In this document: piece after piece, positions 1 to 64,000 of the stretch
Layout: each line of letters begins with the position of its first letter
How positions within the stretch are numbered: position 1 is the first letter of the stretch
Virus record (IMG/VR): IMGVR_UViG_3300044691_000347
Location: 1-64,000 of that record
Length of the DNA stretch: 64,000 nucleotides
Strand: one strand, 5' to 3'
Source of the DNA: a virus
Position numbers and translations under genes: made by a program
The notes under the pieces: generated by a model
What the model saw: only the letters and a program-made list of their open reading frames with translations
Database searches by the model: none
Told to the model about the DNA's origin: nothing

Positions 1-235
1 TGCGCGGCTTACGGGTAGCGCGAGCAGGCTTCGGCTCGGCAGCAGGCTTCGGCCCATCTGCGGGCTTGATCTCGTCGACAGTCTCAGGCGCCGGCTCAGG
101 CTTCGGCTCGGCGGCCTTCTGCTCGGAGGCAGGAACCTCCCGCCAGTACGACCAGAACAGCAAGTCGGGGCGCGGCTCGGCTGACTGGACTACCAAAGCC
201 TGATCGTCGCCCGTGTATTCATAGACGTAGGGCAC
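1..235 (-). CDS. Small Pro/Glu/Lys-rich virion-module protein following the major capsid gene, truncated at the window edge
   Basis: GTG at 235 with GGAGA RBS at 241-245; reads MPYVYEYTGDDQALVVQSAEPRPDLLFWSYWREV...EPKPEPAP and stays open to position 1. Confidence 0.7.
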   Translation of the reverse strand, partial: MPYVYEYTGDDQALVVQSAEPRPDLLFWSYWREVPASEQKAAEPKPEPAPETVDEIKPADGPKPAAEPKPARATRKPR

Positions 236-308
236 TGAGTTCTCCAAATACATTGCTGCGTTACCGTGCCCCCGGCAGCCGCGAGGACTGCCGAGGGCAC
301 AGGACGAA

Positions 309-1229
309 TTAGGTGGCGAGTGCTCCGCGCAGCAGGACGCCGCGGTTTGCGTCGAGGACCTTCACGCCAAACAGCATGTCCAGCGAAATAACATCGCTCT
401 TCAAATGCATGTCGTACTGCTTGACAATGCGGATCGACAGACCCTTGTACGACTCGATTCCCGCCCAAGTGTTATCAGTGGGCAGAGCCAGAGTCGCCGA
501 CGCAAACGCCGTGCTGGTCTGGTGGAACGCCAACCCGACTTCAGTGGTAGGCGCACCGGTCGCAGGCGAACCCGCCGGCTGAGCAATATTCTGGGTCATG
601 AAAGTGTTGAAGCCCAGCAGGTTGTCGCCCAGCGAACCCTGACGCAGCACGGCAGTGCTGCCCGAGTGCTCCGCGAACTTCAGCCAGTCGCTATTCGACC
701 AGCTGGCCTTAGCGGTGGGGCCAACGACGGCATTACGCTGCGAAGACGCCACCTTCTGCACGTCCAACTGACGGCCAGCCTCGATCAGAGTCTCCGGCTT
801 ATTGAATTCGTATCCGGTCTGAGTGCCCGCAACCTGAGTGAACCCAGCCAGCATGCCCGCGATGATCGCCCGGTCCGCAGCCTGAGCCAGAGCCTCAGAG
901 GCAGGCATCAGGAACTGTGCATCAAAATCTTCCAGGCGCAAAGTCAAATCCTGCGAAGTGATCTGGAACGACACATCCTTGTGGGTATCCAGGACGACAG
1001 CCACACCGGTTTCCGTCGCGTTCTGGACGGTGATCGACGGCGAGGTCGGATCGAAAGTATTCGCGGTGAAAGTCGCGGGCTTCCGGATGGTGACAGACGA
1101 ACCGATCTTTTGACCGGTCCATTCCTGGGAAACGTCGGTGTAAACCAACGGAACAATTCCGAGCTGTTCGTACAGGTTCGCGAGCGTCTGCTTAGCAATA
1201 ACACTCGGGGTGAGCAGGGTATTAGCCAT
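309..1229 (-). CDS. Major capsid protein (P22 coat-like, HK97 fold)
   Basis: 306 aa, MANTLLTPSVIAKQTL...VTIRKP...DMLFGVKVLD; AGGAG RBS; follows portal, minor capsid and scaffold. Confidence 0.9.
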   Translation of the reverse strand: MANTLLTPSVIAKQTLANLYEQLGIVPLVYTDVSQEWTGQKIGSSVTIRKPATFTANTFDPTSPSITVQNATETGVAVVLDTHKDVSFQITSQDLTLRLEDFDAQFLMPASEALAQAADRAIIAGMLAGFTQVAGTQTGYEFNKPETLIEAGRQLDVQKVASSQRNAVVGPTAKASWSNSDWLKFAEHSGSTAVLRQGSLGDNLLGFNTFMTQNIAQPAGSPATGAPTTEVGLAFHQTSTAFASATLALPTDNTWAGIESYKGLSIRIVKQYDMHLKSDVISLDMLFGVKVLDANRGVLLRGALAT

Positions 1230-1246
1230 TAAGGTTGGCTCCTAGA

Positions 1247-2008
1247 TTAGGACCATTCACGCTTTTTTTGATCGCGTTCGCGTTTTTCGCGGCGAAGGTC
1301 GTCGATGGATTTTTCTCCAGTCGGTTTCGTTGAACCGTTTCCGCTGGAGAGGTCACCGCCGCTTCGGGGAGCCGCCACCTGGACAGCCTTTTTCAGCTTC
1401 GGGTTAGTGGTGACTGCGTTTTCGACAATGGCTTCCACCTGGGAAGAGAAATCGTCGGCAGTCGGATCGAGCTGCGCCAGCGCACCCGTACCAGTCAGGT
1501 ATGGGGCGAGGATGCTCGTGTCGCCGTCATGCTTTTCAGCAGCAGCATTCAATGCTTTTTCAATACGCAGCGTGCGCAATTCGGTTGCCACAGTGTCACG
1601 TTCCGCAGAGAGCTGCGCTTCCCGCGCAGATGCCTGCTTCAGCAGCTCCTCAGGAGCAAGCGGGGCATCCTCAACGAAACCTAAAGCGCGACCAAGCCTC
1701 TCAGTCAGAGACTTCTGTGCGTCCGATGCTTCCTGCGCCTGCCGGGCTGCCGCCTGGGCGGCCTTCTCGGCGTCCTTAGCTTTGACGCGGGTAGCGGCGT
1801 TCTCGTCACGCAATTTGCGGACATATGATTCGTCGTAGGTTTTCGTAGACTTATCGGTATCAACCGAGTCAGTAACGACAATATCGGTTTCGGTGCCCTG
1901 TACATCGGCACCGATATCCGTGGTGCTGTCGACAGTCGCCGTAGTGTCCACGGTTTCAGTCACAGCGTTTTCAGTTGTGGTTTCCTGGATGGTGGCTTCG
2001 TCGGCCAT
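1247..2008 (-). CDS. Capsid scaffolding protein
   Basis: Acidic Thr-rich N-terminus, YVRKLRDENA coiled-coil, RSGGD C-terminal motif; start MADEATIQ after a CAGGAGG RBS; directly upstream of the capsid gene. Confidence 0.85.
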   Translation of the reverse strand: MADEATIQETTTENAVTETVDTTATVDSTTDIGADVQGTETDIVVTDSVDTDKSTKTYDESYVRKLRDENAATRVKAKDAEKAAQAAARQAQEASDAQKSLTERLGRALGFVEDAPLAPEELLKQASAREAQLSAERDTVATELRTLRIEKALNAAAEKHDGDTSILAPYLTGTGALAQLDPTADDFSSQVEAIVENAVTTNPKLKKAVQVAAPRSGGDLSSGNGSTKPTGEKSIDDLRREKRERDQKKREWS

Positions 2009-2063
2009 TGAATGTGCCTCCTGGACACTGAGAAACACCAGACGGCACCAGGCCGGAACGGTG

Positions 2064-2097
2064 TTGAAATGACGAAACCCCCGACATAGTCGGGGGT
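2064..2097 (-). terminator. Intrinsic terminator-like hairpin between the minor capsid and scaffold genes
   Basis: ACCCCCGAC-TAT-GTCGGGGGT stem followed by TTCGTCATTTC on the minus strand. Confidence 0.7.
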
Positions 2098-2141
2098 CAG
2101 AACCCGCAATAGAGCGGGACAATTAGGAAGGGGACGGATGC

Positions 2142-3122
2142 CTATCGGTGCACGGCAATGCGGGCAGCTGCTACGCGCTGACGTACACGGCTACGACGTA
2201 CTAATGCAGACTGCTGGCGTCGAGCCTCGCGCACACTGTCGGATAGCCTGATCGCCGCGGGGGGTGCCGGATCATCCGGTGTCCACACGCCGATCGTGTG
2301 ACGGCATCCTCTGTGGAATAGGCCGCGCTCGCGTGCCTGGTCGAGTGAGCACATCACGTTCGCGGGGATTGCTTGCCCGGTAGCAGTGTCTCGGGTGATC
2401 GCGCCGGCGATCCCGCCGCTGATCGACAGGATTTGACCTTCGAAGGGCGTGCACAGTGGGCAACTGCCCGGAACGTCGGACACGATGATGAGGTCGTAGC
2501 CGTTGTCGGTGAGTTGTTGAGTGTAGGACTCGACTTCAGCGTGTGAGATCGCCGTTCTGACAGTGGTTTCCGCGTAGCTCACGAGGTCGTAGCGCCGGTT
2601 GTGGCGATCTACGAACCCGGTGATGCCGAGGCGCGCGAACCTGTCCAGGACGCGTTGGGTCAGCGTGCGGCGGTCATATTCACTGCCTGCGCCTGCGTCA
2701 TGTGACGATTCAGCTACCGTCTTGCGGTATATGGTTTCGGCGGCTTCCGGGATCTGCCGGTGCGCTACAGCCAGGGCCGCAGTCACCTGCTCGACAAGAT
2801 CGCGTGCCGCGGCCTCGTCGACGTGACGCGCGATATGTGGGAGGTCAGTACGTGCCGCAGTCGCACCGTCGCGCCATGCGCTCATCAACGCTCTCGTCAC
2901 ACGGGCACGAGACTCCGCATCTAGTTCGGCGACGATCTTCGCGACACCGTGCCGGAACCGAGGTAGCCACAGCAAGGTCCGCTGAAACCATGTCGGCCCG
3001 TAGCCCTTTTCAGCGGCCAACGATGTTGCGATCCAACGCAACACCGACTGCTCGGCTTTGGAGTAAAGCGAGATAACCGGGCCTGCATGCTGGTCACCGT
3101 AGGAGGGCGTCAACGGCATCAT
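2142..3122 (-). CDS. Phage minor capsid / MuF-like head morphogenesis protein
   Basis: GITGFVD, CPLCTPFEGQILS and GLFHRGCRH motifs; ATGA overlap with the portal gene. Confidence 0.85.
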   Translation of the reverse strand: MMPLTPSYGDQHAGPVISLYSKAEQSVLRWIATSLAAEKGYGPTWFQRTLLWLPRFRHGVAKIVAELDAESRARVTRALMSAWRDGATAARTDLPHIARHVDEAAARDLVEQVTAALAVAHRQIPEAAETIYRKTVAESSHDAGAGSEYDRRTLTQRVLDRFARLGITGFVDRHNRRYDLVSYAETTVRTAISHAEVESYTQQLTDNGYDLIIVSDVPGSCPLCTPFEGQILSISGGIAGAITRDTATGQAIPANVMCSLDQARERGLFHRGCRHTIGVWTPDDPAPPAAIRLSDSVREARRQQSALVRRSRVRQRVAAARIAVHR

Positions 3123-4774
3123 GCAGCCATCGGTGTTTCGGCAGCGACTCCCCCATTGGTGTTGTCGCTGTCGGTGCCGTCGTCTTGGAGATCACTATGC
3201 GCCTGCATCGTTGGGTCTTCCGGTGGCTGTCCCGCGAAATCACCGGGCGCCGGCACCGATACCTGCATTTCTTCCTTGATGCGATCCACTTCCGCATCAA
3301 CGTCGTCGCTGGACATGTTCGGGTTGAACATGCGGACGCTAGCCTCAATCGAGATCGCGTCAGCGGTACGAAGGTTCATGATGGTTTGCGACAGCTGAAT
3401 CGGGCTCTGATCGGCGCGTACCGGAAACTTCATTTCCGGGTTAGCTTTGATGCCGTAGCTGCCGCCGTACACGATCTGGTCTACTTCGAGCATCGTGCGC
3501 GCCAGTGGAGCCATCGCCGACTGCCAGTACAAAACCTTCTTGGACCGGGTGCGGTTCGAAAGATCCTGCCGTGCAGACACTTCCGTCGCCGTGATGCTGG
3601 ACGCCATCTGGTCGTCACCGAAATCGCCGATACTGTAGCCAGCAGCAACGAGGATACGGTTCATCAGAGCATCGCAAGTCGCCTTGTGCTCTGCATGCCG
3701 GATCTCGAATTGCTGCGCCTGCACAAGACTGCTCTTATCTTCCGGCAGCCCCATCGCAGTTCCCGGGACAGGACTATAGATTGCCTGCTCAGGATCCCAA
3801 TACGAGCCGTTGCCGGGACCAGCATCCGTCAGCGCGTCCTCCGCGACAAATAGACGTGCCTTGGCTAGGTCGAGGTCCCGCATCCATGAGCTATAGGCTT
3901 CATCGAGCGAATCGAACAGCGACTCAAGCCCCTCAAAGTCGCTGCGTCCCAACGGACTCAGCATGGGGACGTTGCGCCACTTGCGAGAGGGGCGGACATT
4001 CGGGACGTATGCGGCAGTCAAGCCGCTAACACGCGTCGCGATTGACCCGTTCGTGTCGACGAGATCCGCGGCCCACGCTGTAGCCGGCTGCTCGCTCAGG
4101 TCTGCCAGACGCCCAATGTCGCCGTCGTCGCCCTTATAGAGGGCATGGAAGATAGCGCCCGGCTCGTGCCGTTCCAGATGACGCCACACACCAGTCTTGT
4201 CATCGCACACGGTCGTCCAAAACGTGACCGCGGACAGCATGCCGTAACGCCACTCGGGGATAGCGCAATCGGGTGCGACGGTACCAACCATGACTTTGTC
4301 GACAGCGTCTTTATCCCACCACAAGCGCAGGTACGCGCCGCCTAGGGCCGCTTGAATTTCGGCGGCCTCCAGTAGCGTCGCGACCGTATCCGCGCCCTCC
4401 AAGAGAATGTTCAGGCGATCCTGCGCGGCCCCCAAATCGGATGCTTCGCCATCAGTCAGCACCCACTGCGGCGGCTGCCCGAACAGAAGATCAGCGGACG
4501 TGCGCGCCACATCCGCAGGCGCCGGAACATGCAGACGTTTCGTGCTGGACTGCATGGGAGGACGCCCCCACCAGAAGCGGGCAAGTCGGCCCAGGAAGCC
4601 GCTGTAATACTGAGAGCGGTGCGCAACAGCAGGTGTGCCATCGGGGAACAATTGGTACAAGCGCTGAAGGGTGAAGGTGTCGCCTTCGAGCCAGGCGCTC
4701 CACAGGTTGTAGGCATCTTGAGCTTGATCCCACGGTTCGGGCGGCCACACACCACTGTAATCGGGCATCGGCAT
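3119..4774 (-). CDS. Portal protein (SPP1/A118-like)
   Basis: 551 aa, GRSDF...LDEAYSSWMRDL, ITATEV, acidic tail; lies between terminase and minor capsid. Confidence 0.9.
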   Translation of the reverse strand: MPMPDYSGVWPPEPWDQAQDAYNLWSAWLEGDTFTLQRLYQLFPDGTPAVAHRSQYYSGFLGRLARFWWGRPPMQSSTKRLHVPAPADVARTSADLLFGQPPQWVLTDGEASDLGAAQDRLNILLEGADTVATLLEAAEIQAALGGAYLRLWWDKDAVDKVMVGTVAPDCAIPEWRYGMLSAVTFWTTVCDDKTGVWRHLERHEPGAIFHALYKGDDGDIGRLADLSEQPATAWAADLVDTNGSIATRVSGLTAAYVPNVRPSRKWRNVPMLSPLGRSDFEGLESLFDSLDEAYSSWMRDLDLAKARLFVAEDALTDAGPGNGSYWDPEQAIYSPVPGTAMGLPEDKSSLVQAQQFEIRHAEHKATCDALMNRILVAAGYSIGDFGDDQMASSITATEVSARQDLSNRTRSKKVLYWQSAMAPLARTMLEVDQIVYGGSYGIKANPEMKFPVRADQSPIQLSQTIMNLRTADAISIEASVRMFNPNMSSDDVDAEVDRIKEEMQVSVPAPGDFAGQPPEDPTMQAHSDLQDDGTDSDNTNGGVAAETPMAA

Positions 4775-4843
4775 GCGGGCGGCCTCCCAGAGGATGTGTT
4801 CGCGCCCAAATCCGGTGCAGCGCTGTGAAGTTGGTTGAGTTCC

Positions 4844-6067
4844 TTACAGGAACGCGAGGTCAGACCAGCCGAGCGGGGAATGCTCACCCACGAGGTAGGT
4901 CAAGATGCCGGAGCGGGAGTAGCGACCGGAGATATCGCGCAGCCATTTCGAGCCGCCGTCCAGACTTGGGGCTTGGAACACCGAGCAACTGCCCATATCC
5001 CATGCCGCGAAGTGGTGCCGATGAGCTGTTTGCCAGATCCTGGCGCGATGCGCCTTCTCGTCTCCGCGCGCCTGACCGTTTAGCCACTTCTCAAACGACG
5101 AGGCATCGCCGTTCCCGGGCACCTTATGCCCATGATTGAAAGCGAGCGGGATACCTGCGGCAGCGGTGTACACGTTCATTTCGTCGTGCGGGATCGTCCA
5201 CTTTACGTGGTCGAAGGCGGCGTGACCGGTGAGAGTACGCCGTAGTGTTTCAGCCAAGAAGCCGCCGACATTGTCAGAATCGGAGGTCTTGTTGTCCCGA
5301 CCAGACTGTCTAGATAACTGTCCATGATTACATAGCACTGAGACAAACTGAGCCTTGGAGAACTGGGGAAAGAGTTGCTTGGCATACAGCTGCCACATGT
5401 CGAGGGCGAAGTTCATCTGACCGCGCAAGTTGAGTTCAACCGTAAAAAGCTGGCTCTGGTAGCTTCCATCGCAACCCTCGATCGGATCACCGTTGTTGAC
5501 AAGCACAAGTTCCGCTACGTCGTACGTAGACGACATCCGGTTCAGCCAATGCTGAACGTTCTCTAAACCGTCCGTAAGGCGCTTCTGGGTGGCAGCAACG
5601 CCGCCGCCCTCACTCTTGCCGCCCTGGATGTCCGCCAGGTTGACTACAGCGGCTACGGGTGGTCGGTTTGGCCGTACGGGCCGATCCTGTCCAGCGGTGA
5701 GATTGAAGTGCTTCGGCATCTTCCACGCCCGAAGTTCGGCGCGGCGCTGCTCTACTTCGTCATCCGGGATGCGCTGTTTCGGTTTGCGCTTGAATCGGGC
5801 CGAATATGAGTATAGTTGCACCGTGTCGCGGTCGCCGCTATTGGTACGTTTAGACTGCTGCCACGTGGAGCAACGGACGGTGTCGTCCACAACCTCGAAC
5901 TCGTCAGCGTTCAGTTTGAACAGCTCGAAGACATGCGCCCAATCATCGTTAATGGGCGCATCGACGACTACATTGTTGACGGTGGCGCCATCGCTGGTTA
6001 CGTCGATGGATCCCCTGTTTTGCGGGTCGCGCGGTTCGACGTCGGCGATTGCGTCTGCGAGGCTCAC
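4844..6067 (-). CDS. Calcineurin-like metallophosphoesterase / exonuclease
   Basis: Motifs DIQ, GDPIEG, NHG, HGH, HRHH; GTG start at 6067 overlaps the upstream stop (GTGA). Confidence 0.75.
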   Translation of the reverse strand: MSLADAIADVEPRDPQNRGSIDVTSDGATVNNVVVDAPINDDWAHVFELFKLNADEFEVVDDTVRCSTWQQSKRTNSGDRDTVQLYSYSARFKRKPKQRIPDDEVEQRRAELRAWKMPKHFNLTAGQDRPVRPNRPPVAAVVNLADIQGGKSEGGGVAATQKRLTDGLENVQHWLNRMSSTYDVAELVLVNNGDPIEGCDGSYQSQLFTVELNLRGQMNFALDMWQLYAKQLFPQFSKAQFVSVLCNHGQLSRQSGRDNKTSDSDNVGGFLAETLRRTLTGHAAFDHVKWTIPHDEMNVYTAAAGIPLAFNHGHKVPGNGDASSFEKWLNGQARGDEKAHRARIWQTAHRHHFAAWDMGSCSVFQAPSLDGGSKWLRDISGRYSRSGILTYLVGEHSPLGWSDLAFL

Positions 6068-6318
6068 TCGACGATCCCCAATCCGAGGAAGCAAGAACAC
6101 CTGGCGCGACAGTGCCGCCGGAACTGGGTTTCGCCTGCCTCGCAACCGTTTTTGATCGCCAACTTGTGCAAGTCGGCGACTGCGCCAGCGCGCTCCAAAA
6201 AGTCTTGAAAAGCGTCCCGATCCCGGTCCGCAAGTCCAGCAACCCAAATCCCAGTCTTACACGGGTTCGGCTTCCGGGACTGCTGCGCATGGTCAAACAC
6301 GTCATCCGCGAATGACAT
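6064..6318 (-). CDS. Small Cys/His-containing protein coupled to the metallophosphoesterase
   Basis: MSFADD...CKTG...FRRHCRARCSC; GGAGGCGG RBS; translationally coupled. Confidence 0.7.
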   Translation of the reverse strand: MSFADDVFDHAQQSRKPNPCKTGIWVAGLADRDRDAFQDFLERAGAVADLHKLAIKNGCEAGETQFRRHCRARCSCFLGLGIVE

Positions 6319-6388
6319 TCCGCCTCCTTGATCCACCTTCTAGATCAATCATATTGACGGAAGCAAACCCGACAGTCGGGCCGCGTTA

Positions 6389-7684
6389 TCATGCAGCGAC
6401 ATTCGACAGCTTCACATGCCGGCGCCACTTACGTTCAGTTGACAGACACCCGTACCGGATAGCGTCAAGACCGTGATCATTCAGTTTGATCGGCTGATCG
6501 CGGCCTTCGGTCGTGGCCTTCGTGTCCCACATGTATCCGGGAATCTCTTTCAGGAGGCCCGCGCACCTGTCAGAAACCTTGAGCTTGTCAGAGCTGAATA
6601 GGGCGGACATCGTTCGAATCCCGTACAGAACTTCTTTGTTGGCGAGATAGGTTGTGAGCCCATCCTGTTTCAACTGGACCCGATAGTCTGTGGCGGATGA
6701 ATCCACGATGACCGGGCATGTGATGCGCGGCGGGTTGTCATGATCGTCACTCGGATGATGAGGTTTCGCCAGCCAATCCCGAAGTCCCTGCGACAGCTGC
6801 ACATTCGACCACCGGGCTTCACGATTGCTCGGCGCATACCGCCACTCGTCCAACGCATACAGGACGTTGTCGACACCAAGGCCGATCATCACTGCATGCG
6901 TAGGGTTGGTGGTTCCGTGGTCGACGCCAACACCGATATTCCATTGCATCTCAGGCAGTTCCGACCAGGGCACGACATGCCGGGCCGGATCGAAACAGTC
7001 GTAGACCGATCCCTCTGCTGCAACCCACTGGCCTAGAATGTTCCGTAGATAGAACAGGCCTTGATTCTCAGCTTTGATCGATGCTACGTATAAGGGATCG
7101 AGTGACGGGTTGTCGTCGAGGGTGAAATCCCACGCCTTCAAACGCATGTCGCGTTCATGCTGACGGTCGATGAAACCAGTCTTCAAATAGTGTTGCGGGT
7201 TGTCCGGGTTCGTCGTCGCCAAACAGCGGGCACCAGGAACAGAAAGGCGACCGAGGAGCTGATTCCAGAACGGTTGGGGAAGCAATGTTGCCTCATCGAC
7301 CAACGCCAAGCAGGCTGTCAGACCGCGGAGCTTCCCTTCCGACAGGACGTTGGCAGCACCGATGAGATGCACCATGCGGCCAAGGATTACAGCCGTGTTC
7401 GATCCGCGCGTGTGATGCACTTCAGACGCCCATGGACCGAAAACTTCCGGGTCCTGCATCGGCTCGATAATGTTCCGTTCGATCGTCTGCAATGTTCGCC
7501 CGCAGATCAGGATGAGTCCGGTGCTGGGAGCTTCCATCACAGCGCCGTAGAACGAGAGGATGGATGCGATTGTCTTGCCGGATCGGATCGCGCCGGACCA
7601 GATCGATACGCGTTGGTGTCGGGCTTCGACGATTGATCCGATCTGTTTGCGGGACAGCGGCAATGCGTCAAGCAGTTCGGTCAC
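6389..7684 (-). CDS. terL: Terminase large subunit (PBSX-like)
   Basis: Walker A GAIRSGKT, Walker B LVDE, TTNP motif, nuclease GVDHG and DHGLDAIRY. Confidence 0.95.
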   Translation of the reverse strand: MTELLDALPLSRKQIGSIVEARHQRVSIWSGAIRSGKTIASILSFYGAVMEAPSTGLILICGRTLQTIERNIIEPMQDPEVFGPWASEVHHTRGSNTAVILGRMVHLIGAANVLSEGKLRGLTACLALVDEATLLPQPFWNQLLGRLSVPGARCLATTNPDNPQHYLKTGFIDRQHERDMRLKAWDFTLDDNPSLDPLYVASIKAENQGLFYLRNILGQWVAAEGSVYDCFDPARHVVPWSELPEMQWNIGVGVDHGTTNPTHAVMIGLGVDNVLYALDEWRYAPSNREARWSNVQLSQGLRDWLAKPHHPSDDHDNPPRITCPVIVDSSATDYRVQLKQDGLTTYLANKEVLYGIRTMSALFSSDKLKVSDRCAGLLKEIPGYMWDTKATTEGRDQPIKLNDHGLDAIRYGCLSTERKWRRHVKLSNVAA

Positions 7685-8187
7685 TGCTCATCCGTCACAT
7701 CGTCGCGCTCGGCTGCGTCCGCGTTGTCGGCTTCATATACTTTTTCGAGAGCATCGAAGAAGCGCCCAACCATGCTTGACGTCTCGGTGCTGACGGTGCC
7801 CTTAGCTTCAGCGATGGCTTTCAACTCGGCAGACTTGTAGACGCCGGTGAGCCTTGCCCGCTGGTCCATGATGGCTAGGGCACGGTCGATGATCCAAGGT
7901 TGCGCGTCCCGCTGCTCGCGAGTGTCGAGTTCCTTGATCCGGGGCCAGATCGCGGCAAGCATCGCGTCGAGGCGCGACAGCTCCAACTCTAGGTATTCTT
8001 CGGCGCGCTCACGGGTGACGTTGGTGAGAGCGTGCTGTATGTAGTCGCTGATGGTGGACTTGTGCAAGCCCATCTCTTCAGCGATTTGTGACTGGTTCAT
8101 CCCGGACAAGCGGAGTTCTAGGGCGCGCTTGCGCCGTTCCTGCACTTCAAGCACTTGTTCAACGGGCTTCGTTTTCTTGCGTGCCAT
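7681..8187 (-). CDS. terS: Terminase small subunit (N-terminal HTH)
   Basis: RRKRALELRLSG-MNQSQIAEEMGLHKSTIS HTH; ATGA overlap with terL. Confidence 0.8.
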   Translation of the reverse strand: MARKKTKPVEQVLEVQERRKRALELRLSGMNQSQIAEEMGLHKSTISDYIQHALTNVTRERAEEYLELELSRLDAMLAAIWPRIKELDTREQRDAQPWIIDRALAIMDQRARLTGVYKSAELKAIAEAKGTVSTETSSMVGRFFDALEKVYEADNADAAERDDVTDEQ

Positions 8188-8232
8188 GATGGCGGACCTC
8201 CAGGAACGACGCCGGCGCCTGGCCGCACGTGT

Positions 8233-8388
8233 TCAAGTGGTGGGGACGGCTGACACCTGGTCAAGCCGGGAAAGGGGCACGATCTGTGCGTGCCCCGGTG
8301 TGATTGGTGTAATGAGTGCACGCCCGCGGTGGATGCGGGCGATCTCGTAGCGGCCGGAGCCGTCGAGTGTGACGATGTCGCGGGGCAT
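8233..8388 (-). CDS. Small hypothetical protein (51 aa)
   Basis: MPRDIVTLDGSGRYEIARIHRGRALITP...; fills the gap on the coding strand. Confidence 0.4.
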   Translation of the reverse strand: MPRDIVTLDGSGRYEIARIHRGRALITPITPGHAQIVPLSRLDQVSAVPTT

Positions 8389-8463
8389 GTAAAGCATTGC
8401 TCGCCAGCCTTTTTCGATTTTGTGTGCTGGGGCGAGCCAGACACGCCCCGTCGACAGGTCGTG

Positions 8464-9243
8464 CTAGTGAAGGTCCTTGGCGATCGGGAATGGACCGGCC
8501 TGACCGGTCAGAGCCTTGTAGTCGGCGTTCAGTGTGGCGCCGTCGACGTTGGCGGGCGAAACACCCTGTGCCGTCAGCCAATCGAGTGAAATTGGTGCCC
8601 AGAATTCATCAAAGTAGGTTGCCAGGAACGGGATATCCATCTCCTGGACGGCACCCCAAGTGACGGCGCTGAAGCTCTCTGCGTCGTACGCGCCGATCGG
8701 GACGCAATGGCCGCCCTCGATGGGGCTGCGCTTCACGACCGTCCATGGCTTGCCCGCGTTGAACTGGTCCATCGCGCTCTTGGGAACGTTGAAACCGGTG
8801 TACACGGCGCCGAACAGGTCGATGCAGGCGCGGATGGTGTCGAGGTCGCTGGCATCGAGCTGCGCGAACGCAACGATCTTGTGGCCCGCGATGCCGGTCT
8901 TGCGCCAGTAGTTCAGGGCATCTTGAAGGGTCGCGCCCTGATCGGTGGACGGGTCGCCTGGCTTGTATCCGCCGATCGCCTCATACATTTTGAGGATGTA
9001 GGCATCGGGAATGGGTGCGTTCTTGCCCTGCCCGTACCAGGCGAGTTGCTGGGCGACGTGACCTGCGCCGGCGCAAGTACAGTCGCCGAGCTGGTCATTC
9101 AAGCTCATGGGCCACGACGGCACCTTTGACAGCCAGTCAGCGGAGGCAGGCGGGGTGACACCGGGAAGGTGTGCGGCGGTCAGCTTCAGGCGAGGCTTGC
9201 TGGGATCGTTAGGGAGGCGACCAAAAAGACGCTGCTGTGTCAA
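8464..9243 (-). CDS. Papain-like (C1-type) cysteine peptidase
   Basis: DW...NDQLGDCTCA (catalytic Cys), GGHCV..GAYD (catalytic His), VTWG. Confidence 0.75.
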   Translation of the reverse strand: MTQQRLFGRLPNDPSKPRLKLTAAHLPGVTPPASADWLSKVPSWPMSLNDQLGDCTCAGAGHVAQQLAWYGQGKNAPIPDAYILKMYEAIGGYKPGDPSTDQGATLQDALNYWRKTGIAGHKIVAFAQLDASDLDTIRACIDLFGAVYTGFNVPKSAMDQFNAGKPWTVVKRSPIEGGHCVPIGAYDAESFSAVTWGAVQEMDIPFLATYFDEFWAPISLDWLTAQGVSPANVDGATLNADYKALTGQAGPFPIAKDLH

Positions 9244-9244
9244 G

Positions 9245-9472
9245 TTATTTCAACCTTGCGAGGAGGGAAAAGGGATCTATTTCGTCCGGGATCAATCCGG
9301 CGAGGTGAAGGGCTGTGATGCCGATCGCGGCACGAGTGGCAACCGGATGTTTCGTCAAGGCGCGGTGGCAGGCTGCGGTGAGCAGTTGATCTGCGGGCGT
9401 TGCGATCTCGTATGCTGCGATGACGGCAGCGACGACAACCCATGCGGGGCCGCCTCGAAGATGGGCGCGCAT
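9245..9472 (-). CDS. Small membrane protein of actinophage type
   Basis: AWVVVAAVIAAYEI...LLT...HL...IDPF hydrophobic pattern; TAATG coupling. Confidence 0.6.
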   Translation of the reverse strand: MRAHLRGGPAWVVVAAVIAAYEIATPADQLLTAACHRALTKHPVATRAAIGITALHLAGLIPDEIDPFSLLARLK

Positions 9473-9639
9473 TACTCTTCGTCTTCGCCGACTTCTTCGG
9501 GCATGAGAACGATCTGCGACATCGGATTCTGGGCCATGGCAGACCAGAGCGCGGCTACCAGATCTGTCGGTGAGACCTGGACGGGTTCAGGCATTTGGAT
9601 ATCGAGTTCGAACCAGAGAAACTTCAGCCGGAATTTCAT
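9472..9639 (-). CDS. Small hypothetical protein (55 aa)
   Basis: MKFRLKFLWFELDIQ...; AGGAGA RBS; TAATG overlap with the next gene. Confidence 0.6.
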   Translation of the reverse strand: MKFRLKFLWFELDIQMPEPVQVSPTDLVAALWSAMAQNPMSQIVLMPEEVGEDEE

Positions 9640-9667
9640 GGAATCTCCTGTCCGGCACCCGAAGTAG

Positions 9668-9937
9668 TTAGTCGGGGTCGTTCACTATGGCGCGGATACG
9701 GGTACCGCGATACTCCAGTAAGCCGAGCTGCACATGTAACGGGACGGCATTGTCTCGGGTGAACGTGCCAACGGAAGTCCATCGGTCGCCGTCTTCGTCG
9801 AATCCAGCGCGGGCGCCGATCACCACAAAGTCAGTGAGTACACCGCGGTCCGGGTCGTCGATGTAGGCAGCCCACACAGCCTCTACTGCGACGGTTAGTG
9901 CCTCGTCGGCAGCTCGCTGTTCAGGCGTCCGCGACAT
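9668..9937 (-). CDS. Hypothetical phage protein
   Basis: MSRTPEQRAADEALT...LGLLEY; overlaps the end of nrdH. Confidence 0.6.
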   Translation of the reverse strand: MSRTPEQRAADEALTVAVEAVWAAYIDDPDRGVLTDFVVIGARAGFDEDGDRWTSVGTFTRDNAVPLHVQLGLLEYRGTRIRAIVNDPD

Positions 9938-10163
9938 ACCGTGCAGCCCATTCGAGGTGGCCTGGTTTGTAGCCTGCCCAATGCTCGTCGCCGACAACTA
10001 CGACGGGCGCTTGGGAGTAGCCGAGACCTTTGATCAGGACCAGCGCTTCAGTATCCTCGGTGACATCAACCTTGATGTAGGCTGCACCGAGCTTGTTCAA
10101 CTTCCGGATTGTGGCTTTGCAGGGTTCGCAGTTGGGTCGACTGTATACAGTGATCTGCGGCAT
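9921..10163 (-). CDS. nrdH: NrdH-like glutaredoxin
   Basis: ITVYSRPNCEPC...LGYSQAPVVVV...WAGYKP. Confidence 0.9.
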   Translation of the reverse strand: MPQITVYSRPNCEPCKATIRKLNKLGAAYIKVDVTEDTEALVLIKGLGYSQAPVVVVGDEHWAGYKPGHLEWAARYVADA

Positions 10164-10790
10164 TTACTGGAACCAAACCCCATCAGCATTGCTCGGATAG
10201 TCGGAAGCGGTGAAGTCGTAGTCGGTGTGGGCGCTCTCGAACAGATAGCCGACCGGGCCAGCCGGGAAGTTGCACACCCAGTCATTCGAGTGGCACACCT
10301 CAAGCACAGGGACGGCGCCGAAGTTCGAGTCGACGCCCGCGAGCGGCCAGCCCACAATCCAGTTGCCGGGGATGCCTGCGAGACCAGCACCGCCAGGACC
10401 AGCCGCGCGCTTCGGGTCAGCGATCAGTACCGCAGACACGTTCGGGAAGGTCTCATTTGCGGTGATCCACGCGTGCGCGATGCCACTGCCCTCACTATGG
10501 CCCACAATCTCGATGTGATCGGCAGGGCACTCGTAGCGATGCCGCAGGATCAAACGGTCCAGCTCGCGATACCCGGAGATCGGATTGCCGCTGTCATAAC
10601 CGACAGGCTGATCGACAGACAGATACCGCGAATCCTCGCCAGTCCCGCCAGGGATGCCGATCTGTAGTCCACCGATGCCGACCGACCATGAGCCGATACA
10701 GGTTTCAGCGTGCACCGCGGCTGCCGAAACGGTAGCCACTGAGATCCCGAGCGCGACAACGACCGCAAATACAGTGAGGCGACGGCGCAT
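10164..10790 (-). CDS. Secreted PE-PPE/cutinase-like serine alpha/beta hydrolase
   Basis: Signal peptide MRRRLTVFAVVVALG...VHA; GHSEG nucleophile elbow; DWVCNFP...H. Confidence 0.75.
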   Translation of the reverse strand: MRRRLTVFAVVVALGISVATVSAAAVHAETCIGSWSVGIGGLQIGIPGGTGEDSRYLSVDQPVGYDSGNPISGYRELDRLILRHRYECPADHIEIVGHSEGSGIAHAWITANETFPNVSAVLIADPKRAAGPGGAGLAGIPGNWIVGWPLAGVDSNFGAVPVLEVCHSNDWVCNFPAGPVGYLFESAHTDYDFTASDYPSNADGVWFQ

Positions 10791-11176
10791 GATGCCTCCA
10801 CAGGCGATCGATGAAAGCTGATGCCCGCCGGCTCCCAGGTAGCGACCAAAGGCCGGCGGGCGGGTCGCGGCGCGCAAGCGGATGCGCTGCCAGCGACCCC
10901 GCCACCCGGAAGCCCTACGACCGCGGTGTGAGATGCGCGGCGGCCCCGACCGAATGGGGCACGAGGGTGGTGGCGAAAACTAGTGCGGTCGCGTACAGTT
11001 GAGCAAAGAACGCCCCCGTGTACGCCGCCTCTACTCCCCCCGTAAGCGGCATCGCCTCTACCTTCGGGTATGCGCCGGGGGCTTCTTCATGTTTAGCGGT
11101 GAGAGTTCTCAGGGCAGACACCGACTACCCGTTGCGTTACCTCGTTAGAGAGGTCGCACTACGCATGTACGCGCAG

Positions 11177-11275
11177 TTAGTTACCGGCAACGACAGACAG
11201 TACGTCTCCGAGAGCCTTGAAGACGATAAGGCCGATCTTGCCTAGCTCGATGAGCAGGTTCAGGTCAACACCCAC
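11177..11275 (-). CDS. 32-aa amphipathic/hydrophobic peptide
   Basis: GTG start with GGAGGGG RBS; MGVDLNLLIELGKIGLIVFKALGDVLSVVAGN; too short for the ORF track. Confidence 0.65.
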   Translation of the reverse strand: MGVDLNLLIELGKIGLIVFKALGDVLSVVAGN

Positions 11276-11353
11276 GGTGTGCCCCTCCATTTAGTTGTTA
11301 CGGTTTGCCAGCCGGGCGGCCGGCCGGACATCAATTCCTGGTGTCAAGCGACG

Positions 11354-11536
11354 TCACCAAGTGAGCCAACCCTGAGTCGGTTTCGTCTGCCTCGTATCAG
11401 CGAGGTCGAAGCGGTCGTTGCGCATCAACTGGCGGGCTCTGTTACGTTCCGTACGGCGAGTCAGCTGGCGAGCCCACGAGTTCTCATGCCGATACCAAAA
11501 CCGGTCAGGGAAATCGGAACGTCGAGTACGGCTCAT
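11354..11536 (-). CDS. Small basic hypothetical protein
   Basis: MSRTRR...Arg-rich...GWLTW; ATGA overlap. Confidence 0.6.
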   Translation of the reverse strand: MSRTRRSDFPDRFWYRHENSWARQLTRRTERNRARQLMRNDRFDLADTRQTKPTQGWLTW

Positions 11537-11766
11537 GACTTTCCGTGCAGGCTTCGAGCCTCTTTCGAGTTGGGCCCGAAACCGAAATGAGCCATATAGT
11601 ACTCGCTTGCCAGCCCGTTAGCCTTTTCAATCGACATGTGCGCCAGCAGAAGACCCCGCAACGTGCGCCACGGCGTCGGGCTTTCAGCCCACCTGGACAA
11701 GCCTTCACCCAGCCAAAACTCATTGAACTGTCTAACGCCAATGCCAGGACTCGGATCGACAGCCAT
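11533..11766 (-). CDS. Hypothetical phage protein
   Basis: MAVDPSPG...FWLGEGLSRW...; GGTGG RBS. Confidence 0.55.
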   Translation of the reverse strand: MAVDPSPGIGVRQFNEFWLGEGLSRWAESPTPWRTLRGLLLAHMSIEKANGLASEYYMAHFGFGPNSKEARSLHGKS

Positions 11767-11794
11767 GACCACCACCATTTACGTCTAAAAGAAA

Positions 11795-11881
11795 TCGGTA
11801 GTAGCGCCGGGGGTCTTCTCACCCTGTTGTCTTGGCCCTAGTTTTGGTCTCCGATCTTACCTCGGAATCGACTACTACCGA
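11795..11881 (-). ncRNA. Structured RNA element with a 10-bp closing stem followed by a U-tract
   Basis: TCGGTAGTAG/CTACTACCGA encloses TCCGA-GGTAAGA-TCGGA and GGGT-GAGAAG-ACCC hairpins; then TTTCTTTT. Confidence 0.55.
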
Positions 11882-11885
11882 AAGT

Positions 11886-12022
11886 GCGGTGACGAGTGGC
11901 TGCCGTAGCTACACCACACGCCGTGAAGGCTGTCGCGCCGAAGCGGGAGAACCTTCTACGGTTACCGCAAGCAAAGCCCCAATGTTGATATCAGAGTTGG
12001 GGTTACTCTGGGCCGTCACCGC
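11886..12022 (-). ncRNA. Structured RNA element with a possible pseudoknot
   Basis: GCGGTGACG/CGTCACCGC closing stem; CAGAGT/ACTCTG hairpin whose CCCCA loop complements TGGGG; CGC-TTCG-GCG tetraloop. Confidence 0.55.
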
Positions 12023-12085
12023 CAGGTGATTCCGTGAAATACGGAAGGACAGTCAAACCCGCTGCCAGAGGCGACGGACCATATG

Positions 12086-12157
12086 AGCTTCCACCAGGAC
12101 TCGGACCCGGCACTCTTGTTTACTAGACAAGTGCTTTACCAGATAAGCTATGGAAGC
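12086..12157 (-). tRNA. tRNA-Thr(AGT)
   Basis: Full cloverleaf: acceptor GCTTCCA/TGGAAGC, D arm GCTT/AAGC, anticodon arm CTTGT-CTAGTAA-ACAAG, T arm CCGGG-TCCGAGT-CCTGG; CCA not encoded. Confidence 0.85.
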
Positions 12158-12190
12158 GACTACCCATCGATCCCGGAGGATGACGAGCCG

Positions 12191-12439
12191 TTAAACGCGC
12201 GGCGGCCAGTTCCAGCAACCGGGGGTCGGCACTTCAGCGAACGGAACGAGCTGGTTGAAGAACATGCCAGTCGGGTTGAGCACGCACAAACCGACATGCA
12301 CTTTAGAGGGGTTGGCGAGGTCCGGCGAGTCATCAGGGTACGTGCAAGTAATGATGGCAGCTCGTGGCTCGGGCAGATATTCGCCGCCCGGAGTACCGTA
12401 CGACTGGTAATGGACGATGCGACCAACTGTAGGATTCAC
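12191..12439 (-). CDS. Conserved small phage protein (PTVGRIVHY...WPPRV type)
   Basis: GTG start 2 nt after the tRNA-Ser discriminator; recognisable family motif at both ends. Confidence 0.7.
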   Translation of the reverse strand: MNPTVGRIVHYQSYGTPGGEYLPEPRAAIITCTYPDDSPDLANPSKVHVGLCVLNPTGMFFNQLVPFAEVPTPGCWNWPPRV

Positions 12440-12440
12440 G

Positions 12441-12524
12441 CGGAAGTTTGATGAGTCGAACACCCGGGTTTTACCCCGCCTCTGGCTTTCAAGGCCAGCT
12501 GCCGACCACTCGGCGGAAACTTCC
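12441..12524 (-). tRNA. tRNA-Ser(TGA) with an 8/4 acceptor/T-stem fold
   Basis: Acceptor GGAAGTTT/AAACTTCC, G73, anticodon arm CTGGC-CTTGAAA-GCCAG, long variable arm, T arm GGTG-TTCGACT-CATC. Confidence 0.8.
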
Positions 12525-12528
12525 AGAC

Positions 12529-12583
12529 GCACCTAGCGGCCGGGACTGGAACCCGGGAAACCATTGCCACACTCGCTAGATGC
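12529..12583 (-). ncRNA. Mini tRNA-like element with no anticodon arm
   Basis: GCATCTAGCG/CGCTAGGTGC stem, D-loop-like AATGGT, T arm CCGGG-TTCCAGT-CCCGG. Confidence 0.6.
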
Positions 12584-12601
12584 TGGTGCACCGTGGCTAC
12601 G

Positions 12602-12675
12602 TTGCGATGGCAGGATTTGAACCTGCGACCTAGAGCTTATGAGGCTCCCGAGCTACCGAACTGCTCCACATCGCA
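12602..12675 (-). tRNA. tRNA-Met(CAT) with an initiator-derived body
   Basis: TGCGATG/CATCGCA, GAGC-AGTTCGGTA-GCTC, GGAGC-CTCATAA-GCTCT, GCAGG-TTCAAAT-CCTGC. Confidence 0.9.
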
Positions 12676-13130
12676 CTGAGGCCCTTGATAACGGAGGTCT
12701 GCAACTCCGGTCCACCGTCTTTCGGTCCCAGCGCATAGCGTGGACTGTAGGGCACGGCAGTCATGCGTTTTAACACCTGAGCCTTGCGGCTACCGCCTTA
12801 CCGTGTATTTCGGCCCCACATGCGCGGCAGGGAATGTTAGCCCCTGCTGCCCCGACGACTCTCCGTCGCCGGGCCGCGCAAGTTTAAAAGGTGGGCGGCT
12901 TACTAGGCCAATCGACCGGAGGACGAACACTTAGTCATGTAAGTTGATCCGGTGCCACAACACTTTGTCCGCTAAGACTGGAAAGCCTCGGGCCGCTAAG
13001 CCTTCGGTGGATAGTGGTTCCTCAGCACTCGCCGTTGGTTCCACTTCATTCCCGTTGTGCACATTTCAGCCCGCGTTCCCGGTAGGCTGAACACTCTGTC
13101 ACCACCAGCGCGAGCCGCTAAACCCGCGCT
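12676..13130 (-). ncRNA. Large ornate non-coding RNA candidate (ROOL/GOLLD-like context) containing a hatchet-like domain
   Basis: No credible ORF; more than 10 helices, GCAA and GAAA loops, several long-range pairings; flanked by tRNAs. Confidence 0.65.
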
Positions 13131-13133
13131 TTG

Positions 13134-13204
13134 CTCCCCATCCGCGAGTCGAACGCGGACGTAGCCTTTTATATCGGGCAGCTCTACCGTTGAGCTAATG
13201 AGGA
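13134..13204 (-). tRNA. Pseudo-tRNA with a degenerate anticodon arm
   Basis: Acceptor TCCTCAT/ATGGGGA, D arm GCTC/GAGC, T arm CCGCG-TTCGACT-CGCGG; anticodon arm reduced to GCC/GGC around CGATATAAAA. Confidence 0.7.
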
Positions 13205-13292
13205 AACCGTGAGAGTCAATACCCCCAACCCCCACAATGCTAGGGCATGTTTCCCCTAAATCCGGCTTTGTCGATAACGATTACATAACGTC

Positions 13293-13931
13293 CTATGCTA
13301 CTTCAGCCGCAATCGCCGCATAGCCCGCGATATCTACGCACGAATCCCGTTTGTGTCCGGCCGCTTCCCGCGCGATCTTCGCGAGAATCATCATCAACGC
13401 CACATCCCGCGGTTGCAGCAAATCACCAGACTGCATGATCGGATACAGGTAGTCGTTCCAATACTCCGCGATCCTCTTCAGGTTGTCCCGCGGATTCCCG
13501 TACTGGTCCTCTCGATCCCCGCACACAAGGCTTTCAGCTTCACGCAGGACTTGCGCGCGGACGGGAATGTCTTCTTCTATATCCGGTTCTTCGTCGTCGC
13601 ACCGCGACCAGACACCGCCGTTCGGGTCCGGCAGCTGTCTATACGGTTCACGAAGGGCGAGCGTGAACCCGGTTGCTTGACAGAACTCTTCGAGGGTGGT
13701 GATGCCGTTGAGCTGGTCGCCGTACGTGACGGCACTTTCCAACTCGAATGGGCCATCCTCTGGTCCGATGAACACCTTCGCCTGACCGTGCCGATACTTG
13801 AAGTGCCGGTATTGCCCGGTCGCTGTCCACGCATCCCACGTCGACGGGATCCCGTAACAGGTGTGGATGGCCTTCACGATCACCGTGTCACTCGGCACCG
13901 CCCGAAACTCCTCTTCTGTCAACGCACTCAC
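13293..13931 (-). CDS. Two-domain protein with a C-terminal DUF6378-like (all-alpha NTP-pyrophosphatase-related) domain
   Basis: LREAESLVCGDREDQYG...RIAEYW...KIAR...DSCVDIAGYA; GTGA overlap. Confidence 0.7.
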   Translation of the reverse strand: MSALTEEEFRAVPSDTVIVKAIHTCYGIPSTWDAWTATGQYRHFKYRHGQAKVFIGPEDGPFELESAVTYGDQLNGITTLEEFCQATGFTLALREPYRQLPDPNGGVWSRCDDEEPDIEEDIPVRAQVLREAESLVCGDREDQYGNPRDNLKRIAEYWNDYLYPIMQSGDLLQPRDVALMMILAKIAREAAGHKRDSCVDIAGYAAIAAEVA

Positions 13932-14224
13932 GCTGCCACCTCTTTCTTTGTCGGTCGTCTCGTCCCCTGCATCTCCCGGACACGCCCTACACCGGTCGGC
14001 CCATACCAGAGGGCTTTCGAAACCTCGCCGGCGATCACCTCGGGTGCGGGATGCCCCCAATGCCATAGGCCGTCGATGTGCGGGCATGGATAGGCTTGCA
14101 GCCGTTCACCCGGAAACCGGCGTCGCGCTGCGGTGCGTGCGTGTTTGCGGCTCGGGTAGGCGTGCTTCCGGCACTGCTCACACCTGCCGACCGCGCGACC
14201 ATCAACCGGTCTGTTCCTGTTCAC
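13928..14224 (-). CDS. Small zinc-binding protein
   Basis: CEQCRKHAY...AYPCP...WHWGH; coupled overlaps at both ends. Confidence 0.6.
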   Translation of the reverse strand: MNRNRPVDGRAVGRCEQCRKHAYPSRKHARTAARRRFPGERLQAYPCPHIDGLWHWGHPAPEVIAGEVSKALWYGPTGVGRVREMQGTRRPTKKEVAA

Positions 14225-14868
14225 GCCGCCTCCCCGAAGTCGAGCGGGAAACCTGGATGGTTGTCAGCCGTGTCGATCCAACTCATCAGCTTCGGCAAAT
14301 TCTGATCCGGCCCAAATGTCAGGTAAGTCCCGTCGACCGAGTTGCAGCCAATGGCCTCCGCGTACCGAAAGCGGCGCAACGAGTTCACTCTTCCCATGTG
14401 TACCCACTTCCCGCGGCGCTTCGCCTCACCCACGAGTGCGCGCGCACTCGAACTCAGTTTCCATTCCGTCGATCCGCCAATGAACAAGACGTCGAACTCG
14501 CTCCACGGGATCGCCCATGGCGCAGGCAGCGCTTCCAAGCCGTCCTGGGCGACAAACGCAGCCGGGTAGCCCAACTCTCGGACTTTCGGCAGCCAAGGGA
14601 GCGAGCGCCGTAGAGTCGCGACGGCGTCACCGACAACATCGGGCGCGGTAGCGAATAGGCATGTTCCCGCATCAGTTGCGTTGGCTGTCAACCATGTCAG
14701 CCATGCCGCGTCTCCTGGATACCCCTTGCCGAAGCAGCCGTTGTCAGCACACCAACTGACACCAGAGGGCCGCTTGTTGCCTTGCGCTGGGGTATCGATG
14801 AATCCGAGCATGCCGCTCACCATGGCTGCCACGGTCGCCGCACCGCACGGGTTGGCCATGTATTGCAT
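14221..14868 (-). CDS. TGT/DpdA-like (7-deazaguanine transglycosylase-fold) protein
   Basis: ADNGCF, APDVVGD, VAQDG, LFIGG, VHMG and SVDG motifs in TGT barrel order; next to the QueF-like and VUT genes. Confidence 0.65.
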   Translation of the reverse strand: MQYMANPCGAATVAAMVSGMLGFIDTPAQGNKRPSGVSWCADNGCFGKGYPGDAAWLTWLTANATDAGTCLFATAPDVVGDAVATLRRSLPWLPKVRELGYPAAFVAQDGLEALPAPWAIPWSEFDVLFIGGSTEWKLSSSARALVGEAKRRGKWVHMGRVNSLRRFRYAEAIGCNSVDGTYLTFGPDQNLPKLMSWIDTADNHPGFPLDFGEAA

Positions 14869-14872
14869 CGCG

Positions 14873-15196
14873 TCACGCTCGGCCTCGCTTGACCCGTACA
14901 CTCATGCTGGCGGTCGTCCATGTGCTCGACACGCCAACGACTTCGGGGCCGTCAAGCGAGGCCAGTTCGTCGAACACGCGGCTTGTCAGAGCTTCGTGCG
15001 ATATCGGCGTTTCAGCGAAGCCATTGAAATATTCTGCCAGTGCATGCAATTCGAATGTACAATCCGAGACCAAGAACACGACCGTGACCTCACCCTCGTC
15101 CACTTCGTCCGCAAATGGGCACAAGTGTTGGATGGGTGCGGTGATGGTGACAGTCTCCGGCCCGACTTCAGGCGAAAGATTTCTGACGATCGACAT
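14873..15196 (-). CDS. QueF-like T-fold protein
   Basis: LCPxxxxxD catalytic Cys/Asp spacing, ELHALAEY at the QueF-motif position, ISHE. Confidence 0.7.
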   Translation of the reverse strand: MSIVRNLSPEVGPETVTITAPIQHLCPFADEVDEGEVTVVFLVSDCTFELHALAEYFNGFAETPISHEALTSRVFDELASLDGPEVVGVSSTWTTASMSVRVKRGRA

Positions 15197-15722
15197 ACGA
15201 GGCCCCCTTCCCGATGATCAGGTAGGCGAGTCCCGCCCATATTTTTCCAACGAGTTGGCCGAGCAGAACACCGCAGATTGCCGCGGCCCCGAACGCGAGT
15301 CCAATGAATACGACGGTGTCGATGACGGCACCCGCGATGGCAGATGCCATGACGGCTGCGCCCCAACGCATGTCGCCGAGACGGGACCGATTCCGTAGCG
15401 GCGTGTAGACAGCAAAGTCCAGCAGTTCGGCGAGCACGAATGCGGCTGTCGAGGCAATCGCGATAGCCGGGCTCGACACCGCATAGGAGACGACGGCAGC
15501 AACTGCAATCACCAGCACGACTGAGAGTTTCCCGATGAGATCTTGGATCGCGTCGCGCAGAACGAGCCCAAGCCCAGCGAAGATAGTCCCTGCGGTCGCT
15601 TGAAGTCCGAACCCGACATCGATGAATCCGTATCGCGATGTGACATAGTTCGCGGCCACAACAGAGGCGACAAGCGCCGTCGCGAAGGCGAGACCGGACA
15701 GTGTCTTTGCGTTCATCTTCAC
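15168..15722 (-). CDS. VUT family (YhhQ-like) queuosine-precursor transporter
   Basis: Multi-TM; VAAN, AGT..AG..LVLRD..Q, IAIAS..AF..AELLDFAVY, IDTVVFI.LAF, GQLVGK. Confidence 0.85.
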   Translation of the reverse strand: MKMNAKTLSGLAFATALVASVVAANYVTSRYGFIDVGFGLQATAGTIFAGLGLVLRDAIQDLIGKLSVVLVIAVAAVVSYAVSSPAIAIASTAAFVLAELLDFAVYTPLRNRSRLGDMRWGAAVMASAIAGAVIDTVVFIGLAFGAAAICGVLLGQLVGKIWAGLAYLIIGKGASYVDRQKSFA

Positions 15723-16342
15723 GCAGCCTCACTCCAGCTGTGCACGCCGAGAACGCCAGCGATATCCGGGGGCGTCCAACCGTTCGGCTTCATCACCTTG
15801 CCGTCAGGGCGTCGAATAGCGATGCCGCCCACCAACTTCGCAAGGTTCGAGCGTTGCACCTCATCCCACACTGCCTGCAAAGGAAGCCCGAGCATGTAGC
15901 CGACGCCAGCGACGCCGTACATTGCGTCATGGATGGCGTTGTCGATGCGGATGAGGTTCCGGTCGTGTGCAGCGTCGAGGATGCAAGCGTGTGCGGACTC
16001 CAAATCCTCACGCACCGACCGGATGTCCTCGCCGGTGAGCGCGGTGAAACCGATCGTGATCCCGTGGATCGGCGCCTTCAGGAAGTCGGTAACGAATCGG
16101 CGCGCGACACCCAGACGGAGAGCGAGACCAGCGAGAACGTAGAGACTGTCGGCCACAGCGTCGGCAGTCTCTACGATGTCCCGGACCTCCAGCGCGGAGT
16201 CCAACTCGCTCAACTCTTCCGCAACCAGGCTCAATGCAAGCTGAAGTTCATCATCGGGCACCCAACCGGGCACAAGCCGCATGCGCACATCGCAGGCGCG
16301 GCTGAAGGTCTCAACGTCCAGCCACAGATTAGAAGTCATCAT
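15719..16342 (-). CDS. MazG-like nucleoside triphosphate pyrophosphohydrolase (duplicated helical module)
   Basis: EELSEL...DAVADSLYV; WDEVQRSNLAK...RPDGKVMKP.GW.PPDI. Confidence 0.8.
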   Translation of the reverse strand: MMTSNLWLDVETFSRACDVRMRLVPGWVPDDELQLALSLVAEELSELDSALEVRDIVETADAVADSLYVLAGLALRLGVARRFVTDFLKAPIHGITIGFTALTGEDIRSVREDLESAHACILDAAHDRNLIRIDNAIHDAMYGVAGVGYMLGLPLQAVWDEVQRSNLAKLVGGIAIRRPDGKVMKPNGWTPPDIAGVLGVHSWSEAA

Positions 16343-17282
16343 GGTCGGGAATCCCCAATCTCATCAGCGGCACGCCAAGACGAGCCCACATTCTTGCCAC
16401 ACTCAGTCGATCATCGAAAACCCCGAGAATCCGGTAGCGGCACCGGATCTGCTGGTCAAAGATGCCGTACTTGACCGTGTAATCCGGTCGCTTATCCCCC
16501 GTGACCCGCATGTGGATCTCATCGAACGGGATGCCGTTGGCACGCAACCATGCCGCGGTCACGTCCTTGCAGGCGTCATCCCTGCCGCTCAAAATTACGA
16601 TCGCCGAATCGGCGGCCAACTTTCGCACCACTTCCACCGTGTGAGCGATCGGGATATCCTCATGCACGCGCGTGTAGTCGTAGATACCGCGAGTCGGGGA
16701 CTTCGTTGCGAGCGTCCCATCAACGTCGACCAGCCATGCCGGCGGAAGGGCTTCATCGGGCACATACGGATCTGGGTAGAAAAACAGATCTGGTGACGGT
16801 TCGACCTTCGGCCAGTTCTTGCGCGGGAACCGTCTGGCGAGCGCCCGAATCGCGTCCTCTCCGACCGTCCTGCCACCAGCTTCACCGCGGGCTTTGTCGC
16901 GGGCTACGCAAACGTCTACGGGAGTGTCGAGGTAGATCGATTCTACGTCGGCGCCGTTCAAGGCCGCTATGTTTGCCCAGCCGCGTGTCCACTGTGCGCG
17001 CAGGTTCATTGCGTCGACGAAGACGTCGAATCCGGCGTCGATGAGCGTTTTCGCCTGTGCCCGTTCGGCTTTAGTGATCACTTGCTCTTGATCGTTCGGG
17101 AGCCGTCCGTGTGCACCGAACAGGGTTACCCGTAAATCGTCACGGGACACGCGAGCAAGCAACGGGTTGGTGGCACGCATCTGCTCGAATAGGCTGGTTT
17201 TTCCTGCTCCAGGCCAACCGATCGGCACATACACTTTCGGGCGACGTGGCGCGTCCACGACTGCCAGTTTCTCGATGCTCAT
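16329..17282 (-). CDS. pnk: Polynucleotide 5'-kinase/3'-phosphatase (T4 PseT-like)
   Basis: P-loop GWPGAGKT, SRDDLR; HAD motifs DVDGT, SGR, FDDR. Confidence 0.9.
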   Translation of the reverse strand: MSIEKLAVVDAPRRPKVYVPIGWPGAGKTSLFEQMRATNPLLARVSRDDLRVTLFGAHGRLPNDQEQVITKAERAQAKTLIDAGFDVFVDAMNLRAQWTRGWANIAALNGADVESIYLDTPVDVCVARDKARGEAGGRTVGEDAIRALARRFPRKNWPKVEPSPDLFFYPDPYVPDEALPPAWLVDVDGTLATKSPTRGIYDYTRVHEDIPIAHTVEVVRKLAADSAIVILSGRDDACKDVTAAWLRANGIPFDEIHMRVTGDKRPDYTVKYGIFDQQIRCRYRILGVFDDRLSVARMWARLGVPLMRLGIPDHDDF

Positions 17283-17896
17283 GCCGATACCACCTCATCG
17301 CGGTTGAAAACGAACTTCTGATAGACGCTCCGGTTGGTGGCACGCATCCGAACGGAGATCCTGTCTCCATGGCGCATTAGGTCCCCGCGGAACGCCCCGT
17401 AGAGCGGCAACGCTGCCGCCACACGGGCCGCTACAGCCACGGCGAACGCTTCGTCGACCTCTCCCCCCAGTTTCATTTCCAAACGTTCTGGGGTGGCTGT
17501 GAGGCGCGCATACTTGTTGCTGCCCCCATAGATGAGCTGCACTTCGGCTGGTGCGCCACTTCGGTCCGGCATCCCATCCGGTTCACGTTCATACAGTTCG
17601 GCTCGGTTGCCTGGATAGGCCGCCCAGCTCAGGTTTTCGCGGCGATCGTTCGACAAGTCTCCATCGGCGTGGATTACATCGACATCACTCGGCATCCAGC
17701 CCAGGAACGCCACCGCTACAAGCCGATCAACGCGAACAACTGAGCGGACACCGTTCTTCACCAAGACGACGTAATTTCGCCCTGCTGCGTGCCCTGGACG
17801 TTGAGGTACCGGCAAACCAGCGCTGCGCACGCTGCCGTGGTCGGATACCTCGCATCCGGGCTCACAACCGGAGATTCGACGCCACTCTTCGGTCAC
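17279..17896 (-). CDS. NUMOD4/HNH-type endonuclease-like protein, possibly degenerate, with an extra C-terminal domain
   Basis: EEWRRI...EVSDHGSVRS; VDRLVAVAF...HADGD..N...NLSW. Confidence 0.65.
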   Translation of the reverse strand: MTEEWRRISGCEPGCEVSDHGSVRSAGLPVPQRPGHAAGRNYVVLVKNGVRSVVRVDRLVAVAFLGWMPSDVDVIHADGDLSNDRRENLSWAAYPGNRAELYEREPDGMPDRSGAPAEVQLIYGGSNKYARLTATPERLEMKLGGEVDEAFAVAVAARVAAALPLYGAFRGDLMRHGDRISVRMRATNRSVYQKFVFNRDEVVSA

Positions 17897-19158
17897 GCAG
17901 CCTCCCCCAGCGATTCGAGGTCGACTTTACCCTTGTCCAACTGTTTGGTCTCGAAAGCGAAGAACGCTGGAGCCTTCGCCTTCGAGAAGTGCGGGGCGAT
18001 GCCCTCCACGCGTACAACAACGCCTTCGTCCACGGTCTTTCCAGGTTCGAGCGGGATGGCGTGCAGATAGCCTTCGTCGCGGTAGCGTTTGTCGAGCCAG
18101 TCTGCGACGGCGAAGTCGGAATGCAGCCCAGTCCACAGTTCCGGGACGTGCTTCAGTCCGCGGTCGCGGCAGAACTCTTTGACGGCTTCCCAAGACAGGT
18201 CGACCGCTATTCCTTGACCGTTCACGACAGCAACGCGGTAGATGTACAGTTCGGCGTCGCCCCTGGGGATGCAATACGTGTAACCGGTCTGTAATGCTGC
18301 ACCGTCCTGCGACCAGCCGACGAGTTCACCGTACACGATGTAGTTTTCGGGAAGCATGCCGTCGAGCCGTTTGCCGTAGTGGGTCCACACGTCGGATTCG
18401 TAGTGATGCTGTTGGCCCTTGTTGTTGGCGTCCTTCACTACTCGACGACTCGCATACACGTAGTCGTGTTCGGTGGTTGCCACCTTGACACCGAACTTGC
18501 GTGCGATTCGGTCGCGGATCGGCAGTGCTCGCGCAACGGTGGTGTGCCCCACGCGGATTGAGGTTCCGTGCAACTTCTGGGTGCAGAGGATGCGAGCATC
18601 CGCGGGGATCTGCGCGGAGACCCGGAAATAGTTGTCGGTCGAAAAATGTTCCGGCATGAACTTTTTGTCGACGCGCGTGAACTTGGCCTTGTTCTTCTCT
18701 GTCAGCGAAGCGCCGTTGCCCTTGACCATGACCTCATATTTGGAGCAAATCGGGTGCCCGTTCAATGTGTCGAATGTGTCGCCGACCTTCAAGTCGTCAA
18801 CGTCGACGCCCGTGAAGGCAAGCGATGCCAACGGCATGAACAGGGCATCTGACCGGTGTCCACGCAGCTTTATGGCACGCACACGTCGGTTGTCACCCAA
18901 GTAGCCCTTGGCGTCGGGTGTGGCATTCAGGTGGGCATGCGCGTGGAGGTCGTTGACCCGCGCGTACTCGTCGCTGAGCTGTGTCTCCGCAGTGAAAACC
19001 ACGCCGACGGTTCCTTGTGCCGTGTCTTTGCCCACGATCGCCTGAAAACCAAGCGCCTGTACACCAACGATGTTGTCGCAGCCATGTAGCTCGTTCGGCG
19101 CGGGGAGCGCTACGACGACGGCGCTGTAATTCGGGTTTGCTGGAGTAGTCAACTTCAT
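17893..19158 (-). CDS. ATP-dependent RNA ligase with an N-terminal OB/tRNA-binding-like domain (DRB0094-like)
   Basis: KLHGT adenylation motif, YGELVG, VPEL, EGVVVR, KAK; N-terminal VRAIKLRG..S. Confidence 0.85.
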   Translation of the reverse strand: MKLTTPANPNYSAVVVALPAPNELHGCDNIVGVQALGFQAIVGKDTAQGTVGVVFTAETQLSDEYARVNDLHAHAHLNATPDAKGYLGDNRRVRAIKLRGHRSDALFMPLASLAFTGVDVDDLKVGDTFDTLNGHPICSKYEVMVKGNGASLTEKNKAKFTRVDKKFMPEHFSTDNYFRVSAQIPADARILCTQKLHGTSIRVGHTTVARALPIRDRIARKFGVKVATTEHDYVYASRRVVKDANNKGQQHHYESDVWTHYGKRLDGMLPENYIVYGELVGWSQDGAALQTGYTYCIPRGDAELYIYRVAVVNGQGIAVDLSWEAVKEFCRDRGLKHVPELWTGLHSDFAVADWLDKRYRDEGYLHAIPLEPGKTVDEGVVVRVEGIAPHFSKAKAPAFFAFETKQLDKGKVDLESLGEAA

Positions 19159-19162
19159 TTAC

Positions 19163-19183
19163 CTACGATAGCGTATATCGCAT
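19163..19183. promoter_or_regulatory. Palindromic operator candidate, copy 1
   Basis: CTACGATA-GCGTA-TATCGCAT, 5 nt upstream of the RNA ligase start. Confidence 0.55.
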
Positions 19184-19191
19184 GCGATCGT

Positions 19192-19956
19192 CTACATCGG
19201 ATTCAGACTGTTCGTCTCGACGATCACCGTGTTCTCTGCGATCGGTGAGGAGTCATCGTTGAGGATGTTGACGGTCGTCGAGTAGTCGGCGCCGTTCAGG
19301 GTGGTAGTGAGCCGCCCGTGGTAGTGGCCGGCGTACAGGTGGCGCGGTTTCACGTCATCGACGACTGACCGCAGGAGTTCCCGATGGCATTGCGCGGCAT
19401 AAATTTCGGCCTCCGGGTAGCCGTGCGGGTTGCCTTCGATCCACGGGATTCGGGCGCCTGCGGGCACATCGTGACAGATCATGACGTCGGCGGGTCCGTC
19501 GTCACAGGCCTGTTGTGCTTGCTGCCAGCTGATCGTCTCGTCAGGCCACCACTCGACGCCAGGTGTCCGCCAGGGCCGGTCAACGCTATGCGCGCCACCC
19601 AGCGCGAGGAATCGGATGTCGTTCCATGTCCATCGGTAGGTGCGCGGCAAGTAGAAGATGTTCGGCCGCATCGCGATCGGGGTGATGCCGTGTTCGTCGA
19701 CGAGGGCGTTCAGCCGGGGATGATCCTCATGGTTCCCATCAACGAACCCGAGCGTGAGTCCTGCGTCCTCTAGGGCGTATTGCACGTGCCGCATGAACCG
19801 GTCTGCGAACGTGTAGCCGAAGTCGCCGACATGCAGGATAACTTGGGCACCATTGGCTTTCGCGTATTCGATGGCCCGCTTGGCGAAATGTTGATTTCCA
19901 TGCCAATCACCAGACAACGTGATCGGTGTTGGCGCGAGATCTTCCCAGGTGCTCAT
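19192..19956 (-). CDS. Metallophosphoesterase
   Basis: GDWHG, GDFG, GNHE, CHD, GHYH. Confidence 0.9.
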   Translation of the reverse strand: MSTWEDLAPTPITLSGDWHGNQHFAKRAIEYAKANGAQVILHVGDFGYTFADRFMRHVQYALEDAGLTLGFVDGNHEDHPRLNALVDEHGITPIAMRPNIFYLPRTYRWTWNDIRFLALGGAHSVDRPWRTPGVEWWPDETISWQQAQQACDDGPADVMICHDVPAGARIPWIEGNPHGYPEAEIYAAQCHRELLRSVVDDVKPRHLYAGHYHGRLTTTLNGADYSTTVNILNDDSSPIAENTVIVETNSLNPM

Positions 19957-20310
19957 CGTTCGATCCGTCCGTGTTTGCGCACTTGTTTCCAACGCCGCCA
20001 CACTCGGTCTTGATGGCAGGTGCTTTGATACGGGTTGCAGTCGTCGCATTCGCGTAGGTCGCGGAACTCCCATAGTGCGATGACGAGGACATGGAAACCT
20101 ACCGGAATAGCGAGCGTCTTGCGGTAGTACTCGTCGCCACCGAACCAAGGCCACACGTACGGGCGCAGATGCCCTCGTTTCGGAATCCCCATGTTCGTCA
20201 GCCACATTCGGCCACGGATGGATCGGCGAAGGCCCCGAAGTTCGGCAACTTCTCGTATCAACATGCTGCCCACGTCCTGATCATGTCGTCGGTTGCGTAG
20301 CGATGGTGCT

Positions 20311-20625
20311 TCACGGTTCCCGCTGCGCCCAGGTCTTCATCATGAACGAGGGTGCGTAGCGTTCGGCGGTGCGTTGAATCCATTCACGGCCAACGCGTTC
20401 TGCTGAGTGCACATACAAGAGTCCGGGCCACCATTCGTGTTGTGCCATCCACATGACGAGGGGCCGTGCGGTGTCGCTGCCACCCAAGTCATGGTCGAGA
20501 GACAGTGCCTCCAGTTGCTGTCCGCAGTCTCGGAGCATGGTGAACCAGCAAAGCGCTTCAAGGCTCGACTTCGCCAGCTCCCAACCGTCCGGTGCGGGCC
20601 GGAGGTCATCGACGTACAGTTTCAC
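20311..20625 (-). CDS. Cyclic-phosphate-processing receiver (cREC) domain protein
   Basis: KLYVDDLRPAP.GW...LSLDHDLG...VHS; lies in an RNA-repair neighbourhood. Confidence 0.8.
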   Translation of the reverse strand: MKLYVDDLRPAPDGWELAKSSLEALCWFTMLRDCGQQLEALSLDHDLGGSDTARPLVMWMAQHEWWPGLLYVHSAERVGREWIQRTAERYAPSFMMKTWAQREP

Positions 20626-20831
20626 GCCTCGTGCCCCTCGATCTCGTTGAAGCTGTACAGGCGGGTGACGGGCTCGTCGCAGCCTTCAATCTCGAAGGCG
20701 ACACGACAGCCGCTGGACGACACATAGGTCACGAAGCCTTCTTCAACGCGGCGGCCGACCTCCATCATCAGTCGGTCGCCGACCTTCAACCGTCGCTTCA
20801 CCGTTCATTTGCCGCAAGGATCGGGCTCGCC

Positions 20832-21299
20832 TCAGCCTTGGATGTCATATCGTTCGATTCCGCCTTCACCATGCTGATTGGCTTGTGCGGCAGCCCAATT
20901 CAGGAGTGGCAGCACGATTTCGCGACGTGCTTTGCTGGTCGTGTGCACGGTCCCGAAGTCGGCGTAATCGTCGGCCCACGTGAACATGAGGCCGGGACCG
21001 CGTCGGCGTAGGTTCCGGGACGTCGATGCCACGACGTTCTCTGTCCGGTAGTCGAGTAGTCCAATCCACAGTTCGGGATCGTCGCTGGTGTACTTCACGC
21101 CCGATTCCCACATGTGTCCTTCCGGCGGGGACGGCAGATGGGATCGGAACTCCTCCACCAGATCGAAGGCATGCCCGTAGGTTTCGACGGCCGTGACGGT
21201 CGGCGAGATTGGTGGCGGTGGTTTCCGATGCATCGCACGCACGAGGTACACCCAGGCGACAGATAGGGAGACACCGCATGCCAGCCCAAACAAGAACAT
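20832..21299 (-). CDS. Membrane-anchored hypothetical protein
   Basis: N-terminal TM followed by a Pro linker. Confidence 0.55.
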   Translation of the reverse strand: MFLFGLACGVSLSVAWVYLVRAMHRKPPPPISPTVTAVETYGHAFDLVEEFRSHLPSPPEGHMWESGVKYTSDDPELWIGLLDYRTENVVASTSRNLRRRGPGLMFTWADDYADFGTVHTTSKARREIVLPLLNWAAAQANQHGEGGIERYDIQG

Positions 21300-21333
21300 G
21301 TGATCTATCCTACTCGTTGCAATAGCGTAGATC

Positions 21334-22005
21334 CTACTCAAGGATGCCGGGGGGAAGTTCGGCGCCGAGCAATGAAGCTAGGAAGCGGAAGCGGTCTGGC
21401 GCCCAACTCGTCTCGCAGGCCGCGCATGTGGCGGATGAGGTGTCGGCTTGCAGCACGTATCGCCGCACTTGCTCGCCGCTGCCGTCGTCGATGAGTTGTG
21501 TGGTTTCCCCGCAGGATGGGCAGGGCGCGCGCAGCTCCCACGTATGCGTAACCTCGGTCGGCAGGAGGATGTTCGCCCGTTCTACCCAGCCTTGCACTTC
21601 GCGTGTGTACCGCTTCAAGTCCGCCAACTCATACGGTGACCACGGCCAGTCGACGAGGATGTAGAGGCGTTGCACGGTGATCGGCAGGCCCGGGTATTTC
21701 TCGGCGAGATCTCCGAGGATGGGCCACCAGCGTGCCACGGTCTGATCAATGCGCACCACCAGCGACAGAGCGTCAGTCCATCCGGGCGGGCGGCTTCCGG
21801 GTGTTGGCCGGCGAGTGGTCCCGTCCGCGTGCCGTTCACCGTGGCGGGCATCCAGGAGTTCGGTGTACAGGCTGTCCCGCACGATGGCTTCCCGGCTGAA
21901 GTCGTCGCGCTCGATCGCATCGGGCCGCAAAGCGATCAGGTCGTGTACGGCGTCGGAGAATGCTGCGATTGCGCCCGCGGTTAGTTCGCTGGTTGCTTCA
22001 CTCAT
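21334..22005 (-). CDS. Actinophage zinc-ribbon protein (possible late regulator)
   Basis: GSRPPGW.DAL, CPSCG...CAAC...W at the C-terminus. Confidence 0.65.
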   Translation of the reverse strand: MSEATSELTAGAIAAFSDAVHDLIALRPDAIERDDFSREAIVRDSLYTELLDARHGERHADGTTRRPTPGSRPPGWTDALSLVVRIDQTVARWWPILGDLAEKYPGLPITVQRLYILVDWPWSPYELADLKRYTREVQGWVERANILLPTEVTHTWELRAPCPSCGETTQLIDDGSGEQVRRYVLQADTSSATCAACETSWAPDRFRFLASLLGAELPPGILE

Positions 22006-22552
22006 GGGCGACGACTCCGAGTGCTTTGAGTATGCGCATGTTGTGGCGGGCGTCTTCCAGCGCGTTGTGTTCGCCTTCGTCCTGCTGGGGCGGCTCGAAT
22101 CCGGGGACAGCCTCGATGGCCTGCCGGATGTCGTGAGTCCATATCGGCAGACCTTCGGGCAGCTTGACCATCGGACCCCACAGCTGGCAGAGCGCCACAT
22201 GGTCGTAAGCGCCATAGTCCGCCCAGAGCTTCGGCTTGCCCGCGGAGAGAAGGAATTCGCGGATCTCGTTGGCGATCACCCATTTCGGTTTCACCAGGGT
22301 CGATGAGGTGTCGAGCACGCCGTCACTCGCGCTGCCGACATAGCCGGTGGATGGGCGACGGCCACGTAGAGGGAGGGACGGCCACACATTGTCCATCAGC
22401 CAGCGGTGTTTGTTGATGCGTTCGACGGGCATATCGGAGTTGACTGCGTAATATTCGCGTCCGTCCTCGCAAACCACACCGGTCGAGATCAGTTCGATGG
22501 TGCGGCCGTCCTCCAAGAATTCGAGGTCGTAGGCGTAGATGGTCTCACTCAT
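21998..22552 (-). CDS. 3'-5' exoribonuclease (Rv2179c-like DEDDh)
   Basis: YDLEFLEDG, AYDHV, HNALEDA. Confidence 0.85.
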   Translation of the reverse strand: MSETIYAYDLEFLEDGRTIELISTGVVCEDGREYYAVNSDMPVERINKHRWLMDNVWPSLPLRGRRPSTGYVGSASDGVLDTSSTLVKPKWVIANEIREFLLSAGKPKLWADYGAYDHVALCQLWGPMVKLPEGLPIWTHDIRQAIEAVPGFEPPQQDEGEHNALEDARHNMRILKALGVVAHE

Positions 22553-25500
22553 CGGTGTCGTCTTCGTCTGCCACCCATTCATAAATGCACATCCCGTCGA
22601 GGTCGACACCGGCGCGGACAAAACGCATCCGCGGCATATCGGCTGGCAGCGGGCCACCCTTGGCGTACTCGTGTTCATTCACCGGTGTCGTCTCCGTCGT
22701 GTTGGTGTTCGGGGCGTACGCATCGAAAGTCGTGGTCCCAAAGGCATTCGTTGGGGCGCATTTCGGCGGGATACCAGTAGTCGCGCTGCCAGCCGCGGTT
22801 GCGTTGTGCCTGCGTACCGATCATGATCACGGTCTCCGCGGAGTCACGGCTTCACGCTCGGGTTTGCTGCGATGTTCGCGGTTCCGGCGCCAACGGTTCA
22901 GCATTCGCAGTCCTCCCAATGCTTGCGGCATCGAGCACAGTTGTCGCCGTCGAGCCAGTCGGCCATGTCGTCAAAGTCGTCATCCAACATCCGGGGTCTC
23001 CTCCGGTTTGTTGCCGAACAGGCTGTCGACTGTGACTGGTTTGTTGGCGTGTTGGAGTGCGTGCGTGACGGACAACGCTTTTATGTCGGCGGCGTTCAGG
23101 TGTTCGCCTTGCCACAGGATGCAGCCGTGGGAGACGCATTTGATTTCCTGCATGGATGGCCTTTTACCCGACATCGTTGATGCCATCTGACGCTTGCACC
23201 TTCGCCAGAAACCAAGCAATCCCCGCCAGCCATGCAAGAACTGCCGCGGCCAAGATGCTAATCGCAGTCCGGCTCATCGGGCTCACCAACCTCAGACCCG
23301 TAAGGCGATAGATTCCGGTCGACCCCGATATGGCCGGGCATGTAATACTCTGTCGGCACATCATCTTCCCAGTCGTCCACAAAATCATCTACGAAATCAT
23401 CGGCAGTCCGAATCATGCCGTCTTCGATGCTTCCCATTGCCGTCTCCTTGATTGGCTAGATCAAGAATATCGGCGAAGTCAAACCGCGCGGTTCGAGACG
23501 GTTTTCAACCGGCAGCCTGCCGGAACCACGCCCAATACGGGGCATCAAACTTGCGCCAGTACAGAGCGTCGAGAGCGTAGCCGTGCCCCTCAATGGTCGG
23601 CGCGCAGCATTCAAACTCGCTGGCAGTGAGAGTCACCAAATCTTCGTCCGTCATCTCCGCAATCCAGCCCACATACCGGAGGCCGTCCATTCGACTCCCG
23701 GACCAAATGCCGTCGCCCACTGCGGGAAGAAAGGGTAGCGGTTTCGGGGCCGTCATCACCGCATACGACCATGCCGAACCATGCCTGATTGCCTTTGCCG
23801 TGAACGACAATGTCCCCGATATTGACGATCAGTTCGCCACGGTTGAACGCTTCTCTCACGGCCTCAGTGAAATGCAGTTCGCAAGTCAACGCGCCCGCCT
23901 CCCTCCTGGGTTGAGCATGAATTCGTATGCCCGAATGTCGGCTAGGATGCCGCGCTGGACGGCATCCAATTCCCAATCGTCGCCAGCGGTTTTGAAACCA
24001 TCCAACGTCCAACCCAGTGCCTCTACATGGGCAGTCAGGCTAGCCAACTCATCGCGCACCAGCTCAAGAGTGAGCATGCGGACGGTGGTCACGGCCGAAA
24101 GATGCTTTCGACGGCTGCAACAACCTGCTGCGGCAACTGCTGCACTTCCACACTCACGGCGGCTACTACTTGCGCGGGCAACTGCGGCAGGTCGCCGGCG
24201 AGCGGCGCCACAACGTCATCGACTGCTTTCGACACGGCCGCGACAACAGCTTGAGTGACTGCTTCAGCGAGCGCGGGTGTCTGGTCTGCGATCGTCTGCC
24301 CGATCTGTTCGGCGAGTGCTACCGCGATCAGGTCAGCGATGTTCGTAAGAATCTTGTTCAATGGAGCCACACTCCTTCGTCGGTCTGGGCCGGATCAGGT
24401 TTCGGTGGCTGAGGTATTTCACCTTCAAGTTCAAACCGAATGCGAAACCACTCCCGGAAATATTCGGCAGGCCATGCAACGGATTGCCGCTCAAAATCGA
24501 AGCGTGGCTCTTGGCGCATCCCGCACCGGTACTGGATGCCCAGCCAAGTAACCTTGAAGCCATCTACGTCGTTGCCGTGGATCTCGAAGTGGGGCATCCC
24601 GACTCCTACCCGTACGAGCAGTTCAGGTGCCAGCCGAGACCATCAGCGGGCATGCTCAGTTCCAGCAGCTCGACGAACCGGGCGATAAGATCGTCCCAAC
24701 CAGGATCTACGGCGAGAGGATTGAGCTTGATCGAACCGTAGTCGTCGGCAGTCTGAACGGACGCCTTGACCTGCAACGCCCAAAACTCGTCGCCTTCATC
24801 GGAGCCATAGGTTACGAGCCCGACTGGATATGCTCTCAGAAATGCCCATCGCTCACTCCATGAGCCGCCCTCGAAGCCAAGGCACGCAGCCATCTTTTCT
24901 TCGCGGTCGTCGCTGTTATCTTCAGCTTCCTGCCACCAGTCCGGGGCGGTCGACTCGTAATCCGAGTCATACATCATGCCAAGGTCGTAGCCGTAATACA
25001 GGTCGGCGCTCGGGCTGCTACCCATTTAAACTTCTCCAATCGCAGCCGCATCCGGACTGTCTGATACTGATCGGCGGGTTCTTTTCACCCGCGCACGCTT
25101 CGATCATGTCGGCAGCCAGCTTGGCTGCTTCGTCGCGGTGTTCGTCCCGCCAGTCTTGAGCAGCTTTCAAATCCATTTCCGCGAGCTTCTGGGCTGCCAG
25201 CGGAGACAGCATGAGCCGTCCGTCCGCGGTCTGCACGAAAATCTGATCTTCCCGGATGATCTCGCGCAAGCTATCCAGTTTGGCGCGCATCGCCCCCGGA
25301 TCGAAACCCGGCCTCACTTCTTCGCCTTCGACTTCTCTTCAGCAAACTTGACTGCCCCGAGGGTGAGCAAAGAGAGTACGAGCACACCCAATTCAACCCA
25401 AAGCGGGATCAAGACGTACCACCAGGGCCAGCCGACGAGGCCCACGGTTTTCAATGTTACAAAGATCAGCAGAAGCACAGTCATGTAACCGGGGGTGCTG

Positions 25501-26481
25501 TGGGACGACTTCTTGTCACTCATCGGGTAATCGCCTCGCTTAAATCGTGTCGGCTACCGCTTTCACGGCATGCCAGCCTTCCGGCTCGGGATAGAGTTCC
25601 GGATGCAGTGCATAGTTGACCCAGTCGGCGCGAATACCCGCATTCGGGTTACGCTCCGATATTTGAACCACTGCACACACTGTCTGAACTGATTCTATTC
25701 GCGCACGCAAACCCGCATTCTCGGCTTGCAGACGGCGGCGAGACGCCCACAACACGCGGACCACCCGCGCGGCCTTCTGGCGCGCCCGATCGTGCCCGTA
25801 AATCACTGCACCATAAAGGCGCGCCTGATACGGGCTGATCTGATCGTCATTCACACCCACGGCAGACTCCAATACAGCGGCGGATGATTTCTGACCGGAC
25901 CCATCGTCATGACGGCTCTCCAGGGGATCCGTAGCCGTAAAGGCTGTCGGGGTGAAGTTGTCGCCATGCACGCCCAGCGATCCGGCGACGCGCCGAGAAC
26001 AGCGGGCGCACGTAGTCGTTCGCCTTGGCGTCATCACAGAGGGCATGCGATACGGCGTTGAAGAACTTCGCGAACTCGATGTATGCAGGGTCATTCATGC
26101 CGCCTCCCCCGTCAGCGAGTCCGCAGGCCGTTCATAGCCCAGGTGATGACCGCATTCGCAGGTGACGTCCAACAGGTCAGCGGACAACTCGTCCCTATAT
26201 CCACCGACCCGCTTATCCGCAACTGTGCGGACCGTCTCGAAGGCCACCACCGAGACGCCACGCGCAAACCGACGTTTCAGGTTGACGCTGAGACACTTTG
26301 GGCATTCCATGGTGTCTCGCGCGGCCGGATAGCTGGCTAGAATCTCACGGAATTGTGCCGCTGCTGTAGCCCTGGCTTTCCGATACTCCTCTGCCCAGCG
26401 CGCACGATCCTCACCAGTCGTGTAATACTCTGGTGCGGGATCGGCGTAGAAGTCATCCCGAGGGCGCCTAAAGATGCTCAT
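22545..26481 (-). other. Run of small translationally coupled hypothetical ORFs (e.g. 23505-23810, 23886-24092, 24089-24370, 24358-24597, 24606-25025, 25018-25317, 25314-25523, 25907-26098, 26095-26481)
   Basis: Tiled minus-strand ORFs with ATGA/GTGA overlaps; no recognisable family. Confidence 0.6.
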
Positions 26482-27629
26482 GACGGCAACCGGACGGGCA
26501 TCAACAGGTGCCGGTATGCGCTATCCAGAGGTGTGAACGCGCCACTCTCCGTGACGCCGACATCGTCGATGGCCGCCGTGAGCACGCCCGGACGGCTCGG
26601 TGTCGTGAACGCGAAGGCGACACGATCCGCATGCAATGCGCCGAGTGCATCCGCTAGAAAACCGGGGTTGAACGCGATCGTCAACGGCGCCCCTTGGAAG
26701 TCGGCGTCAACTGCTTCTTCGGCGCGCCCATTGTCCTCGCCACCCGCAGCCAACAGCACCGTGCCATCGGCGAACGCCAGGCGGACTTGCGCGCCCCGCT
26801 CCGAGACCAGAGCGACACGTTTGATGGCGCCCACCAGATCCGCGACCACGACGGTTGCGACCGCCGTATGGTCCTTCGGGAACAGCTGCCGGAACTTCGG
26901 GAACTCGGCATCCAGGAGACGGGTTGTGGTGCGGCGGCCTGCGTTGACGATGCCCAACAGGCCCTTATCGCCGATGGACAATCCGACTGGCGCCGAATCC
27001 TCCAAGACCTTGACGGCTTCCATGAGGGTCTTCGCCGGCACAAGCATTGCCGCCTTCATGTCGGCGTCAACGGGCTGCCATTCGATATGGCGGACTGCGA
27101 GCCGAAACCGGTCGGTGGCGGCGAGCGTGATTCCGTTGCCGTCGATTTCCATACGGATCCCGGTGAGCATGGGGAGTGTGTCGTCATGCCCGGATGCGGT
27201 AGCGACTTGCATGACCGCCTGGGCGAACGTGTGGGCGTCGACTGTCCCAGTCTGGTCGGGCATGTCCGGCAGTTCCGGATAGTCCTCTACAGGGAGCGTG
27301 GGGAGGGCAAATTTCGCTGTCCCGCAAGCAATCTGCATGCGTTCGCTGTCGACGCTCACATCGACAGGCTTGTTGGGAAGGGCTTTCGCGATACCCGCGA
27401 GCAGTCGCCCCGACACTAGGATTCGCCCAACCGTGTCGATCTCGGCTGCCACCCGCATTTGTGTCGACACCTCATAGTCGAAGCCGGACACAGTCAACCC
27501 GTTGTCGTCGGCGACGATCAGAACACCCGCGAGCACGGGTACAGGCGGTCGAGCTGGAAGGCTGCGCGCCACCCAGTTGACGGCGTCCGCGAAATCATCC
27601 CGTGCGATACGAAACTTGATGCCAGTCAT
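26478..27629 (-). CDS. dnaN: DNA polymerase III beta sliding clamp
   Basis: [56 protein letters not shown]. Confidence 0.95.
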
Positions 27630-27851
27630 CGTGTTTTCTCCGTTACTTTCCATGCGGTGATGTGGTGCCAGCGTTCTTGTACAGCGACCTGATAGCCCGC
27701 TTCGGTGAGTTGTCGCCGCTCAGACCAGACATGCGACGAGTCCGTGAACCGGAAAAACTCTTCACCGGTTGCAGGATCTCGGTAGACGATCCGGAATTCG
27801 GGGCGTTGGGTCTCCATTTCGCCGGCGGGTGGGATCCAGGGCTCAAGGTTG

Positions 27852-28427
27852 TCAGGCGGCATGGGTTGCCTCCGGGAGTGAAAGTTTGTCCAGTGCAGCA
27901 AGATTCGCCACAGGCATAGGATCATCAATGGGTTCTCCGATGAGACGACATCCGATTGCCGCGAGGGTGAGCGCGTCAGCCTCGTCGTTGCCGTTGATGT
28001 CGAGATCCGGGTATCGGCGCACGACTGCGGCAAGAACAGCGTCCTTGCCTGCGTTGCCTTTCCCTGCCGCATACTTCGCGCGCACGGTCGGAGGGACCGG
28101 GATGACGGTTCGGGTCGTACCTGCGAGGAGGTCATACGCTATCCACCACAGGCCGGATCGGTCGTGCTGGTGTCCGGTCGTGGATGCGTAGGAGGGCGCT
28201 TCGAGAACCACCAGGGCGCATTCCGGGATGACAGGCAAGATGTTCAGGGCGAGCGTGGTGATGCGCTTGTGCCGCTGCTGCCAGGTCGCGTCAGTCTTGC
28301 CCGCGGATTTGATGGTGGCTGTCCACACGTTCGGGTCGCCAGGTTTTGTGATCGCGATCCCGGTTGAGGTGAGCGACAAATCAAGGCCGACAACGGTTTC
28401 GAAAGCGATCACAGCGGCGTCACCCAT
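27852..28427 (-). CDS. RuvC-like Holliday junction resolvase
   Basis: GLDLSLTSTG, VLE, KY..GKGNA.KD, NDEADA. Confidence 0.85.
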   Translation of the reverse strand: MGDAAVIAFETVVGLDLSLTSTGIAITKPGDPNVWTATIKSAGKTDATWQQRHKRITTLALNILPVIPECALVVLEAPSYASTTGHQHDRSGLWWIAYDLLAGTTRTVIPVPPTVRAKYAAGKGNAGKDAVLAAVVRRYPDLDINGNDEADALTLAAIGCRLIGEPIDDPMPVANLAALDKLSLPEATHAA

Positions 28428-29318
28428 TCGGCAGACTCGAAGGTCGAAAAGAATCGCATACAGTGGCTACATTTGCGGCCGCCATGGTTAACCCAGATAG
28501 ATCTGTCGTAGGCGACGCATCCGGCACACGCGAACTTGGCTTTGCATCCGTGTATATTGACCCAGAACTGAGCGGCTGGCGGAACATTCTTATGCAGCGT
28601 TCCTTCGCAGGCGGGCGTGTGGTCCAAGTGTTCGATACTGTCGACCTGCTCAATGGTTTGAGTGCTCATGCTGCCCGCTCTTGATAGATAGGTGACTTGG
28701 TTGTGTGCCAGTGTTGTCCGGATGGGCATTCGTAGACACGTGACGGGCGCGGCCCGGGTGCCGTATACCGCAAGAACTTGTTGATCGCGTTGCGGGCTTC
28801 GAACTCGCTGCCGTACGCGGTTTTCTTCGGTGTCGGGCAGGCAGGTCGGCTCGCGTTGATCACATGCTGGTAGATGGCGACGAGGACATTGGCCTGGTTG
28901 CTTTTCGATTCGGGGTGCCCGCACAAGCAATGCGCAACCCAAGAGCCACGCCCAACATGTCGGACTTCGGTGATGCGATGAACGTCGGTCATCTGGTCGG
29001 CACCTCCCGCAGCGTGCCATCCTTGCAACGCCATTTCGTACGCCAGCCGACGATCAGACGGGCCTCCGCGATCGTTCTGGGCCAGTAATCAGCGATAAAC
29101 TCTGGGGAGATTCCCTCGTCCAGTTGGGCGGAATAATCGAAGTGGACCATTCGACACATAGCATCACAATGAACGCACTGTTTCCAGGTGTAGATGTGCC
29201 CGTCGTAGATGTTGCGCTGATACTCGTACATCTCGCCGGGGTCGATCGTCCTGGAGCACAGCGAGCATGTGTGCGGCTTGCGTGCCTTGCGTTTCCCTGA
29301 GTCCAGTGACTCAATCAT
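28409..29318 (-). other. Three small Cys-rich zinc-binding ORFs (28409-28669, 28666-28992, 28989-29318)
   Basis: CxxC pairs; KARKPHTCSLC...I.PG..Y motif; ATGA overlaps. Confidence 0.6.
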
Positions 29319-29880
29319 TCGGCATCGCCTTCAGTTCGCCTTTGCCGTGGTGGAAGACGCGGAGGGAGCGGCCCGTTGGGGACACGTAAATGTCCACCTC
29401 CTGCCCGGTATCAGTTTTCACACCGATGCAAACCTGGCCGTCTCGCTCCGTCAGGCGAGTGACTTCCGCTGCGCCCCATTTAAATCCGTAGACGGTACGC
29501 TCAAAATGGGCTTTACGGGTTCCCATTGCGCACCTTCCGCACCCGCACTTCGCCGACGACGAGTTCTGTTGAGGTGCGGAATGCGCCCGGATTGAGGATG
29601 ATCAGATCGCGGGCGTGACCGACGGCTTCTCCTATACTGGCGTCGTCATGCAGACGCGTCGACGCCAACTGAAGCGAGTCACCGTTTTTCACGAGCACGA
29701 CCAAGCCGACACGGTCACTCATTCTCAGCCAACTCCTCTGCGGCATCCTTGATAGCCCTCTCCAAAATGTCGTAATGCATTTCTCGGGAGCACAAAGCGC
29801 CGTAATCGCCGGGATGCAAATCATCATATTGTCTAGAGGCTGCAAGGTAGAGTGCAGCCGATATGACGTGCTCGACCTTG

Positions 29881-30327
29881 TCACGCATCTTTGCCCTCCA
29901 GCATCGCGCGCACTTCGCCGGCGAGGTCGTATCCGCTCCACTCGTCCCACTTGTCGATCAGCTTCAACGCTTTCGCGATCCGTTCCCGGTCCCGCTGCTG
30001 CCTGGCGGCGATAGCGACATAGTTCGTCTCGGTCTCGATCCGCAGGTCGGACAATTCCATATGCGCCTCATCGCGTTCACGCTCGACGGCCTCCAGCCCA
30101 TCCAGCAGGGCGGGGAGGTTGTTGCGCGCCCACACGATGAGGTCGGTGTTCGCGTCGCTAAGAGCGGTGTCGTCGATGTCGCAGGTTTCAGCTACCCAGA
30201 CCCGCAATCCGGTGCGCTCGTCGTATGCGTTAGCCCGGTAGATCTCGGTAGAGTCGCCCTCCCAAGGTCCGGGCGTAGCGGCAGCCACCTTCTGGCGCCC
30301 TTCAGCGATCAGGTCACGGTCAGGCAT
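29881..30327 (-). CDS. Ead/Ea22-like phage protein
   Basis: AATPGPW...ARN.LPALL plus coiled-coil. Confidence 0.65.
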   Translation of the reverse strand: MPDRDLIAEGRQKVAAATPGPWEGDSTEIYRANAYDERTGLRVWVAETCDIDDTALSDANTDLIVWARNNLPALLDGLEAVERERDEAHMELSDLRIETETNYVAIAARQQRDRERIAKALKLIDKWDEWSGYDLAGEVRAMLEGKDA

Positions 30328-31477
30328 TGCACCACTCCAAGAACTCGTTGTAGACGCTGTCATTGATGCCGTAGTTGCACTTGAGCCAGACGTCATACCG
30401 GACCTGTTGAGTCGACTCCGCTTCCAGTTCGGCGATGCGGGCGCGGGCGGCAATCAGCTCAAGAGCCATCGGCTTAGACCAGGTGCCAGGATTGTCAGCG
30501 ACACCGCGCAGCAGGTCATCAGGCAGCGGGTTCGGGTATTCGTCAGCCCAGTGACCGCGAATCTCGTTGTCAGACATCCTTCACCCACTTCGTGACCGTG
30601 ATGATCTCCTCGACGGGGCGCACAAGCGTCAGTTCGACGGCATGCTGCCCACCACCAAGTTCTGCCGGTCCGTAAGACTCCTGGCTCTCGGTCGAGCCGA
30701 CCTGGTGTTCCCACCGATAGTGTTGACCGCTGGGACCTCGGGTGATCTGGTGCCAGATCGTGTACCAGCGCTCGGTTTCTCCACGGATTTCCGCGACGGT
30801 TTCAAATCCTTCGCAGGTGTCACCCACCTCGATCAGAGCGTCGTAATCCTCAGCAAGAATGGCTGTCAGATCATCAATTTCGTTCATCGGCTAGGCCTCC
30901 ATTTCAGTGTGATGCAGCCGATACCACTGCGGCGTACATGTCGCATAACCTTGATGGCTGCCCACAACGAGTTACCCTCATACTGCGTAAAGTCCTGGTA
31001 CCCGTTGCCCTGATTAGCCCAGGCGAGCACTTCCCATTCAAAGCCCATCAGCGGCGCACTTCGACGATGACAGCCCCATGACGCTCGATCGCTTCAATCA
31101 GATCCCCGCACGCCGCCTGCAAATCGGCATCATCTGTGGCGATCCGGACGCCGTGCAGAAACGGAACGATCTCCAGGCCCAGCCGATGACCGGTCTGGAG
31201 ATATCCGTCATCAAAATAGGTGTCTTGACTCTTGAAATAGGCTTCGAGGGTGTACGCCAGATCGAGATCCAGCCCGGAGCCTTCTGGAGGCGAAACGTCG
31301 GGGGTGTACGAGAATGTGCGGCTCACCGGTTGTTCCTCCGTGACTGGCGCGCCACCTTGTTGCGGGCGCGGCGTCGAGCTTTCACATGCTCGGGAACGGT
31401 GCCCTCATACATGCGCATCCCCTGAAGCCTTTTGAGGATGCCTTGCGCCCAGGACGTTTCGTACGGGTTCGTCTCGC

Positions 31478-31822
31478 TCATGCTGCTACGTCCTCGATAG
31501 GGATCAATGTCAATGCTGTCGGGTCGGCTCGTTTTACAGCGTCGTCACCAAAAATTTTGCCGCCCCAAATCCCCGACACCGGAAACCCGTACTGGTTGAT
31601 CAGCGACTTTCGTAGCGCCAGACATGCCTCCCGCGCGTCACAATTCCCGCACTGCCGCTGCGCCCTCAAACGCCGTTGATGTGCAGCCATCGTCGATTCA
31701 CCATCCACATGGTGATCCCACTGCGACGCGCCACGATGCGCTGTCCGCCACTCCTGCGAGAGCTTCGAAGCACACGGCGCATCCCGGTATGGGTTGTCAT
31801 CCCCGAACCGCCATCCACTCAC
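31478..31822 (-). CDS. whiB: WhiB-family transcription factor
   Basis: APC...CGNC...C...GIWGG. Confidence 0.8.
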   Translation of the reverse strand: MSGWRFGDDNPYRDAPCASKLSQEWRTAHRGASQWDHHVDGESTMAAHQRRLRAQRQCGNCDAREACLALRKSLINQYGFPVSGIWGGKIFGDDAVKRADPTALTLIPIEDVAA

Positions 31823-31968
31823 GCACACACCGCCGCAACGATCGGGGCAACCAGTACACCGACGATGACGATCAACACGCCCGCGATCACGCCCAGTATC
31901 CGCAACACAGCCTGTTTGACCTGTGCTTTCACTACACACCTCCAACTCAATATCATATCTTAGATCCA

Positions 31969-31989
31969 CTACGATAGATCGTATCGCAT
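31969..31989. promoter_or_regulatory. Palindromic operator candidate, copy 2
   Basis: CTACGATA-GATCG-TATCGCAT in an AT-rich intergenic gap. Confidence 0.55.
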
Positions 31990-33726
31990 TCAGAAGGCGG
32001 ACGCTACCCCTCAGCTATAGCGAATCCATCCCTGACCCGCCGCAACCGTTCCCGACTGTTACTGCTGGTCGTGCGCGTGCTGCCCGTGCTCCCCCAGAGC
32101 GCCCCACACCTGCACCAGTGCACCAACCAACGCTTGGATTTCGTCACGGGTGACAGTCACGGTTATCCCATGGCCGCTGTTGGAGCTGTAGAGGTTGGCT
32201 TTCGCCGGCTGACTGGGATCGGTGTGCGGCATCGCTTGTACGTCGATTTGCGCCCCGGAAACGGTTTTGATCACTCTGTTCGCCCTTGATTCGATAGTTT
32301 TACTTGCCGCTGTGATGGCGGGCGATGAGCCACGCAATCCAAGCGACCAGAACAAATAGGGCGACGAGTTCGACCATGTCAACCCATGTATCGGAGTGCA
32401 CTGCGTGTGTCCTTTCAGGCTGCGACGGACTGTCGCTGGTGGGCGCGGTCGATCAACCTTTGCAATTCGTCCCGCTGGTGGGCGCGGTCCTCCTGCAACC
32501 GTTCCTGCCAGACGCGGTCGTCGTGTGCAGTCCGGGCCGCAATCAGCTTGTGCAACGCCATCACGTATGCGTTGATGGCACGCTCCGACTCGACTGATCC
32601 GCGACCGTACAGGCCAGTGATACGGTCGGCGGATTCGCTCAAAAACTCGATGTGGGCTGCGGTGTCGCTCGCCCAACTCCCTACACAGCTCATCCCCGCA
32701 CCTCACCAATCGGGTATTCGGACTCATCGAAACCGGTTGCGAGAAGGTCGAAGTCGCGCATGTCGTGTGCGACGAGGATGTCTTCAAGCCAGTCGATTGC
32801 CTGCCGGTTGGTGGCCGTCCGGAACGCGAAATCGGCTTCGTCGGGGATCAAGCCGAGCAGTTCAGCGGCGACCTCGTCAGTCCAACGAACGGCGCCGCTC
32901 CGGAAGTCGAGGACCTGCACGGCGTCGGCGGCCCCGCGATTCTCTAGCAGCCCGTAGTAGCCGTGCTGCCGGATGGTGATGCCGGCGAGGCAGTTACGCC
33001 AGCGGGTCTGATCGAGGTTACGGTTGGCGGATTCGTAGACGTTTCGCATGAGCGGAATGTTGTGTTGCATCAGTTACTCCAGAGGTTGTTTTTGATGTCT
33101 TCAGCGGCGGCAGAGGCGGCGTCACGGTCGAGGTCAGTGACCCTGTAGACGAGACGATGTAGGGCTATCCCTGCACGGCGGCTGTCGAGGTCTTCGGCGA
33201 AGTCTCGAATCCGGTTGACGAGGATGCGGTACCGGTCGGCGTCATGCTGTAGCGAGTCGATGAGGGTGTTCGCAGTCGCGTTACTCAGGCTGGTCATGCC
33301 TTGGATGACTGCGAGAGTTACGTCGATGCCGACCGGATCAGGTGGCAGAGCCATTGGGGTTCACCTTGTTTCAGGGTTGTAGAGGTGCGTGTCGAGTCGG
33401 GCGCATCCGCGTGGAGGATCTGCCCAAACGAGTTCGTCGCTGTAGTGCTGTCCGGTCCCAGCCATGTCCATGCATTTCTGGAACAGTGCGTGGGCGTCGT
33501 CGCGGTTGTGGGCTGCGATGTAGACGCTGATCCCGTTGTTGGCCATCTGATGTCAGTTCTCTCCCTGATAGCTGCATCCGCAGCTGGCCCATTCGCTGTC
33601 GATGATGTGGAAGTAGTGGTCGCGCGCATCGGCGTGCTGTCCCATAGCCCAGTTCAAGAGCCAGTCCAGGGCGTTATCGTCGGCGGCTTGGTCTTTCTTG
33701 TTCATTGCTCTCCTGGTTTGGTAGAG

Positions 33727-33767
33727 GCGGCGGCCCGAAAGTCTCTTGGGGCGTTTCGGGCCGCTGC
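33727..33767. terminator. Strong intergenic hairpin
   Basis: GCGGCGGCCCGAAA...TTTCGGGCCGCTGC inverted repeat. Confidence 0.45.
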
Positions 33768-34392
33768 CCCTCCTCCCGATCTGCCGACATGCTCCGCAAT
33801 AATGGGGTGGCCTGTCGATCAGCCGGGAAGGCTTTCTAAATGGGGTCACCGGGGGCAGTTTGGAGACACGCGCGCCCAATCCGGCCTTGGTGCGCTACCC
33901 CCGGTCGTTACCGGTCGGTCGACCCCTGCTATTTATGCGGCGGCGTCCAGGACGTCTTGGGTGGCTTCTAATTCCCAGTCGGCGACGTCTTCCCACACGC
34001 CTGCCTCATAGCGGCGAACTCCCATGTGGTGGCTGACTTCTCGCCTCACACCGTGGACAGTTTCGTAAGCGGTTGTCGCTTCGATCGCAGCCAACACCGC
34101 GAGGGCTTCGGCCATGTTGCGGACGTGGATCCGGACGGCGCGGCGAGGCGGGTCAGCGGTGTACCACACATACAGGTCGTGCGTCTTCGGGGCGGTCATG
34201 ACAACCACTTCGGGCGCTGAATCGTCCACGGCTGGAAGCGTTGGCGCTCATAGGTTGCGAGCTCGACCGCGTAGTCAAAGGCTTCACGCCAGGTCTTCCG
34301 CATCCCGTAGAACTCGTATTCCTCGCCCGGTCGCCCAGCTGTGATAGCCCAACGATTCGAGCGGTACTCGCGGAAAACGAAGAAGCGCAACA

Positions 34393-35349
34393 TCACGGCA
34401 GCACTTCCATGAATCCGATGAACCGGGCGTCGATGGCGTCCGCTGACACGATCCGCTCGACTGAGCCCGGGAAGGTCTCGAAAAAGAACTGGGTTCCGGT
34501 GCTGCCGCGTTGCCAGCGGTACAGATCATCGTCGTCCTCATCGCTGGACGGTCGGAACATCACCCCAAATGGGACTTCGTCCACTGTCGCCCAAGTCCGC
34601 GGCACGGTCAGGCCAACAACTTCAGCCTCCGGAACAGGCTCGCACAGCACTTCCACGAAACCGCGCTCCAGATCCCGGAATAGGTGCAGCGCATAGAGTG
34701 CCCCGCTATCCAACTGGACACAGTGATCGTCCGCCCGCTCGTACACATACTTCGCCGAGACGAGACGGAACCGAATGCCGACAGGGATCTCAGTCACGCT
34801 GTCCCACGTCCGCGGCCCGCGTTCGCCAAAGAGTTCGGAGTCCTCGGTGTCGGCTTGGTCTGCTACCTCGGTGACCTGTCGGCCGCCGGCGATCCGCCGC
34901 ACTTCATCCACGGACAGCAGACCGGACAGGTTCGGCGACGGGTCTACCCGAAAATAGCTTCCGGATCGCGTGTACCTGGTCTCGGAGAATTCGCCGATCC
35001 GGACAGTGACGCCTTCCGGGGTTTCGTCGGCGTAAGCCCAACGCCGGGGTTCGTACGCGACCGGGGCTTCTGTTACCAGCTCCCAAACGCGCGCTGTGGT
35101 CACGAAGTCGACTGCGACGACACGGTTCGCGGCACAGAAATCCTGTGTCGAAAGCCCAAACGGGGTCACCAGCTTGCAGAGCGCGTCGTGATGCAACTGT
35201 GCGGCCCGCTCGGTGTCCCATACGAGCACGCACTGACCGTTGACGTCTGCGAACTCGGCACCGCCTGAATACCCTGGCGTACTGGACAGAAGGCGACCGG
35301 CACATATCCGAATCGCGTACTTCGTTGTCGTAGAGCTATTCTCGGTCAT
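34393..35349 (-). CDS. Hypothetical protein with three internal repeats
   Basis: PRRWAYADETPEGV / PRTWDSVTEIPVGI / PRTWATVDEVPFGV. Confidence 0.7.
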   Translation of the reverse strand: MTENSSTTTKYAIRICAGRLLSSTPGYSGGAEFADVNGQCVLVWDTERAAQLHHDALCKLVTPFGLSTQDFCAANRVVAVDFVTTARVWELVTEAPVAYEPRRWAYADETPEGVTVRIGEFSETRYTRSGSYFRVDPSPNLSGLLSVDEVRRIAGGRQVTEVADQADTEDSELFGERGPRTWDSVTEIPVGIRFRLVSAKYVYERADDHCVQLDSGALYALHLFRDLERGFVEVLCEPVPEAEVVGLTVPRTWATVDEVPFGVMFRPSSDEDDDDLYRWQRGSTGTQFFFETFPGSVERIVSADAIDARFIGFMEVLP

Positions 35350-36982
35350 GCCTGGTCTCCGTCGATGATGTTGTTGATCATGTCGAGCGCTTTCGTCAAC
35401 CCCATGTCGTAGCCTTGACGGACCGGGTTTTTGTATGTTCTGGTAGCGGCATCCGACATGGTTGACGTTCGGCGATGCTTATCAAGCGCGGAAGCGATCT
35501 GGGCTCGCAACACGTTCAAGTCGTCGCTGTGTCCACCAGAGCCGATCGGCACCGATTTGCCGTAGTGATCGAATCCGCCATGACTGCCATAAATGTGTGC
35601 GGTCATGCCACACCACCTTGGTGGCGTGCGATCATCGCGGCAACCTGATCGGCTGCTTCGCTTTGGTTGTGCCAGCGCAGGTCGTGTTCGAGTGCTCGCA
35701 GTCCTTCGACGATGCTGGGTGTGTTCTGGTTGGTGAGGCGCACGAGTGCGGCGGCGAGCATGGTGACGGCGTCTTCGTGGCCCGCGTATTCGTTGATGAT
35801 CAAGGCGAGTTCGGCGACGTCGACTCCGCGGCTGCCGTGCCGGGCGAGGTCGGTGCGCAGTTTGGTCAATGCTGTGTCGAGGAGTTCGTTGGCGGCTGCC
35901 GCATACTGGTCGGCAGCTGCGATCATGTTCGGCTGGTAGGTCATTTCGAATCCCCCTCGCCGGGCGCGGCGGCCATGATGGGCTCGCACCGCCATGTGAC
36001 GGTTTCGACCTTGCGGGTTTTGGTGATCTTGGGTGCGGCAGCGATGTAGTCCGGATCGGGTACTTTTTCGACGATTGTCTCGACACCGGTCACGACGCGC
36101 GTGCATACCGCTTCGCGTCGGTCGGTGAGCCGAAGCAGCATAGCCCGCAGCGGTACGGTGGCGTCGAAAAAGTCGCTGTCGTAATGCTTTTCGATCACAC
36201 CGGTAGCGATGGGCATCAGCTGCCGGATGGTCTCGGCCATCACTGAGCGATTGTCGTCCTTGTGCTCGTATGCGGCGGCATGCATAGGCCATAGGGTGCG
36301 CTCGAATGCTTGGCCGATCATCGCCGCCAAGTGCGGATTGTCCTCGATCAAGTCGGCGATGTCACGCAGGTCGGCGGCGATATCGGCAGGGTTTTTGCTG
36401 CCGGTGACGGGTTTGATGTTCATCAGTTGTCCTTGTGGTCTTGGAGGAATGCGTCGCAGCGGGCACGCAGTTCGCGGACTTCGCGGGCGGGCAGGTCGGC
36501 GCGGATGGCGTGAATAGGGTTGTCGTCCAACCCGACTCGAACGGAAAACAGTTCGGCACCGTCTTCGCATCCGACCTCAACTGCGTAGCCTTCGTGGTCG
36601 ATCAGGGGCGCGGCACCGTAGAGGGTGACGCGCCGCCCGTCGTCGTGGCGAGTGATCACGCGGCCCGCTCGGTCGCAGTTTCGCCCGCATACACGGCCCA
36701 CCAGTAATTCACGGTGATGTGGGTGTCGTGGTCGGTGGATCGGTCGGCGCGTTCGAGGATGCAACGCGCCCCGTCTACAGCATGTGCACCGCACAGATTC
36801 GCGTCGGTCACGATGTAGCCCTCGTCGGGGTCGTCGACTGTGTACTCCACGTAGACGGCTGATAGGTGCGCGCATTCGTCGCACTCGGTGTCGAGGAACT
36901 GGCGGGCGTCGCGGTCGACTGTCCCGGTGAAAGCTGGTGCCCAGTCAGGGATGTCGAGGAGGCCGCGGATGTCGATGTTCAT
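35346..36982 (-). other. Run of small hypothetical ORFs (35346-35606, 35603-35944, 35941-36423, 36423-36659, 36656-36982)
   Basis: Tiled with stop/start overlaps. Confidence 0.6.
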
Positions 36983-37150
36983 GCCGCTACCTCAAGTTCG
37001 ATGCGGACGACGATTTCGCCCTGGTAGTCGCAGGTGAAGCAGCCTTGCCCGTTGCAAACCTCGTGGATGACTGGGATGTCCTCGAACATGTCGCTCATCG
37101 GGTGTCCTTCGCTTGGTGCCGGTGCCAGCCGGTCCGTGTGATGTATTCGA

Positions 37151-37180
37151 CTCTATCGTAGACAGTACGATACATGCAAT
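37151..37180 (-). promoter_or_regulatory. Leftward sigmaA-like promoter
   Basis: TTGCAT-N18-TAGAGT on the minus strand in the divergent intergenic region. Confidence 0.5.
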
Positions 37181-37224
37181 AGGTATCTACATGTAGTTTG
37201 CTGCGATCTTCTGAGACAAACCTC

Positions 37225-37253
37225 TTGTATACGATCTATCATACTTGTAGGCT
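37225..37253 (+). promoter_or_regulatory. Rightward sigmaA-like promoter
   Basis: TTGTAT-N17-TAGGCT upstream of a GAGGAG RBS and the ATG at 37287. Confidence 0.65.
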
Positions 37254-37286
37254 TAGCGTAGATCGTATCGACACGAGGAGCCCCAG

Positions 37287-38596
37287 ATGACCGCCTGCAC
37301 TACTCCCGCCCGTTGCCCCAAGTGCCGCTGCCGCATCGAGGAGGACTGGGAGCGCGACTACGTCGCGCAGGTCGGGCAGTGCCGGGACTGCGTACAGGAC
37401 GCACAGCCTTCCTGCCGCATATGCCACGACACCTACCTGATGAACGTCGAGCGCGGCACCTGCGGCCTGTGTGAAGGCGCGTACGAGAACGCCATCCTCG
37501 GCATCTACTAGCCCGTTTGCATCGCGCTCGGGAGTCCGGGCGCGATGTCGACCAACAAAACCTCCACTCGCACAGGAGATTCCGGTGATCACTCTTGCCG
37601 ACTGTTTCGCGACCGTCCGGCCGTACATTCTCTTCGGGCGCACCCGCTACAGCGCGAGTTGCACGACGTGCGGTACGTCCTGTAGCGGTTGGACCGAACG
37701 GCAGGCACGAGCCGAGTTCGAAGCGCATCGCGCGATCCCTGCACCGCCCGACGATGTTTTGGCGGCTCCGCTCACTCAGGCGATCGTCGCCGAGTACCCC
37801 TACTACTACATCCGGGGCCGCGGTCACCGTCTCGCCGCCATCACCGATTGCGGGCACGGTTACTGGTTGACCGACTCGTGCCCTTGCTGCCCGTAACCTA
37901 CTGCTGTACAGGAGAATTCGATCATCATGTGGGACAGTTCTGAAACCCAATTTTGTGCCGAATGTCAGCTCTACCACTATCGAGACGAATGCACGGATCC
38001 GAATTTCAACGACCCGGCTAACTGGCGGCCGGACAGGAGAATCCGGTGACCGCGATCTGTAGCGAGAATCTGATTCTGGGTGTCGCGATCATGTCGACCG
38101 CATCAAGCGGCTACGAACCTAGTCATGGCTGCCGCGCCTGCGGCATCCCGTTGTGGCTCGTCTGGTCGTTCGATGACATGCCGTTCGCTGCCTGCCCGCA
38201 CTGTGGCGAGGAAGCCGAACAGATCCGCTACTGCCCGTCATGTGACCGCCCTGGCTGCCGCAACCCCGGCTGCTAACCCCGATCCCCCCAACCAACCAGG
38301 AGATTCCAGTGACAACGATTGATGATTTGACCCGCGGGCAGCAAGTGATGCTTCGGTTCTGCGGCAGCACTGAACTCGGCCACAAGCCGTACACCGAGGA
38401 GGCGAACTTCCGCGGCGTCATCGGCAAAGCCGAGGATCGGCGCGCGGTCTTCGAGTCCGTTGACGGAGACGGCAGTACCTACAAGTGGAACGCATACCGC
38501 TTCGAGGGCGATTGGGCGTACGGAACCTCTGCGGAGCGGCTGCAATTCGTGCGGGCCATTGATCCGGCAGCGTCTATCGGCAAGGCGGTGGCGTAA
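37287..38596 (+). other. Small, mostly Cys-rich plus-strand ORFs (37287-37511, about 37585-37896, about 38091-38276, 38309-38596)
   Basis: AGGAG RBSs, multiple CxxC motifs. Confidence 0.6.
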
Positions 38597-38907
38597 TGTC
38601 TCGACGTTTAACGAACGCTGAAGTGCTACGGATCTTGCGCATGCACGTCGACCAGGCAACGAAACCGCGTGAGATCGCCCGCAAGCTGAAAGTCAGCGTG
38701 AACACTGTCAACGGCATTCTGTGGGGTCTCTCACATCTCAATATTACCCAGGGCCGCAACGTGTCTCAAGCACGACAGAACACTGCGGAACGCGCCGAAC
38801 TGATCCGCGTCGTGTATGCGGCAACCGGCAGCAAAACTGCTGCCGCACGGGCCGCCGGCGTCACCTGGCAGGGCGCGAACTATCACCTGACGAAGGATGC
38901 GGCATGA
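38596..38907 (+). CDS. HTH DNA-binding protein (two HTH-like segments)
   Basis: LTNAEV..I...PREIARKLKVSVNTVNGI; KTAAARAAGVTWQGA. Confidence 0.75.
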   Translation: MSRRLTNAEVLRILRMHVDQATKPREIARKLKVSVNTVNGILWGLSHLNITQGRNVSQARQNTAERAELIRVVYAATGSKTAAARAAGVTWQGANYHLTKDAA

Positions 38908-39521
38908 GATGGATGCCCGTAGAGTCATATCGGGAGTTCGTTTCGAACACTCGCGATCACACAATGACGATCCTGCATGATGACGGCCTGTACCGGCATG
39001 TGCGGTTTCAACGGCCAGGTTCGAGCATCTACCGGTTCGATCTGGTGACCTGGCCCGGTCATCTGTCGATTACGGGCGATCTGGAGTCGTACACGTTCGC
39101 ACGTGACCTGGACATGTTCGAGTTCTTCGCGAGCACACCCGGTCACATCAATCCGGGGTATTGGGCGGAGAAGATCCGCGCCGGGTCGTCGCCGATGGAG
39201 CATTCGCCCGCGAGGTTTAAACAGGCCGTTGTACAACATTTTTGGGATAGTCGCGCCATGTACCCTGGCGAGTCTGTGCAACTGTTCCAGGCAATCCGTG
39301 CGGATGTCCTGGATTACAGCGAGTACGAGGAAACAGCGCGTGGTGCGCTCGACAGTTTCCGGTACAACTCTATCAACAGCTACCGCGTGTTCGACTTCGC
39401 CGACTGGCGGGATTGGGATCTCGCCGATTGGTCCGTTCACTACCTGTGGTCGTTGCACGCGATCGTGTGGGGTATCGACCAGTACCGGAAGGCGACTGCA
39501 TCAATCGAGGTGCCGGCATGA
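38904..39521 (+). CDS. Conserved phage hypothetical protein
   Basis: DDGLYRHVRF, TWPGHLSITGD, DMFEFF, INPGYWAEK, AIVWGI. Confidence 0.75.
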   Translation: MRWMPVESYREFVSNTRDHTMTILHDDGLYRHVRFQRPGSSIYRFDLVTWPGHLSITGDLESYTFARDLDMFEFFASTPGHINPGYWAEKIRAGSSPMEHSPARFKQAVVQHFWDSRAMYPGESVQLFQAIRADVLDYSEYEETARGALDSFRYNSINSYRVFDFADWRDWDLADWSVHYLWSLHAIVWGIDQYRKATASIEVPA

Positions 39522-40220
39522 TCTTCGCCGAGCCCCGTTATCGGCAAGTCCGCATCGGCCTGTGCCATCCGCCCACCCCGCACGAGATGGAGGCCCGCTA
39601 CCGCTGCATTGATGCCCGGCATGAAGGGGTGCTCCATAACAGCAACGCAGACGCCACCTGGTGCTTGTGCGGGCGCGTGGTTCGCCCCGGGGATTGCGGG
39701 CGTCGGTTGTCTCTGTACGAGCGCGCGGAGTCGGACTGCAACCGTCGGGACGAGGTGGGCCGGAAGGCTCGCGCGTATCTGGCGGGGATGCAAGCCGAAG
39801 GCGAGGTCGCGGCATGACGCTGCACCGGCCCGGTGAGTCGATCCCCGACATTCCGGTGCCGCACCTTCTGGAGGAGTGCCCACCTGATCTGTTGCCGCGG
39901 CGCGGTGAGGATGGTTGCTCGTGCCTGCGCGGTGAATGCAGTCTTCGATGGGCACATGACGGCGACGTGCACGCGCAGGTGAGCTTGTCCGGTTTGGTGC
40001 TGGATGTGTGGGAGCACGATTGCGTCACTGAGGAAGAGGAGTGGTGGATGTGAGTGTATGGCGCGGACGATGCAGCGCATGCAGTGAAGGAAGCTGAGCG
40101 GCGCCGGTGGGCTACCAAGGGCCGTAGTCCTGCGGTCGCAGTTGAAGCGGTGCAGCGGCGGGTGCTGCCTTTGGTGCCTGCGTGGATGCCGATCACTGGA
40201 GAGTCTTCGAAAAGATCTTG

Positions 40221-40269
40221 ATACGATAGCTCATATCGTATTGCATACGCGCTACTCTTCTTGTAGGCT
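40221..40269 (+). promoter_or_regulatory. Operator copy 3 abutting a rightward sigmaA-like promoter
   Basis: ATACGATA-GCTCA-TATCGTAT (perfect arms), then TTGCAT-N17-TAGGCT. Confidence 0.65.
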
Positions 40270-40303
40270 TCTAGGTATCAGCCAGTCAGCCAAGGAGCCG
40301 AAA

Positions 40304-42978
40304 ATGAGCCACCTCATCACCTCCGAGACAGTCCAGTCGGGCGACGCGATCCGGGAAGGGGCACACGTCTACACGATCGAGAGTGTCCGCCGTGTCCTGC
40401 TCACCGACTACGGCTACCAGTCCAATGCGATCGTGAAGACAAGCGAAGGCCCCAAGACGATGTGGGCCGGCGCGATCTACCACCGCGCATGACCGTCAGC
40501 TTCCCTGCCGTCAACGCGCCAGACCAGGAGCCGAGTTGACTGCCATATTGCCAGATACGAACCTCGTCGGGGTTGGAGATTTCGCCTATGCCGAGTGGTA
40601 CGTGACTCTCGACGATCTCTCGGATTATCACGGCCGCGCGCACGAAGACTGCGAGGTTTGTGAATATTTGGCCGACATGGATTACCTCTCGAACTGTGAC
40701 GCACTCACAGACGCGCTGAACTGGGGCCCGAAATGATCATCGCAGTCCTCGCCGACGCCTTCGAGCTGGTGTATGTGTGCAACGGCTGGACCCGCACCAG
40801 CCAACATGCCACCCGCGAAGCCGCTACGCAGTGCCTCAACGAGACGATCGCGGGCAAGGTGTGGGTGCGTCCGGTTGGTCGCCGGAACTGGTTGTACGCG
40901 AGCTGCACTGGCCTCGATTGCAGCGGTCTCCCGCATGCGGATGACAGCCACTCGCATCGAGTCGGGTACTACGAGATTTGTCCGACCGCCTGAAAAGTCC
41001 ACTGCGGTCCGGTTCTACGGCACAAGGGTGTGCCGGTCGGCGACAATGACGTCCCGGCATCTTGGACCGGACCGCTCTCCCACTCCCTCAACACTTTTCG
41101 TAGACAGGAATCTTGATGCAGCTCACCTACACTGCCGACTGGGTTCAGACCACACGCACCCGCAGAACGCTGGAGATCGGCATATATCTCGCGGAAGTGA
41201 CCCACAATCGGGAGCCGTTCATGTGGGATGTGGACTCTGACCGCGGCGACCGACCAGCATTCGCGGGCGGCTGCGAAACAAGCTGGGAACTCGCCTGCGC
41301 TGCCGCCGAAGCCGCTATCCGCGAGCATCACGCCGCACAGTAGCCCTCAATAGCGCCCCCAAACCCTGAAGGATCAACTGATGGATCTCCATGAAGCCGA
41401 ACAGATCATTGCCGGCGTGCGCGCCCTGGCCGATCGCTGGAACAGCGCAACGGTGATCGGTGCTATCTCCGGCGAGGAACGGCCGGATCTCATCACCCAA
41501 GGTTTCGCCGAACAATTGTACGCCGTACTTCCCGAGGAGAACGAGTCATGACCGACCTCAATGACCGGTTCCATGAGCAGATTCGACAGCTTCTAGCGGA
41601 CAAGCATAGTTACGGCGGCTTCGTTATCGAGGTGACCCACGTGTCCGAGGTTGTCAAGCGTGGCGGCTTCTTCGGTACACCGTGGGAGGAGACGTCGCTG
41701 ACCGTGTTCTACAGGAATCCGAACGGTAACGATGCCGAGGTCGAGATCCCATACAATCTTCGCGAGCTGATCGCGCTGTTGCCTGACGCTGCCGAGTTTT
41801 TGCGGGCATTCGATGACCGTTCCTGACGAGCCCGCCGACCGCCCGGATCTTGCTGCGTGGCGTCGCCGGCATCAGCTTCGCAAGTCGAGTGCGGCGCAAC
41901 CGATCCCGTCCGGCACCGAGTACAAGCGGAAACCGAAGACCGAGCAGGAGAAGGATAAACGCGATGAGTGAGCAGTTGGTTTCGGATGTAGAGCGTGCGT
42001 TGTGGATGGCTGAGACGGAGGAAAGCGCCGCGCTGGAGGTGCCCGCGGCTGACCTGCTGCGTGAGCTGGCGAAGCTCGGCTACGCGGTGGTGAAGCTGCC
42101 GGACATGGAGGTCGATGATCCGGAGATGGCTACTTGGCCCGTGGATTCTGCCGAGCGCATCGTCGTCGCGCCGACGACGATGGGGCTGATCGACATCCGC
42201 GGCCGCAACTCATTCATGACTGCCGATGCAGCCTTGGCGCTTGCTGCGGCCCTGATCGCCGCCGCACAGCACGTGAAGGAGAACCGCGCGTGAAGATTGT
42301 TGAGTCCCGCACTGGCAATTGGTATTACCATCTCGGCGACGATCCGTCTGGACTCATCGCATGGTGCGGCGCGAAAACCATGCACAGTTATGCCAGGCTA
42401 GATACTTGGGGACTGGTGACCCACATCGGGGAACGATACTGCGGCGAGTGCCGACGTCTCGCAGATTCGGCCGCCCAGCATGAGATGGGAACGGGCAAAT
42501 GAGACGTGAAATGTTGTGTTGGTCGACGGGGCCGCGCATAAGCGGTGAGGGTATCCCTTACTGTCTCAAATTGGCTGGTCACGAGGGTCAGCACGAGTCG
42601 CATCCGGATTCAGGTTTAGATGTGTCGTGGGGTGATCCGCTGTGCATGGCAAATCCGGACACGATCCGCACTGCATGGATGCCCGACGAGCTGAAAGGCC
42701 CGTACGGCGGCAATGAGCCTGTCACCACTGGCATCGTAAAACCGCTCGTGTTGGAGGATCTTCGGCGTCTGGTAGCGGCTACGGAGGGTTGGGCGCCGCA
42801 GACGATCGTGCAGGTGCAGCATCCGGACGACCTGTCGGTGAGCCCGAAGCGTTGCCGGACCGCACTGGCAGTCGTACGCGGCAGTAGTTCAGCGCCTCGA
42901 AAGATCGGTACCGGCAATGACGCTGACGTGATGGGCGAATATTTGAGTGCACGGGAGGAGTGGGGCGATGCTCTCTGA
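40304..42978 (+). other. Run of small plus-strand hypothetical ORFs
   Basis: Tiled ORFs with RBSs and ATGA/GTGA overlaps. Confidence 0.55.
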
Positions 42979-43537
42979 CCCGCGCCCACTCCTGTATGTC
43001 GATGTCGATGGCGTACTAAATCCGTACGCGGCGAAAGCGCATCGCCGGCCGGAAGGCTATGGCACGCATCGGCCTATGCCGCCGTCGTGGGTCGGGGGTA
43101 CGGACGCGATGGGCCGCAAGGTGAAGTCGTTGCGGGTATGGCTGAACCCGTCGCACGGTCCAGCACTGCTCGCTCTCACCGACCGGTTCGAGCTGTGGTG
43201 GGCGACGACGTGGCAGCATGAGGCGAACGAGTTCATCGGTCCACTGATCGGCTTGCCGGAGCTGCCTGTGGTCGAGTGGACGGGGCCGATGTTCGGGAAT
43301 GGCCCCGACGGAACGTTTTGGAAGACCACGCAACTCGTCGAACACGCTGCGGGGCGCCCGTTCGCGTGGATCGACGACGACATTAGCGACGATGACCGCC
43401 AGTATGTTGCGCGCCAGCATCCCGGGCCAGCGCTGCTGCACTACGTGAATCCAGCTCTCGGGTTGCTGGACGGCGACTTCGCGACGATGGCGAACTGGGC
43501 TACGAGCTTGAACGACGTGGAAGGATGGGCGGCATGA
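42968..43537 (+). CDS. HAD-superfamily phosphatase (Swiss-army-knife RNA-repair-like HAD)
   Basis: LYVDVDGVLNP, WATTW, K, FAWIDDD. Confidence 0.8.
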   Translation: MLSDPRPLLYVDVDGVLNPYAAKAHRRPEGYGTHRPMPPSWVGGTDAMGRKVKSLRVWLNPSHGPALLALTDRFELWWATTWQHEANEFIGPLIGLPELPVVEWTGPMFGNGPDGTFWKTTQLVEHAAGRPFAWIDDDISDDDRQYVARQHPGPALLHYVNPALGLLDGDFATMANWATSLNDVEGWAA

Positions 43538-44215
43538 GTGACAACCCCGTTCCCGCGAAATCGCTTAGGGCAGCGAGCAGCACGTATATAATGCAGGGGT
43601 GACCATGTTCCCTTTCGAGGGATCGCAACTGTCTGATTTTCGGCGTGTCAGCCGCGAGTCGACATCGCCCCTCCGAGGGGACGTGAACCAATCGAGCCCC
43701 TGGACGGTCTTCACGTCCAAGGGCTCGATCAGGGGTATCAGGCTGATCGCTCAGCATTGACGTGGCGATCGTACTCGATCGTCGCCGGCCCTATCGGTGT
43801 CGCACGCTACGATCCGTGACATGTCAGATGAGCTGGTAGTGCGTGAGTGTGTGATCTGCGGTGAGGCCGCCGAACCTGGCCGGTGGATGCTGTGCGACAC
43901 CTGCCGGGCTCGGATCGAAGAGAACAACCGGACGAACTGGGGCGGCGAGTCTTAGCCGGCGAGATCAGACCCGGGACTAGAGCAACCCTTGTCGTTTCGC
44001 GGCTTCCGTTCGCTCCTGCGGGGTAAGGGTTTTCGGCATCTTCTTTCGATCCACCAGCAGATATAGGACGGCGAACGCCCCTGTAGCCAGTCCGAAGATG
44101 CAGCCCGTCAGCGTTATTCCGATCCAGGACTCATGGTCTGTCCAGGCGCCGAACGCTACGAACGGTGGACCGAACACCAGGCATCCGATGATGTACCAAT
44201 CCCACTCTTTGCGGG

Positions 44216-44650
44216 TCATGCTCTTATTGTCGCCCCTGACGCACACTCGCGTACGACGATTCCGGCTTTCTTCGCGCGGCGCACACAGTCCCATGTGCCG
44301 CGCGAACGAGGCATCGGGAAGGCTAGACATAGGTCGGCGCCGAGGTCGACCATCGCTTGGTTCCGGTATCCGCCGGCGGCTTGGCAGTAGGGTGTTCTGT
44401 CGCGCCGGAATCGTGGTGAGTGTTGGCATTCGGGGCGGCAGTGATCCCAGTCGGCGGGGTGTGGTTCGTCGAGGAGTCCGCCGCTGGTCCAGATGTCGGC
44501 GGCGAGGAGATCGGCGCCGTCTGCTGCACCGTGTACGAGGATGATCGGCCCGGGTTGTAGGTCGCGCCAAGCTTGGGCGAGAGCGTCCCGCATCGTGTCT
44601 CGGTCGGTCCAGTCACGGGAGCCTGTGACAAGGAGTCGGCGAACGCTCAT
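44216..44650 (-). CDS. SLOG family (DUF2493/YspA-related) protein
   Basis: LLVTGSRDW, VHGAADGAD, RN..MV, SRGT.DC. Confidence 0.85.
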   Translation of the reverse strand: MSVRRLLVTGSRDWTDRDTMRDALAQAWRDLQPGPIILVHGAADGADLLAADIWTSGGLLDEPHPADWDHCRPECQHSPRFRRDRTPYCQAAGGYRNQAMVDLGADLCLAFPMPRSRGTWDCVRRAKKAGIVVRECASGATIRA

Positions 44651-45643
44651 CGTCGTTTCCGGCAGTGTCGGCACCGGTGCAGGATACAGCCGCGTTCGAT
44701 GAACGGGTACGCCCAGTCGGGCGGTTCGACGTGATGGAATTCGAGCGCCCAGCGGTGTCGTCCGACCTTGCAGCGCAGGCGATCCCAACGGGTAGTCACG
44801 CCGCGTCCGCCTCGTAGTCGCTCACGCTGTCGGCTGGCCGTTCGAAGGTGTCGGCACCGCATTGCGGGCACTGCCGGACCATCAGCTTCCGTGTCGGCGG
44901 CCGCCATGCGCGAAAAAACAAACCAGCAGGCGGAATGTACCTGGACCAGTGTGACGAGTAGAAGCAAAGCAGGTACTTGTAGGTGAGCATCCCGAACAAG
45001 CATTTCGGGCATTCACGAGTCGAGCCGGCTAGTGGCAGTTGCGTGAACGCGGTCGCGGCCCGCTCTTCGTCTTCGCGCTCGGCTTCATCGAGCCAGCGAC
45101 AATCTTCGGGTGTCCGTTCGATACCCAGCATCACACCACCTCCACGTTGTGGCTGGTTTTCGCCCAGTCGGGGATGTCTGCGATAGCGGTGACCTGGCCG
45201 CCAGACGCGAATGAGGGAGGTTCGGTGAGGGCTTTATCGATGACGTCACCGAGCCTTTTACTCCACAGCTGATCATGCAGCCTGAAAATCCGCTGCACCG
45301 TCCACGGTGCACCAGGGATCAGGTCTCGGACTGTTTCAGCGGCTTCATCTATCTCTTTCCGGGGGCCATCTTGGATGGCGTCGACGAGCTTGAGTGCGGC
45401 GCCCCGAAGTTCAGTCAGTTCCGCGCGGAGTTTCTGGTTCTGTTTCTTCAGCGTCTTCTTACTGGGCATCGACGTACCTCTTCCGGATTCGACTGATACG
45501 GCAGGGATTTCGAAGTTTGCTCCATGCCTGCCAGAACGTGCTGTACCTCCAGATAGATTTGCAGTCCTCGCACATCCACAAGTCCCCGAACGCTCCGCAA
45601 ACCCCAGCAGGATATTTGCACAGATGATTCTGTCGAATGAACA

Positions 45644-45865
45644 TCAACGCGCCTCGTCTTGGAGGTTGAGTGTGTAGGCGTTCCGCATGTCCCAGATCGA
45701 CAGTCCGGGGTTGACTTTCTTCGCGGCCCGTTTAGCGCCCCAAAAGGTTCGGTAGCTTTGTCCGCTGTCGGCGACGATGTTGCCGTTTTGGGCTACCCGC
45801 CTCCACCTATAGCGTCCGGCGCTATCACGATAGATTTCTAGGTCGTCGACTCTGGTTGCGTTCAT
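45644..45865 (-). CDS. DUF1508/YegP-like protein
   Basis: EIYRDSAGRYRWR..A.NG.IVADSGQSY. Confidence 0.8.
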   Translation of the reverse strand: MNATRVDDLEIYRDSAGRYRWRRVAQNGNIVADSGQSYRTFWGAKRAAKKVNPGLSIWDMRNAYTLNLQDEAR

Positions 45866-46145
45866 ACTGTTTCGGTTCCTTCGATAGTCCACCAGTCAGT
45901 GACATACCGGCGTCCGCGGGCGAAACCCGGTTCGGTGGTGATCTTGAAGACGTTGGATTCCGTTGCGGTCGGCAGCAGATCGCCGAGAGCATCGACAGCC
46001 CCCGTGGCGATGCGCATCCACATTCGGCGAGAAGCACCATGGCAGTCTTCCCACACTATGCAGGTTTCTGCGGTTTCGGCAGCGGCTTGCTCATACTGCC
46101 ATCGCGCAACCCGTTCGATCGCTTTCGTACGGATCTCGTCAGCGT

Positions 46146-46520
46146 TCATGCTTGTTCCTTGCGTCGTGTGCATGCCCGCCCGATCGCGGCCTGTAGTTCC
46201 GGAGACGGGCGAGCGTCACTGGCTGCCATCTGAGCGAGCGCGCCAGGTGGGACGACTGTTCTGTCGATCCTGTGGAGTCGTGCGAGGTCGGCCCGGTAGA
46301 CGGCCTCGTACCGGAACCACGAGCCGACGGAAATGCCGGTGACACGCGCCAGGCGGACCGCAGTGTCCCTCGTGATGGATGTGCGCCCGTTGACGATGTC
46401 GTCGACCTGTTCGCGGCTGTACCCCAGGAGATCCGCGGCGCGCTGCCGGGTCAAGCCGCGCTCGTCGATCCATTCCTTCAGGTACTCGCCCGGAGCGACG
46501 GCATAGTTGGTTTCGGTCAC
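46146..46520 (-). CDS. HigA-like Xre antitoxin (orphan)
   Basis: PGEYLKEW...GLT...AA..LG...IVNG...IT...AVRLARV.G.....W. Confidence 0.8.
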   Translation of the reverse strand: MTETNYAVAPGEYLKEWIDERGLTRQRAADLLGYSREQVDDIVNGRTSITRDTAVRLARVTGISVGSWFRYEAVYRADLARLHRIDRTVVPPGALAQMAASDARPSPELQAAIGRACTRRKEQA

Positions 46521-48877
46521 GTTTCGTCTCCTGATGTTCCGCGCATGGCTTCCCCGATCTGCTCAAACGCTTTGCCGGCGGATGTCGTCCAGTCTTTGAG
46601 TGCTTCATGGAAGGCGTGATGCTGTTCTCGGTCGAGGACGGGCACACCGCACAGGCGGCACACGTACAGGTCGAGATGAGTGAATGCGGCATCTACCTGT
46701 TCAGCCTTCTGCCGCTCGTATTGCTGCACCATGGCAACGAATTCGTCGTAGCTGTGGTCGTCGCTCACCCGGACACCACCAGCATGAATCCGGTGAGCGC
46801 GAAGATGATGACAGCGCACGCCGCTTGGCCGATAGCGAAGACCCGGGCGACCTCGCGGACACCCTCACGCGGCGCGAACTTGCCGACCAGGCCAGCTACC
46901 GCGATGACCGTGAACCACACGCCGATCGGAACAGCAGACGGGTTCATGCTGCTGCCTCTCCTTGGTTCCCGAACTTTTCGTTGAGGGCGTCGAACATGGA
47001 TTGCCGGATCATCGGCCCGATCGGCTCGGTTTCGATCCCCATGTCGTCGTCACACTCGTAGCCGTCGAGATATTGAGGAAACCTGTCGCGGAGGCTCATG
47101 ACTGGTCCCACAAGTGTCCGGTTTTGTCTTCGAGGCGTTCAATCCGCTTCATGAGGTCGATCATCATTTCGACCAACGGTGACGGCTTGGTCAGTTCCTG
47201 CTTCACTTCGTCTTCGGTCAACGGATGGAAATCCGGTGCACGCCGAACGATCGGGTGCCGGTATGGGTGCGGGAATACTGGTTTGCCGCATACTGTGCAC
47301 GTGTCGGTCATGTCCTGTAACCGTTCATTCCGAGCCGCGTCATGAGCTTGTCGTGCCACTCCTGATCGGAGCTGTAGCCTTCGGCCTCCAGTTCGCCGAT
47401 AGCGCCCGCAATCCCGTCAACGATGGTGGAGGTGAATGCGTGATCGTTGGCGGCCTGCTGGGCTCTGCGGGCACGTTCGGTGGCTTCACGTTCAGCTTGT
47501 CGGCGAGGTTCGTCGAACCAGTCGAGGAGACTATTCAACGGCAAACCCTCATAGGCGCTGAAGTCTCGGGTTCGGTTACCGCATTCGACGCGGAGATAGT
47601 TGTCGATGCTGTAGCAGGTGTGGCAGCCGCCGGACTCTTCCTGGTATTCGACGAAGTAGACGGGTTCGTCGGTCGCACCGAACCGCTCCCGAACCCTGTC
47701 GGCAAGTTCCCCGGTGATGAGGGTGCGTTTGAATTCGAGGTCAATATCGCGTTCGTCCGATTCCTCAACCCATTTCCGTACGGGTGTGGAGGTGTAGTCG
47801 GGCTCGATCATGCTGTTCCCTCCAGCCATGCGCGGATCAGGTCCCAGTCGTAGTCGCCGTGCCGGTCGCGGGCAATACAGGCGTCTCGCGGGGTGTCGCC
47901 GTCGCAGATCACGTTCATGATCACTTGACAAGCGGTCATGTCGTACATGTCGGCGATGATCCGGACAGGCGCGTCGGGTTTGGCATCGAGCCTTCGCCGG
48001 ATTTGATCCGCTAACTCACCGACAACCGACATTGTCGGATAGGTCGAGTTGGGTTCCCTGTTCTCGACTGTCCACGCCTGCCATTCTTCGAGCGTCGACA
48101 CGGCGCGGCTAGCGTCACGCATGATCTGTGCGGCCTGCTGGCGTCGCTGCTCGACTTGTTCCGGGGTCAGCTTGCGTCGGATGGGATGCAGATCTTCATC
48201 CGTTAGCGCGCTCATGCGGGCTGCTCCGGATCGTTTTCGAAGGGGTGCGGCCAGGTGAGTATCTGCGTCAAGAACTCGATGTCTCGAACGGGCTCGCCGT
48301 TCTCGATGCGACCGGACCAGCGTTCCCCACTGCTGTAGTCGATCGTCATGTTGCGGCCATCAATCAACGCTTCCGCAGGCGGTGGCCCATCCCAGCTGCC
48401 GATCAGGTTGAAGTCTTTGTCCCACAACCTGTATCCCGACGGGGGAACGCCTCCCTCAGTGCTCATGCTGTCTTCTCCTGGAGTTCGGCGACGTCCATGA
48501 CGGTCGGTCGCGGGTCTAATGTGCTGTCACGGATGCGGGTGACGGTGTAGCAGAAGTCGGGATGTCGGTTGAGCCAGCTCGTTAGTTCGTGCTTGACTGT
48601 GAATCCGGCAATGATCCGATCGCCCGAATTATGTTGCTCGGCAACGACGTAGATGTACTGTGAGCGCGCCATACTTAGCCTCCGACCGTAATATTGACGG
48701 TTAGGGAATGCAGCGCGAACCAGCCGAGAAACACAGTGGTCGTTGCCAGGGCAGCCCAGAATGTGACGTACCAGAACGGGATAACGTACTCACCCCACGA
48801 ATCGAAGGCTCCAGCGATCGTCGCAGACAGTGCCACGAGTAGCACCCACAGCGCGACAGCAATCCAGAAGGTTGTGA

Positions 48878-50689
48878 TCATGCGGCTTGCTCCGTCGTAT
48901 CGTTTGTGGCGTAGAAGGATTCGAGGGGGCGGCCAGCGAACGCGGCGAGCATCCGGAGGGTTTCGATGATGTGCTGTGGCACGAGTCCACCTGCGATCTC
49001 ATGTATCCGGCAGCCGTCGAGGTTCAGCCCACGCAACACGTCTTCCGGATGGGACCGCTCCAGATCGACGATGATCGGGTGCCTGATTCCGTGCTGCCGC
49101 GCGTACCGCCTGGCATCGCCGGATCGGCTGGCGATGATGATGTGTCGTTGATCAGACGGGCTGTATCCGGGGATCCGCGCATATTCGGCGAGGATGGCGT
49201 CTCGTTCGCTGTCGCCCGCCAAAGTGGCTGCCGTATGCATGTTCCGTACGAAGCCGACGGCGGCCGTAATGTCGCTGCCTTCGTCGGTCGGCGTGAAGGT
49301 GACCGCGTTGCGATCGACCGTGCCGATCTCCTGCCAGCCGCCATCGCGGAGCGCCTGCCAGCCGAGCGAATCCGTCAGGTCAGCACCTACCGGAGCGGCC
49401 AGTAGGCTTGCCGGCTGCGGGTCGCCAGGCAGCCAGCGGCGCAACGTGATCGGTGCTGGTGCATCCGGTTGTGTCGCAGGAGCGTTCACCGGGCGGAACA
49501 CGACATTGCGTGTGACCGTGTTGAATCCGGCAAGCTGGTAGCTGGTCGTGGACATCTGAGCTGTCGGCTCTACAGGCTCGCGGAAGGATGTAATCCGGAC
49601 CGGGTTCCGAACGTTGATCCGGTCGAACGTCCGCAGGTCGCCCGCTTCCTGCGTGTGCCCGTTCGCGGGTCCATCGCGCAACTCGACTTGCTCTGATCGT
49701 GGCTGGCGCCAACGGACTTCGATCACGCGCATGTGGCGCGATCGGTCGCGCTCTACCTCGCAGTAGACGAGATCCCGTGAGTCGATCCACACTCCCGGAA
49801 AGTGTGTGCGAGCTTCGCGCGTGAATGTGTGGGCCATCTCCTCGTTCAGATGGTTTCGCATGCTCGCATACACCTCTTCTACGACAGTGAGGCAGAAGAT
49901 CAACTGTTCGAGTCGCCGCACATGCGCGAGGTCGAGGATCGCGGTCTCATCACGCAAATACCAGTTACCTGTGACGGGCGGTGTCTCGCAGTGGATTTCC
50001 ATCCACTCGTCGCCGGTTTCGCGATTGAATCCGCTGATAGCGCTGGCGCACACGTCATAATCGGGCCGCATCAATATTCGTTCGTGTCCAGCGATAACGC
50101 GGGTGGCCGCCGGGAACATCACACGCCCGGGTACCGTATAGTTGACCTCGCGGTAACGTTCAGTGTCCAGGCGGATCCCGTGTCGGCGCACGTCGTCGCA
50201 ACGCCACCATTGCGGACCGTGCGTCAGTGTGGACGCGGAGCCGGTGAGTGGTTGCCAGCTGCTGCCGTTGGGCAGGAACGGGTTCGGCATCCACAACTGG
50301 CTGTCGCCGAGTGGGTCGTCCGGAATATCCCACGTCCCCAACCGCAATGCCAGGTCTCTCAGCGTATAGCCGCGCGGCACAGCATTCGGTGTGGCCGCAT
50401 ATTCTGGTGCGCTCGGAGACTCTGGTACGGGCGGCGTAAATTCGCCGTCGAACGATGATCCGGGGCAGATGACGGGCGTGTCGTCTTCGCTGTACCGATA
50501 GTCTTCGTCGTAGGAACCGGACCATCGCATCTGCTCGATGTTCTGGGTGATCGCGAGCCCGTGCCATTCGCGGTCACACCATGAGTGTGGGCATTCCGGG
50601 AACGTGGGATCGTCGAAGTCGTATCCGGTTTCCGGCTCGCCCTGGGCAAGCTGTTCGTCGATGGCGTCGACAATGTCACGGTCAGTCAT
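48878..50689 (-). CDS. Large mosaic hypothetical protein (603 aa)
   Basis: Long ORF with coupled ends; N-terminal CPH..C...WHG. Confidence 0.65.
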   Translation of the reverse strand: MTDRDIVDAIDEQLAQGEPETGYDFDDPTFPECPHSWCDREWHGLAITQNIEQMRWSGSYDEDYRYSEDDTPVICPGSSFDGEFTPPVPESPSAPEYAATPNAVPRGYTLRDLALRLGTWDIPDDPLGDSQLWMPNPFLPNGSSWQPLTGSASTLTHGPQWWRCDDVRRHGIRLDTERYREVNYTVPGRVMFPAATRVIAGHERILMRPDYDVCASAISGFNRETGDEWMEIHCETPPVTGNWYLRDETAILDLAHVRRLEQLIFCLTVVEEVYASMRNHLNEEMAHTFTREARTHFPGVWIDSRDLVYCEVERDRSRHMRVIEVRWRQPRSEQVELRDGPANGHTQEAGDLRTFDRINVRNPVRITSFREPVEPTAQMSTTSYQLAGFNTVTRNVVFRPVNAPATQPDAPAPITLRRWLPGDPQPASLLAAPVGADLTDSLGWQALRDGGWQEIGTVDRNAVTFTPTDEGSDITAAVGFVRNMHTAATLAGDSERDAILAEYARIPGYSPSDQRHIIIASRSGDARRYARQHGIRHPIIVDLERSHPEDVLRGLNLDGCRIHEIAGGLVPQHIIETLRMLAAFAGRPLESFYATNDTTEQAA

Positions 50690-51030
50690 TCGGTGGCGTC
50701 CCGGGATCTCGTGAAATCGATTCGATCAGGTTGTGGACATCTTGCGCAAGCGAAAGGCTTTGCGTCGCATACTCCAGAGGCCCTTGCCGATCGAAACTCG
50801 CTACAGTTCGGCGGATAGCCGCGTTACGGAGTCTCGTCAGCAATCGAATATCTTCGTTCACAAACCAATTATCATCGCCGAGTCAAACCCGGATTCTCAC
50901 TTTCACATCAGGTTGAGCAGCGTCAGCACGAACAGGACGACGGCGAGTGCGAACAGGCCGCTGATGGTGCCGTAGAACTGCCAAGCAGGTATCACGTTCG
51001 GTCCGAAGAACACGTTTCTACGTTTGGGTG

Positions 51031-51435
51031 TCACGTCGTTTCCTCGGTGTAGATGTCGGCGAGGGCCCGGATGTATTCGCACGGCCACGTTTCATATTCT
51101 GGCTCGGAGTCGCCGGCGAACGGCAGTGTCGAACATGCCTCGCACGCCCGAATCTCGATCACACGATTTTCCGCGGACCGCGTTTGGACGAACACGCCGT
51201 CACCGTAACCGGTCAACGGTGCATGCTCACGCAGGATCAGACGCTTCAACGCGACTTCACGCGGCACACGGCGAGGGTCACAAGCATCTCTGATCGTGCC
51301 GGGAATGTGAATGTCGGCGATGCTGATGCCGTACATGTCACGATCCAGTTCGCGTACTCGTAGTTCGTTTTTCGCACGCTTCTCGTCTTCCGCGAGGCCA
51401 GCAGTCAGGCGGGCGAGCGGATCATCGACGGTCAC
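51031..51435 (-). CDS. DUF6221-like protein
   Basis: L.A.LAEDE..A...DP.RV.REV..KR.I..EH...C..C...WPC...RALA..Y. Confidence 0.7.
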   Translation of the reverse strand: MTVDDPLARLTAGLAEDEKRAKNELRVRELDRDMYGISIADIHIPGTIRDACDPRRVPREVALKRLILREHAPLTGYGDGVFVQTRSAENRVIEIRACEACSTLPFAGDSEPEYETWPCEYIRALADIYTEETT

Positions 51436-52860
51436 GTGTTCACTTCCGGATCGTGTTCAGTCTGGGTGAACGGGTGCGACGATTGAACGGTGATGCCCCG
51501 GGCACCATTACATGGATTGGCCGGATGATCCGAGCAGGGCGTCCCTACCGGTTCGGCGTGGAAGCCGTACGGATCGACCGGGCAGTTGTGAAGCCTGCGC
51601 TGCCAGCCGTCGGAATGGACCCAACTGTTGCCGGCGGTGGGACTTTGCTGGATGGGGCCGTCGCAGTGCTTGCAGATGGTCTGCTTCTCGCTCATCAGTA
51701 GTTCACCCATACTTCGATGTTTTTCGATGCTTCGTAGTGGAAGGTTTCGACACAGTTTTGGGCGGCGATACAGTAGTGGTCGGTGGCGTCGGCGCTGAGT
51801 TTCGACCACTTCGGCAAGTCGGGGTCACCCAAGCGGATTCGCTGGTACATGACTTTCGCCGCTTTCACGATGGTCGGGGACCATTCGGAGGTCCGGAACT
51901 TACCGGTCGTGCTGTCACTCACCGCGCACCCCACGTCCACATGCCGAGCAGATGCAGGGGCGCGGTATGGAACAGCCACGGCAGGTAGATAGCGGTCGAA
52001 TCATGATTGGGCAGTGCGGGGTTCACGATGTCTCCTCGTTGTCGTTGGGCCAAGAGTTGAAGCAAATGCCTTCGCTGTGGTCGCCGTCGTGGCCTTGGTT
52101 GAATCCGCATAAGTACTTGATGGTCGGGTGCGGCTCGTGACACATGGGCTCATCCACCGGAAACCAGCGACGGTTACGGTTCACTGGATCTCCTGGAGGT
52201 AGCGGCGCCGGTAGTATCGGGCGCGTATCGGGTTGACTTGGTTCCAGGTCCGGTAGTCGAAGAATGCGAGTTTGCGGATGATCCAGACGGCAAGGCAGTC
52301 GTCACACATCCACAGGTAGCCGTCGTCGCCGGCAGCTTCGTTGATCCGGTCGTTCGGTCGCGGTGACGTCGACAGGGATCCGGCGGGGCGTGGCGCGGGC
52401 CGCATCGGTGGCAAGCATGTGTGTGACGCTGGCGGCGGTTCTGGAGCCATTCTCAGCCATGTCACTGAATCTCCTGGATGTCGTTGAGTTCGATGTTTCC
52501 GTTGTACGGGAAACTGCCCGACTTCAACCGGTCCACCAGGTGGATTATCGCCGGTTCGAAAAACGTGCGCCGCAACGAATCCGGGTCGGCGAGATCGTTG
52601 GTCGACAGCCCGAATGTGACATCCGTGTGGTTTTGCCGGTCGAGGCTGAACATCTCGAAGCGCACGAACACGCCGCCCGGATTCTTCACGGCCATCCGCT
52701 CGAACGCTTCTTCATGCCCAACGGGAAGGGGCAGACCCTTGGCTGTTTCGCTGTCGCTCACGTGCTTTCGCCTCCTGTGCGGCGAGCTGGACTCGCCGTC
52801 TTCATGCTTCGTGCGCATATCGCGGTATAAGTGTCTCTGCGGTGTCAAAGCCTCAATCTC

Positions 52861-52889
52861 TTGCATATTTAAACCCTAGGGTTTAAGCT
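52861..52889 (+). promoter_or_regulatory. Rightward promoter with a perfect 18-bp palindrome over the spacer and -10 box
   Basis: TTGCAT-N17-TAAGCT; TTAAACCCTAGGGTTTAA at 52869-52886. Confidence 0.65.
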
Positions 52890-52926
52890 GATGTCATCGC
52901 CGAAACCGACTGAAGGACACACCTGG

Positions 52927-53316
52927 ATGTATGAGTCGATGACTGATCGCGACGAGATCTCTGCCTCATCCCAGCTGGCGCACCGCGTAATCGCCCACCT
53001 CGCTGCGGACACCCCCGATACCCTGACCGACGTGTGGTGGCACGACGGTACCCCCGATCGTGAGATTGCCGTCATGGGAGGCTGGGACCAGGCCGACACC
53101 ACCCCACGCGAGACTCTCGACTACGCCGTGATCAATTCGAACCTTGTCACCGTCTATTTCAACGGCGACCCCTCAGGTTCGGTGCGGTGGACTCTGTTCA
53201 CCCAGCACGAAGACGAAAACGGTTTCGAGTACAAGACCGAGACCGCCGCAGGCGAATCCACCGGCGATCCCGCAGCCGTCATCGCCGCGATCCGGCAGGT
53301 TGCCGAGGCGCACTGA
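52927..53316 (+). CDS. Hypothetical acidic protein (start uncertain)
   Basis: GAAGGA RBS; TGATG coupling to the next gene. Confidence 0.6.
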   Translation: MYESMTDRDEISASSQLAHRVIAHLAADTPDTLTDVWWHDGTPDREIAVMGGWDQADTTPRETLDYAVINSNLVTVYFNGDPSGSVRWTLFTQHEDENGFEYKTETAAGESTGDPAAVIAAIRQVAEAH

Positions 53317-53825
53317 TGGCCTGGTATACGATCCACCACAGCTGCGAACACCAGTCCGAACGTCAGATCTACGGCACCAACACGCACGGTGAACGCGAGC
53401 GCGAAGCCGCGCACTACGGCCGCCGACGCTGCCCCGACTGTATCCGGGCGGCACGAGACGAAGAGTCCACCCAGGCAGCGGCTTACGCCGACATCGCGGG
53501 CTGGCCCGCACTGCAAGGCAGTGAGCGTCAAGTCCAATGGGCGCAGACGCTGCGCGCCAAAGCGCTCGACGAACTCGATAACGCCTGCCGCGTGGCCGGG
53601 GTTGCCGAGCACGATCACGATGAGCTGCGGGCGGTGCTGCTGGGCCAAAGGCGGGCACGGCAGTGGATCGAGTACCGCGGTGGTAACCCGCGCGGCAACC
53701 AGATGATGAACCTCGTCAACATGACGACCTTCACCCCGCTGCCGGGCCTGCTCGCGGCGTGGAGAAGCGATCCGGACAAGGGCGTTGTCGACCGGTTCCT
53801 AGACGCACACAAGGACAAGCCATGA
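53316..53825 (+). CDS. Conserved hypothetical protein (zinc ribbon plus L.GS..QV.WA..LR motif)
   Basis: MAWYTIHHSCEH...CPDC...LQGSERQVQWAQTLR. Confidence 0.7.
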   Translation: MAWYTIHHSCEHQSERQIYGTNTHGEREREAAHYGRRRCPDCIRAARDEESTQAAAYADIAGWPALQGSERQVQWAQTLRAKALDELDNACRVAGVAEHDHDELRAVLLGQRRARQWIEYRGGNPRGNQMMNLVNMTTFTPLPGLLAAWRSDPDKGVVDRFLDAHKDKP

Positions 53826-54169
53826 CACATGACCCGATGACCGCGATCACCGGCGACGACATCTCTGCGCCGTCGCCGTGGAAATCCCTTGCCCAGCAAG
53901 CTCGCCGGCTCGCAGAGATAGCCGACCAATATGCGCAAGCCGCACCCGCCGATCTCGCGCCCCGCACCGATGATGACGACGAGTTCAACGCATTCACCGA
54001 CCTGAACGCGCGAGCAACCGCCCTCGTCGGTGTCGTCGCCGCCTGCCGCCGCGCCACCTGGAAGACACTCCACGACCAGGGGGAGAACTACTCCGCGATT
54101 GCCCGCATGTGGAACTCCAGCCCGCAGAACGTCAGCCAGACGCTCAAAGCGCCGAAGCAGCCCCACTAA
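53822..54169 (+). CDS. C-terminal HTH protein
   Basis: LHDQGENYSAIARMWNSSPQNVSQ. Confidence 0.65.
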   Translation: MTHDPMTAITGDDISAPSPWKSLAQQARRLAEIADQYAQAAPADLAPRTDDDDEFNAFTDLNARATALVGVVAACRRATWKTLHDQGENYSAIARMWNSSPQNVSQTLKAPKQPH

Positions 54170-54789
54170 ATCACCGTCCCGCCGTACCATGCCCGGATCG
54201 ATTCGATGTCGCCCGCGGACACGTCCATGCCGGCGAGTTCCAGGATTCTGCGATCCATCTCGATAGACGGCCCCGGCATCGGATTCGCGTGGATCACAAC
54301 TTGGGCGGCTGTCGCAGTCTCCTCGTCGTCCGACGTCACCAGCGCCAGCAGATCCCCGGACATCAGGATCGCTGAACGGATCATCGCCTCCACGGTCGGC
54401 GGCCCGAACATGGCACGCAGCAACGCATCCCCGACGCACCCGTCAATCAGGTCGTCATGGCTCGGGCGCCCACACCAGCAGCGCTCACTCATGCCAGCCC
54501 TGTCTCCTCGTTGATTGGTGCGCCGCCACACGGTCGTGGTACCGCCGTGCGAGCGTGCCGTGGTAGCCCGCACTTCAACCTTCTCGACACACCCTTTCCG
54601 CTTCAGGCCGAGGATCATCGGACCGAGTCGGCGAGACTCCGACAAGTCCGCCCAGCCTTTCACCCGCATCGCCGTAAGAATGTTCGCGTTGATGAACTCT
54701 TCACCAGGCGGCAGGCTGAGGATGAGCCGTTGCGCCACAGCCAGATACACGGTCGGATCAGGGCCGTCGACAACATCAGTCGTCGTCAT
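54166..54789 (-). CDS. Hypothetical protein, probably two fused ORFs
   Basis: Internal AGGAGA RBS with an in-frame ATG at 54492. Confidence 0.5.
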   Translation of the reverse strand: MTTTDVVDGPDPTVYLAVAQRLILSLPPGEEFINANILTAMRVKGWADLSESRRLGPMILGLKRKGCVEKVEVRATTARSHGGTTTVWRRTNQRGDRAGMSERCWCGRPSHDDLIDGCVGDALLRAMFGPPTVEAMIRSAILMSGDLLALVTSDDEETATAAQVVIHANPMPGPSIEMDRRILELAGMDVSAGDIESIRAWYGGTVI

Positions 54790-56348
54790 GCCGCCACCGC
54801 CCCGGCGCCGTGGAGTACGGCACGCAACCGGGCACCGATCCACGCGCCAACCGCGGGGCTGACAGCGTTACCGTAACCGTCACATTGATTCCGGGCGCTC
54901 CCCCACACCTTGAATGTGCCTTCACGGCCGGGCCGGGTGGTGTCGAAGCCGCACCCTGCACCAACCTCGGGGGCCGTCAGCATCTTGAGGTGGCATGCCT
55001 CCAACGGCAGATCAGCAAGAACCACAGCCATTTCCGCGCTCAACATCCCTGGAATTTGCAGGGACGTCACCGTCGGCATCGGCTCCGAAGCGAGCACCGG
55101 GACTGTGTTCTTCCTGAACGGGATCACACCCGCCACCAGGGCGAGAGTTTCGGATCCGACGACAGTCGGCAGCGGGGTGCCGAGGCTGCGCGGTGCACCC
55201 TGAAAGTTGTTGATCGCCGCGAACATTGCATCCGTCGACAGCAAGGCCGTCTCCTGCTGCGAAGTCTGCGTAGACATCGGCTGCCACGGATGCCGTTCAA
55301 CACCATGCGCACTCTTAATAGGCATCAGAATGCCCGGGAACTCAGCGAATCTGCGGCGGCAACGCTCCGCGCGCGCCATCGTCGCCGGCGCCAACGGAAG
55401 CCGAACCTCCCGGTCACCCACCTTGAACGTCTTCAACGGCCGCTCACCAATCCGGGCACCCAAATCAGTGAGATCCAAGGCATGTAGCGACGGAGTCATC
55501 GGCGGAACAACCTCGCGACGGCACCGCGGGCATGTGTAATTGTATTGTTTGCCGTACCGCACCGAACCGCTCGGTGGAATACCGGTCTTCCACGACCACA
55601 CTGCAGGAACCGTGTCATCGCACGCAGCGCACCACGAGAGCGGCCGATGCTCCAAATCTGGGGCAGGCAAAGTCAGCAGCGAAAACACTATATAAATCCG
55701 GTCACGCGACTGCGGTGTATCGAAGAACTGCGAATTCAAATACAAAACCTGATGCCGGTACCCCTCGTTTCCGAGCTGCTTCAACCAATACCTGTACGTC
55801 GAACCATCCCCAACATTCGGTTTGCCGGGAATCGCAGGCCCCCACGACGTCAATTCCGTGGTGCATTCGATCAGAATCAGCCGCGGATGATGACGTTGAG
55901 CATAATGCAGGACACAATTCGCTGTGGCCCTGTCCTTCTCCGAACGGGTGACCCGATCATCGAAATCCGGATCATCCAAATCAAAAAGCGATAACCCCTG
56001 CTCGTAAGCCTTCTTCGTGTTCGCCTGCGTATGATTCGTGCAAGTCACGCCCGCACACAAAATATCTGCGGCAGGCAAATCACGGGCACTATGATAGTCG
56101 GAAGAGTCCGGGTTGATCAGATCCGCGATCCAATGCTCCGTTTCCGGATGGTTCGCTTCATGCACTGAAGTTTTGTAGGCATTGTGATTCGCGGCCATAA
56201 TCGTCGAAAATCCGGCACGCTTGATGCCTTCAGTCAAACCGCCGAAACCGGAGAACAAGTCAACGGCAACGAGATCATCATGACGCCAACGACGCCGTCG
56301 CGTCGCCGGCCGATGCTCCGCAGTGCGACTGATCGTTGTGGGCTTCAT
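54786..56348 (-). CDS. C5-cytosine DNA methyltransferase with a zinc-ribbon insertion
   Basis: DLFSGFGG, VTCTNH, IECT, PQSRDRIY, CAAC...CPRC, GNAV. Confidence 0.85.
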   Translation of the reverse strand: MKPTTISRTAEHRPATRRRRWRHDDLVAVDLFSGFGGLTEGIKRAGFSTIMAANHNAYKTSVHEANHPETEHWIADLINPDSSDYHSARDLPAADILCAGVTCTNHTQANTKKAYEQGLSLFDLDDPDFDDRVTRSEKDRATANCVLHYAQRHHPRLILIECTTELTSWGPAIPGKPNVGDGSTYRYWLKQLGNEGYRHQVLYLNSQFFDTPQSRDRIYIVFSLLTLPAPDLEHRPLSWCAACDDTVPAVWSWKTGIPPSGSVRYGKQYNYTCPRCRREVVPPMTPSLHALDLTDLGARIGERPLKTFKVGDREVRLPLAPATMARAERCRRRFAEFPGILMPIKSAHGVERHPWQPMSTQTSQQETALLSTDAMFAAINNFQGAPRSLGTPLPTVVGSETLALVAGVIPFRKNTVPVLASEPMPTVTSLQIPGMLSAEMAVVLADLPLEACHLKMLTAPEVGAGCGFDTTRPGREGTFKVWGSARNQCDGYGNAVSPAVGAWIGARLRAVLHGAGAVAA

Positions 56349-56616
56349 CGAACACCTCCGAAACCAGTCTCTCCACCGACGCAAACCCGCCGAAACCGAG
56401 CGAGCCCCGTAGAGCGATTCAGAAGCCGATCCGATACCGGTGTCGCAGAGACGGCATTACGTCCGGCAGCATGACGTACAGCGGGCACTACGGGCATCCT
56501 GAAACCAAGCACGCCCAGCAGGGAAACAAGGGGCGTTGGACGAAACTGCGTCGATCCATAAACGGAACGGTAACCCCGTTTATGGTTCATATCTGAATCA
56601 TTGTTGAGGTTTCTGT

Positions 56617-57012
56617 TCATGCCGCGACCGTCTTTCCGGTGATGCGGGCGAGGCATGGCGCGTGTGCTTCCTGCCCTGTGACCGGGTTTTTGCATGGATC
56701 ACCCGCCGGTTCTCCGCATCGTGGGCAGTCGTAGTTCAAGGCGCCTGCGGTTTGATAAGCGGCCATGGATGCTCGTCGCATCGGATGTTGCGTGCTGGTG
56801 CGGGTGCCGATTTGTTCGGCGAGGTCGATGACGTCTTTGGGCATGATCGCGTGGGTGTTGACTTTGTGGTGGATGGCGACGGCTTCTTCTGCGGTCGTTT
56901 TGTCGAGGTGCCCGATTTGGTGATGCCAGGTGGCGATCATGTCGCCGCTGGTTTCGCGTTGGTCGTATTCGGCGACGAGGTCGAGGATTTGTTGGGTTTC
57001 TGCACGGTTCAT
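56617..57012 (-). CDS. Replication-module protein (helicase-loader-like N-terminus, C-terminal zinc finger)
   Basis: MNRAE...YDQRE...W...A...H...IMP.D; CPRC...C...H.PC..R. Confidence 0.6.
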   Translation of the reverse strand: MNRAETQQILDLVAEYDQRETSGDMIATWHHQIGHLDKTTAEEAVAIHHKVNTHAIMPKDVIDLAEQIGTRTSTQHPMRRASMAAYQTAGALNYDCPRCGEPAGDPCKNPVTGQEAHAPCLARITGKTVAA

Positions 57013-57578
57013 GCGGCGTCGTCCTGCTGCTCGTTGGTTTCGGGTGTTCCGGCGAATGCCCGTTTGGGTTCGCGGCCGGTATTGCGGTCGGTGGCGATGT
57101 TCCACAGCGATTCGAGGTGCCGCGGCGGCTCGTTGAGGAGTTCGCGGGCTGCGGTGATGCGATGCCGAAGCTCTGCGTCCTGGTCGGCGGTGAGGTTGAT
57201 CGTCGGGTTTCGTCCGAGTGCGATGGCTCGCGAGTACCGGTGGGCGTCGTTCGGCCCGAATCCCATGTCCTGCAAGGAATAGTTGGCGGTGTCCATGAGC
57301 TTGCGGCGGTCGTCGGGCAGGTCACGTAATGCTTCGAAGTAGGTGGCTTGGGCGTGTGTGACGATCGCGGCGGGTGTGGGTCGATAGTTTTCCGGGTTTT
57401 TCCGGTAGGCGAGGTCGACGCCGGCGAGGAGGTCTTCGCGGCTGAGTCGGGATTCGGCGAAGACGTGTGCCCAAGCGACGATGGCGGTTTGGCTGGGGTG
57501 CGGGAACCACAGGTCGTAGCCGTTGCATCGTTCGAATACGGCTTGGGTGATGTCAATGTATTGTTCTGCGCTGGTCAT
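57009..57578 (-). CDS. Replication-module hypothetical protein
   Basis: D.WFP.PSQTAI.AWA..F...P.PA.I; coupled to the initiator gene. Confidence 0.6.
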   Translation of the reverse strand: MTSAEQYIDITQAVFERCNGYDLWFPHPSQTAIVAWAHVFAESRLSREDLLAGVDLAYRKNPENYRPTPAAIVTHAQATYFEALRDLPDDRRKLMDTANYSLQDMGFGPNDAHRYSRAIALGRNPTINLTADQDAELRHRITAARELLNEPPRHLESLWNIATDRNTGREPKRAFAGTPETNEQQDDAA

Positions 57579-58624
57579 GCGGTCTCCGGGTATTCGCTGT
57601 CGCCGCTGAGGATTTCGAGGAGCGGCCGGTCGTCGGTGGATGAGATCGGGGTGTCGGTGCTGGCGATGAGGCCGAGGCTTCGTTTCGCTGCTTGGGCGGC
57701 ATCAGCCCATCCGAGACTTTTACGGTCGTGGTTCGACAGCTGGGAGCGGTCGACGGCGCCTGGGGTTGGGGCTGGCCGCGTTTTGGCGCGGATGATGTCG
57801 GTGACGAGGTGCGGCAGCTGCCGCGGTCCGAGGTCTTTGGTGAGCCACCGTTCGAGGCCCGCGGTGATGTCCTCAGCCGCGATGCCTTGTTTGAGCATCG
57901 CGGCGGCTTCGGTGGCGAGCGCGGTTCGGGTGGCCTGCGGGAAGTGCGCGCAGAGTGGCTTGATGAGTCGCCAGCCGTCGACGGAGACGGCTTTGCCGGG
58001 GCGTTCACTTTCAGTGTCGGGTTGCTGATCGGTTGCCTCGCGCGTGTGCGCGCGCGGGGGAGGTGAACTGGAGTTATCGTCAACTTGAGGTACCCCCAAC
58101 CCCAACCCCTTCCCCGCGGGCGTCGAGACGTCGTCGGAACGCCGTTCGAACGGCGTTCCAAGTCCGTTCGAACGGGGCTCGTTGGCCGTGTCTGCGGGGT
58201 CGATGCGGTCGGCAACTTCGCTGGCGTCGGCACGGCCGAGACGGCGCAGCTCCTCCGCGAGGACAGCTCTAAGGACGGGGCTTTCGATGCCTTCGGCGCA
58301 TGCAAGCGCGTTTTTGAAAACGTTCGCGTTCTTGGTGATGCCGTCGTTTCGAATGAAGCTCCGTACAAGAGTTTCTTCGGTGTATTCGTCGCACACAATG
58401 AACCGGACAGCGATGAGTTCGGCGAGTGCGTCTGTAATGTCCTCACGACTTGTGTGCCGACTGCGTTTGGCCCACTTCCCGACCTGCGTAGGGATCATTC
58501 CGGCATTGTTGATGCCACGCTGAGACAGAAGCAGCATGTATACGCGTTGAGCGTTCGGAGTCAGGTCGACGAAGTCCGGGTCATCCCAGATGGATACGAG
58601 GATCCGGCCATGATCGCGCGGCAT
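57575..58624 (-). CDS. Phage replication initiator (RepA/O-like)
   Basis: MPRDHGRI..SIW.DPDF..L...AQR.Y..LLSQ...E.LVRSFIR.DG. Confidence 0.7.
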   Translation of the reverse strand: MPRDHGRILVSIWDDPDFVDLTPNAQRVYMLLLSQRGINNAGMIPTQVGKWAKRSRHTSREDITDALAELIAVRFIVCDEYTEETLVRSFIRNDGITKNANVFKNALACAEGIESPVLRAVLAEELRRLGRADASEVADRIDPADTANEPRSNGLGTPFERRSDDVSTPAGKGLGLGVPQVDDNSSSPPPRAHTREATDQQPDTESERPGKAVSVDGWRLIKPLCAHFPQATRTALATEAAAMLKQGIAAEDITAGLERWLTKDLGPRQLPHLVTDIIRAKTRPAPTPGAVDRSQLSNHDRKSLGWADAAQAAKRSLGLIASTDTPISSTDDRPLLEILSGDSEYPETA

Positions 58625-59200
58625 TTACAGCTCTCCGTTGGCGAGGATTTCCGCCGCACGCTCTTGCGTCTGTTTGACTCGCGTCCAGCAGCAGCCGCAA
58701 AAGTATTTCCATTCGTCAGAGACGCGCGCGGTCATCGCTACCTCCGTTAGTTCCAAGAGGTCTTCAATGCCCAGGCCCGCAACAACGAACTGCCGAACGG
58801 ACTGGCGCCAGTCGGCGGCGGGCTCGATTTGATGTTTCCGCCCGGCCGGGTCAGTCCACGTCCATAAGTCCCACCAGCTACGAAAGTTGTCTTCTAGCGC
58901 TCGGTCCTGGAGGTGTGTGATTGCGCGCTCCCCCGCGGCCTGCCGCATTGCGTCGGCCCAGCGGAGCGCGTCTGCTGCCACGTCGGCGACGATCGCGGAA
59001 TCGGGTGCGATAGAAGACTTGCCGCCGTTACAGTCAGCGCAAGCTGTGACGAGATTCGTGGGGTCGTCACTTCCGCCGAGCGCAACCGGGGTTACATGGT
59101 CGACAGTCAGTTTCACGTCCGGCGCGGTGGCACCGCAGTAACGGCAAGCATGGTTGTCTCTCCGCAAGATTTCGAAGCGGAGTCGTCTTGATACTGACAT
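58625..59200 (-). CDS. HNH endonuclease domain protein
   Basis: RFEILRRD...CRYCG...DHVTP..GG...NLVTACADCN.GK. Confidence 0.9.
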   Translation of the reverse strand: MSVSRRLRFEILRRDNHACRYCGATAPDVKLTVDHVTPVALGGSDDPTNLVTACADCNGGKSSIAPDSAIVADVAADALRWADAMRQAAGERAITHLQDRALEDNFRSWWDLWTWTDPAGRKHQIEPAADWRQSVRQFVVAGLGIEDLLELTEVAMTARVSDEWKYFCGCCWTRVKQTQERAAEILANGEL

Positions 59201-59246
59201 AGGTGTGGCCCTTTCGCCGTTAGGCGGATTGGGGGGCGGATGAAAG

Positions 59247-59837
59247 CTAGGCGCTCTTGTCGCGAGGATCGACGGTGCGTCGCGGTTTGGTGTGCGGGTG
59301 GTCGATGTCGCGGTCGTACCAAGCGAGCGGGGGCGCGTATCCGCCGCGGGTGCGTGCGCGTCGGCCACCGTCGATGGATGGTCCTTGTGTGCCGGATAGT
59401 TCGTTGTAGAGGTCTCGGCAGTCAGCCCATGTCTTGTATGTGATGTGGTCGCGGCGCAAGCTGTCGTTCAGTACGAGCCGGTCGGGGTGTCCGAGCCGCT
59501 GTGCGAGGATCGTGGTCGGCCAGCCGATGGCGTTGAGTGCCCGGATGCGCCGGCGGGCGCCGATGGCGGGCACAAGTTTTTGTTTCGGATGTGGATGGTG
59601 GTCGATCTTCCATATTTTGGCTGCGATTTCGATTCGTACATGGTCGGTGTTGCGACGTTCGATGTGGCTGATGGTTTGCATATCGAGTTCGGCTGCGTGG
59701 GCGATCATCGAATTGGTGATGCCGAGGTTGTGTAGGTGTTCGATGCGGTTTTGAACGAGATGGATGGGCATGGTGGCGGGTTCGCCGCATGTCTGGCGCG
59801 TCCGATACATTTTGGATGCACGGGCTGTGCGGGTCAT
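59247..59837 (-). CDS. HTH DNA-binding protein, paralog A
   Basis: GARRRIRAL.AIGW...LS...GPS...PPLAW..DID.P. Confidence 0.7.
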   Translation of the reverse strand: MTRTARASKMYRTRQTCGEPATMPIHLVQNRIEHLHNLGITNSMIAHAAELDMQTISHIERRNTDHVRIEIAAKIWKIDHHPHPKQKLVPAIGARRRIRALNAIGWPTTILAQRLGHPDRLVLNDSLRRDHITYKTWADCRDLYNELSGTQGPSIDGGRRARTRGGYAPPLAWYDRDIDHPHTKPRRTVDPRDKSA

Positions 59838-60694
59838 GCTGCTGTCTGCTGTCGTAGTTCGCGACGCATCCGGACTAACGCTTGATCTGCGGTGGCTAGT
59901 TTGACACCCAAAACTTGGGCGACTCTGGTTTTGTTCCAGTTGTGTTCGATTGCGTGATTCAAAACCGCTGTCCGCTCAGGTTTCGGAATTTCGCCTTCAT
60001 GCTCGCCCCGCAAGATTCGATGTAACAGAACTTCGTCGACGGCTGGATCGGCATCGTCTTCCGTTTCGACCGGCTCTCGCCAAGGATCGTCTATGTCGAT
60101 CCCTTCCCATGCGAGCGGAGGGAGCCAACCCCTTTTGGCTGCTCGGTCACGAGTTATGCTGCTCGGTCCTGGTGTACCCGATAGCTGGTCGTATACGTCT
60201 GCTACGGCATGCCACGTCTCATAGAGGTTCCCGAGGCGCGGGTGGGCCCATTGGTGAACCTGGGCATCAGATACATCGAGAAGATCACCTAACGCAGCTT
60301 GTGTCCATCCGATGGTCAGCAAGGCTTGCAACCGTCGGCGAGTTCCGTGGGCAGGCACGATCAGGCCACTCTGGGCAGGGACGGGCACATGTCCGACCAT
60401 GCGGAGGCGTCCAGCGATTGCATGCTGTGTCAACTGTCGGCGCGCCAACCTTATTCTGTACACCGCAGCGTGGCTGACACCGGCAGCCGCACCGATCGCG
60501 GGGTCTCCGAAGCCCATGCCGTGCAGCCATCGCACATGGTCGCCGATAGTGTCGGCGGAGATCGAAGTCGGTAGTCCTTGAACTCGTCGTCCATACAAGA
60601 TTTTCTGTGTCTTGTAAGCGCCGAGGACAGGACGTTCCGAGTGGCGATCGACTGTCACACTATGACGCCATTCGGCTTTCTTACGCGCGGTCAT
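59834..60694 (-). CDS. HTH DNA-binding protein, paralog B
   Basis: GTRRRLQAL..IGW...LS..PGPS...PPLAW..DIDDP. Confidence 0.7.
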   Translation of the reverse strand: MTARKKAEWRHSVTVDRHSERPVLGAYKTQKILYGRRVQGLPTSISADTIGDHVRWLHGMGFGDPAIGAAAGVSHAAVYRIRLARRQLTQHAIAGRLRMVGHVPVPAQSGLIVPAHGTRRRLQALLTIGWTQAALGDLLDVSDAQVHQWAHPRLGNLYETWHAVADVYDQLSGTPGPSSITRDRAAKRGWLPPLAWEGIDIDDPWREPVETEDDADPAVDEVLLHRILRGEHEGEIPKPERTAVLNHAIEHNWNKTRVAQVLGVKLATADQALVRMRRELRQQTAA

Positions 60695-61125
60695 GTTGCC
60701 TTCACATTTGTGGATAGTGCTTCGCGGATAGACTGTCCGGACATTGCGAGAGTTTTCCCGATTCGTGCCGTGCTCCATCCGCGCGCATAGAGTGCGCGGG
60801 CGTAAACTTTTTTGTCTCCGTATGGGATTATCGATGGTTTGCCGGACAGGATTCGGTCGATAAGTACGGGATCGACATAGGGGATCATGCATGCGCGAGC
60901 TTCGGTGATGCTCAAGGTTGCGATGCGGTCTGCGTGTTCGCGTCGGACCGTTTTCTGCCGGCCTCTCGCAACGACATGTGCAGTGGAGATGGGAATTCCA
61001 GCTAGCTTCGCCACCCTCTGATATGGGACTCCGGCAGCACGGAAGGCAAGTAGCCGACGTTTTGTCTCGTCAGCGTCGAGGTAGCCATGGTTCAACAACC
61101 ATTCGCGGTAATTCGGTACGGTCAT
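60691..61125 (-). CDS. HTH DNA-binding protein
   Basis: YQRVAKLAGIPIST; GWSTARIGKTLAMSGQSI. Confidence 0.65.
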   Translation of the reverse strand: MTVPNYREWLLNHGYLDADETKRRLLAFRAAGVPYQRVAKLAGIPISTAHVVARGRQKTVRREHADRIATLSITEARACMIPYVDPVLIDRILSGKPSIIPYGDKKVYARALYARGWSTARIGKTLAMSGQSIREALSTNVKAT

Positions 61126-61811
61126 GCGGCTTGCGCTCTCTGTGTGCGGATAGGCCATTGAATTGACACGTCGGTGTACGGCTTGCCCTGCTTCTCCAAG
61201 TACTCGATGAACGACAACTGACGGTCGCGATGCCATGCGGCCTGTTTGGTCATGAGTTCGTCGACGGTGTACTCGGCGAGCTGCGGATAGACTCGCGGTA
61301 GCCGCCATGCGAGCCGTGCGGCGGCTATCGAATCGGCTTCGGCGTCGTGGGCGTTGTCGAGTCGTACTCCGTAGTGACCGCACACGTCGACCAGCTTCCG
61401 GCGTCCCTTGCGGAACCGATCAAATTGTTGATCCAGGACTCTCACATCAACGATCAGCCCGCGGACCTCGAAATCCGGTGCGTACGTGGCGAGCAGGCTG
61501 AAGTCAAAGCTCCCGTTGTACACCGCGACATAGCGGCCTTCAGCCCAGCACGCGTACAGAGCGTCTACAGTCTCGCGCACTACTTCGGCGTGCGGGCGAC
61601 CATACTTCTGCGCATACTCCGTTGAGATCCCGTGCACCTCAGTGGCTTCCGCGGGGATCGGGATCCCGGGATCGGCCAACCATCGCTTGCAGTGAATGTC
61701 GCTTCCGTCGATCCGTGGAAGGCAGCCAGTCACGATGCGATCAGTGAACACATCGGTACCCGTTGACTCCAGGTCAAAGGCCGCGGCAGGCATTTCGGTC
61801 CAACTGGTCAC
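61122..61811 (-). CDS. DnaQ-like DEDDh 3'-5' exonuclease
   Basis: FDLESTG, VHGIS, YN..FD, AHDAEAD. Confidence 0.9.
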   Translation of the reverse strand: MTSWTEMPAAAFDLESTGTDVFTDRIVTGCLPRIDGSDIHCKRWLADPGIPIPAEATEVHGISTEYAQKYGRPHAEVVRETVDALYACWAEGRYVAVYNGSFDFSLLATYAPDFEVRGLIVDVRVLDQQFDRFRKGRRKLVDVCGHYGVRLDNAHDAEADSIAAARLAWRLPRVYPQLAEYTVDELMTKQAAWHRDRQLSFIEYLEKQGKPYTDVSIQWPIRTQRAQAA

Positions 61812-62010
61812 TGTTGCCTCTCCCAGGCGTCGAGGACGGTTTGTCCGGGCAGGATGTAGATGGCGCGGTAGAGGTCACGCTGATTGGCGTAGCGGAGGGC
61901 TGCTAGCTCGTCGTCACCGAAATATGCGACCCCGAAGCAATCCCCGCCCTCGCCGGCTCGCGCCCCCTGAAGCGGGATCGCGAGCCAGCCGCCGTCGATA
62001 GGCGCGGTCA

Positions 62011-62682
62011 CTACGATTCCGGATCCGGCGGGAACATGGCACCGTCTTCGGCGTACGGGACGTCGGCGTAGTGGGAGGCGGGGACGTCCTGGACAGCATC
62101 CGAGGGCGCCGCCCTCCCGTAGCTGACGACGTTGGCCCGTTCCTTCCACAAGTGCACCAGGCGGTCTCGGTGCCCCCCCAGGTCGAACGTCTTCAGTTGG
62201 GTGCCGATCGAGTGGAGCGCTCCACGATCGGCAGCCTTTGCGATACCCGCTGCGATCTCTTCCGCCTGCGCATCACTGATCACGGGCGGCCCATCCGGGA
62301 GCGGCTCGACGACGAACGGCTTACGTTTTCCGCGCGTGACAGTGAGCGCGAGGGTCAGTTGCTTGCTGATATGCGACAGGGCCTTGATTCGGATGCCACC
62401 GACTTTTTCGGGGCCGAAACGGATTTCGGGGTCGCGGTAGATCATCATGCGCCGACCCGCGTACGTGCTGGACTCCGCACCCCACGCGTTGATGAGAACA
62501 CGGATCATGCTTTTACCTGGCCGGTAGGGGCGTCCGGGGCCGAACTCGACGGTGACGATTTCAACCGGTTGCTCGGCATTGCCCTTGCGGGTTTCGGTGA
62601 TGGTGACGACACGCGGACCAGACATCAGATCATCTGCGTTGATCTGGTCGGATTTCGGTGCGGCGGCTTCGGAAATGTCCAT
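62011..62682 (-). CDS. Recombination-module partner of YqaJ (putative ssDNA-binding or annealing protein)
   Basis: KSDQINADDL..GP...PYRPGKSM.RVL...VGGIRI..LSHI; acidic tail; 1 nt from the YqaJ gene. Confidence 0.6.
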   Translation of the reverse strand: MDISEAAAPKSDQINADDLMSGPRVVTITETRKGNAEQPVEIVTVEFGPGRPYRPGKSMIRVLINAWGAESSTYAGRRMMIYRDPEIRFGPEKVGGIRIKALSHISKQLTLALTVTRGKRKPFVVEPLPDGPPVISDAQAEEIAAGIAKAADRGALHSIGTQLKTFDLGGHRDRLVHLWKERANVVSYGRAAPSDAVQDVPASHYADVPYAEDGAMFPPDPES

Positions 62683-62683
62683 G

Positions 62684-63565
62684 TCAAAACCTCATCTCGG
62701 TGAGTTCACGTTCAGTGGTGGGCAGCCCTTCGATGGCCTCGCCATAGAGGCGGACCATCTCGGCGGCGTTCGCCTCGAATGCGCGGACGGCTTCGAGGAT
62801 TGCCTCAAACCACTTCTGCTGTGGCAGCACTCGGCTTACATAGAGGGGCATCCCCCCTGCGAAAGACACGTAGTCGCACCACGCGCGTCCGGAGACGAGC
62901 AGCCCGCATTGCATCTGCGCCATGTTCTCGATTGGCGGGTGGTCTGCGAGGATCGTTTCAAGGTGGATCTTCGGGCGCCGGGATTTCACCTCGATCAATC
63001 CGTCAGCGCCGACGAGACCGTCCGGGGAGTAGCCAAGTTGGATGCCGCGGTGCTCACGAACCATGAAACCGACTTCTTGGACGGGGGCGTAGTGCTCGCT
63101 GTACTTGTCGCGGGCGCGGGGTTCGTCTTCGAGGCCACGGAACATGTCTTCACTCATGAATGTGGGATCGATCCATCCGGTGATGCGTTCGGCGACGAGC
63201 AATGCTGTGAGGCCGCGGGATGTGTCGTTGCTGGCGGTCTCGAACCTGGTGTTCGCGGAGTTGCGGCGGGCCAGTTCGGCGCGTTCCGGATGCAGGGTCT
63301 TGATTGCTGCGTCGGCCTTAACTTTGCTACGGCACGGGTCGTTTGCTGCCGCGCCACATGCAGTGCAGACGTAGTCGGACGCGGAGGGCTTGCGTGTGGT
63401 GATGAGGTTGCCGACGACGGACGCGGTGACGATCCCTCGCCGCTGGGCGAGCCATTCGTCCGAGCCCTGGAGTAGGTCTGGATAGACACTGAGGTGCGCC
63501 CGGTGCCATTCAGGTGAGCCGTGCTCGGTGGGCGGGAGTTCGTGGCGCATAGCGAGTTCGGTCAT
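62684..63565 (-). CDS. YqaJ/lambda-exonuclease family recombination nuclease
   Basis: QGSDEW...R.G.VTAS, G..DEP.AR, SPDGLV, IEVK, QMQ..L. Confidence 0.9.
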   Translation of the reverse strand: MTELAMRHELPPTEHGSPEWHRAHLSVYPDLLQGSDEWLAQRRGIVTASVVGNLITTRKPSASDYVCTACGAAANDPCRSKVKADAAIKTLHPERAELARRNSANTRFETASNDTSRGLTALLVAERITGWIDPTFMSEDMFRGLEDEPRARDKYSEHYAPVQEVGFMVREHRGIQLGYSPDGLVGADGLIEVKSRRPKIHLETILADHPPIENMAQMQCGLLVSGRAWCDYVSFAGGMPLYVSRVLPQQKWFEAILEAVRAFEANAAEMVRLYGEAIEGLPTTERELTEMRF

Positions 63566-63668
63566 CAGTGGCCGCCCAGAAGTATGTAAATGACGAAGAT
63601 AAGAGTCGCCCCGAGCGCCATGGCGGCCAGTTCGGCGAGGAGTCCGTACATCAGTCCACGGAAGGTGT

Positions 63669-63920
63669 TCACTTCTCCCCCTTCAATCGCCGAATTTCGT
63701 CTGCCTGTCCGTCGATCACGGTCTGCTGGTAGTCGACAGCGGTTCGGAGGGCGGAAACCTCGCGTGCCATCGCCGTGACCTGTCGGGCCAAACCGAGAAC
63801 GGCCAAACTCATCTGGTCGGCGTCGTTGATGTCGGCCCAGCCGATGTCGTCTTGGGCGGCCTGCGCGTGTTTGACCAGGTCATCGGCTGGTCGAAGGTCT
63901 GTCGTATGATGTTCGTGCAT
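63669..63920 (-). CDS. Small coiled-coil hypothetical protein
   Basis: AAAGGA RBS; heptad pattern. Confidence 0.5.
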   Translation of the reverse strand: MHEHHTTDLRPADDLVKHAQAAQDDIGWADINDADQMSLAVLGLARQVTAMAREVSALRTAVDYQQTVIDGQADEIRRLKGEK

Positions 63921-64000
63921 GCCGCGTGATCCTTTGCTTGGGCGTGGTGCGCATTGCCCGTCCCCCATGCCAGTGGGGGCGGGCGTTTTAGTGTTTAGAA

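Follow-up and report, generated by a model that had tools for sequence, protein, structure and literature searches.

What fills a long gap in a phage tRNA array when no protein is encoded there and the gap is bounded by tRNA-like genes on both sides? The window examined here, by which we mean the whole 64,000-nt stretch of DNA, comes from a complete actinophage genome of 91 kb, and it presents one such gap: the interval 12676-13132 on the minus strand is exactly bracketed by an ARAGORN tRNA call at 13133-13204 and by tRNA-Met at 12601-12675. An earlier note on this DNA had proposed that the gap, bracketed by tRNAs and without a credible ORF, holds one ornate non-coding RNA of about 450 nt. The bracketing fits exactly, no reading frame is kept open across the relatives described below, and neither ARAGORN nor Rfam gave a tmRNA in the window. 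A structured non-coding RNA within this tRNA cluster is borne out by comparative evidence, namely covariation; its proposed size is not, as the conserved unit measures 200-250 nt, about half of that length. Only the 5' part of the 457 flagged bases (12886-13132, minus strand, 247 nt) is conserved, and it is almost certainly the gene of a real structured RNA. The layout of the locus is as follows.

13133..13204, minus strand: tRNA-like 'handle', 0 nt upstream of the core; called tRNA-Tyr(ata) by ARAGORN
12886..13132, minus strand: conserved core RNA, 247 nt in the window phage; matched over its full length by covariance model R1 (173.6 bits)
12676..12885, minus strand: variable 3' cassette, 210 nt, outside the conserved R1 family
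12601..12675, minus strand: tRNA-Met(CAU), found by ARAGORN and by the Rfam tRNA model (68 bits)

The idea of a conserved 457-nt unit fails at the 3' cassette. Where the window has these 210 nt, the closest relative (locus L162) has a 78-nt spacer followed by tRNA-Trp and tRNA-Tyr. Matches elsewhere are weak and patchy (L165 at E 0.009; L173 and L082 at E 0.2-0.35), the middle stretch has no matches among the loci, and the window's 3' half shows no match to the second spacer module conserved in Nocardia prophages. Two hairpins were delineated in the cassette.

About 12821-12881, minus strand: Y-shaped GC-rich hairpin
12692-12709, minus strand: small recurrent hairpin module CGGAG-UUGCAGAC-CUCCG, then UUAUCAA

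The second of these had been listed in the earlier note, and its CGGAG/CUCCG stem shows one compensatory pair among four sequences. Other small recurrent hairpin modules also occur in tRNA arrays.

Members and distribution of the R1 family

Judged by its match to R1, the covariance model that we built for the new family, the core RNA at 12886-13132 is a member of a previously uncatalogued family of structured RNAs. The match extends across model positions 1-221 at 173.6 bits, and the window copy also has the UGACAGAGUG...AAUGUG junction, the closing helix and the pseudoknot between the P3 loop and the P7 interior loop. Synteny, exact-pattern scans and the covariance model together yielded at least 31 distinct members. 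The first homologue (L082) came from metagenome contigs by way of a neighbouring DUF6378 gene, and the UGACAGAGUG junction, used as a search pattern, retrieved new members. Carriers include uncultured actinophage contigs, Nocardia prophages (10 of the 151 sampled species genomes) and the Mycobacterium phages Bromden, DyoEdafos, Chaser, Baudelaire and Aegeus, in whose GenBank records the corresponding gap is without annotation in five of five cases. The RNA is present in a single copy per genome. Its core spans 200-250 nt in relatives and 298 nt with a nested tRNA; in the latter arrangement, seen in L173, a tRNA-Met takes the place of the third UAGC-capped hairpin and the copy still scores 190.6 bits over the full length.

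Several other routes gave no relatives. The DUF6378 neighbour route returned nothing in viral contigs, a route through DpdA-like neighbours led to 78 viral loci, none with R1-family RNA and few with tRNAs, and one through RNA ligase led to two loci, again with no R1-family RNA, while blastn of the window region against cultured phages matched solely via tRNA-Met. Loci found by pattern only (L172, L175, L176, L184, L185, L209, L211-L213, L217, L218 and L220) had no model match and were attributed to chance, and short genome matches of about 20 bits were deemed spurious. Clustering of neighbouring genes recovered only the synteny shared among related Nocardia-type phages and found no protein common to these and to cluster L phages. 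Most tRNA arrays, those of related cluster L phages among them, are without R1-family RNA, and literature searches found no description of it.

A covarying, pseudoknotted fold

The evidence for the structure of the core is comparative rather than thermodynamic. Stability alone is unremarkable, with folding z-scores of -0.87 (whole interval), -1.1 (core) and -2.05 (3' half). Across 26 sequences, 95.3% of cells pair, compared with 35-43% in slid controls; 46 of the 56 pairs show double-sided changes, and none of 500 shuffles reached the observed pairing value. The fitting of A3 and A4 to the model structure biases these two alignments toward it; A2 was not so fitted. In a MAFFT alignment not fitted to any structure, compensatory changes appear in 31 of 56 pairs.

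These changes also bear on whether the conserved element acts as RNA at all. A small protein gene or a DNA-level site (attP or an operator) could be suspected from the stop-free stretches of 47-92 codons in single members, which arise from GC-rich sequence, and from the one subtype that lies at a prophage end near tRNA-Met. We give this almost no credence: the most open frame varies by member, stops interrupt nearly all frames, indels are not multiples of three, and compensatory changes in 46 of 56 pairs are a signature of RNA structure.

On this comparative evidence, the core RNA folds into a compact, pseudoknotted body. A 5' hairpin stands outside a closing helix, which encloses a four-arm junction, and three hairpins of the core share one cap, the tetraloop UAGC. 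The elements, all on the minus strand, are listed here in 5' to 3' order.

13107..13130: P1 hairpin (AGCGCGGGUU / GGCUCGCGCU; helix 1), tetraloop UAGC at 13117-13120
13102..13106: closing helix, 5' strand GGUGG, pairs with 12890-12894
13092..13101: junction UGACAGAGUG, invariant in the 26 aligned members bar one substitution in L170
13065..13091: P3 hairpin (UUCAGCC ... GGCUGAA; helix 4), the 3' part of its loop entering the pseudoknot
13073..13078: pseudoknot strand GAACGC in the P3 loop, pairs with 12925-12930
13060-13065: further junction stretch AAUGUG, near-invariant together with UGACAGAGUG
12956..13059: central domain, closed by long-range CACAAC/GUUGUG (helix 5)
12991-13002 and 12967-12978: two UAGC-capped hairpins in the central domain (helices 8 and 9)
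12915..12953: P7 (ACCGGA / UCCGGU; helix 10), with a large interior loop that holds the pseudoknot partner
12925..12930: pseudoknot strand GUGUUC in the P7 interior loop, pairs with 13073-13078
12897..12909: P8 hairpin GGC-CUAGUAA-GCC (helix 11), 7-nt loop, adjoining the closing helix
12890..12894: closing helix, 3' strand CCACC, pairs with 13102-13106

Double-sided changes affect ten of ten pairs in P1, four of five in P3, all seven in the long-range helix 5 (where 100% of cells pair), five of six in P7 and five of five in P8, and helices 8 and 9 covary as well, including a swap of U.G to G.U at the loop-closing pair. The closing helix is paired in 99% of cells and covaries as UGUGG/CCACA in L182, GGUAG/CUACC in Baudelaire and GAUGG/UCAUC in L186. 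Of the helices proposed in the earlier note, AGCGCG/CGCGCU, UUCAGCC/GGCUGAA and ACCGGA/UCCGGU, as well as the long-range pairing of CACAAC (13054-59) with GUUGUG (12956-61), are real and covary. Its outer ties fared differently: neither GCUGAGG with CCUCAGU nor CACCU with AGGUG finds support, the conserved, covarying closing helix being GGUGG (13102-13106)/CCACC (12890-12894) instead, and a GCUGGUG/CACCAGC pair enclosing tRNA-Met is both unsupported and in conflict with that helix.

The pseudoknot, absent from that earlier list, comprises 6-9 bp and ties two arms of the junction. It covaries both within and between subtypes, with variants GGACAC/GUGUUC, GAAUCG/CGAUUC, GAACCG/CGGUUC, GGAGCGC/GUGCUUC, GUGGCAG/CUGUCAC, GUGACUG/CAGUCAC and GUAGCCG/CGGCUAC. 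A test based on the longest complement discriminated poorly, because it admitted G.U pairs and compared related sequences, and a positional count was used instead, in which 87% of cells pair, compared with 16-41% when slid.

Two local readings were discarded. A Trp-Trp-stop leader in UGGUGGUGA is contradicted by Baudelaire, which has GGUAGUGA there, the bases pairing in a covarying helix; motifs resembling 5S rRNA or RNase P have no Rfam match, and the order of their elements does not fit.

Comparison with catalogued RNAs

Rfam 15 (4227 families) was searched with the whole window at the gathering score, and with the window copy and two other members at E<=10, the E<=10 scans of the window covering 12000-13400 and 12660-13140. 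Scans of the window and of three members returned tRNAs and chance-level matches only (sR16, COG3860 and terC, at E of about 3). The ROOL, GOLLD, hatchet and raiA models, named in the earlier note as the ones to search with, gave no match at E<=10 on three members. The resemblance to ROOL that had been proposed is not supported, with no match on the window copy or the two other members, and the motif order on which it was based does not correspond to the conserved positions of the R1 family; the alternative offered beside it, a new large RNA class, was the better half of the interpretation, the family being absent from Rfam.

We consider it very improbable that the 457 nt from one tRNA to the other make up a single large ornate RNA with kinship to ROOL or GOLLD. 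The phage tRNA cluster and the tRNA brackets would suit such an RNA, shuffled sequences fold a little less well than the 3' half (z = -2.05), cuts by RNase P and RNase Z and nothing else would free all 457 nt in the window phage, and a tRNA is nested in a hairpin in L173, as in some GOLLD RNAs (PMC6582537). Yet both families are in the library that gave no match at E<=10 on three members, the conserved unit stops at 12886, L162 has tRNAs in place of the 3' half, and the enclosing helices that had been proposed are incompatible with the closing helix that covaries. Moreover, a positive control shows that the GOLLD model can detect its target (144.5 bits in a Mycobacteriaceae genome), and R1 run with filters off found nothing within that GOLLD.

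GOLLD is expressed with the phage. Like the R1 family, GOLLD (RF02032) resides in phage and prophage tRNA clusters, a likeness of context and not of homology, and it also occurs in mycobacterial tRNA islands (PMC6582537). Some GOLLD RNAs carry a nested (pseudo)tRNA (PMC6582537), as the R1 member L173 does, a trait that looks convergent and does not by itself speak for kinship. GOLLD exceeds 400 nt, whereas the R1 core has 200-250 nt and another helix plan. ROOL, an RNA of about 500-600 nt found in Firmicutes and rumen samples, is likewise a structured RNA often near tRNAs in prophages, which is again context and not homology; the R1 family differs in a conserved unit of just 200-250 nt, in the lack of conservation of the 3' 210 nt and in the absence of a covariance-model match. 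Bacterial and mycobacteriophage Y RNAs (YrlA) are phage-encoded structured RNAs with tRNA-like modules in Actinobacteria (PMC4201824). Unlike them, the R1 core lacks a domain resembling a T arm and matches no Rfam family, and the 91-kb genome has no TROVE (Ro60) gene in a search that detected it in control genomes.

The same scans bear on two functional classes. A ribozyme that cleaves itself, or one that acts on tRNAs or other RNAs, might be imagined from the compact pseudoknotted core with its invariant unpaired nucleotides and from the frequency of small ribozymes in phage genomes, and a hatchet-like idea had been attached to 12761-12847. We regard this as improbable: no Rfam ribozyme family matches at E<=10, the hatchet model included, none of the loci has a relative of the hatchet-like stretch, which falls within the 3' half that is not conserved, and the ends of the RNA coincide with those of tRNAs, so self-cleavage would be needless. 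Even less credible is a ligand-binding aptamer acting as a riboswitch-like sensor. Multi-way junctions locked by a loop-loop contact are a common aptamer architecture, but the minimal copies (L163, L168 and Baudelaire) abut the next tRNA and leave no room for an expression platform, there is no consistent downstream gene, and no Rfam riboswitch matches.

tRNA flanks and probable release of the RNA

In T4, rnaC and rnaD (species 1 and 2), stable RNAs of about 120-140 nt, lie in the tRNA region and are released from the phage tRNA operon by the tRNA-processing machinery, and in MALAT1/mascRNA and mitochondrial tRNA punctuation, tRNA or tRNA-like folds act as cutting signals for RNase P and RNase Z and so mark where an adjacent RNA ends. 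The layout of the R1 family recalls both. Its members lie inside or at the edge of tRNA arrays in 29 of 31 cases, and the RNA starts 0-4 nt past a tRNA in 21 of the 26 members tabulated, a further five, added later, all being within 0-2 nt of one; in L162, L201 and Bromden, a homologous handle or an annotated tRNA lies upstream that ARAGORN does not call there. On the other side, the next tRNA is also only 0-6 nt away in L163, L168, Baudelaire, L214, L215, L216 and L219. These flush flanks make excision by RNase P and RNase Z probable. As in T4, a non-tRNA RNA sits flush between phage tRNA genes, a resemblance of layout; rnaC and rnaD are shorter and belong to another phage group.

The upstream element of the window keeps acceptor, D and T arms, and its anticodon loop AUAUAAA lacks U33 and tops a poor stem; the Rfam tRNA model does not match it even at E<=10. 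Most Nocardia-type members follow a homologous handle in which the anticodon arm is variable or decayed, the arms of such upstream elements having loops of 3-6 nt, no U33, or class-II anticodons on bodies of 71-76 nt. Several 'tRNAs' with impossible anticodons beside R1-family RNA are probably not decoders, and in Nocardia-type phages, among them the window phage, the tRNA-like element appears to have lost decoding and to be kept solely as a processing handle. The retained acceptor, D and T arms beside a decaying anticodon arm are what likens it to MALAT1/mascRNA and to mitochondrial punctuation, which are eukaryotic and organellar, and the R1 processing is inferred from gene layout only.

Inside the tRNA array we found no promoter-like sites and, on the strand of the core RNA, no terminator-like sites. 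The core RNA would be transcribed within the tRNA-array precursor and cut out by host tRNA-processing enzymes, with RNase Z or an equivalent 3' activity cutting at the 3' end of the upstream tRNA and RNase P at the 5' end of the next. In the window phage, the 5' end of tRNA-Met would set the 3' end of the primary product, so that cutting by RNase P/Z would first yield all 457 nt, with the 210-nt tail then either kept or trimmed. Many members have 50-370 nt from the core to the next tRNA, and there another activity would therefore make the 3' end, or the RNA would be tailed. Nor is tRNA punctuation obligatory, because the L182/L183 subtype, which lies at the end of a prophage with a host-like tRNA-Met 174 nt away, has no flanking tRNA. 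Release by tRNA-processing enzymes is favoured by us with moderate confidence, and the same moderate confidence applies to the joint claim of a structured RNA gene so released.

Embedding in tRNA arrays, flush with tRNAs, would also be expected of a cis-acting array element without function once released, a spacer that orders processing by RNase P, Z and E or protects the precursor, and other small recurrent hairpin modules in the same arrays fit such a role. We think this unlikely. A near-invariant junction, three identical tetraloops and a covarying pseudoknot exceed the needs of a spacer and persist across very different phages, most tRNA arrays, related cluster L phages included, do without the RNA, and the L182-type copy has no adjacent tRNAs.

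Possible function and significance

Our preferred reading is that the core is a stable, trans-acting RNA of the tRNA arrays of Mycobacteriales phages and prophages (Nocardia, Mycobacterium and uncultured relatives). Through its invariant junction and its three UAGC loops, all alike, it would grip a partner during lytic growth, candidates being a protein or an RNA that works in tRNA metabolism or in translation, or a tRNA-targeting defence factor of the host. In cluster L phages, expression of the rightward tRNA clusters is thought to belong to lytic growth (PMC10865867). We put forward this partner-binding role tentatively, as possible but short of probable. More doubtful is the stronger proposal that the RNA is an effector of the phage tRNA programme and not a passenger, its compact pseudoknotted body using that junction and those loops to bind tRNAs, a tRNA-processing or tRNA-repair enzyme, or a host defence nuclease that targets tRNAs, perhaps as a decoy or inhibitor. 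The window phage encodes both Pnkp and a T4-type RNA ligase; of four near-complete carrier phage genomes tested, all have Pnkp and three have the ligase. This association may reflect shared ancestry only, because both genes are common in tRNA-array phages and carriers alone were compared.

Phage tRNA arrays are usually read as kits of tRNAs only, serving codon usage or anti-defence. Those of actinophages also hold a conserved, knotted RNA of 200-250 nt with a near-invariant junction, which points to selection for something other than decoding. The family thereby joins a short list of enigmatic tRNA-adjacent phage RNAs (GOLLD, ROOL and T4 rnaC/rnaD). Unlike these, it is found in temperate Mycobacterium smegmatis and M. 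chelonae phages that can be cultured, and deletion, pull-down and structure work are routine in Bromden, DyoEdafos, Chaser, Baudelaire and Aegeus. If the effector proposal is true, the RNA would be an RNA-based factor of counter-defence or translation takeover. The degenerate tRNA-like handle, for its part, suggests that tRNA-processing enzymes manufacture a non-tRNA RNA in bacteria; with this dedicated, anticodon-less handle, the family would then provide a bacterial case of the tRNA-punctuated biogenesis of a non-tRNA RNA.

A structured RNA family bordered by tRNAs

The 12676-13132 interval (minus strand), which the earlier note had read as an ornate non-coding RNA of about 450 nt bracketed by tRNAs, exactly fills the space between tRNA-'Tyr'(ata) and tRNA-Met, two of the four tRNAs that ARAGORN calls around it:

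ARAGORN calls around the interval
13133-13204, minus strand: tRNA-'Tyr'(ata)
12601-12675, minus strand: tRNA-Met
12440-12524, minus strand: tRNA-Ser
12085-12157, minus strand: tRNA-Thr

ORFs within it are short and unconserved, in keeping with the earlier reading that none is credible. Its predicted folding energy is unremarkable: the whole interval has z = -0.87, the 5'-terminal 247 nt -1.1 and the 3'-terminal 210 nt -2.05, so single-sequence folding says little here and comparison is needed to decide.

Relatives were not reached by every route: blastn of the region against cultured phages gave matches through tRNA-Met only, and anchoring on two neighbouring genes (DpdA-like and RNA ligase) yielded no RNA relatives. 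The upstream DUF6378 gene as anchor led to a first homologue on metagenome contig L082, laid out as in the window, with a DUF6378 gene, an odd tRNA and then a match to query bases 1-271 (nhmmer E = 3e-9). An exact search with a 21-nt block common to these two copies retrieved seven viral contigs and five Nocardia genomes, and in every true match a tRNA end directly precedes the matching stretch. A covariance model of the family, R1 (221 positions, 56 pairs; E-values rough owing to a short calibration), used together with two looser patterns, added a divergent subtype from a Mycobacteriaceae prophage (L182/L183), the phages Bromden and DyoEdafos, and other contigs. With the Bromden copy as query, blastn found the RNA in five cultured phages, none of whose records carries an annotation beneath the match:

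Cultured carriers
On M. smegmatis: Bromden, DyoEdafos, Chaser
On M. chelonae: Baudelaire, Aegeus

Strong one-copy matches were present in 10 of 151 Nocardia species genomes and in 2 of 151 from the family of Nocardia genome G001, with no new match in 149 others across the class; searches over more than 40 genomes used stricter filters, so divergent copies may be missed in these counts. The family comprises at least 31 distinct members.

Extent of the conserved unit

Of the proposed 450-nt RNA, the first 247 nt (12886-13132, the core RNA) belong to the family, and the remaining 3' half (12676-12885) falls outside the conserved unit. The shortest members (L163, L168 and Baudelaire), at 200-213 nt, take up the whole gap between two tRNAs. 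In L162, the closest relative, two blocks align with the window, 13159 to 12878 and 12602 to 12438; the part between them consists of a 78-nt spacer, tRNA-Trp and tRNA-Tyr, which stand in the place of the window's 3' half and tRNA-Met. Matches to the 3' half are weak and piecemeal, its first 60 nt resembling one Nocardia prophage (E = 0.009) and its last 65-82 nt two other arrays (E = 0.2-0.35), with no match among the loci for its hatchet-like middle. It also holds one copy of a hairpin module, C(G/C)GAG-UUGNAKAC-CUC(C/G)G followed by UAUCAA, which recurs in tRNA-array spacers with one compensatory pair and lies variously before or after tRNA-Met or after tRNA-Pro:

Copies of the hairpin module
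Window 12692-12709, minus strand
L170:6010-6081
L082:3338-3426
L173:3297-3409

We read the 3' half, on this comparison of sequences, as a variable cassette of spacer hairpins outside the conserved RNA, although in the source phage it would initially be attached to the core RNA.

Separately, a second conserved block (GAGCAG, a hairpin, CCAGUCC ... GGUGGGCGACUACAU) occupies the spacer between core RNA and next tRNA in six Nocardia-type arrays (L166, L169, L170, L200, L187 and L201). It may be another small structured RNA, and the window's 3' half does not match it.

Consensus fold and pseudoknot

Nine members were aligned with MAFFT without reference to any structure, and RNAalifold derived from this alignment a 56-pair consensus in which 31 pairs carry compensatory changes. 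When 26 sequences were aligned to the model, standard pairs occupied 95.3% of cells, against 35-43% with partners slid by 1-3 columns; changes on both sides were seen in 46 of the 56 pairs, and none of 500 column shuffles reached any observed measure. Model-fitted alignments favour the R1 structure, and the unfitted MAFFT alignment agrees with it.

Elements of the core RNA (all minus strand)
13107-13130: 5' hairpin P1, with UAGC tetraloop
13102-13106 (GGUGG) with 12890-12894 (CCACC): closing helix, covarying to UGUGG/CCACA, GGUAG/CUACC and GAUGG/UCAUC
Flanking P3: junction UGACAGAGUG plus AAUGUG, invariant but for one substitution in one member
13065-13091: hairpin P3
CACAAC/GUUGUG: closes the central domain, 7 of 7 pairs covarying
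ACCGGA/UCCGGU: helix P7, whose interior loop carries the pseudoknot partner
P8: hairpin with 7-nt loop

The long-range CACAAC/GUUGUG pairing noticed earlier is thus real. The same UAGC tetraloop caps P1 and two hairpins of the central domain, and its closing U.G pair becomes G.U in other members. In L173 (2357-2654) a complete tRNA-Met-like gene replaces the third UAGC hairpin, and R1 still matches end to end (190.6 bits).

A scan for covarying column pairs outside R1 revealed a pseudoknot between the 3' part of the P3 loop and the P7 interior loop, in the window GAACGC (13073-13078) with GUGUUC (12925-12930). This pairing is absent from the list in the earlier note. Its cells pair in 87% of cases against 16-41% when slid (20 main-type rows); a cruder longest-complement test discriminated poorly.

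Pseudoknot variants
Nocardia-type: GGACAC / GUGUUC
Nocardia-type: GAAUCG / CGAUUC or CGGUUC
Nocardia-type: GAACCG / CGGUUC
Nocardia-type: GGAGCGC / GUGCUUC
Baudelaire: GUGGCAG / CUGUCAC
L182: GUGACUG / CAGUCAC
DyoEdafos: GUAGCCG / CGGCUAC
Bromden: GUAGCCG / CGGUUAC

The least-interrupted reading frame differs between members, stops fall in nearly every frame and indels do not come in threes; judged from these sequences, the locus is not coding. The core RNA is almost certainly a real structured RNA gene.

Comparison with known RNA families

Rfam 15 (4227 models, including ROOL, GOLLD, hatchet, raiA, Y RNAs, RNase P, tmRNA and riboswitches) found only tRNAs in the window at gathering score, and nothing meaningful at E<=10 in narrow window slices and two other family members. 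The suggested resemblance to ROOL consequently finds no support in these three members. As a positive control, the GOLLD model recovered a full-length match in a Mycobacteriaceae genome (L207:1501-1953, minus strand; 144.5 bits, just below the Rfam cut-off of 150) with a nested pseudo-tRNA that ARAGORN calls tRNA-SeC(tca), in line with GOLLD genes already described from tRNA islands of mycobacteria (PMC6582537); R1 does not recognise this RNA even with filters off. A hatchet reading is likewise unsupported, given no Rfam match at E<=10 and a hatchet-like middle of the 3' half that lacks relatives, and a Y-RNA reading is removed by the absence of a Ro60 gene, for which the source phage was searched. 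The genomic setting of the core RNA is like that of GOLLD, ROOL and T4 rnaC/rnaD; sequence and structure models place it in no Rfam family. No description of it was found in the literature; a paper on tRNA-dependent lysogeny in cluster K and L phages mentions the Bromden tRNAs and not the gap that holds the core RNA.

The upstream tRNA-like handle

In 21 of 26 tabulated members ARAGORN calls a tRNA that ends 0-4 nt ahead of the core RNA. Of the other five, L162 and L201 have a homologous element (the handle) that it does not call, Bromden has an annotated tRNA-Pro 4 nt upstream, and an adjacent tRNA is absent in L182/L183 only. In five later-added members the tRNA lies at most 2 nt upstream. 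Cluster L mycobacteriophages have an ordinary tRNA-Pro(UGG) or tRNA-Ile(GAU) in this position. Nocardia-type handles, the window's included, have good acceptor, D and T arms and a variable anticodon arm often unable to decode, and the junction that comes after them is the same in all: one base, then CAAAGC. The Rfam tRNA model misses the window's handle (13133-13204) even with the threshold relaxed to E<=10.

Oddities of the handles
Anticodon loops of 3-6 nt (Nocardia-type)
Anticodon loops without U33: AUAUAAA (window), ACAAUAU, CAACGGG, CCGUAAA
UAGC-type pentaloop in the anticodon arm (Nocardia-type)
Leu or Ser anticodons on 71-76-nt bodies without a long variable arm

From this gene layout we infer, as the simplest reading, that the tRNA shape has been kept as a signal telling RNase P and RNase Z where to cut, and would thereby set the 5' end of the core RNA; its 3' end would be set by the 5' end of the next tRNA where the two are flush. 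Release by tRNA-processing enzymes is, on balance, probable. Such punctuation is not obligatory, because L182/L183, 174 nt from a prophage-end tRNA-Met, have no adjacent tRNA.

Another tRNA-like mini-element lies between tRNA-Met and tRNA-Ser (12533-12607, minus strand), with a good T arm (CCGGG-UUCCAGU-CCCGG), an acceptor-like stem, a weak mascRNA-type Rfam match (19.6 bits), an ARAGORN call of 'tRNA-Ala(agc)' at relaxed settings only, and 82% conservation in L162.

The source phage and its gene neighbourhood

The source record (91,377 bp, direct terminal repeats, rated complete), whose first 64 kb make up the window, has phage-like gene content, with portal, terminase and lysis enzyme among the window genes. 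Judging by its neighbouring genes, the virus is an actinophage without a close cultured relative, since their nucleotide-level matches are to Gordonia, Mycobacterium, Rhodococcus and Arthrobacter phages. An RNA-repair set lies 3-7 kb upstream of the tRNA array:

16329-20205, minus strand: whole set, Pnkp, RNA ligase and calcineurin-like phosphoesterase (metallophosphatase)
16329-17282, minus strand: Pnkp (kinase and HAD phosphatase)
17893-19158, minus strand: T4-type RNA ligase (PF09414)

Several other features of the window merit mention. The gene at 14221-14901 (minus strand), without a Pfam match at default threshold, is homologous to an Arthrobacter phage Sonali gene annotated as a DpdA-like tRNA-guanine transglycosylase, a homology suggestive of 7-deazaguanine modification of DNA. 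At 4844-7684 (minus strand), a 431-aa terminase-like ORF covers just positions 275-596 of the 807-position large-terminase profile and is followed by a 467-aa 'exonuclease' ORF; the terminase gene is perhaps split or arranged in an unusual way. An 88-aa ORF of no Pfam family (12160-12426, minus strand) occupies the space between tRNA-Ser and tRNA-Thr; at the DNA level it shares 72-74% identity with gene 1 ('hypothetical protein') of many Gordonia phages. Finally, the motif UAAUCGUUAUC, common to window 13205-13292 (minus strand) and L082:2407-2460, sits in both phages just past the DUF6378 stop and upstream of the handle; it could be a promoter or operator, and a sigma-70 consensus scan of the region found nothing.

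Possible function

Three features, the near-invariant junction, the set of identical UAGC loops and the pseudoknot, point to a specific molecular interaction and away from a spacer. Each of the four near-complete carrier genomes tested encodes Pnkp, and three of the four also encode an RNA ligase; the window phage has both. This co-occurrence is a lead and not evidence because the comparison covers carriers only. Together with the predicted co-transcription with tRNAs, the presence of these enzymes loosely ties the core RNA to tRNA metabolism or to a contest with host tRNA-targeting defences. Our best guess, a tentative one, is that the core RNA might act in trans during lytic growth, as a scaffold or decoy whose target is a protein or an RNA belonging to tRNA or translation metabolism.

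Follow-up and report, generated by a model that had tools for sequence, protein, structure and literature searches.

A hatchet-like motif in the tRNA-array spacer of a Nocardia-type phage is probably a non-cleaving look-alike

A stretch on the minus strand of a phage tRNA array resembles a hatchet ribozyme, which raises the question of whether the site self-cleaves. The window analyzed here is a stretch of 64,000 nucleotides (64 kb), positions 1 to 64,000 of IMG/VR record IMGVR_UViG_3300044691_000347, and the genome is that of a complete, Nocardia-type phage of 91,377 bp with terminal repeats. The minus-strand array consists, in order, of a tRNA-like element (13204-13133), a 457-nt spacer (13132-12676), an intact tRNA-Met(CAU) (12675-12601; Rfam score of 68 bits and an ARAGORN call), tRNA-Ser, and tRNA-Thr. 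Genes for PNKP, an HNH protein, an RNA ligase, and a metallophosphoesterase are located upstream of the array on the same strand, those for PNKP and the RNA ligase 3.5 to 6.3 kb upstream of the site, and a cutinase-type lysin and the large terminase are encoded downstream. The whole spacer contains no credible ORF, and a promoter and terminator scan yielded nothing informative. A sequence-only reading had placed a hatchet-like domain in this spacer and had described it as either a switchable ribozyme or a non-cleaving core reused in a larger RNA. Our analysis favors, with a probability of about 0.7, the view that the site neither self-cleaves nor serves as a functional hatchet domain, and that it is a non-cleaving look-alike in a phage tRNA-array spacer.

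The first element of the array was called tRNA-Tyr (anticodon AUA) by ARAGORN, was not recognized by the Rfam tRNA model, and has counterparts in related genomes that were called Ile or undetermined; because of the negative Rfam result and these differing calls, it is regarded as a tRNA-like element and not as a standard tRNA. At the other end of the spacer, the segment preceding tRNA-Met (12761-12676) is specific to the window, has no counterpart in the relative L116, and includes a 34-nt leader hairpin (12710-12677, minus strand). This hairpin is 97% identical to a tRNA-Trp leader (L288, 1533-1501, minus strand) on a host-family genome contig that is otherwise unrelated (G106:C39), which suggests that a pre-tRNA leader module may be mobile or conserved.

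The hatchet-like motif is real: read on the minus strand, its register is exactly that of a hatchet, and all of its elements were found where the sequence-only reading had placed them. Three nucleotides upstream of the site is a 9-bp hairpin with a GGAGA loop, P0 (12873-12851), which belongs to the minimum-energy fold and whose stem is identical in L116 (4477-4499). The P1-like hairpin (12847-12827; loop CUAACAU), recognized from both sequence and fold and homologous to a hairpin in L116, has 6 bp formed by G12847-G12842 with C12832-C12827 and an optional seventh pair, G12841·U12833, leaving a loop of 7 to 9 nt. It is followed by the linker equivalent C12826-G12825-C12824, which together with the start of the P2 5' strand (12826-12821) also constitutes the 3' strand of a closing stem in the fold. 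The segment 12820-12812 contains the end of the P2 5' strand, the equivalents of U28-G31, and the P3 5' strand (GCAUG, 12823-12819; UGGG, 12818-12815; GCC, 12814-12812); it matches the hatchet consensus and also resembles positions 5-13 of tRNA-Met. The place of P4 and L3 is taken by a 28-nt insert (12811-12784) that aligns with the D-loop to anticodon arm of tRNA-Met. The remainder of the motif (12783-12762), identified from the sequence and our own hatchet model, comprises the P3 3' strand GGC (12783-12781), U12780 at the position of G63, C12779 as the C64 equivalent, AGGUGUUAAAAC (12778-12767), an extra G (G12766), and the P2 3' strand CAUG (12765-12762). The conserved C, UGGG, CA, and AAA residues named by the sequence-only reading are all in register (C12826, 12818-12815, C12779-A12778, and A12770-12768). 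The deviations that it listed were a short P2 with an extra G and a poor P4; only the CAUG/CAUG pairs of P2 can form (4 bp), the fifth pair is G·A with G12766 inserted, and P4/L3 is absent. The insert can form only a 4-bp hairpin (GCGG/CCGC or AGCC/GGCU), which is flanked by single-stranded stretches of 15 nt and 2 nt and does not stack on the 3-bp P3.

No second cut site was found within 1.9 kb of the hatchet-like site. A second AGGGG..AACAU..CCCU hairpin at 13258-13242 (minus strand) is statistically unconvincing alone. In its longer form (13258-13230, minus strand), the hairpin UAGGGG-AAACAU-GCCCUA followed by GCAUUGUGGGGG is found upstream of the tRNA-like element and is reminiscent of the P1 plus GCAUGUGGGG module at 12847-12814, and it is likewise statistically weak.

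The requirements of the hatchet class (Rfam RF02678) have been described in detail (Li et al. 2015, PMC4604424; Zheng et al. 2019, PMC6561176). The linker is C20-A21-A22, in which A21 and A22 make Hoogsteen contacts, and the base preceding CAG is the conserved G63, whose replacement by A leaves "hardly any cleavage" (PMC6561176). Cleavage is abolished when the extruded L3 residues, which contact L1, are deleted (PMC6561176), and disruption of P4 or P2 inactivates the ribozyme (PMC4604424). The identity of N(-1) is not critical, positions 67-70 are variable (PMC6561176), and a P0 hairpin is found in about 90% of hatchets (PMC4604424). Measured against this standard, the site has a P1 of 6 bp (hatchets have a P1 of either 3 or 6 bp and are cleaved at its 5' base), the U28-G31 equivalents with the G31-C64 and C20-G30 pairs (12818-12815, C12779, and C12826), and the equivalents of A65, G66, and A73-A75 (A12778, G12777, and A12770-12768). 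A12848 at position -1 and GU at 12776-12775 are harmless, since the class tolerates variation at the -1 base and at positions 67-70. The linker is CGC (A21G and A22C), the G63 platform base is replaced by U12780, P2 has 4 bp and the inserted G12766 in place of 5 bp starting one nucleotide after A75, and no P3-L3-P4 helix with an L1-L3 contact is present.

The consensus given by the sequence-only reading was written as a pattern (CATGTGGGGC, 15-45 nt, CAGNNGTTAAAAC) and scanned in IMG/VR. Elsewhere, it matched only four contigs (L002-L005), all with true Hatchets that scored 84-93 bits (gathering score, 51) and adjoined RAGATH RNAs. This consensus was mostly accurate but missed the CAA linker and G63. 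In a sample of 65 distinct IMG/VR hatchets, picked by pattern and P2 pairing, the CAA linker was found in 65 of 65, as it is in the Rfam consensus, and no G was inserted before P2, a feature whose absence the sampling filter itself demanded. CAA and G63 are likewise retained in a more divergent hatchet with a 3-bp P1. When IMG/VR was scanned for hatchets with a pyrimidine at position 63, 32 random-looking matches and no hatchet were obtained. The contigs of all 65 pattern-found hatchets have a GC content of 30-39%. Canonical hatchets adjoining RAGATH-9, RAGATH-14, and RAGATH-7-associated RNAs were observed in AT-rich phage contigs of about 50 to 100 kb in IMG/VR (L002-L005; L165, 6294-6444; L133, 5305-5454), some of which carry a second, more divergent hatchet with a 3-bp P1 about 1.6 to 2.0 kb away.

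The lack of a score in a cmsearch with the Rfam Hatchet model was one half of what the sequence-only reading had itself named as counting against a hatchet. No match was obtained with this model, at the gathering threshold or at E<=10, on the 64-kb window, on 1.8-kb and 151-nt segments, or on the whole 91-kb genome, and no other Rfam family matched 12880-12676 at either threshold. Our own covariance model (R1) was built from 18 nonredundant IMG/VR hatchets, with the window sequence excluded, and was run with filters off. On both strands of the window, its sole match was 12853-12761 (minus strand), which covered the full model, aligned the site exactly as the sequence-only reading had done, and scored 15.8 bits (E ~0.17). 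True hatchets outside the training set scored 48 to 108 bits, and decoys in 77 kb of related GC-rich DNA scored up to 12.5 bits; the site is thus at least 30 bits under the weakest true hatchet. In a blastn comparison of hatchets with the window, the site was at noise level (E 0.5). A global alignment indicated a resemblance of P1, L1, and P2 to one natural hatchet subtype, the L176-type (z = 7). Although the site resembles a hatchet, defining features of the class are missing, and it is not assigned to RF02678.

The chance level of such a match was estimated with a descriptor of 18 conserved core bases and the P1, P2, and P3 pairs, in which P4 was ignored and the maximum score was 32. The site scored 27, with 15 of the 18 core bases and all P1 and P3 pairs present, which was the best score in the window; the next best was 25. 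Scores of at least 27 were reached in 2 of 250 simulated window-equivalents (~0.8%). In the same array, a hairpin-plus-tRNA-like stretch around 13239 reached a score of 24. The match is partly beyond chance: a site like this is rare in any single window (~1%) but would be unremarkable in a survey of a great many windows.

A large terminase search identified four close relatives with 74-80% TerL identity, all of them Nocardia proviruses: the IMG/VR proviruses L116 and L117 and the Nocardia genomes L122 (Nocardia sp. CC227C) and L123 (N. aurea). With R1, the hatchet-like core was not found in any of the four, and the Rfam Hatchet model found none anywhere in their genomes. Conservation and covariation of the core were not observed, as the core is missing from L116, L117, L122, and L123.

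The sequence-only reading had further claimed that an upstream strand can pair over P1, the linker, and P2, and this pairing does exist. The 5' strand of the closing stem, UGCGCG (12880-12875), is extendable to 12873; as UGCGCG(GC) (12880-12873) it is complementary to 12828-12821, and its pairing with 12826-12821 is part of the minimum-energy fold. The segment 12883-12820, which includes P0, the P1 hairpin, and the closing stem, matches L116 4468-4531 at ~85% identity (nhmmer), and this match is the entire 64-nt spacer between tRNA-Trp and the real tRNA-Met of that provirus. L116 retains the closing stem, has two of the lower P1 pairs disrupted, and lacks the core. Because L116 keeps the stem without the core, the "switch" strand is part of a conserved unit of two hairpins that occurs in the absence of any ribozyme, and the strand did not evolve as a ribozyme switch. 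In L116, ordinary tRNA processing would free the unit at 4468-4531 as a discrete RNA of ~62 nt.

This phage alone has ~144 extra nt after the two-hairpin unit, and the first 60 of these contribute the hatchet-like words UGGGG, CAG..GUUAAAAC, and CAUG, correctly placed in register. No homologue of the spacer was detected by blastn, in near and distant modes, among 50,697 phage records. An IMG/VR scan for the P0-P1 junction recovered only L116's own contig and three chance matches, with no second copy of the core, and a DNA search of 401 host-family genomes recovered only the 34-nt tRNA leader match and no core copy. The 78 loci that share the neighboring gene at 14221-14901 (a deazaguanine-module gene) were not syntenic and carried no related RNA. 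Orthology of the core with tRNA-Met plus the downstream spacer of L116 was considered and rejected, as the alignment had a z of about 0 once the P0-P1 unit was removed. A small conserved ORF of ~90 aa, starting with MQNITIGRYK or MRNINIERYE, was observed after the RNA region in L117 (2907-3179) and L116 (from 4947).

The adjacent tRNA-Met of the phage itself aligns collinearly, over its positions 1-60, with the 60-nt core. The local alignment score was 33, which was equaled by 2 of 1,000 dinucleotide shuffles, and the core was the top non-self slice of the strand; when the best of 28 tRNAs was taken for comparison, 18 of 500 shuffles reached the score of the core. Read as a tRNA, the core would have the top of its acceptor stem at "P2," the stretch from U8 to the D stem at UGGGG, and the T loop at GUUAAAA. 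A tRNA model gave no match to 12830-12757 at E<=10, and ARAGORN made no call at the core down to 75% thresholds (ps75). In simulated decay of the P0-P1 unit plus tRNA-Met, a descriptor score of 27 occurred in 3 of 38,106 trials, about 8 times the random rate and still rare. Concerning where these 60 nt came from, descent from a true hatchet that has decayed is put at somewhat under even odds and can be held only tentatively; decay of a duplicated neighboring tRNA-Met into a coincidental mimic of the hatchet is almost as likely, and an unrelated spacer is an unlikely source.

One proposal on origin, which is compatible with an inactive element, is that an ancestor carried a true hatchet between P0/P1 and tRNA-Met; this hatchet would have decayed in the present phage and been lost by deletion from L116. 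In its favor, the descriptor score is seldom reached under either the random or the tRNA-decay null model, and the P0-P1-linker-P2 register is accompanied by the likeness to the L176-type hatchet. Furthermore, true hatchets with a GCAUG P2 (L176-type, L152, and L168) align to tRNA-Met (12675-12601) at z = 2-3.5, so the tRNA likeness of the core is partly a by-product of its hatchet likeness. Under identical local scoring, however, tRNA-Met is the better match to the core, with a score of 33 compared with at most 30 for any hatchet. The relatives have no hatchet, the pyrimidine-63 scan returned only random matches, and all 65 pattern-found hatchets are in contigs of 30-39% GC, with none found in a high-GC phage. 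To our knowledge, no hatchet is known in any high-GC phage. A relic of this kind is a serious proposal, although it is considered a minority one.

For the non-cleaving look-alike, the following course of events is proposed. The RNA would fold as the closed two-hairpin unit, in which the linker and half of P2 are buried. Without a P4/L3 scaffold, and with a pocket that has no G63, A21, or A22, a hatchet pocket would probably not form. Self-cleavage is not expected because the linker and P2 would be buried and P4/L3, G63, A21, and A22 are missing; the hatchet-like words would then have no catalytic role, and the downstream tRNA-Met would presumably be released by host RNase P and 3' processing enzymes. 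Several observations count against this reading. The site has the full hatchet register and is the top match of an independent model in the window. It has the P0 hairpin, intact equivalents of the G31-C64 and C20-G30 pairs, and the L176-type likeness. The fold penalties of true hatchets overlap the value of the isolated site, and the published mutant at position 63 is G63A, while the site has U.

A rival proposal is an active, highly divergent, GC-rich hatchet that cuts between 12848 and 12847 and is gated, in that the upstream strand must leave before P1, the linker, and P2 can form. In its favor, the site is a full-length, in-register match and the sole R1 match in the window, the equivalents of C20, U28-G31, C64, A65, G66, and A73-A75 are present, the P0 hairpin is in place, and the -1 base is not critical and positions 67-70 are variable in the class (PMC6561176). 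Folding gave a divided picture. Enforcing P1, P2, and P3 cost 8.5 kcal/mol in an isolated 97-mer, which is inside the range of 3.7 to 11.5 kcal/mol for 12 true hatchets in isolation, about half of which have the consensus as their minimum-energy structure. In context, however, enforcing the hatchet pairs cost ~10 kcal/mol with the upstream strand and 16 to 19 kcal/mol in longer contexts, placing the hatchet fold 10 to 19 kcal/mol over the minimum. Fold penalties were computed without tertiary contacts and can serve as supporting evidence only. Activity is further opposed by the absence of an Rfam score and the deficit of at least 30 bits with R1; by G63U, A21G, and A22C at the site when CAA is invariant in 65 of 65 hatchets; and by the inserted G before a 4-bp P2 and the missing P4/L3. 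Among the five relatives, the site is found in this phage only, and the "gate" stem is conserved where the core is missing (L116). Cleavage at the site is accordingly judged improbable, and the divergent, gated hatchet as an explanation fares no better than a long shot. If the site were active, a class known only from AT-rich metagenomic phages would reach actinophages, the essential bases of the hatchet core would be redefined, and ribozyme cutting would be tied to tRNA-array processing and to the phage RNA repair enzymes.

Another proposal, in line with the suggestion that a non-cleaving core is reused in a larger RNA, is that the site is a structural, noncatalytic domain of one large functional RNA (13132-12676) that employs a hatchet-type core as a folding module. 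The spacer lacks a credible ORF throughout its length, it lies in a single tRNA array on one strand, and its 5' part is indeed a conserved RNA of ~250 nt (13130-12880, minus strand), here called RNA-A, with nhmmer matches in L117, L122, and L123. In these relatives, RNA-A (~230-250 nt) is located at 2630-2859 (L117), 2756-2964 (L122), and 3803-4032 (L123), in each case directly after the tRNA-like element. Its sequence includes an invariant GCGCUGGUGGUGACAGAGUG and a pair of hairpins with CUUAGCGG (CUCAGCGG in L122), and no Rfam family matched it. However, conservation ends at ~12880, after which an ORF or unrelated sequence follows in L117, L122, and L123, and the 13130-12880 and 12880-12676 parts never co-occur in the four relatives. 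The hatchet-like part has no homologue that would support a structure, and the fold of the 457-nt spacer is no more stable than that of shuffled sequences (z = -0.87). Comparison with the relatives shows the "450-nt ornate RNA" to be a composite in which only the 5' 250 nt (13130-12880) are conserved. The suggestion from the sequence-only reading is therefore compatible with our data as far as the core being non-cleaving is concerned, but its reuse in a larger RNA is unsupported, and a structural domain of this kind is unlikely. A working hatchet that tolerates U63 and a CGC linker and is held off by the conserved upstream closing strand until the stem opens is the least probable version of events; if true, it would have no precedent among hatchets either in high-GC actinophages or within tRNA operons, and its cut would leave a 2',3'-cyclic phosphate and a 5'-OH in a phage that has its own PNKP and RNA ligase genes.

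With the look-alike reading preferred, the main value of the locus lies in the caution it offers about mimicry in tRNA arrays and in the dissection of the "large RNA." Several words of the hatchet core (UG-GGG following a stem of 4-5 bp and GUU.AAA ahead of the return strand) are also present where a hairpin precedes tRNA-like sequence. The word-level likeness between the hatchet core and the acceptor, U8-G10, and T-loop parts of a tRNA can produce false positives in tRNA arrays. Since tRNA-like sequence can mimic the motif, by-eye calls in such arrays need covariance-model and comparative checks.

In comparison with known systems, the site shares with the hatchet (RF02678) the order P0, 6-bp P1, 3-nt C-initial linker, P2, UGGG, and P3, followed in register by a bulged base, CAG, two free bases, GUUAAAA, one base, and the P2 3' strand. 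Equivalents of G31-C64, C20-G30, G66, and A73-A75 are present, and, like true hatchets, the site is located in a phage noncoding RNA/tRNA region. It differs from the hatchet in having CGC for CAA, U for G63, an extra G before a 4-bp P2, and no P4/L3; its L1 is not UGAGAAU-like, and a competing closing stem is present. In addition, it is a single occurrence in a high-GC genome, with no Rfam score and with 15.8 versus 48 to 108 bits in our own model. The core also resembles a tRNA pseudogene or tRNA-derived spacer, as it lies in a tRNA array directly upstream of the intact tRNA-Met, is collinear with it, and keeps an anticodon-stem remnant (AGC/GCU). Unlike a tRNA pseudogene, it has no covariance-model match and has lost the T-stem and D-stem pairings, its tRNA likeness is partly common to true hatchets, and it has no similarity to the L116 tRNA-Met at the orthologous position. 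The third comparison is with theta ribozymes, HDV-like ribozymes that adjoin phage tRNAs, trim the tRNA, and self-cleave at their own 5' end (PMC10879173). They have another fold, belong to another family, and come from gut phages (PMC10879173). Theta is described as lying immediately 3' of the tRNA (PMC10879173), whereas the hatchet-like site is 285 nt from the upstream tRNA-like element, and, in contrast to theta, no activity is supported at the hatchet-like site. The theta ribozymes nevertheless provide a precedent for small self-cleaving ribozymes beside phage tRNA genes (PMC10879173), and because of this precedent the ribozyme idea was a reasonable one for this locus.

Follow-up and report, generated by a model that had tools for sequence, protein, structure and literature searches.

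A three-gene cassette in a soil actinophage, consisting of a VUT/YhhQ (QPTR)-family transporter, a QueF-like protein and a minimal TGT/DpdA-like barrel protein, appears on balance to be a salvage-type system for 7-deazaguanine modification of nucleic acid, in which a base is imported, converted and inserted, most likely into phage DNA. Salvage of a 7-deazaguanine base by the cassette is well supported, because across the family the barrel gene is coupled to the transporter or to QueC, never to both. In the proposed mechanism, the transporter would import a free base (preQ0 and/or preQ1) made neither by the phage nor, probably, by its actinobacterial host. The QueF-like protein would bind preQ0 via a conserved cysteine and most likely reduce it to preQ1, and the 215-aa barrel enzyme would exchange guanine for the imported base, most likely in phage dsDNA after replication, as phage DpdA does, a modification that would blunt restriction.

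Gene organization and lack of a de novo pathway

The window analyzed is the stretch of 64,000 nucleotides forming positions 1 to 64,000 of IMG/VR virus record IMGVR_UViG_3300044691_000347; the complete phage genome is 91,377 bp long and has direct terminal repeats. The sequencing runs listed as carrying the sequence are soil-metagenome DNA only, with no RNA run, and megablast found nothing matching the region among 50,697 phage records. The three genes lie on the minus strand in the order transporter (184 aa, 15168..15722), QueF-like T-fold protein (107 aa, 14873..15196) and (β/α)8 barrel protein (215 aa, 14221..14868). The transporter and QueF-like reading frames share 29 nt, and the barrel gene begins with its ATG 4 bases past the QueF-like stop codon, confirming the tight packing described in an earlier note on this DNA. 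An alternative GTG start at 14901 would give a barrel protein of 226 aa; the start was set at ATG 14868 because homologues begin there.

The positions that the earlier note gave for two flanking genes, both on the minus strand, were likewise borne out. A gene for a MazG-like nucleotide pyrophosphohydrolase (15719..16342; Pfam PRA-PH, E 1.8e-12; phrog_671) lies directly upstream, overlapping the transporter start by 4 nt, and a DUF6378 gene (13293..14087; Pfam DUF6378, E 2.6e-27) lies 134 nt downstream of the barrel gene. Both were considered as parts of the module and rejected: none of 160 related loci has a MazG homologue within its 4-6 kb flanks, and only three have a DUF6378 homologue nearby. 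Further upstream, co-oriented with the cassette and overlapping one another on the minus strand, are genes for a polynucleotide kinase-phosphatase (PNKP; 16329..17282; Pfam AAA_33 and HAD_PNKP), an HNH endonuclease (17279..17896; Pfam HNH_3) and an RNA ligase (17893..19158; Pfam RNA_ligase), with PHROGs 968 and 505 across the block; these genes are context, outside the module.

The lack of any folE, queD, queE or queC, noted earlier for the window, extends to the complete 91,377-bp genome, so that no such gene lies elsewhere in the phage: searches found no QueC, QueD/PTPS, radical-SAM/QueE or Pfam TGT, and the sole FolE-like match in the whole genome is the QueF-like T-fold itself. No preQ1 riboswitch was found in 11500-20500 (Rfam, E up to 1).

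The transporter and the QueF-like protein

The transporter matches phrog_4899 (E 1e-37) and Pfam Vut_1, the latter with E 5.5e-11 and a score of 43.5 bits (cut-off 27.2). TIGR00697, the 'queuosine precursor transporter' model, also hits it with E 2.8e-11 but at 43.6 bits stays under its 50.95 cut-off, and NF008406 (33.4 bits) falls under its cut-off of 252, an equivalog-level match to the characterized preQ0/preQ1 transporters not being reached. The protein has a pI of 9.6 and is hydrophobic throughout, with segments at residues 7-28, 57-106 and 120-170. It is presumed to import a 7-deazaguanine such as preQ0, preQ1 or queuine. Sequence does not reveal which substrate a VUT-family transporter carries (PMC11130926).

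The QueF-like protein narrowly exceeds the Pfam QueF cut-off (28.4 bits against 27.3) and matches TIGR03139 with E 2.6e-7, far under cut-off; eight of nine family members hit this model, every one of them under cut-off. Its AF2 model (pLDDT 90.9) is a unimodular T-fold of about 105 aa superposing on QueF-L: in Foldseek, QueF-Like 5jyx/5k0p fill the first eight ranks, with TM values of 0.75-0.83 whichever way they are computed, followed by unimodular QueF 4f8b (TM 0.78). At the sequence level the similarity is slight, with phmmer giving E 0.18 only against QueF-Like. A word-based homologue search retrieved only the protein itself and one Nocardioides protein. Alignment of the nine members shows C26, P27, E31, D33, E49, H51, H67 and E68 to be invariant. 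Among these, C26, D33, H67 and E68, read by their motifs, would correspond to C55, D62, H96 and E97 of B. subtilis QueF, so that the T-fold carries the preQ0-pocket residues (the catalytic Cys, an Asp and the His-Glu pair).

QueF enzymes have the NADPH-binding motif E(S/L)K(S/A)hK(L/Y)(Y/F/W), which is not matched here. The phage protein has E-L-H-A-L-A-E-Y, with both lysines lost, and its relatives mostly have E-L-H-S-L-R-x-Y; family-wide, His invariably takes the place of the first Lys, and Arg, Ala or Gly that of the second. The protein is presumed to act on preQ0, with preQ1 as the most likely product. It is acidic (pI 4.4), and the resulting charge of about -10 weakly favours the free base as substrate over preQ0 already in a polynucleotide. 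The earlier note had described a three-gene module, of which the transporter-barrel pair proved to be conserved and the QueF-like gene only occasional, being inserted between the two in 10 of the 160 related loci. It is thus an accessory to a conserved transporter-transglycosylase core.

The barrel protein

The barrel protein matches phrog_15826 (E 1.8e-88) and is 55-69% identical to actinophage proteins labelled 'DpdA-like tRNA-guanine transglycosylase' in GenBank, where the family already bears the name "DpdA-like" in records of cultured actinophages. Standard sequence searches are blind to the relationship. Across 57 family members, Pfam at E up to 10 gave no TGT (PF01702) and nothing relevant, nor any DUF6610 (the Pfam family of DpdA4); phmmer and profile hmmsearch against PDB sequences gave no TGT; and a BLAST search started from DpdA1 misses the barrel protein, the reverse search failing likewise. 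The phage DpdA1 family itself is also without precomputed Pfam matches.

Profile comparison, by contrast with BLAST, aligns the barrel family with the phage DpdA1-type family (Sonali gp87/9g/CAjan-type) at 97.2% probability and E 3.5e-11 over 130 columns, establishing remote homology to DpdA. The alignment pairs DNGCF with DSGAF, PDVVGD with LDVIGD, GG with GG and HMG with HGLG, so that D42, D77, the GG and H157 of the barrel protein fall on the invariant D37, D73, GG and H155 of DpdA1. Seven residues (D77, Q108, K137, H157, R160, D179 and G180) are invariant across the 57 diverse members, and D42 (at least 90%) and G131/G132 are nearly so. The TGT-type catalytic and base-binding motifs (DSGGFQ, D, Q, GG, HMLG-like, D-x-x-D) are thus present in order. 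An hhalign comparison with six bacterial TGTs, themselves only shallowly aligned, gave a non-significant E of 0.44, a test that is insensitive because the genuine DpdA1 family fails it too; in this non-significant alignment Q108, GG, HMG and D179 fall on their TGT counterparts, suggesting that D179 may be the equivalent of the TGT nucleophile.

The AF2 model (pLDDT 94.3) is a TIM barrel. In a VIA-align search of 48,161 PDB chains, the first three matches are Cap10 in the Cap10-CdnD complex (Z 14.7), bacterial TGT (14.2) and archaeal TGT (14.0), with bacterial DpdA 7ui4 at rank 13; generic barrels trail the TGT-superfamily chains by less than 1 Z, which amounts to a tie. Foldseek against the PDB ranked generic TIM barrels first, and the BFVD matches of the model are enriched in phage 'queuine tRNA-ribosyltransferases'. 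The TGT assignment made in the earlier note holds at the profile level and, given the near-tie with generic barrels, more tentatively at the structure level, while being invisible to Pfam and PDB sequence searches, and on its motifs and modelled fold the protein is presumed to be a guanine/7-deazaguanine transglycosylase. The C-terminal zinc-binding subdomain (CxCxxC...H) is absent: the protein ends about 35 residues past the last barrel motif and has no cysteine beyond C175, whereas the compared bacterial TGTs have C325, C327 and C330. The missing zinc subdomain, the pI of 5.7, which is not basic, and the lost lysines of the QueF motif count against insertion of an imported and reduced base into DNA.

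An acceptor other than nucleic acid was also considered: a 7-deazaguanine or another imported purine-like base might be attached to protein, as by Cap10 in type IV CBASS, or the barrel might serve glycosidase- or phosphoribosyl-type salvage of free nucleotides. The rank of Cap10 as best single structural match and the small size and slight acidity of the barrel protein would fit such a role, as would a transporter family whose substrate sequence does not reveal (PMC11130926). However, Cap10 leads bacterial and archaeal TGT by just 0.5-0.7 Z, neither a CD-NTase nor a Cap9-like partner is among the recurrent neighbours, the preQ0 family of bases is indicated by the genes linked or fused to the barrel gene (QueC, QueD, QueF), and the conserved barrel motifs match those of DpdA, making this explanation distinctly unlikely.

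Family-wide gene neighbourhoods and hosts

With 6,154 clusters at 90% identity and 2,835 at 50%, the barrel family is a large one, spread widely among actinophages and the prophages of Streptomyces, Nocardia and related bacteria. Cultured carriers include Arthrobacter phage Aoka, which has the same cassette, as well as ReqiPine5 and the Fishburnevirus mycobacteriophages (GreaseLightnin and relatives), which have the transporter-barrel pair. The transporter gene neighbours the barrel gene in 85 of the 160 related loci and lies directly upstream on the same strand in 76. QueC neighbours it in nine other loci. QueC, QueD and a radical-SAM gene are found within ~1 kb of the barrel gene, QueD being adjacent to it. 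Transporter and QueC never occur together. Among 50 viral records, 26 have the transporter and nine have QueC with no overlap (Fisher p 5e-4); a test on phylogenetically independent pairs is underpowered, with only four pairs (p 0.125-0.25). On the protein tree, linkage to QueC changes 4-7 times and linkage to the transporter 10 times or more, which implies repeated exchange of one context for the other. In metagenomic proteins, the barrel domain is fused to QueC, QueF or an N6/N4 DNA methylase. The proposal that the precursor is imported rather than made is strongly supported by this alternation of transporter with QueC/QueD/QueE and by the fused forms, in addition to the lack of a de novo pathway in the phage. 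Recurrent neighbours of the transporter-barrel pair are SSB and C5 and N6/N4 DNA methylases; no further universal partner was found, none occurring in more than 13 of the transporter-linked loci.

Among 40 host genomes carrying the barrel gene, 30 are without bacterial TGT and 32 without full QueC. Nocardia hosts have bacterial TGT and mostly no QueC, and the closest copy of the module (transporter 69% identical) is on a Nocardia farcinica contig. Both facts would suit a form of lysogenic conversion in which the transporter mainly supplies the host TGT with queuosine precursors, the barrel protein being accessory or inactive. This is highly improbable: hosts without any TGT, Streptomyces among them, commonly carry the pair, the barrel gene follows directly behind the transporter in the 76 loci counted above, and its product is strongly conserved, down to the seven invariant polar residues.

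The probable nucleic-acid acceptor

DNA had been proposed as the likelier target on the ground that no phage tRNA has a GUN anticodon. The observation holds for the whole genome, in which ARAGORN finds four tRNAs (Thr-AGU, Ser-UGA, Met-CAU and a doubtful Tyr-AUA), none with such an anticodon; the argument is weak, because host GUN-anticodon tRNAs are possible targets as well. DNA is nonetheless favoured as the probable acceptor by other evidence: the neighbouring DNA methylases in the family, the fusions, and five QueC-positive records in which no DpdA-type gene besides the barrel gene was detected, searches for DpdA1-type, Pfam TGT and DUF6610 all being negative. Every phage with deazaguanine DNA is reported to have a DpdA (PMC10516641). 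Three QueC-positive phages, including Sonali, have both the barrel protein and a DpdA1-type enzyme, suggesting that the two are not equivalent. In the present phage, the cassette stands in an RNA-repair/tRNA neighbourhood and not beside DNA methylases, which counts against DNA.

The same chemistry could act on RNA, with the base inserted at position 34 of host GUN tRNAs (Tyr, His, Asn, Asp), so that hosts without queuosine would better decode the many U-ending codons of the phage. TGT enzymes act ancestrally on tRNA, and the cassette is co-transcribed with the RNA ligase, PNKP and tRNA genes. U-ending codons make up 26-46% of the phage Tyr, His, Asn and Asp codons at a GC3 of 0.69, the phage A34 tRNA-Thr(AGU) reads a U-ending codon, the TGT-free state of most family hosts implies that unmodified G34 is available, and phages such as Sonali keep a DpdA1-type enzyme in addition to the barrel protein. 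Set against this, the profile match is to phage DpdA and not to bacterial TGT, and the zinc subdomain, which in bacterial TGT contributes to tRNA binding, is missing. The family neighbours and fusions involve DNA methylases and SSB, and the five QueC-positive phages would, without the barrel protein, be left with no detected DpdA. An RNA acceptor is consequently improbable. Its more specific form, in which the barrel protein is a phage tRNA enzyme that places a preQ1/queuine-type base at the host wobble position and retunes the U-ending Tyr, His, Asn and Asp codons, is unlikely; an enzyme with dual DNA and RNA activity would be a variant of it. Phage use of these U-ending codons is far above that of a typical high-GC host.

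Comparison with known systems

The cassette shares features with several known systems. The DpdA1 phages with de novo preQ0 synthesis (Rosebush of Mycobacterium, CAjan and 9g of Escherichia; PMC6884629) likewise combine a TGT-superfamily enzyme with a 7-deazaguanine supply. In addition to the profile-level homology of the barrel, the transporter-barrel pair of ReqiPine5 lies at the left genome end beside TerL, in a stretch of genes whose annotations note similarity to those of Rosebush. Here, by contrast, a transporter replaces FolE, QueD, QueE and QueC, and the barrel enzyme has about 210 aa as against about 280-300 aa for DpdA1, with which mutual BLAST fails.

Phages with a singleton DpdA (Mycobacterium phage Orion, Salmonella phage 7-11; PMC6884629) also have a DpdA-type gene and no phage precursor pathway. 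Reliance on a host or exogenous precursor was proposed for them, and YhhQ homologues were noted in some phages, with no correlation to any phage group reported in 2019 (PMC6884629). Orion, with only a DpdA and no transporter, had unmodified DNA (PMC6884629), and a lone DpdA-type gene is therefore no guarantee of modification; here, by contrast, the transporter is coupled by overlapping genes, and such coupling is the rule family-wide. ReqiPine5, Ksquared and Majeke (the latter two Fishburnevirus) do not appear in the accessible part of the supplementary files of that study (PMC6884629).

The E. coli salvage route YhhQ/QPTR-QueF-TGT (PMC11130926) uses the same three families with the same logic of importing preQ0/preQ1, reducing the nitrile and exchanging the base. 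In the phage, all three proteins are phage-encoded, miniaturized, divergent and under NCBIfam equivalog cut-offs, and the acceptor is probably DNA instead of tRNA. The QueF-like proteins of Dp-1 and HVTV-1 are likewise small, resembling archaeal QueF-L by structure and profile and bacterial QueF by sequence clustering. Their presence went with dPreQ1 in DNA (PMC6884629), in viruses that make preQ0 themselves, whereas the QueF motif lysines are replaced in the present protein. Finally, DpdA3 and DpdA4 (Cellulophaga phiST and Campylobacter phages; Halovirus HVTV-1; PMC10516641) are also divergent TGT-like proteins, detectable by remote homology only and found beside deazaguanine genes. The sequence comparison of the barrel protein with published subfamilies covered DpdA1 (BLAST, hhalign) and DpdA4 (the negative DUF6610 search above); the phiST protein gives a weak structural match only (TM 0.49).

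Significance

7-Deazaguanine modification of DNA is an established phage counter to restriction, and the DpdA1-4 subfamilies have been defined mainly beside de novo pathway genes. The barrel proteins described here form a large family, invisible to Pfam, that is usually wired to an importer rather than to de novo genes; a literature search found no paper on this subfamily or on its pairing with a transporter. If the barrel is active, phage DNA modification, and hence escape from restriction, would depend on deazaguanines in the environment, and soil Actinomycetota encode many 7-deazapurine pathways (bioRxiv 10.64898/2026.04.15.718813). Such a dependence, if true, would explain the unmodified look of DpdA-only phages grown in defined media, and the cultured carriers Aoka, ReqiPine5 and the Fishburnevirus phages make the question directly testable.

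Genomic context of the cassette

The 91,377-bp virus record, of which the window is the initial 64 kb, originates from a soil metagenome and is complete, with direct terminal repeats. The window has a G+C content of ~60%, and the portal protein is ~52% identical to the portals of Gordonia phages of 84-87 kb. An overlapping gene run on the minus strand (19158-14221) opens with an RNA ligase, an HNH endonuclease, a polynucleotide kinase-phosphatase and a MazG-like pyrophosphohydrolase, and continues through a VUT/YhhQ-family transporter (15722-15168) and a 107-aa QueF-like protein (15196-14873) to a 215-aa protein belonging to no Pfam family (14868-14221; hereafter the barrel protein). The gene calls and coordinates of the earlier note for this cassette are correct. 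A DUF6378 gene lies 134 nt past the end of the barrel gene, and tRNA genes follow after another 1-2 kb. Directly upstream of the cassette, in the same orientation and for the most part overlapping, is an RNA end-healing and sealing set (16329-20205, minus strand), comprising a metallophosphoesterase and the RNA ligase, HNH endonuclease and polynucleotide kinase-phosphatase. Elsewhere, a 532-aa DNA methyltransferase (phrog_116; 54786-56384, minus strand) suggests that the phage may have a second, independent DNA-modification function.

A minimal DpdA-like protein

The barrel family is very large, with 6,154 clusters at 90% identity and 2,835 at 50%. Cultured-actinophage proteins 55-69% identical to the barrel protein are already labelled "DpdA-like tRNA-guanine transglycosylase" in GenBank (among others in Arthrobacter phages Aoka and Sonali, and in GreaseLightnin and related Mycobacterium phages of the genus Fishburnevirus), while the homologues in ReqiPine5 and Weirdo19 carry no product name. 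Searches of 57 family members against Pfam (E up to 10) gave zero matches, and PDB sequences gave none by either single sequence or profile; these sequence methods thus provide no link to TGT.

The AlphaFold model, built on a 57-sequence alignment, is a confidently predicted (beta/alpha)8 barrel (pLDDT 94.3) lacking the zinc subdomain of TGT. Foldseek against the PDB returned generic TIM barrels. When VIA-align was run exhaustively over 48,161 PDB representatives, ranks 1-3 were all TGT-superfamily chains (Cap10, Z 14.7; bacterial TGT, Z 14.2 over 197 residues at 2.9 A; archaeal TGT, Z 14.0); QTRT2 came 11th and bacterial DpdA 13th. Because ribulose-phosphate epimerase and PdxJ score less than 1 Z below the top, this ranking of the model is only suggestive of the TGT superfamily. 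Phage "queuine tRNA-ribosyltransferases" were also enriched among its best matches in a viral structure library.

The decisive test of DpdA homology, at the level of sequence profiles, is the hhalign match between the barrel family and the roughly 300-aa DpdA1-type family (97.2% probability, E 3.5e-11, 130 columns), with conserved motifs in the same order in both. The DpdA1-type alignment comprised 44 sequences, including Sonali gp87, a relative of the 9g, CAjan and Iggy DpdAs. Together with the predicted barrel, this match upholds the earlier assignment of the 215-aa ORF as TGT/DpdA-like. Against six bacterial TGTs no significant alignment was obtained; this control is insensitive, since the DpdA1 family fails it likewise. 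Seven residues are invariant in the barrel family (D77, Q108, K137, H157, R160, D179 and G180), and D42, G131 and G132 come close to invariance. DpdA3 and DpdA4 were introduced by PMC10516641; the barrel family lacks the signature of DUF6610, the Pfam family of DpdA4, and its structural match to the phiST protein is weak.

In Escherichia phage SHIN8, a Seuratvirus, two small adjoining ORFs of 94 and 109 aa (4294-4886 of locus L085), flanked by the genes for the sliding clamp and DNA polymerase, show ~44% identity to barrel-protein residues 81-192. Since SHIN8 also contains normal DpdA and que genes, the pair is perhaps a remnant that has split, or else a half-barrel protein.

Linkage to putative base-import or synthesis genes

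Neighborhoods were compared across 160 loci encoding the barrel protein, 80 viral and 80 from bacterial genomes, the latter mainly Actinomycetota (e.g. Streptomyces, Nocardia, Kribbella and Micromonospora). A VUT transporter is nearby in 85 (56 viral, 29 genomic), lying directly upstream on the same strand in 76 and upstream with a gap in 6. A QueF-like gene accompanies 10/160, including the most similar complete trio, on a Nocardia farcinica contig (VUT 69% identical); homologues of DUF6378 and MazG occur in 3/160 and 0/160, respectively. Of 50 viral contigs searched over the whole record, 26 carry VUT, 9 carry QueC and none carries both (Fisher p 5e-4), and the same exclusivity holds over all 160 loci. 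Where found, QueC is at most about 1 kb away from the barrel gene, along with QueD and a radical-SAM gene. In five QueC-positive records (one 97% complete), searches for a DpdA1-type gene, Pfam TGT and DUF6610 were empty, so that the barrel protein is the sole DpdA-type gene detected next to the preQ0 pathway.

A tree of 161 barrel proteins calls for 4-7 changes in QueC linkage and no fewer than 10 in VUT linkage, so that the enzyme must have shifted repeatedly between "make" and "import" contexts. In an underpowered independent-pairs test with four pairs, VUT changed opposite to QueC in about three and the same way in none.

Recurring neighbors of the VUT-linked pair include SSB and C5 and N6/N4 DNA methylases. 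Longer metagenomic proteins join the barrel to an N6/N4 DNA methylase, QueC, QueF (twice) and DUF6884 (P0217, P0220, P0128, P0157 and P0260), and are either true fusions or gene-calling artefacts. In ReqiPine5, the VUT/barrel pair is at the left genome end, adjoining TerL, amid genes whose annotations note similarity to those of Rosebush. A PAPS-reductase-like (PP-loop) gene lies just 3' of its barrel gene (4239-5156 of locus L086), and others accompany the barrel gene in locus L103 (7203-8237) and about 15 prophage-like Streptomyces loci; the Streptomyces group lacks VUT and QueC, and its loci carry a DprA-like gene on the upstream side and a DUF6248 gene on the downstream side.

The QueF-like protein

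Nine QueF-like members share invariant C26-P27, E31, D33, E49-L50-H51 and S66-H67-E68. By motif reading, C26 would be the thioimide cysteine, D33 the aspartate and H67-E68 the His-Glu of the QueF preQ0 pocket. Archaeosine synthase QueF-Like is the closest structural match to the model (pLDDT 90.9), with TM 0.76-0.83 across the full chain of 103-109 aa; unimodular QueF comes next. The preQ1-synthase model TIGR03139 matches 8/9 members, every score far under the cut-off. In the NADPH-binding motif of QueF, the Glu and the aromatic end are kept, but other residues occupy the two lysine positions. The strongly acidic character of the protein is easier to reconcile with a free base as substrate than with a polynucleotide. 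Dp-1 and HVTV-1 are reported to encode QueF-like proteins with the same QueF/QueF-L ambiguity, and the DNA of those viruses held dPreQ1 (PMC6884629); our best guess is therefore reduction of preQ0 to preQ1, with amidine formation (G+) as the alternative.

Proposed acceptor of the exchanged base

Phage DNA is the probable acceptor, because the barrel protein shows homology to DpdA rather than to bacterial TGT, its neighborhoods contain DNA methylases and SSB and one protein is an apparent methylase fusion, it is the sole DpdA-type gene detected in five QueC phages, and most hosts are Q-less. Several observations temper this reading. Orion, with a singleton DpdA, has unmodified DNA (PMC6884629). 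Sonali (genes 81 and 87) and loci L039 and L151 encode both the barrel protein and a DpdA1-type enzyme, with QueC also present in Sonali and L039; the two enzymes may differ in substrate or target. The barrel protein is not basic, and in this phage the cassette sits among RNA-repair genes and tRNAs.

A tRNA acceptor, the less likely rival, is kept in play by how often the phage ends its Tyr, His, Asn and Asp codons in U (26-46%) and by its tRNA-Thr, whose AGU anticodon has the rare A34 (12085-12157, minus strand; a good tRNA, Rfam 57 bits). This tRNA would read U-ending ACU, whose share of ACU+ACC is 34% in the sampled phage genes. None of the four tRNAs found genome-wide by ARAGORN has a GUN anticodon, bearing out the earlier note. 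Among them, the 72-nt tRNA-Tyr(AUA) (13133-13204, minus strand) has a poor anticodon stem with two mismatches, is not recognised as tRNA by Rfam at E up to 1, and could represent a tRNA-like element that is degenerate or atypical.

Proposed salvage of a 7-deazaguanine base

Bacterial TGT is missing in 30 of 40 bacterial genomes carrying the barrel gene (all Nocardia among them have it), and full-length QueC is present in only 8, suggesting that preQ0 synthesis and queuosine use are both absent from most hosts, in line with a need for base import. The proposal that the phage imports its precursor rather than making it gains support from most hosts, from VUT in 85/160 loci and from VUT/QueC exclusivity. 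Both the exogenous-precursor idea for DpdA-only phages and phage YhhQ homologues were already described in PMC6884629, which reported no correlation of YhhQ with any phage group and whose searched supplementary files contain none of ReqiPine5, Ksquared and Majeke. Neither a minimal DpdA nor its association with a VUT transporter was found described in full-text literature searches.

The best-supported reading of the cassette is 7-deazaguanine salvage, in which a 7-deazaguanine base would be imported, preQ0 optionally converted, probably to preQ1, and the resulting base exchanged for guanine.
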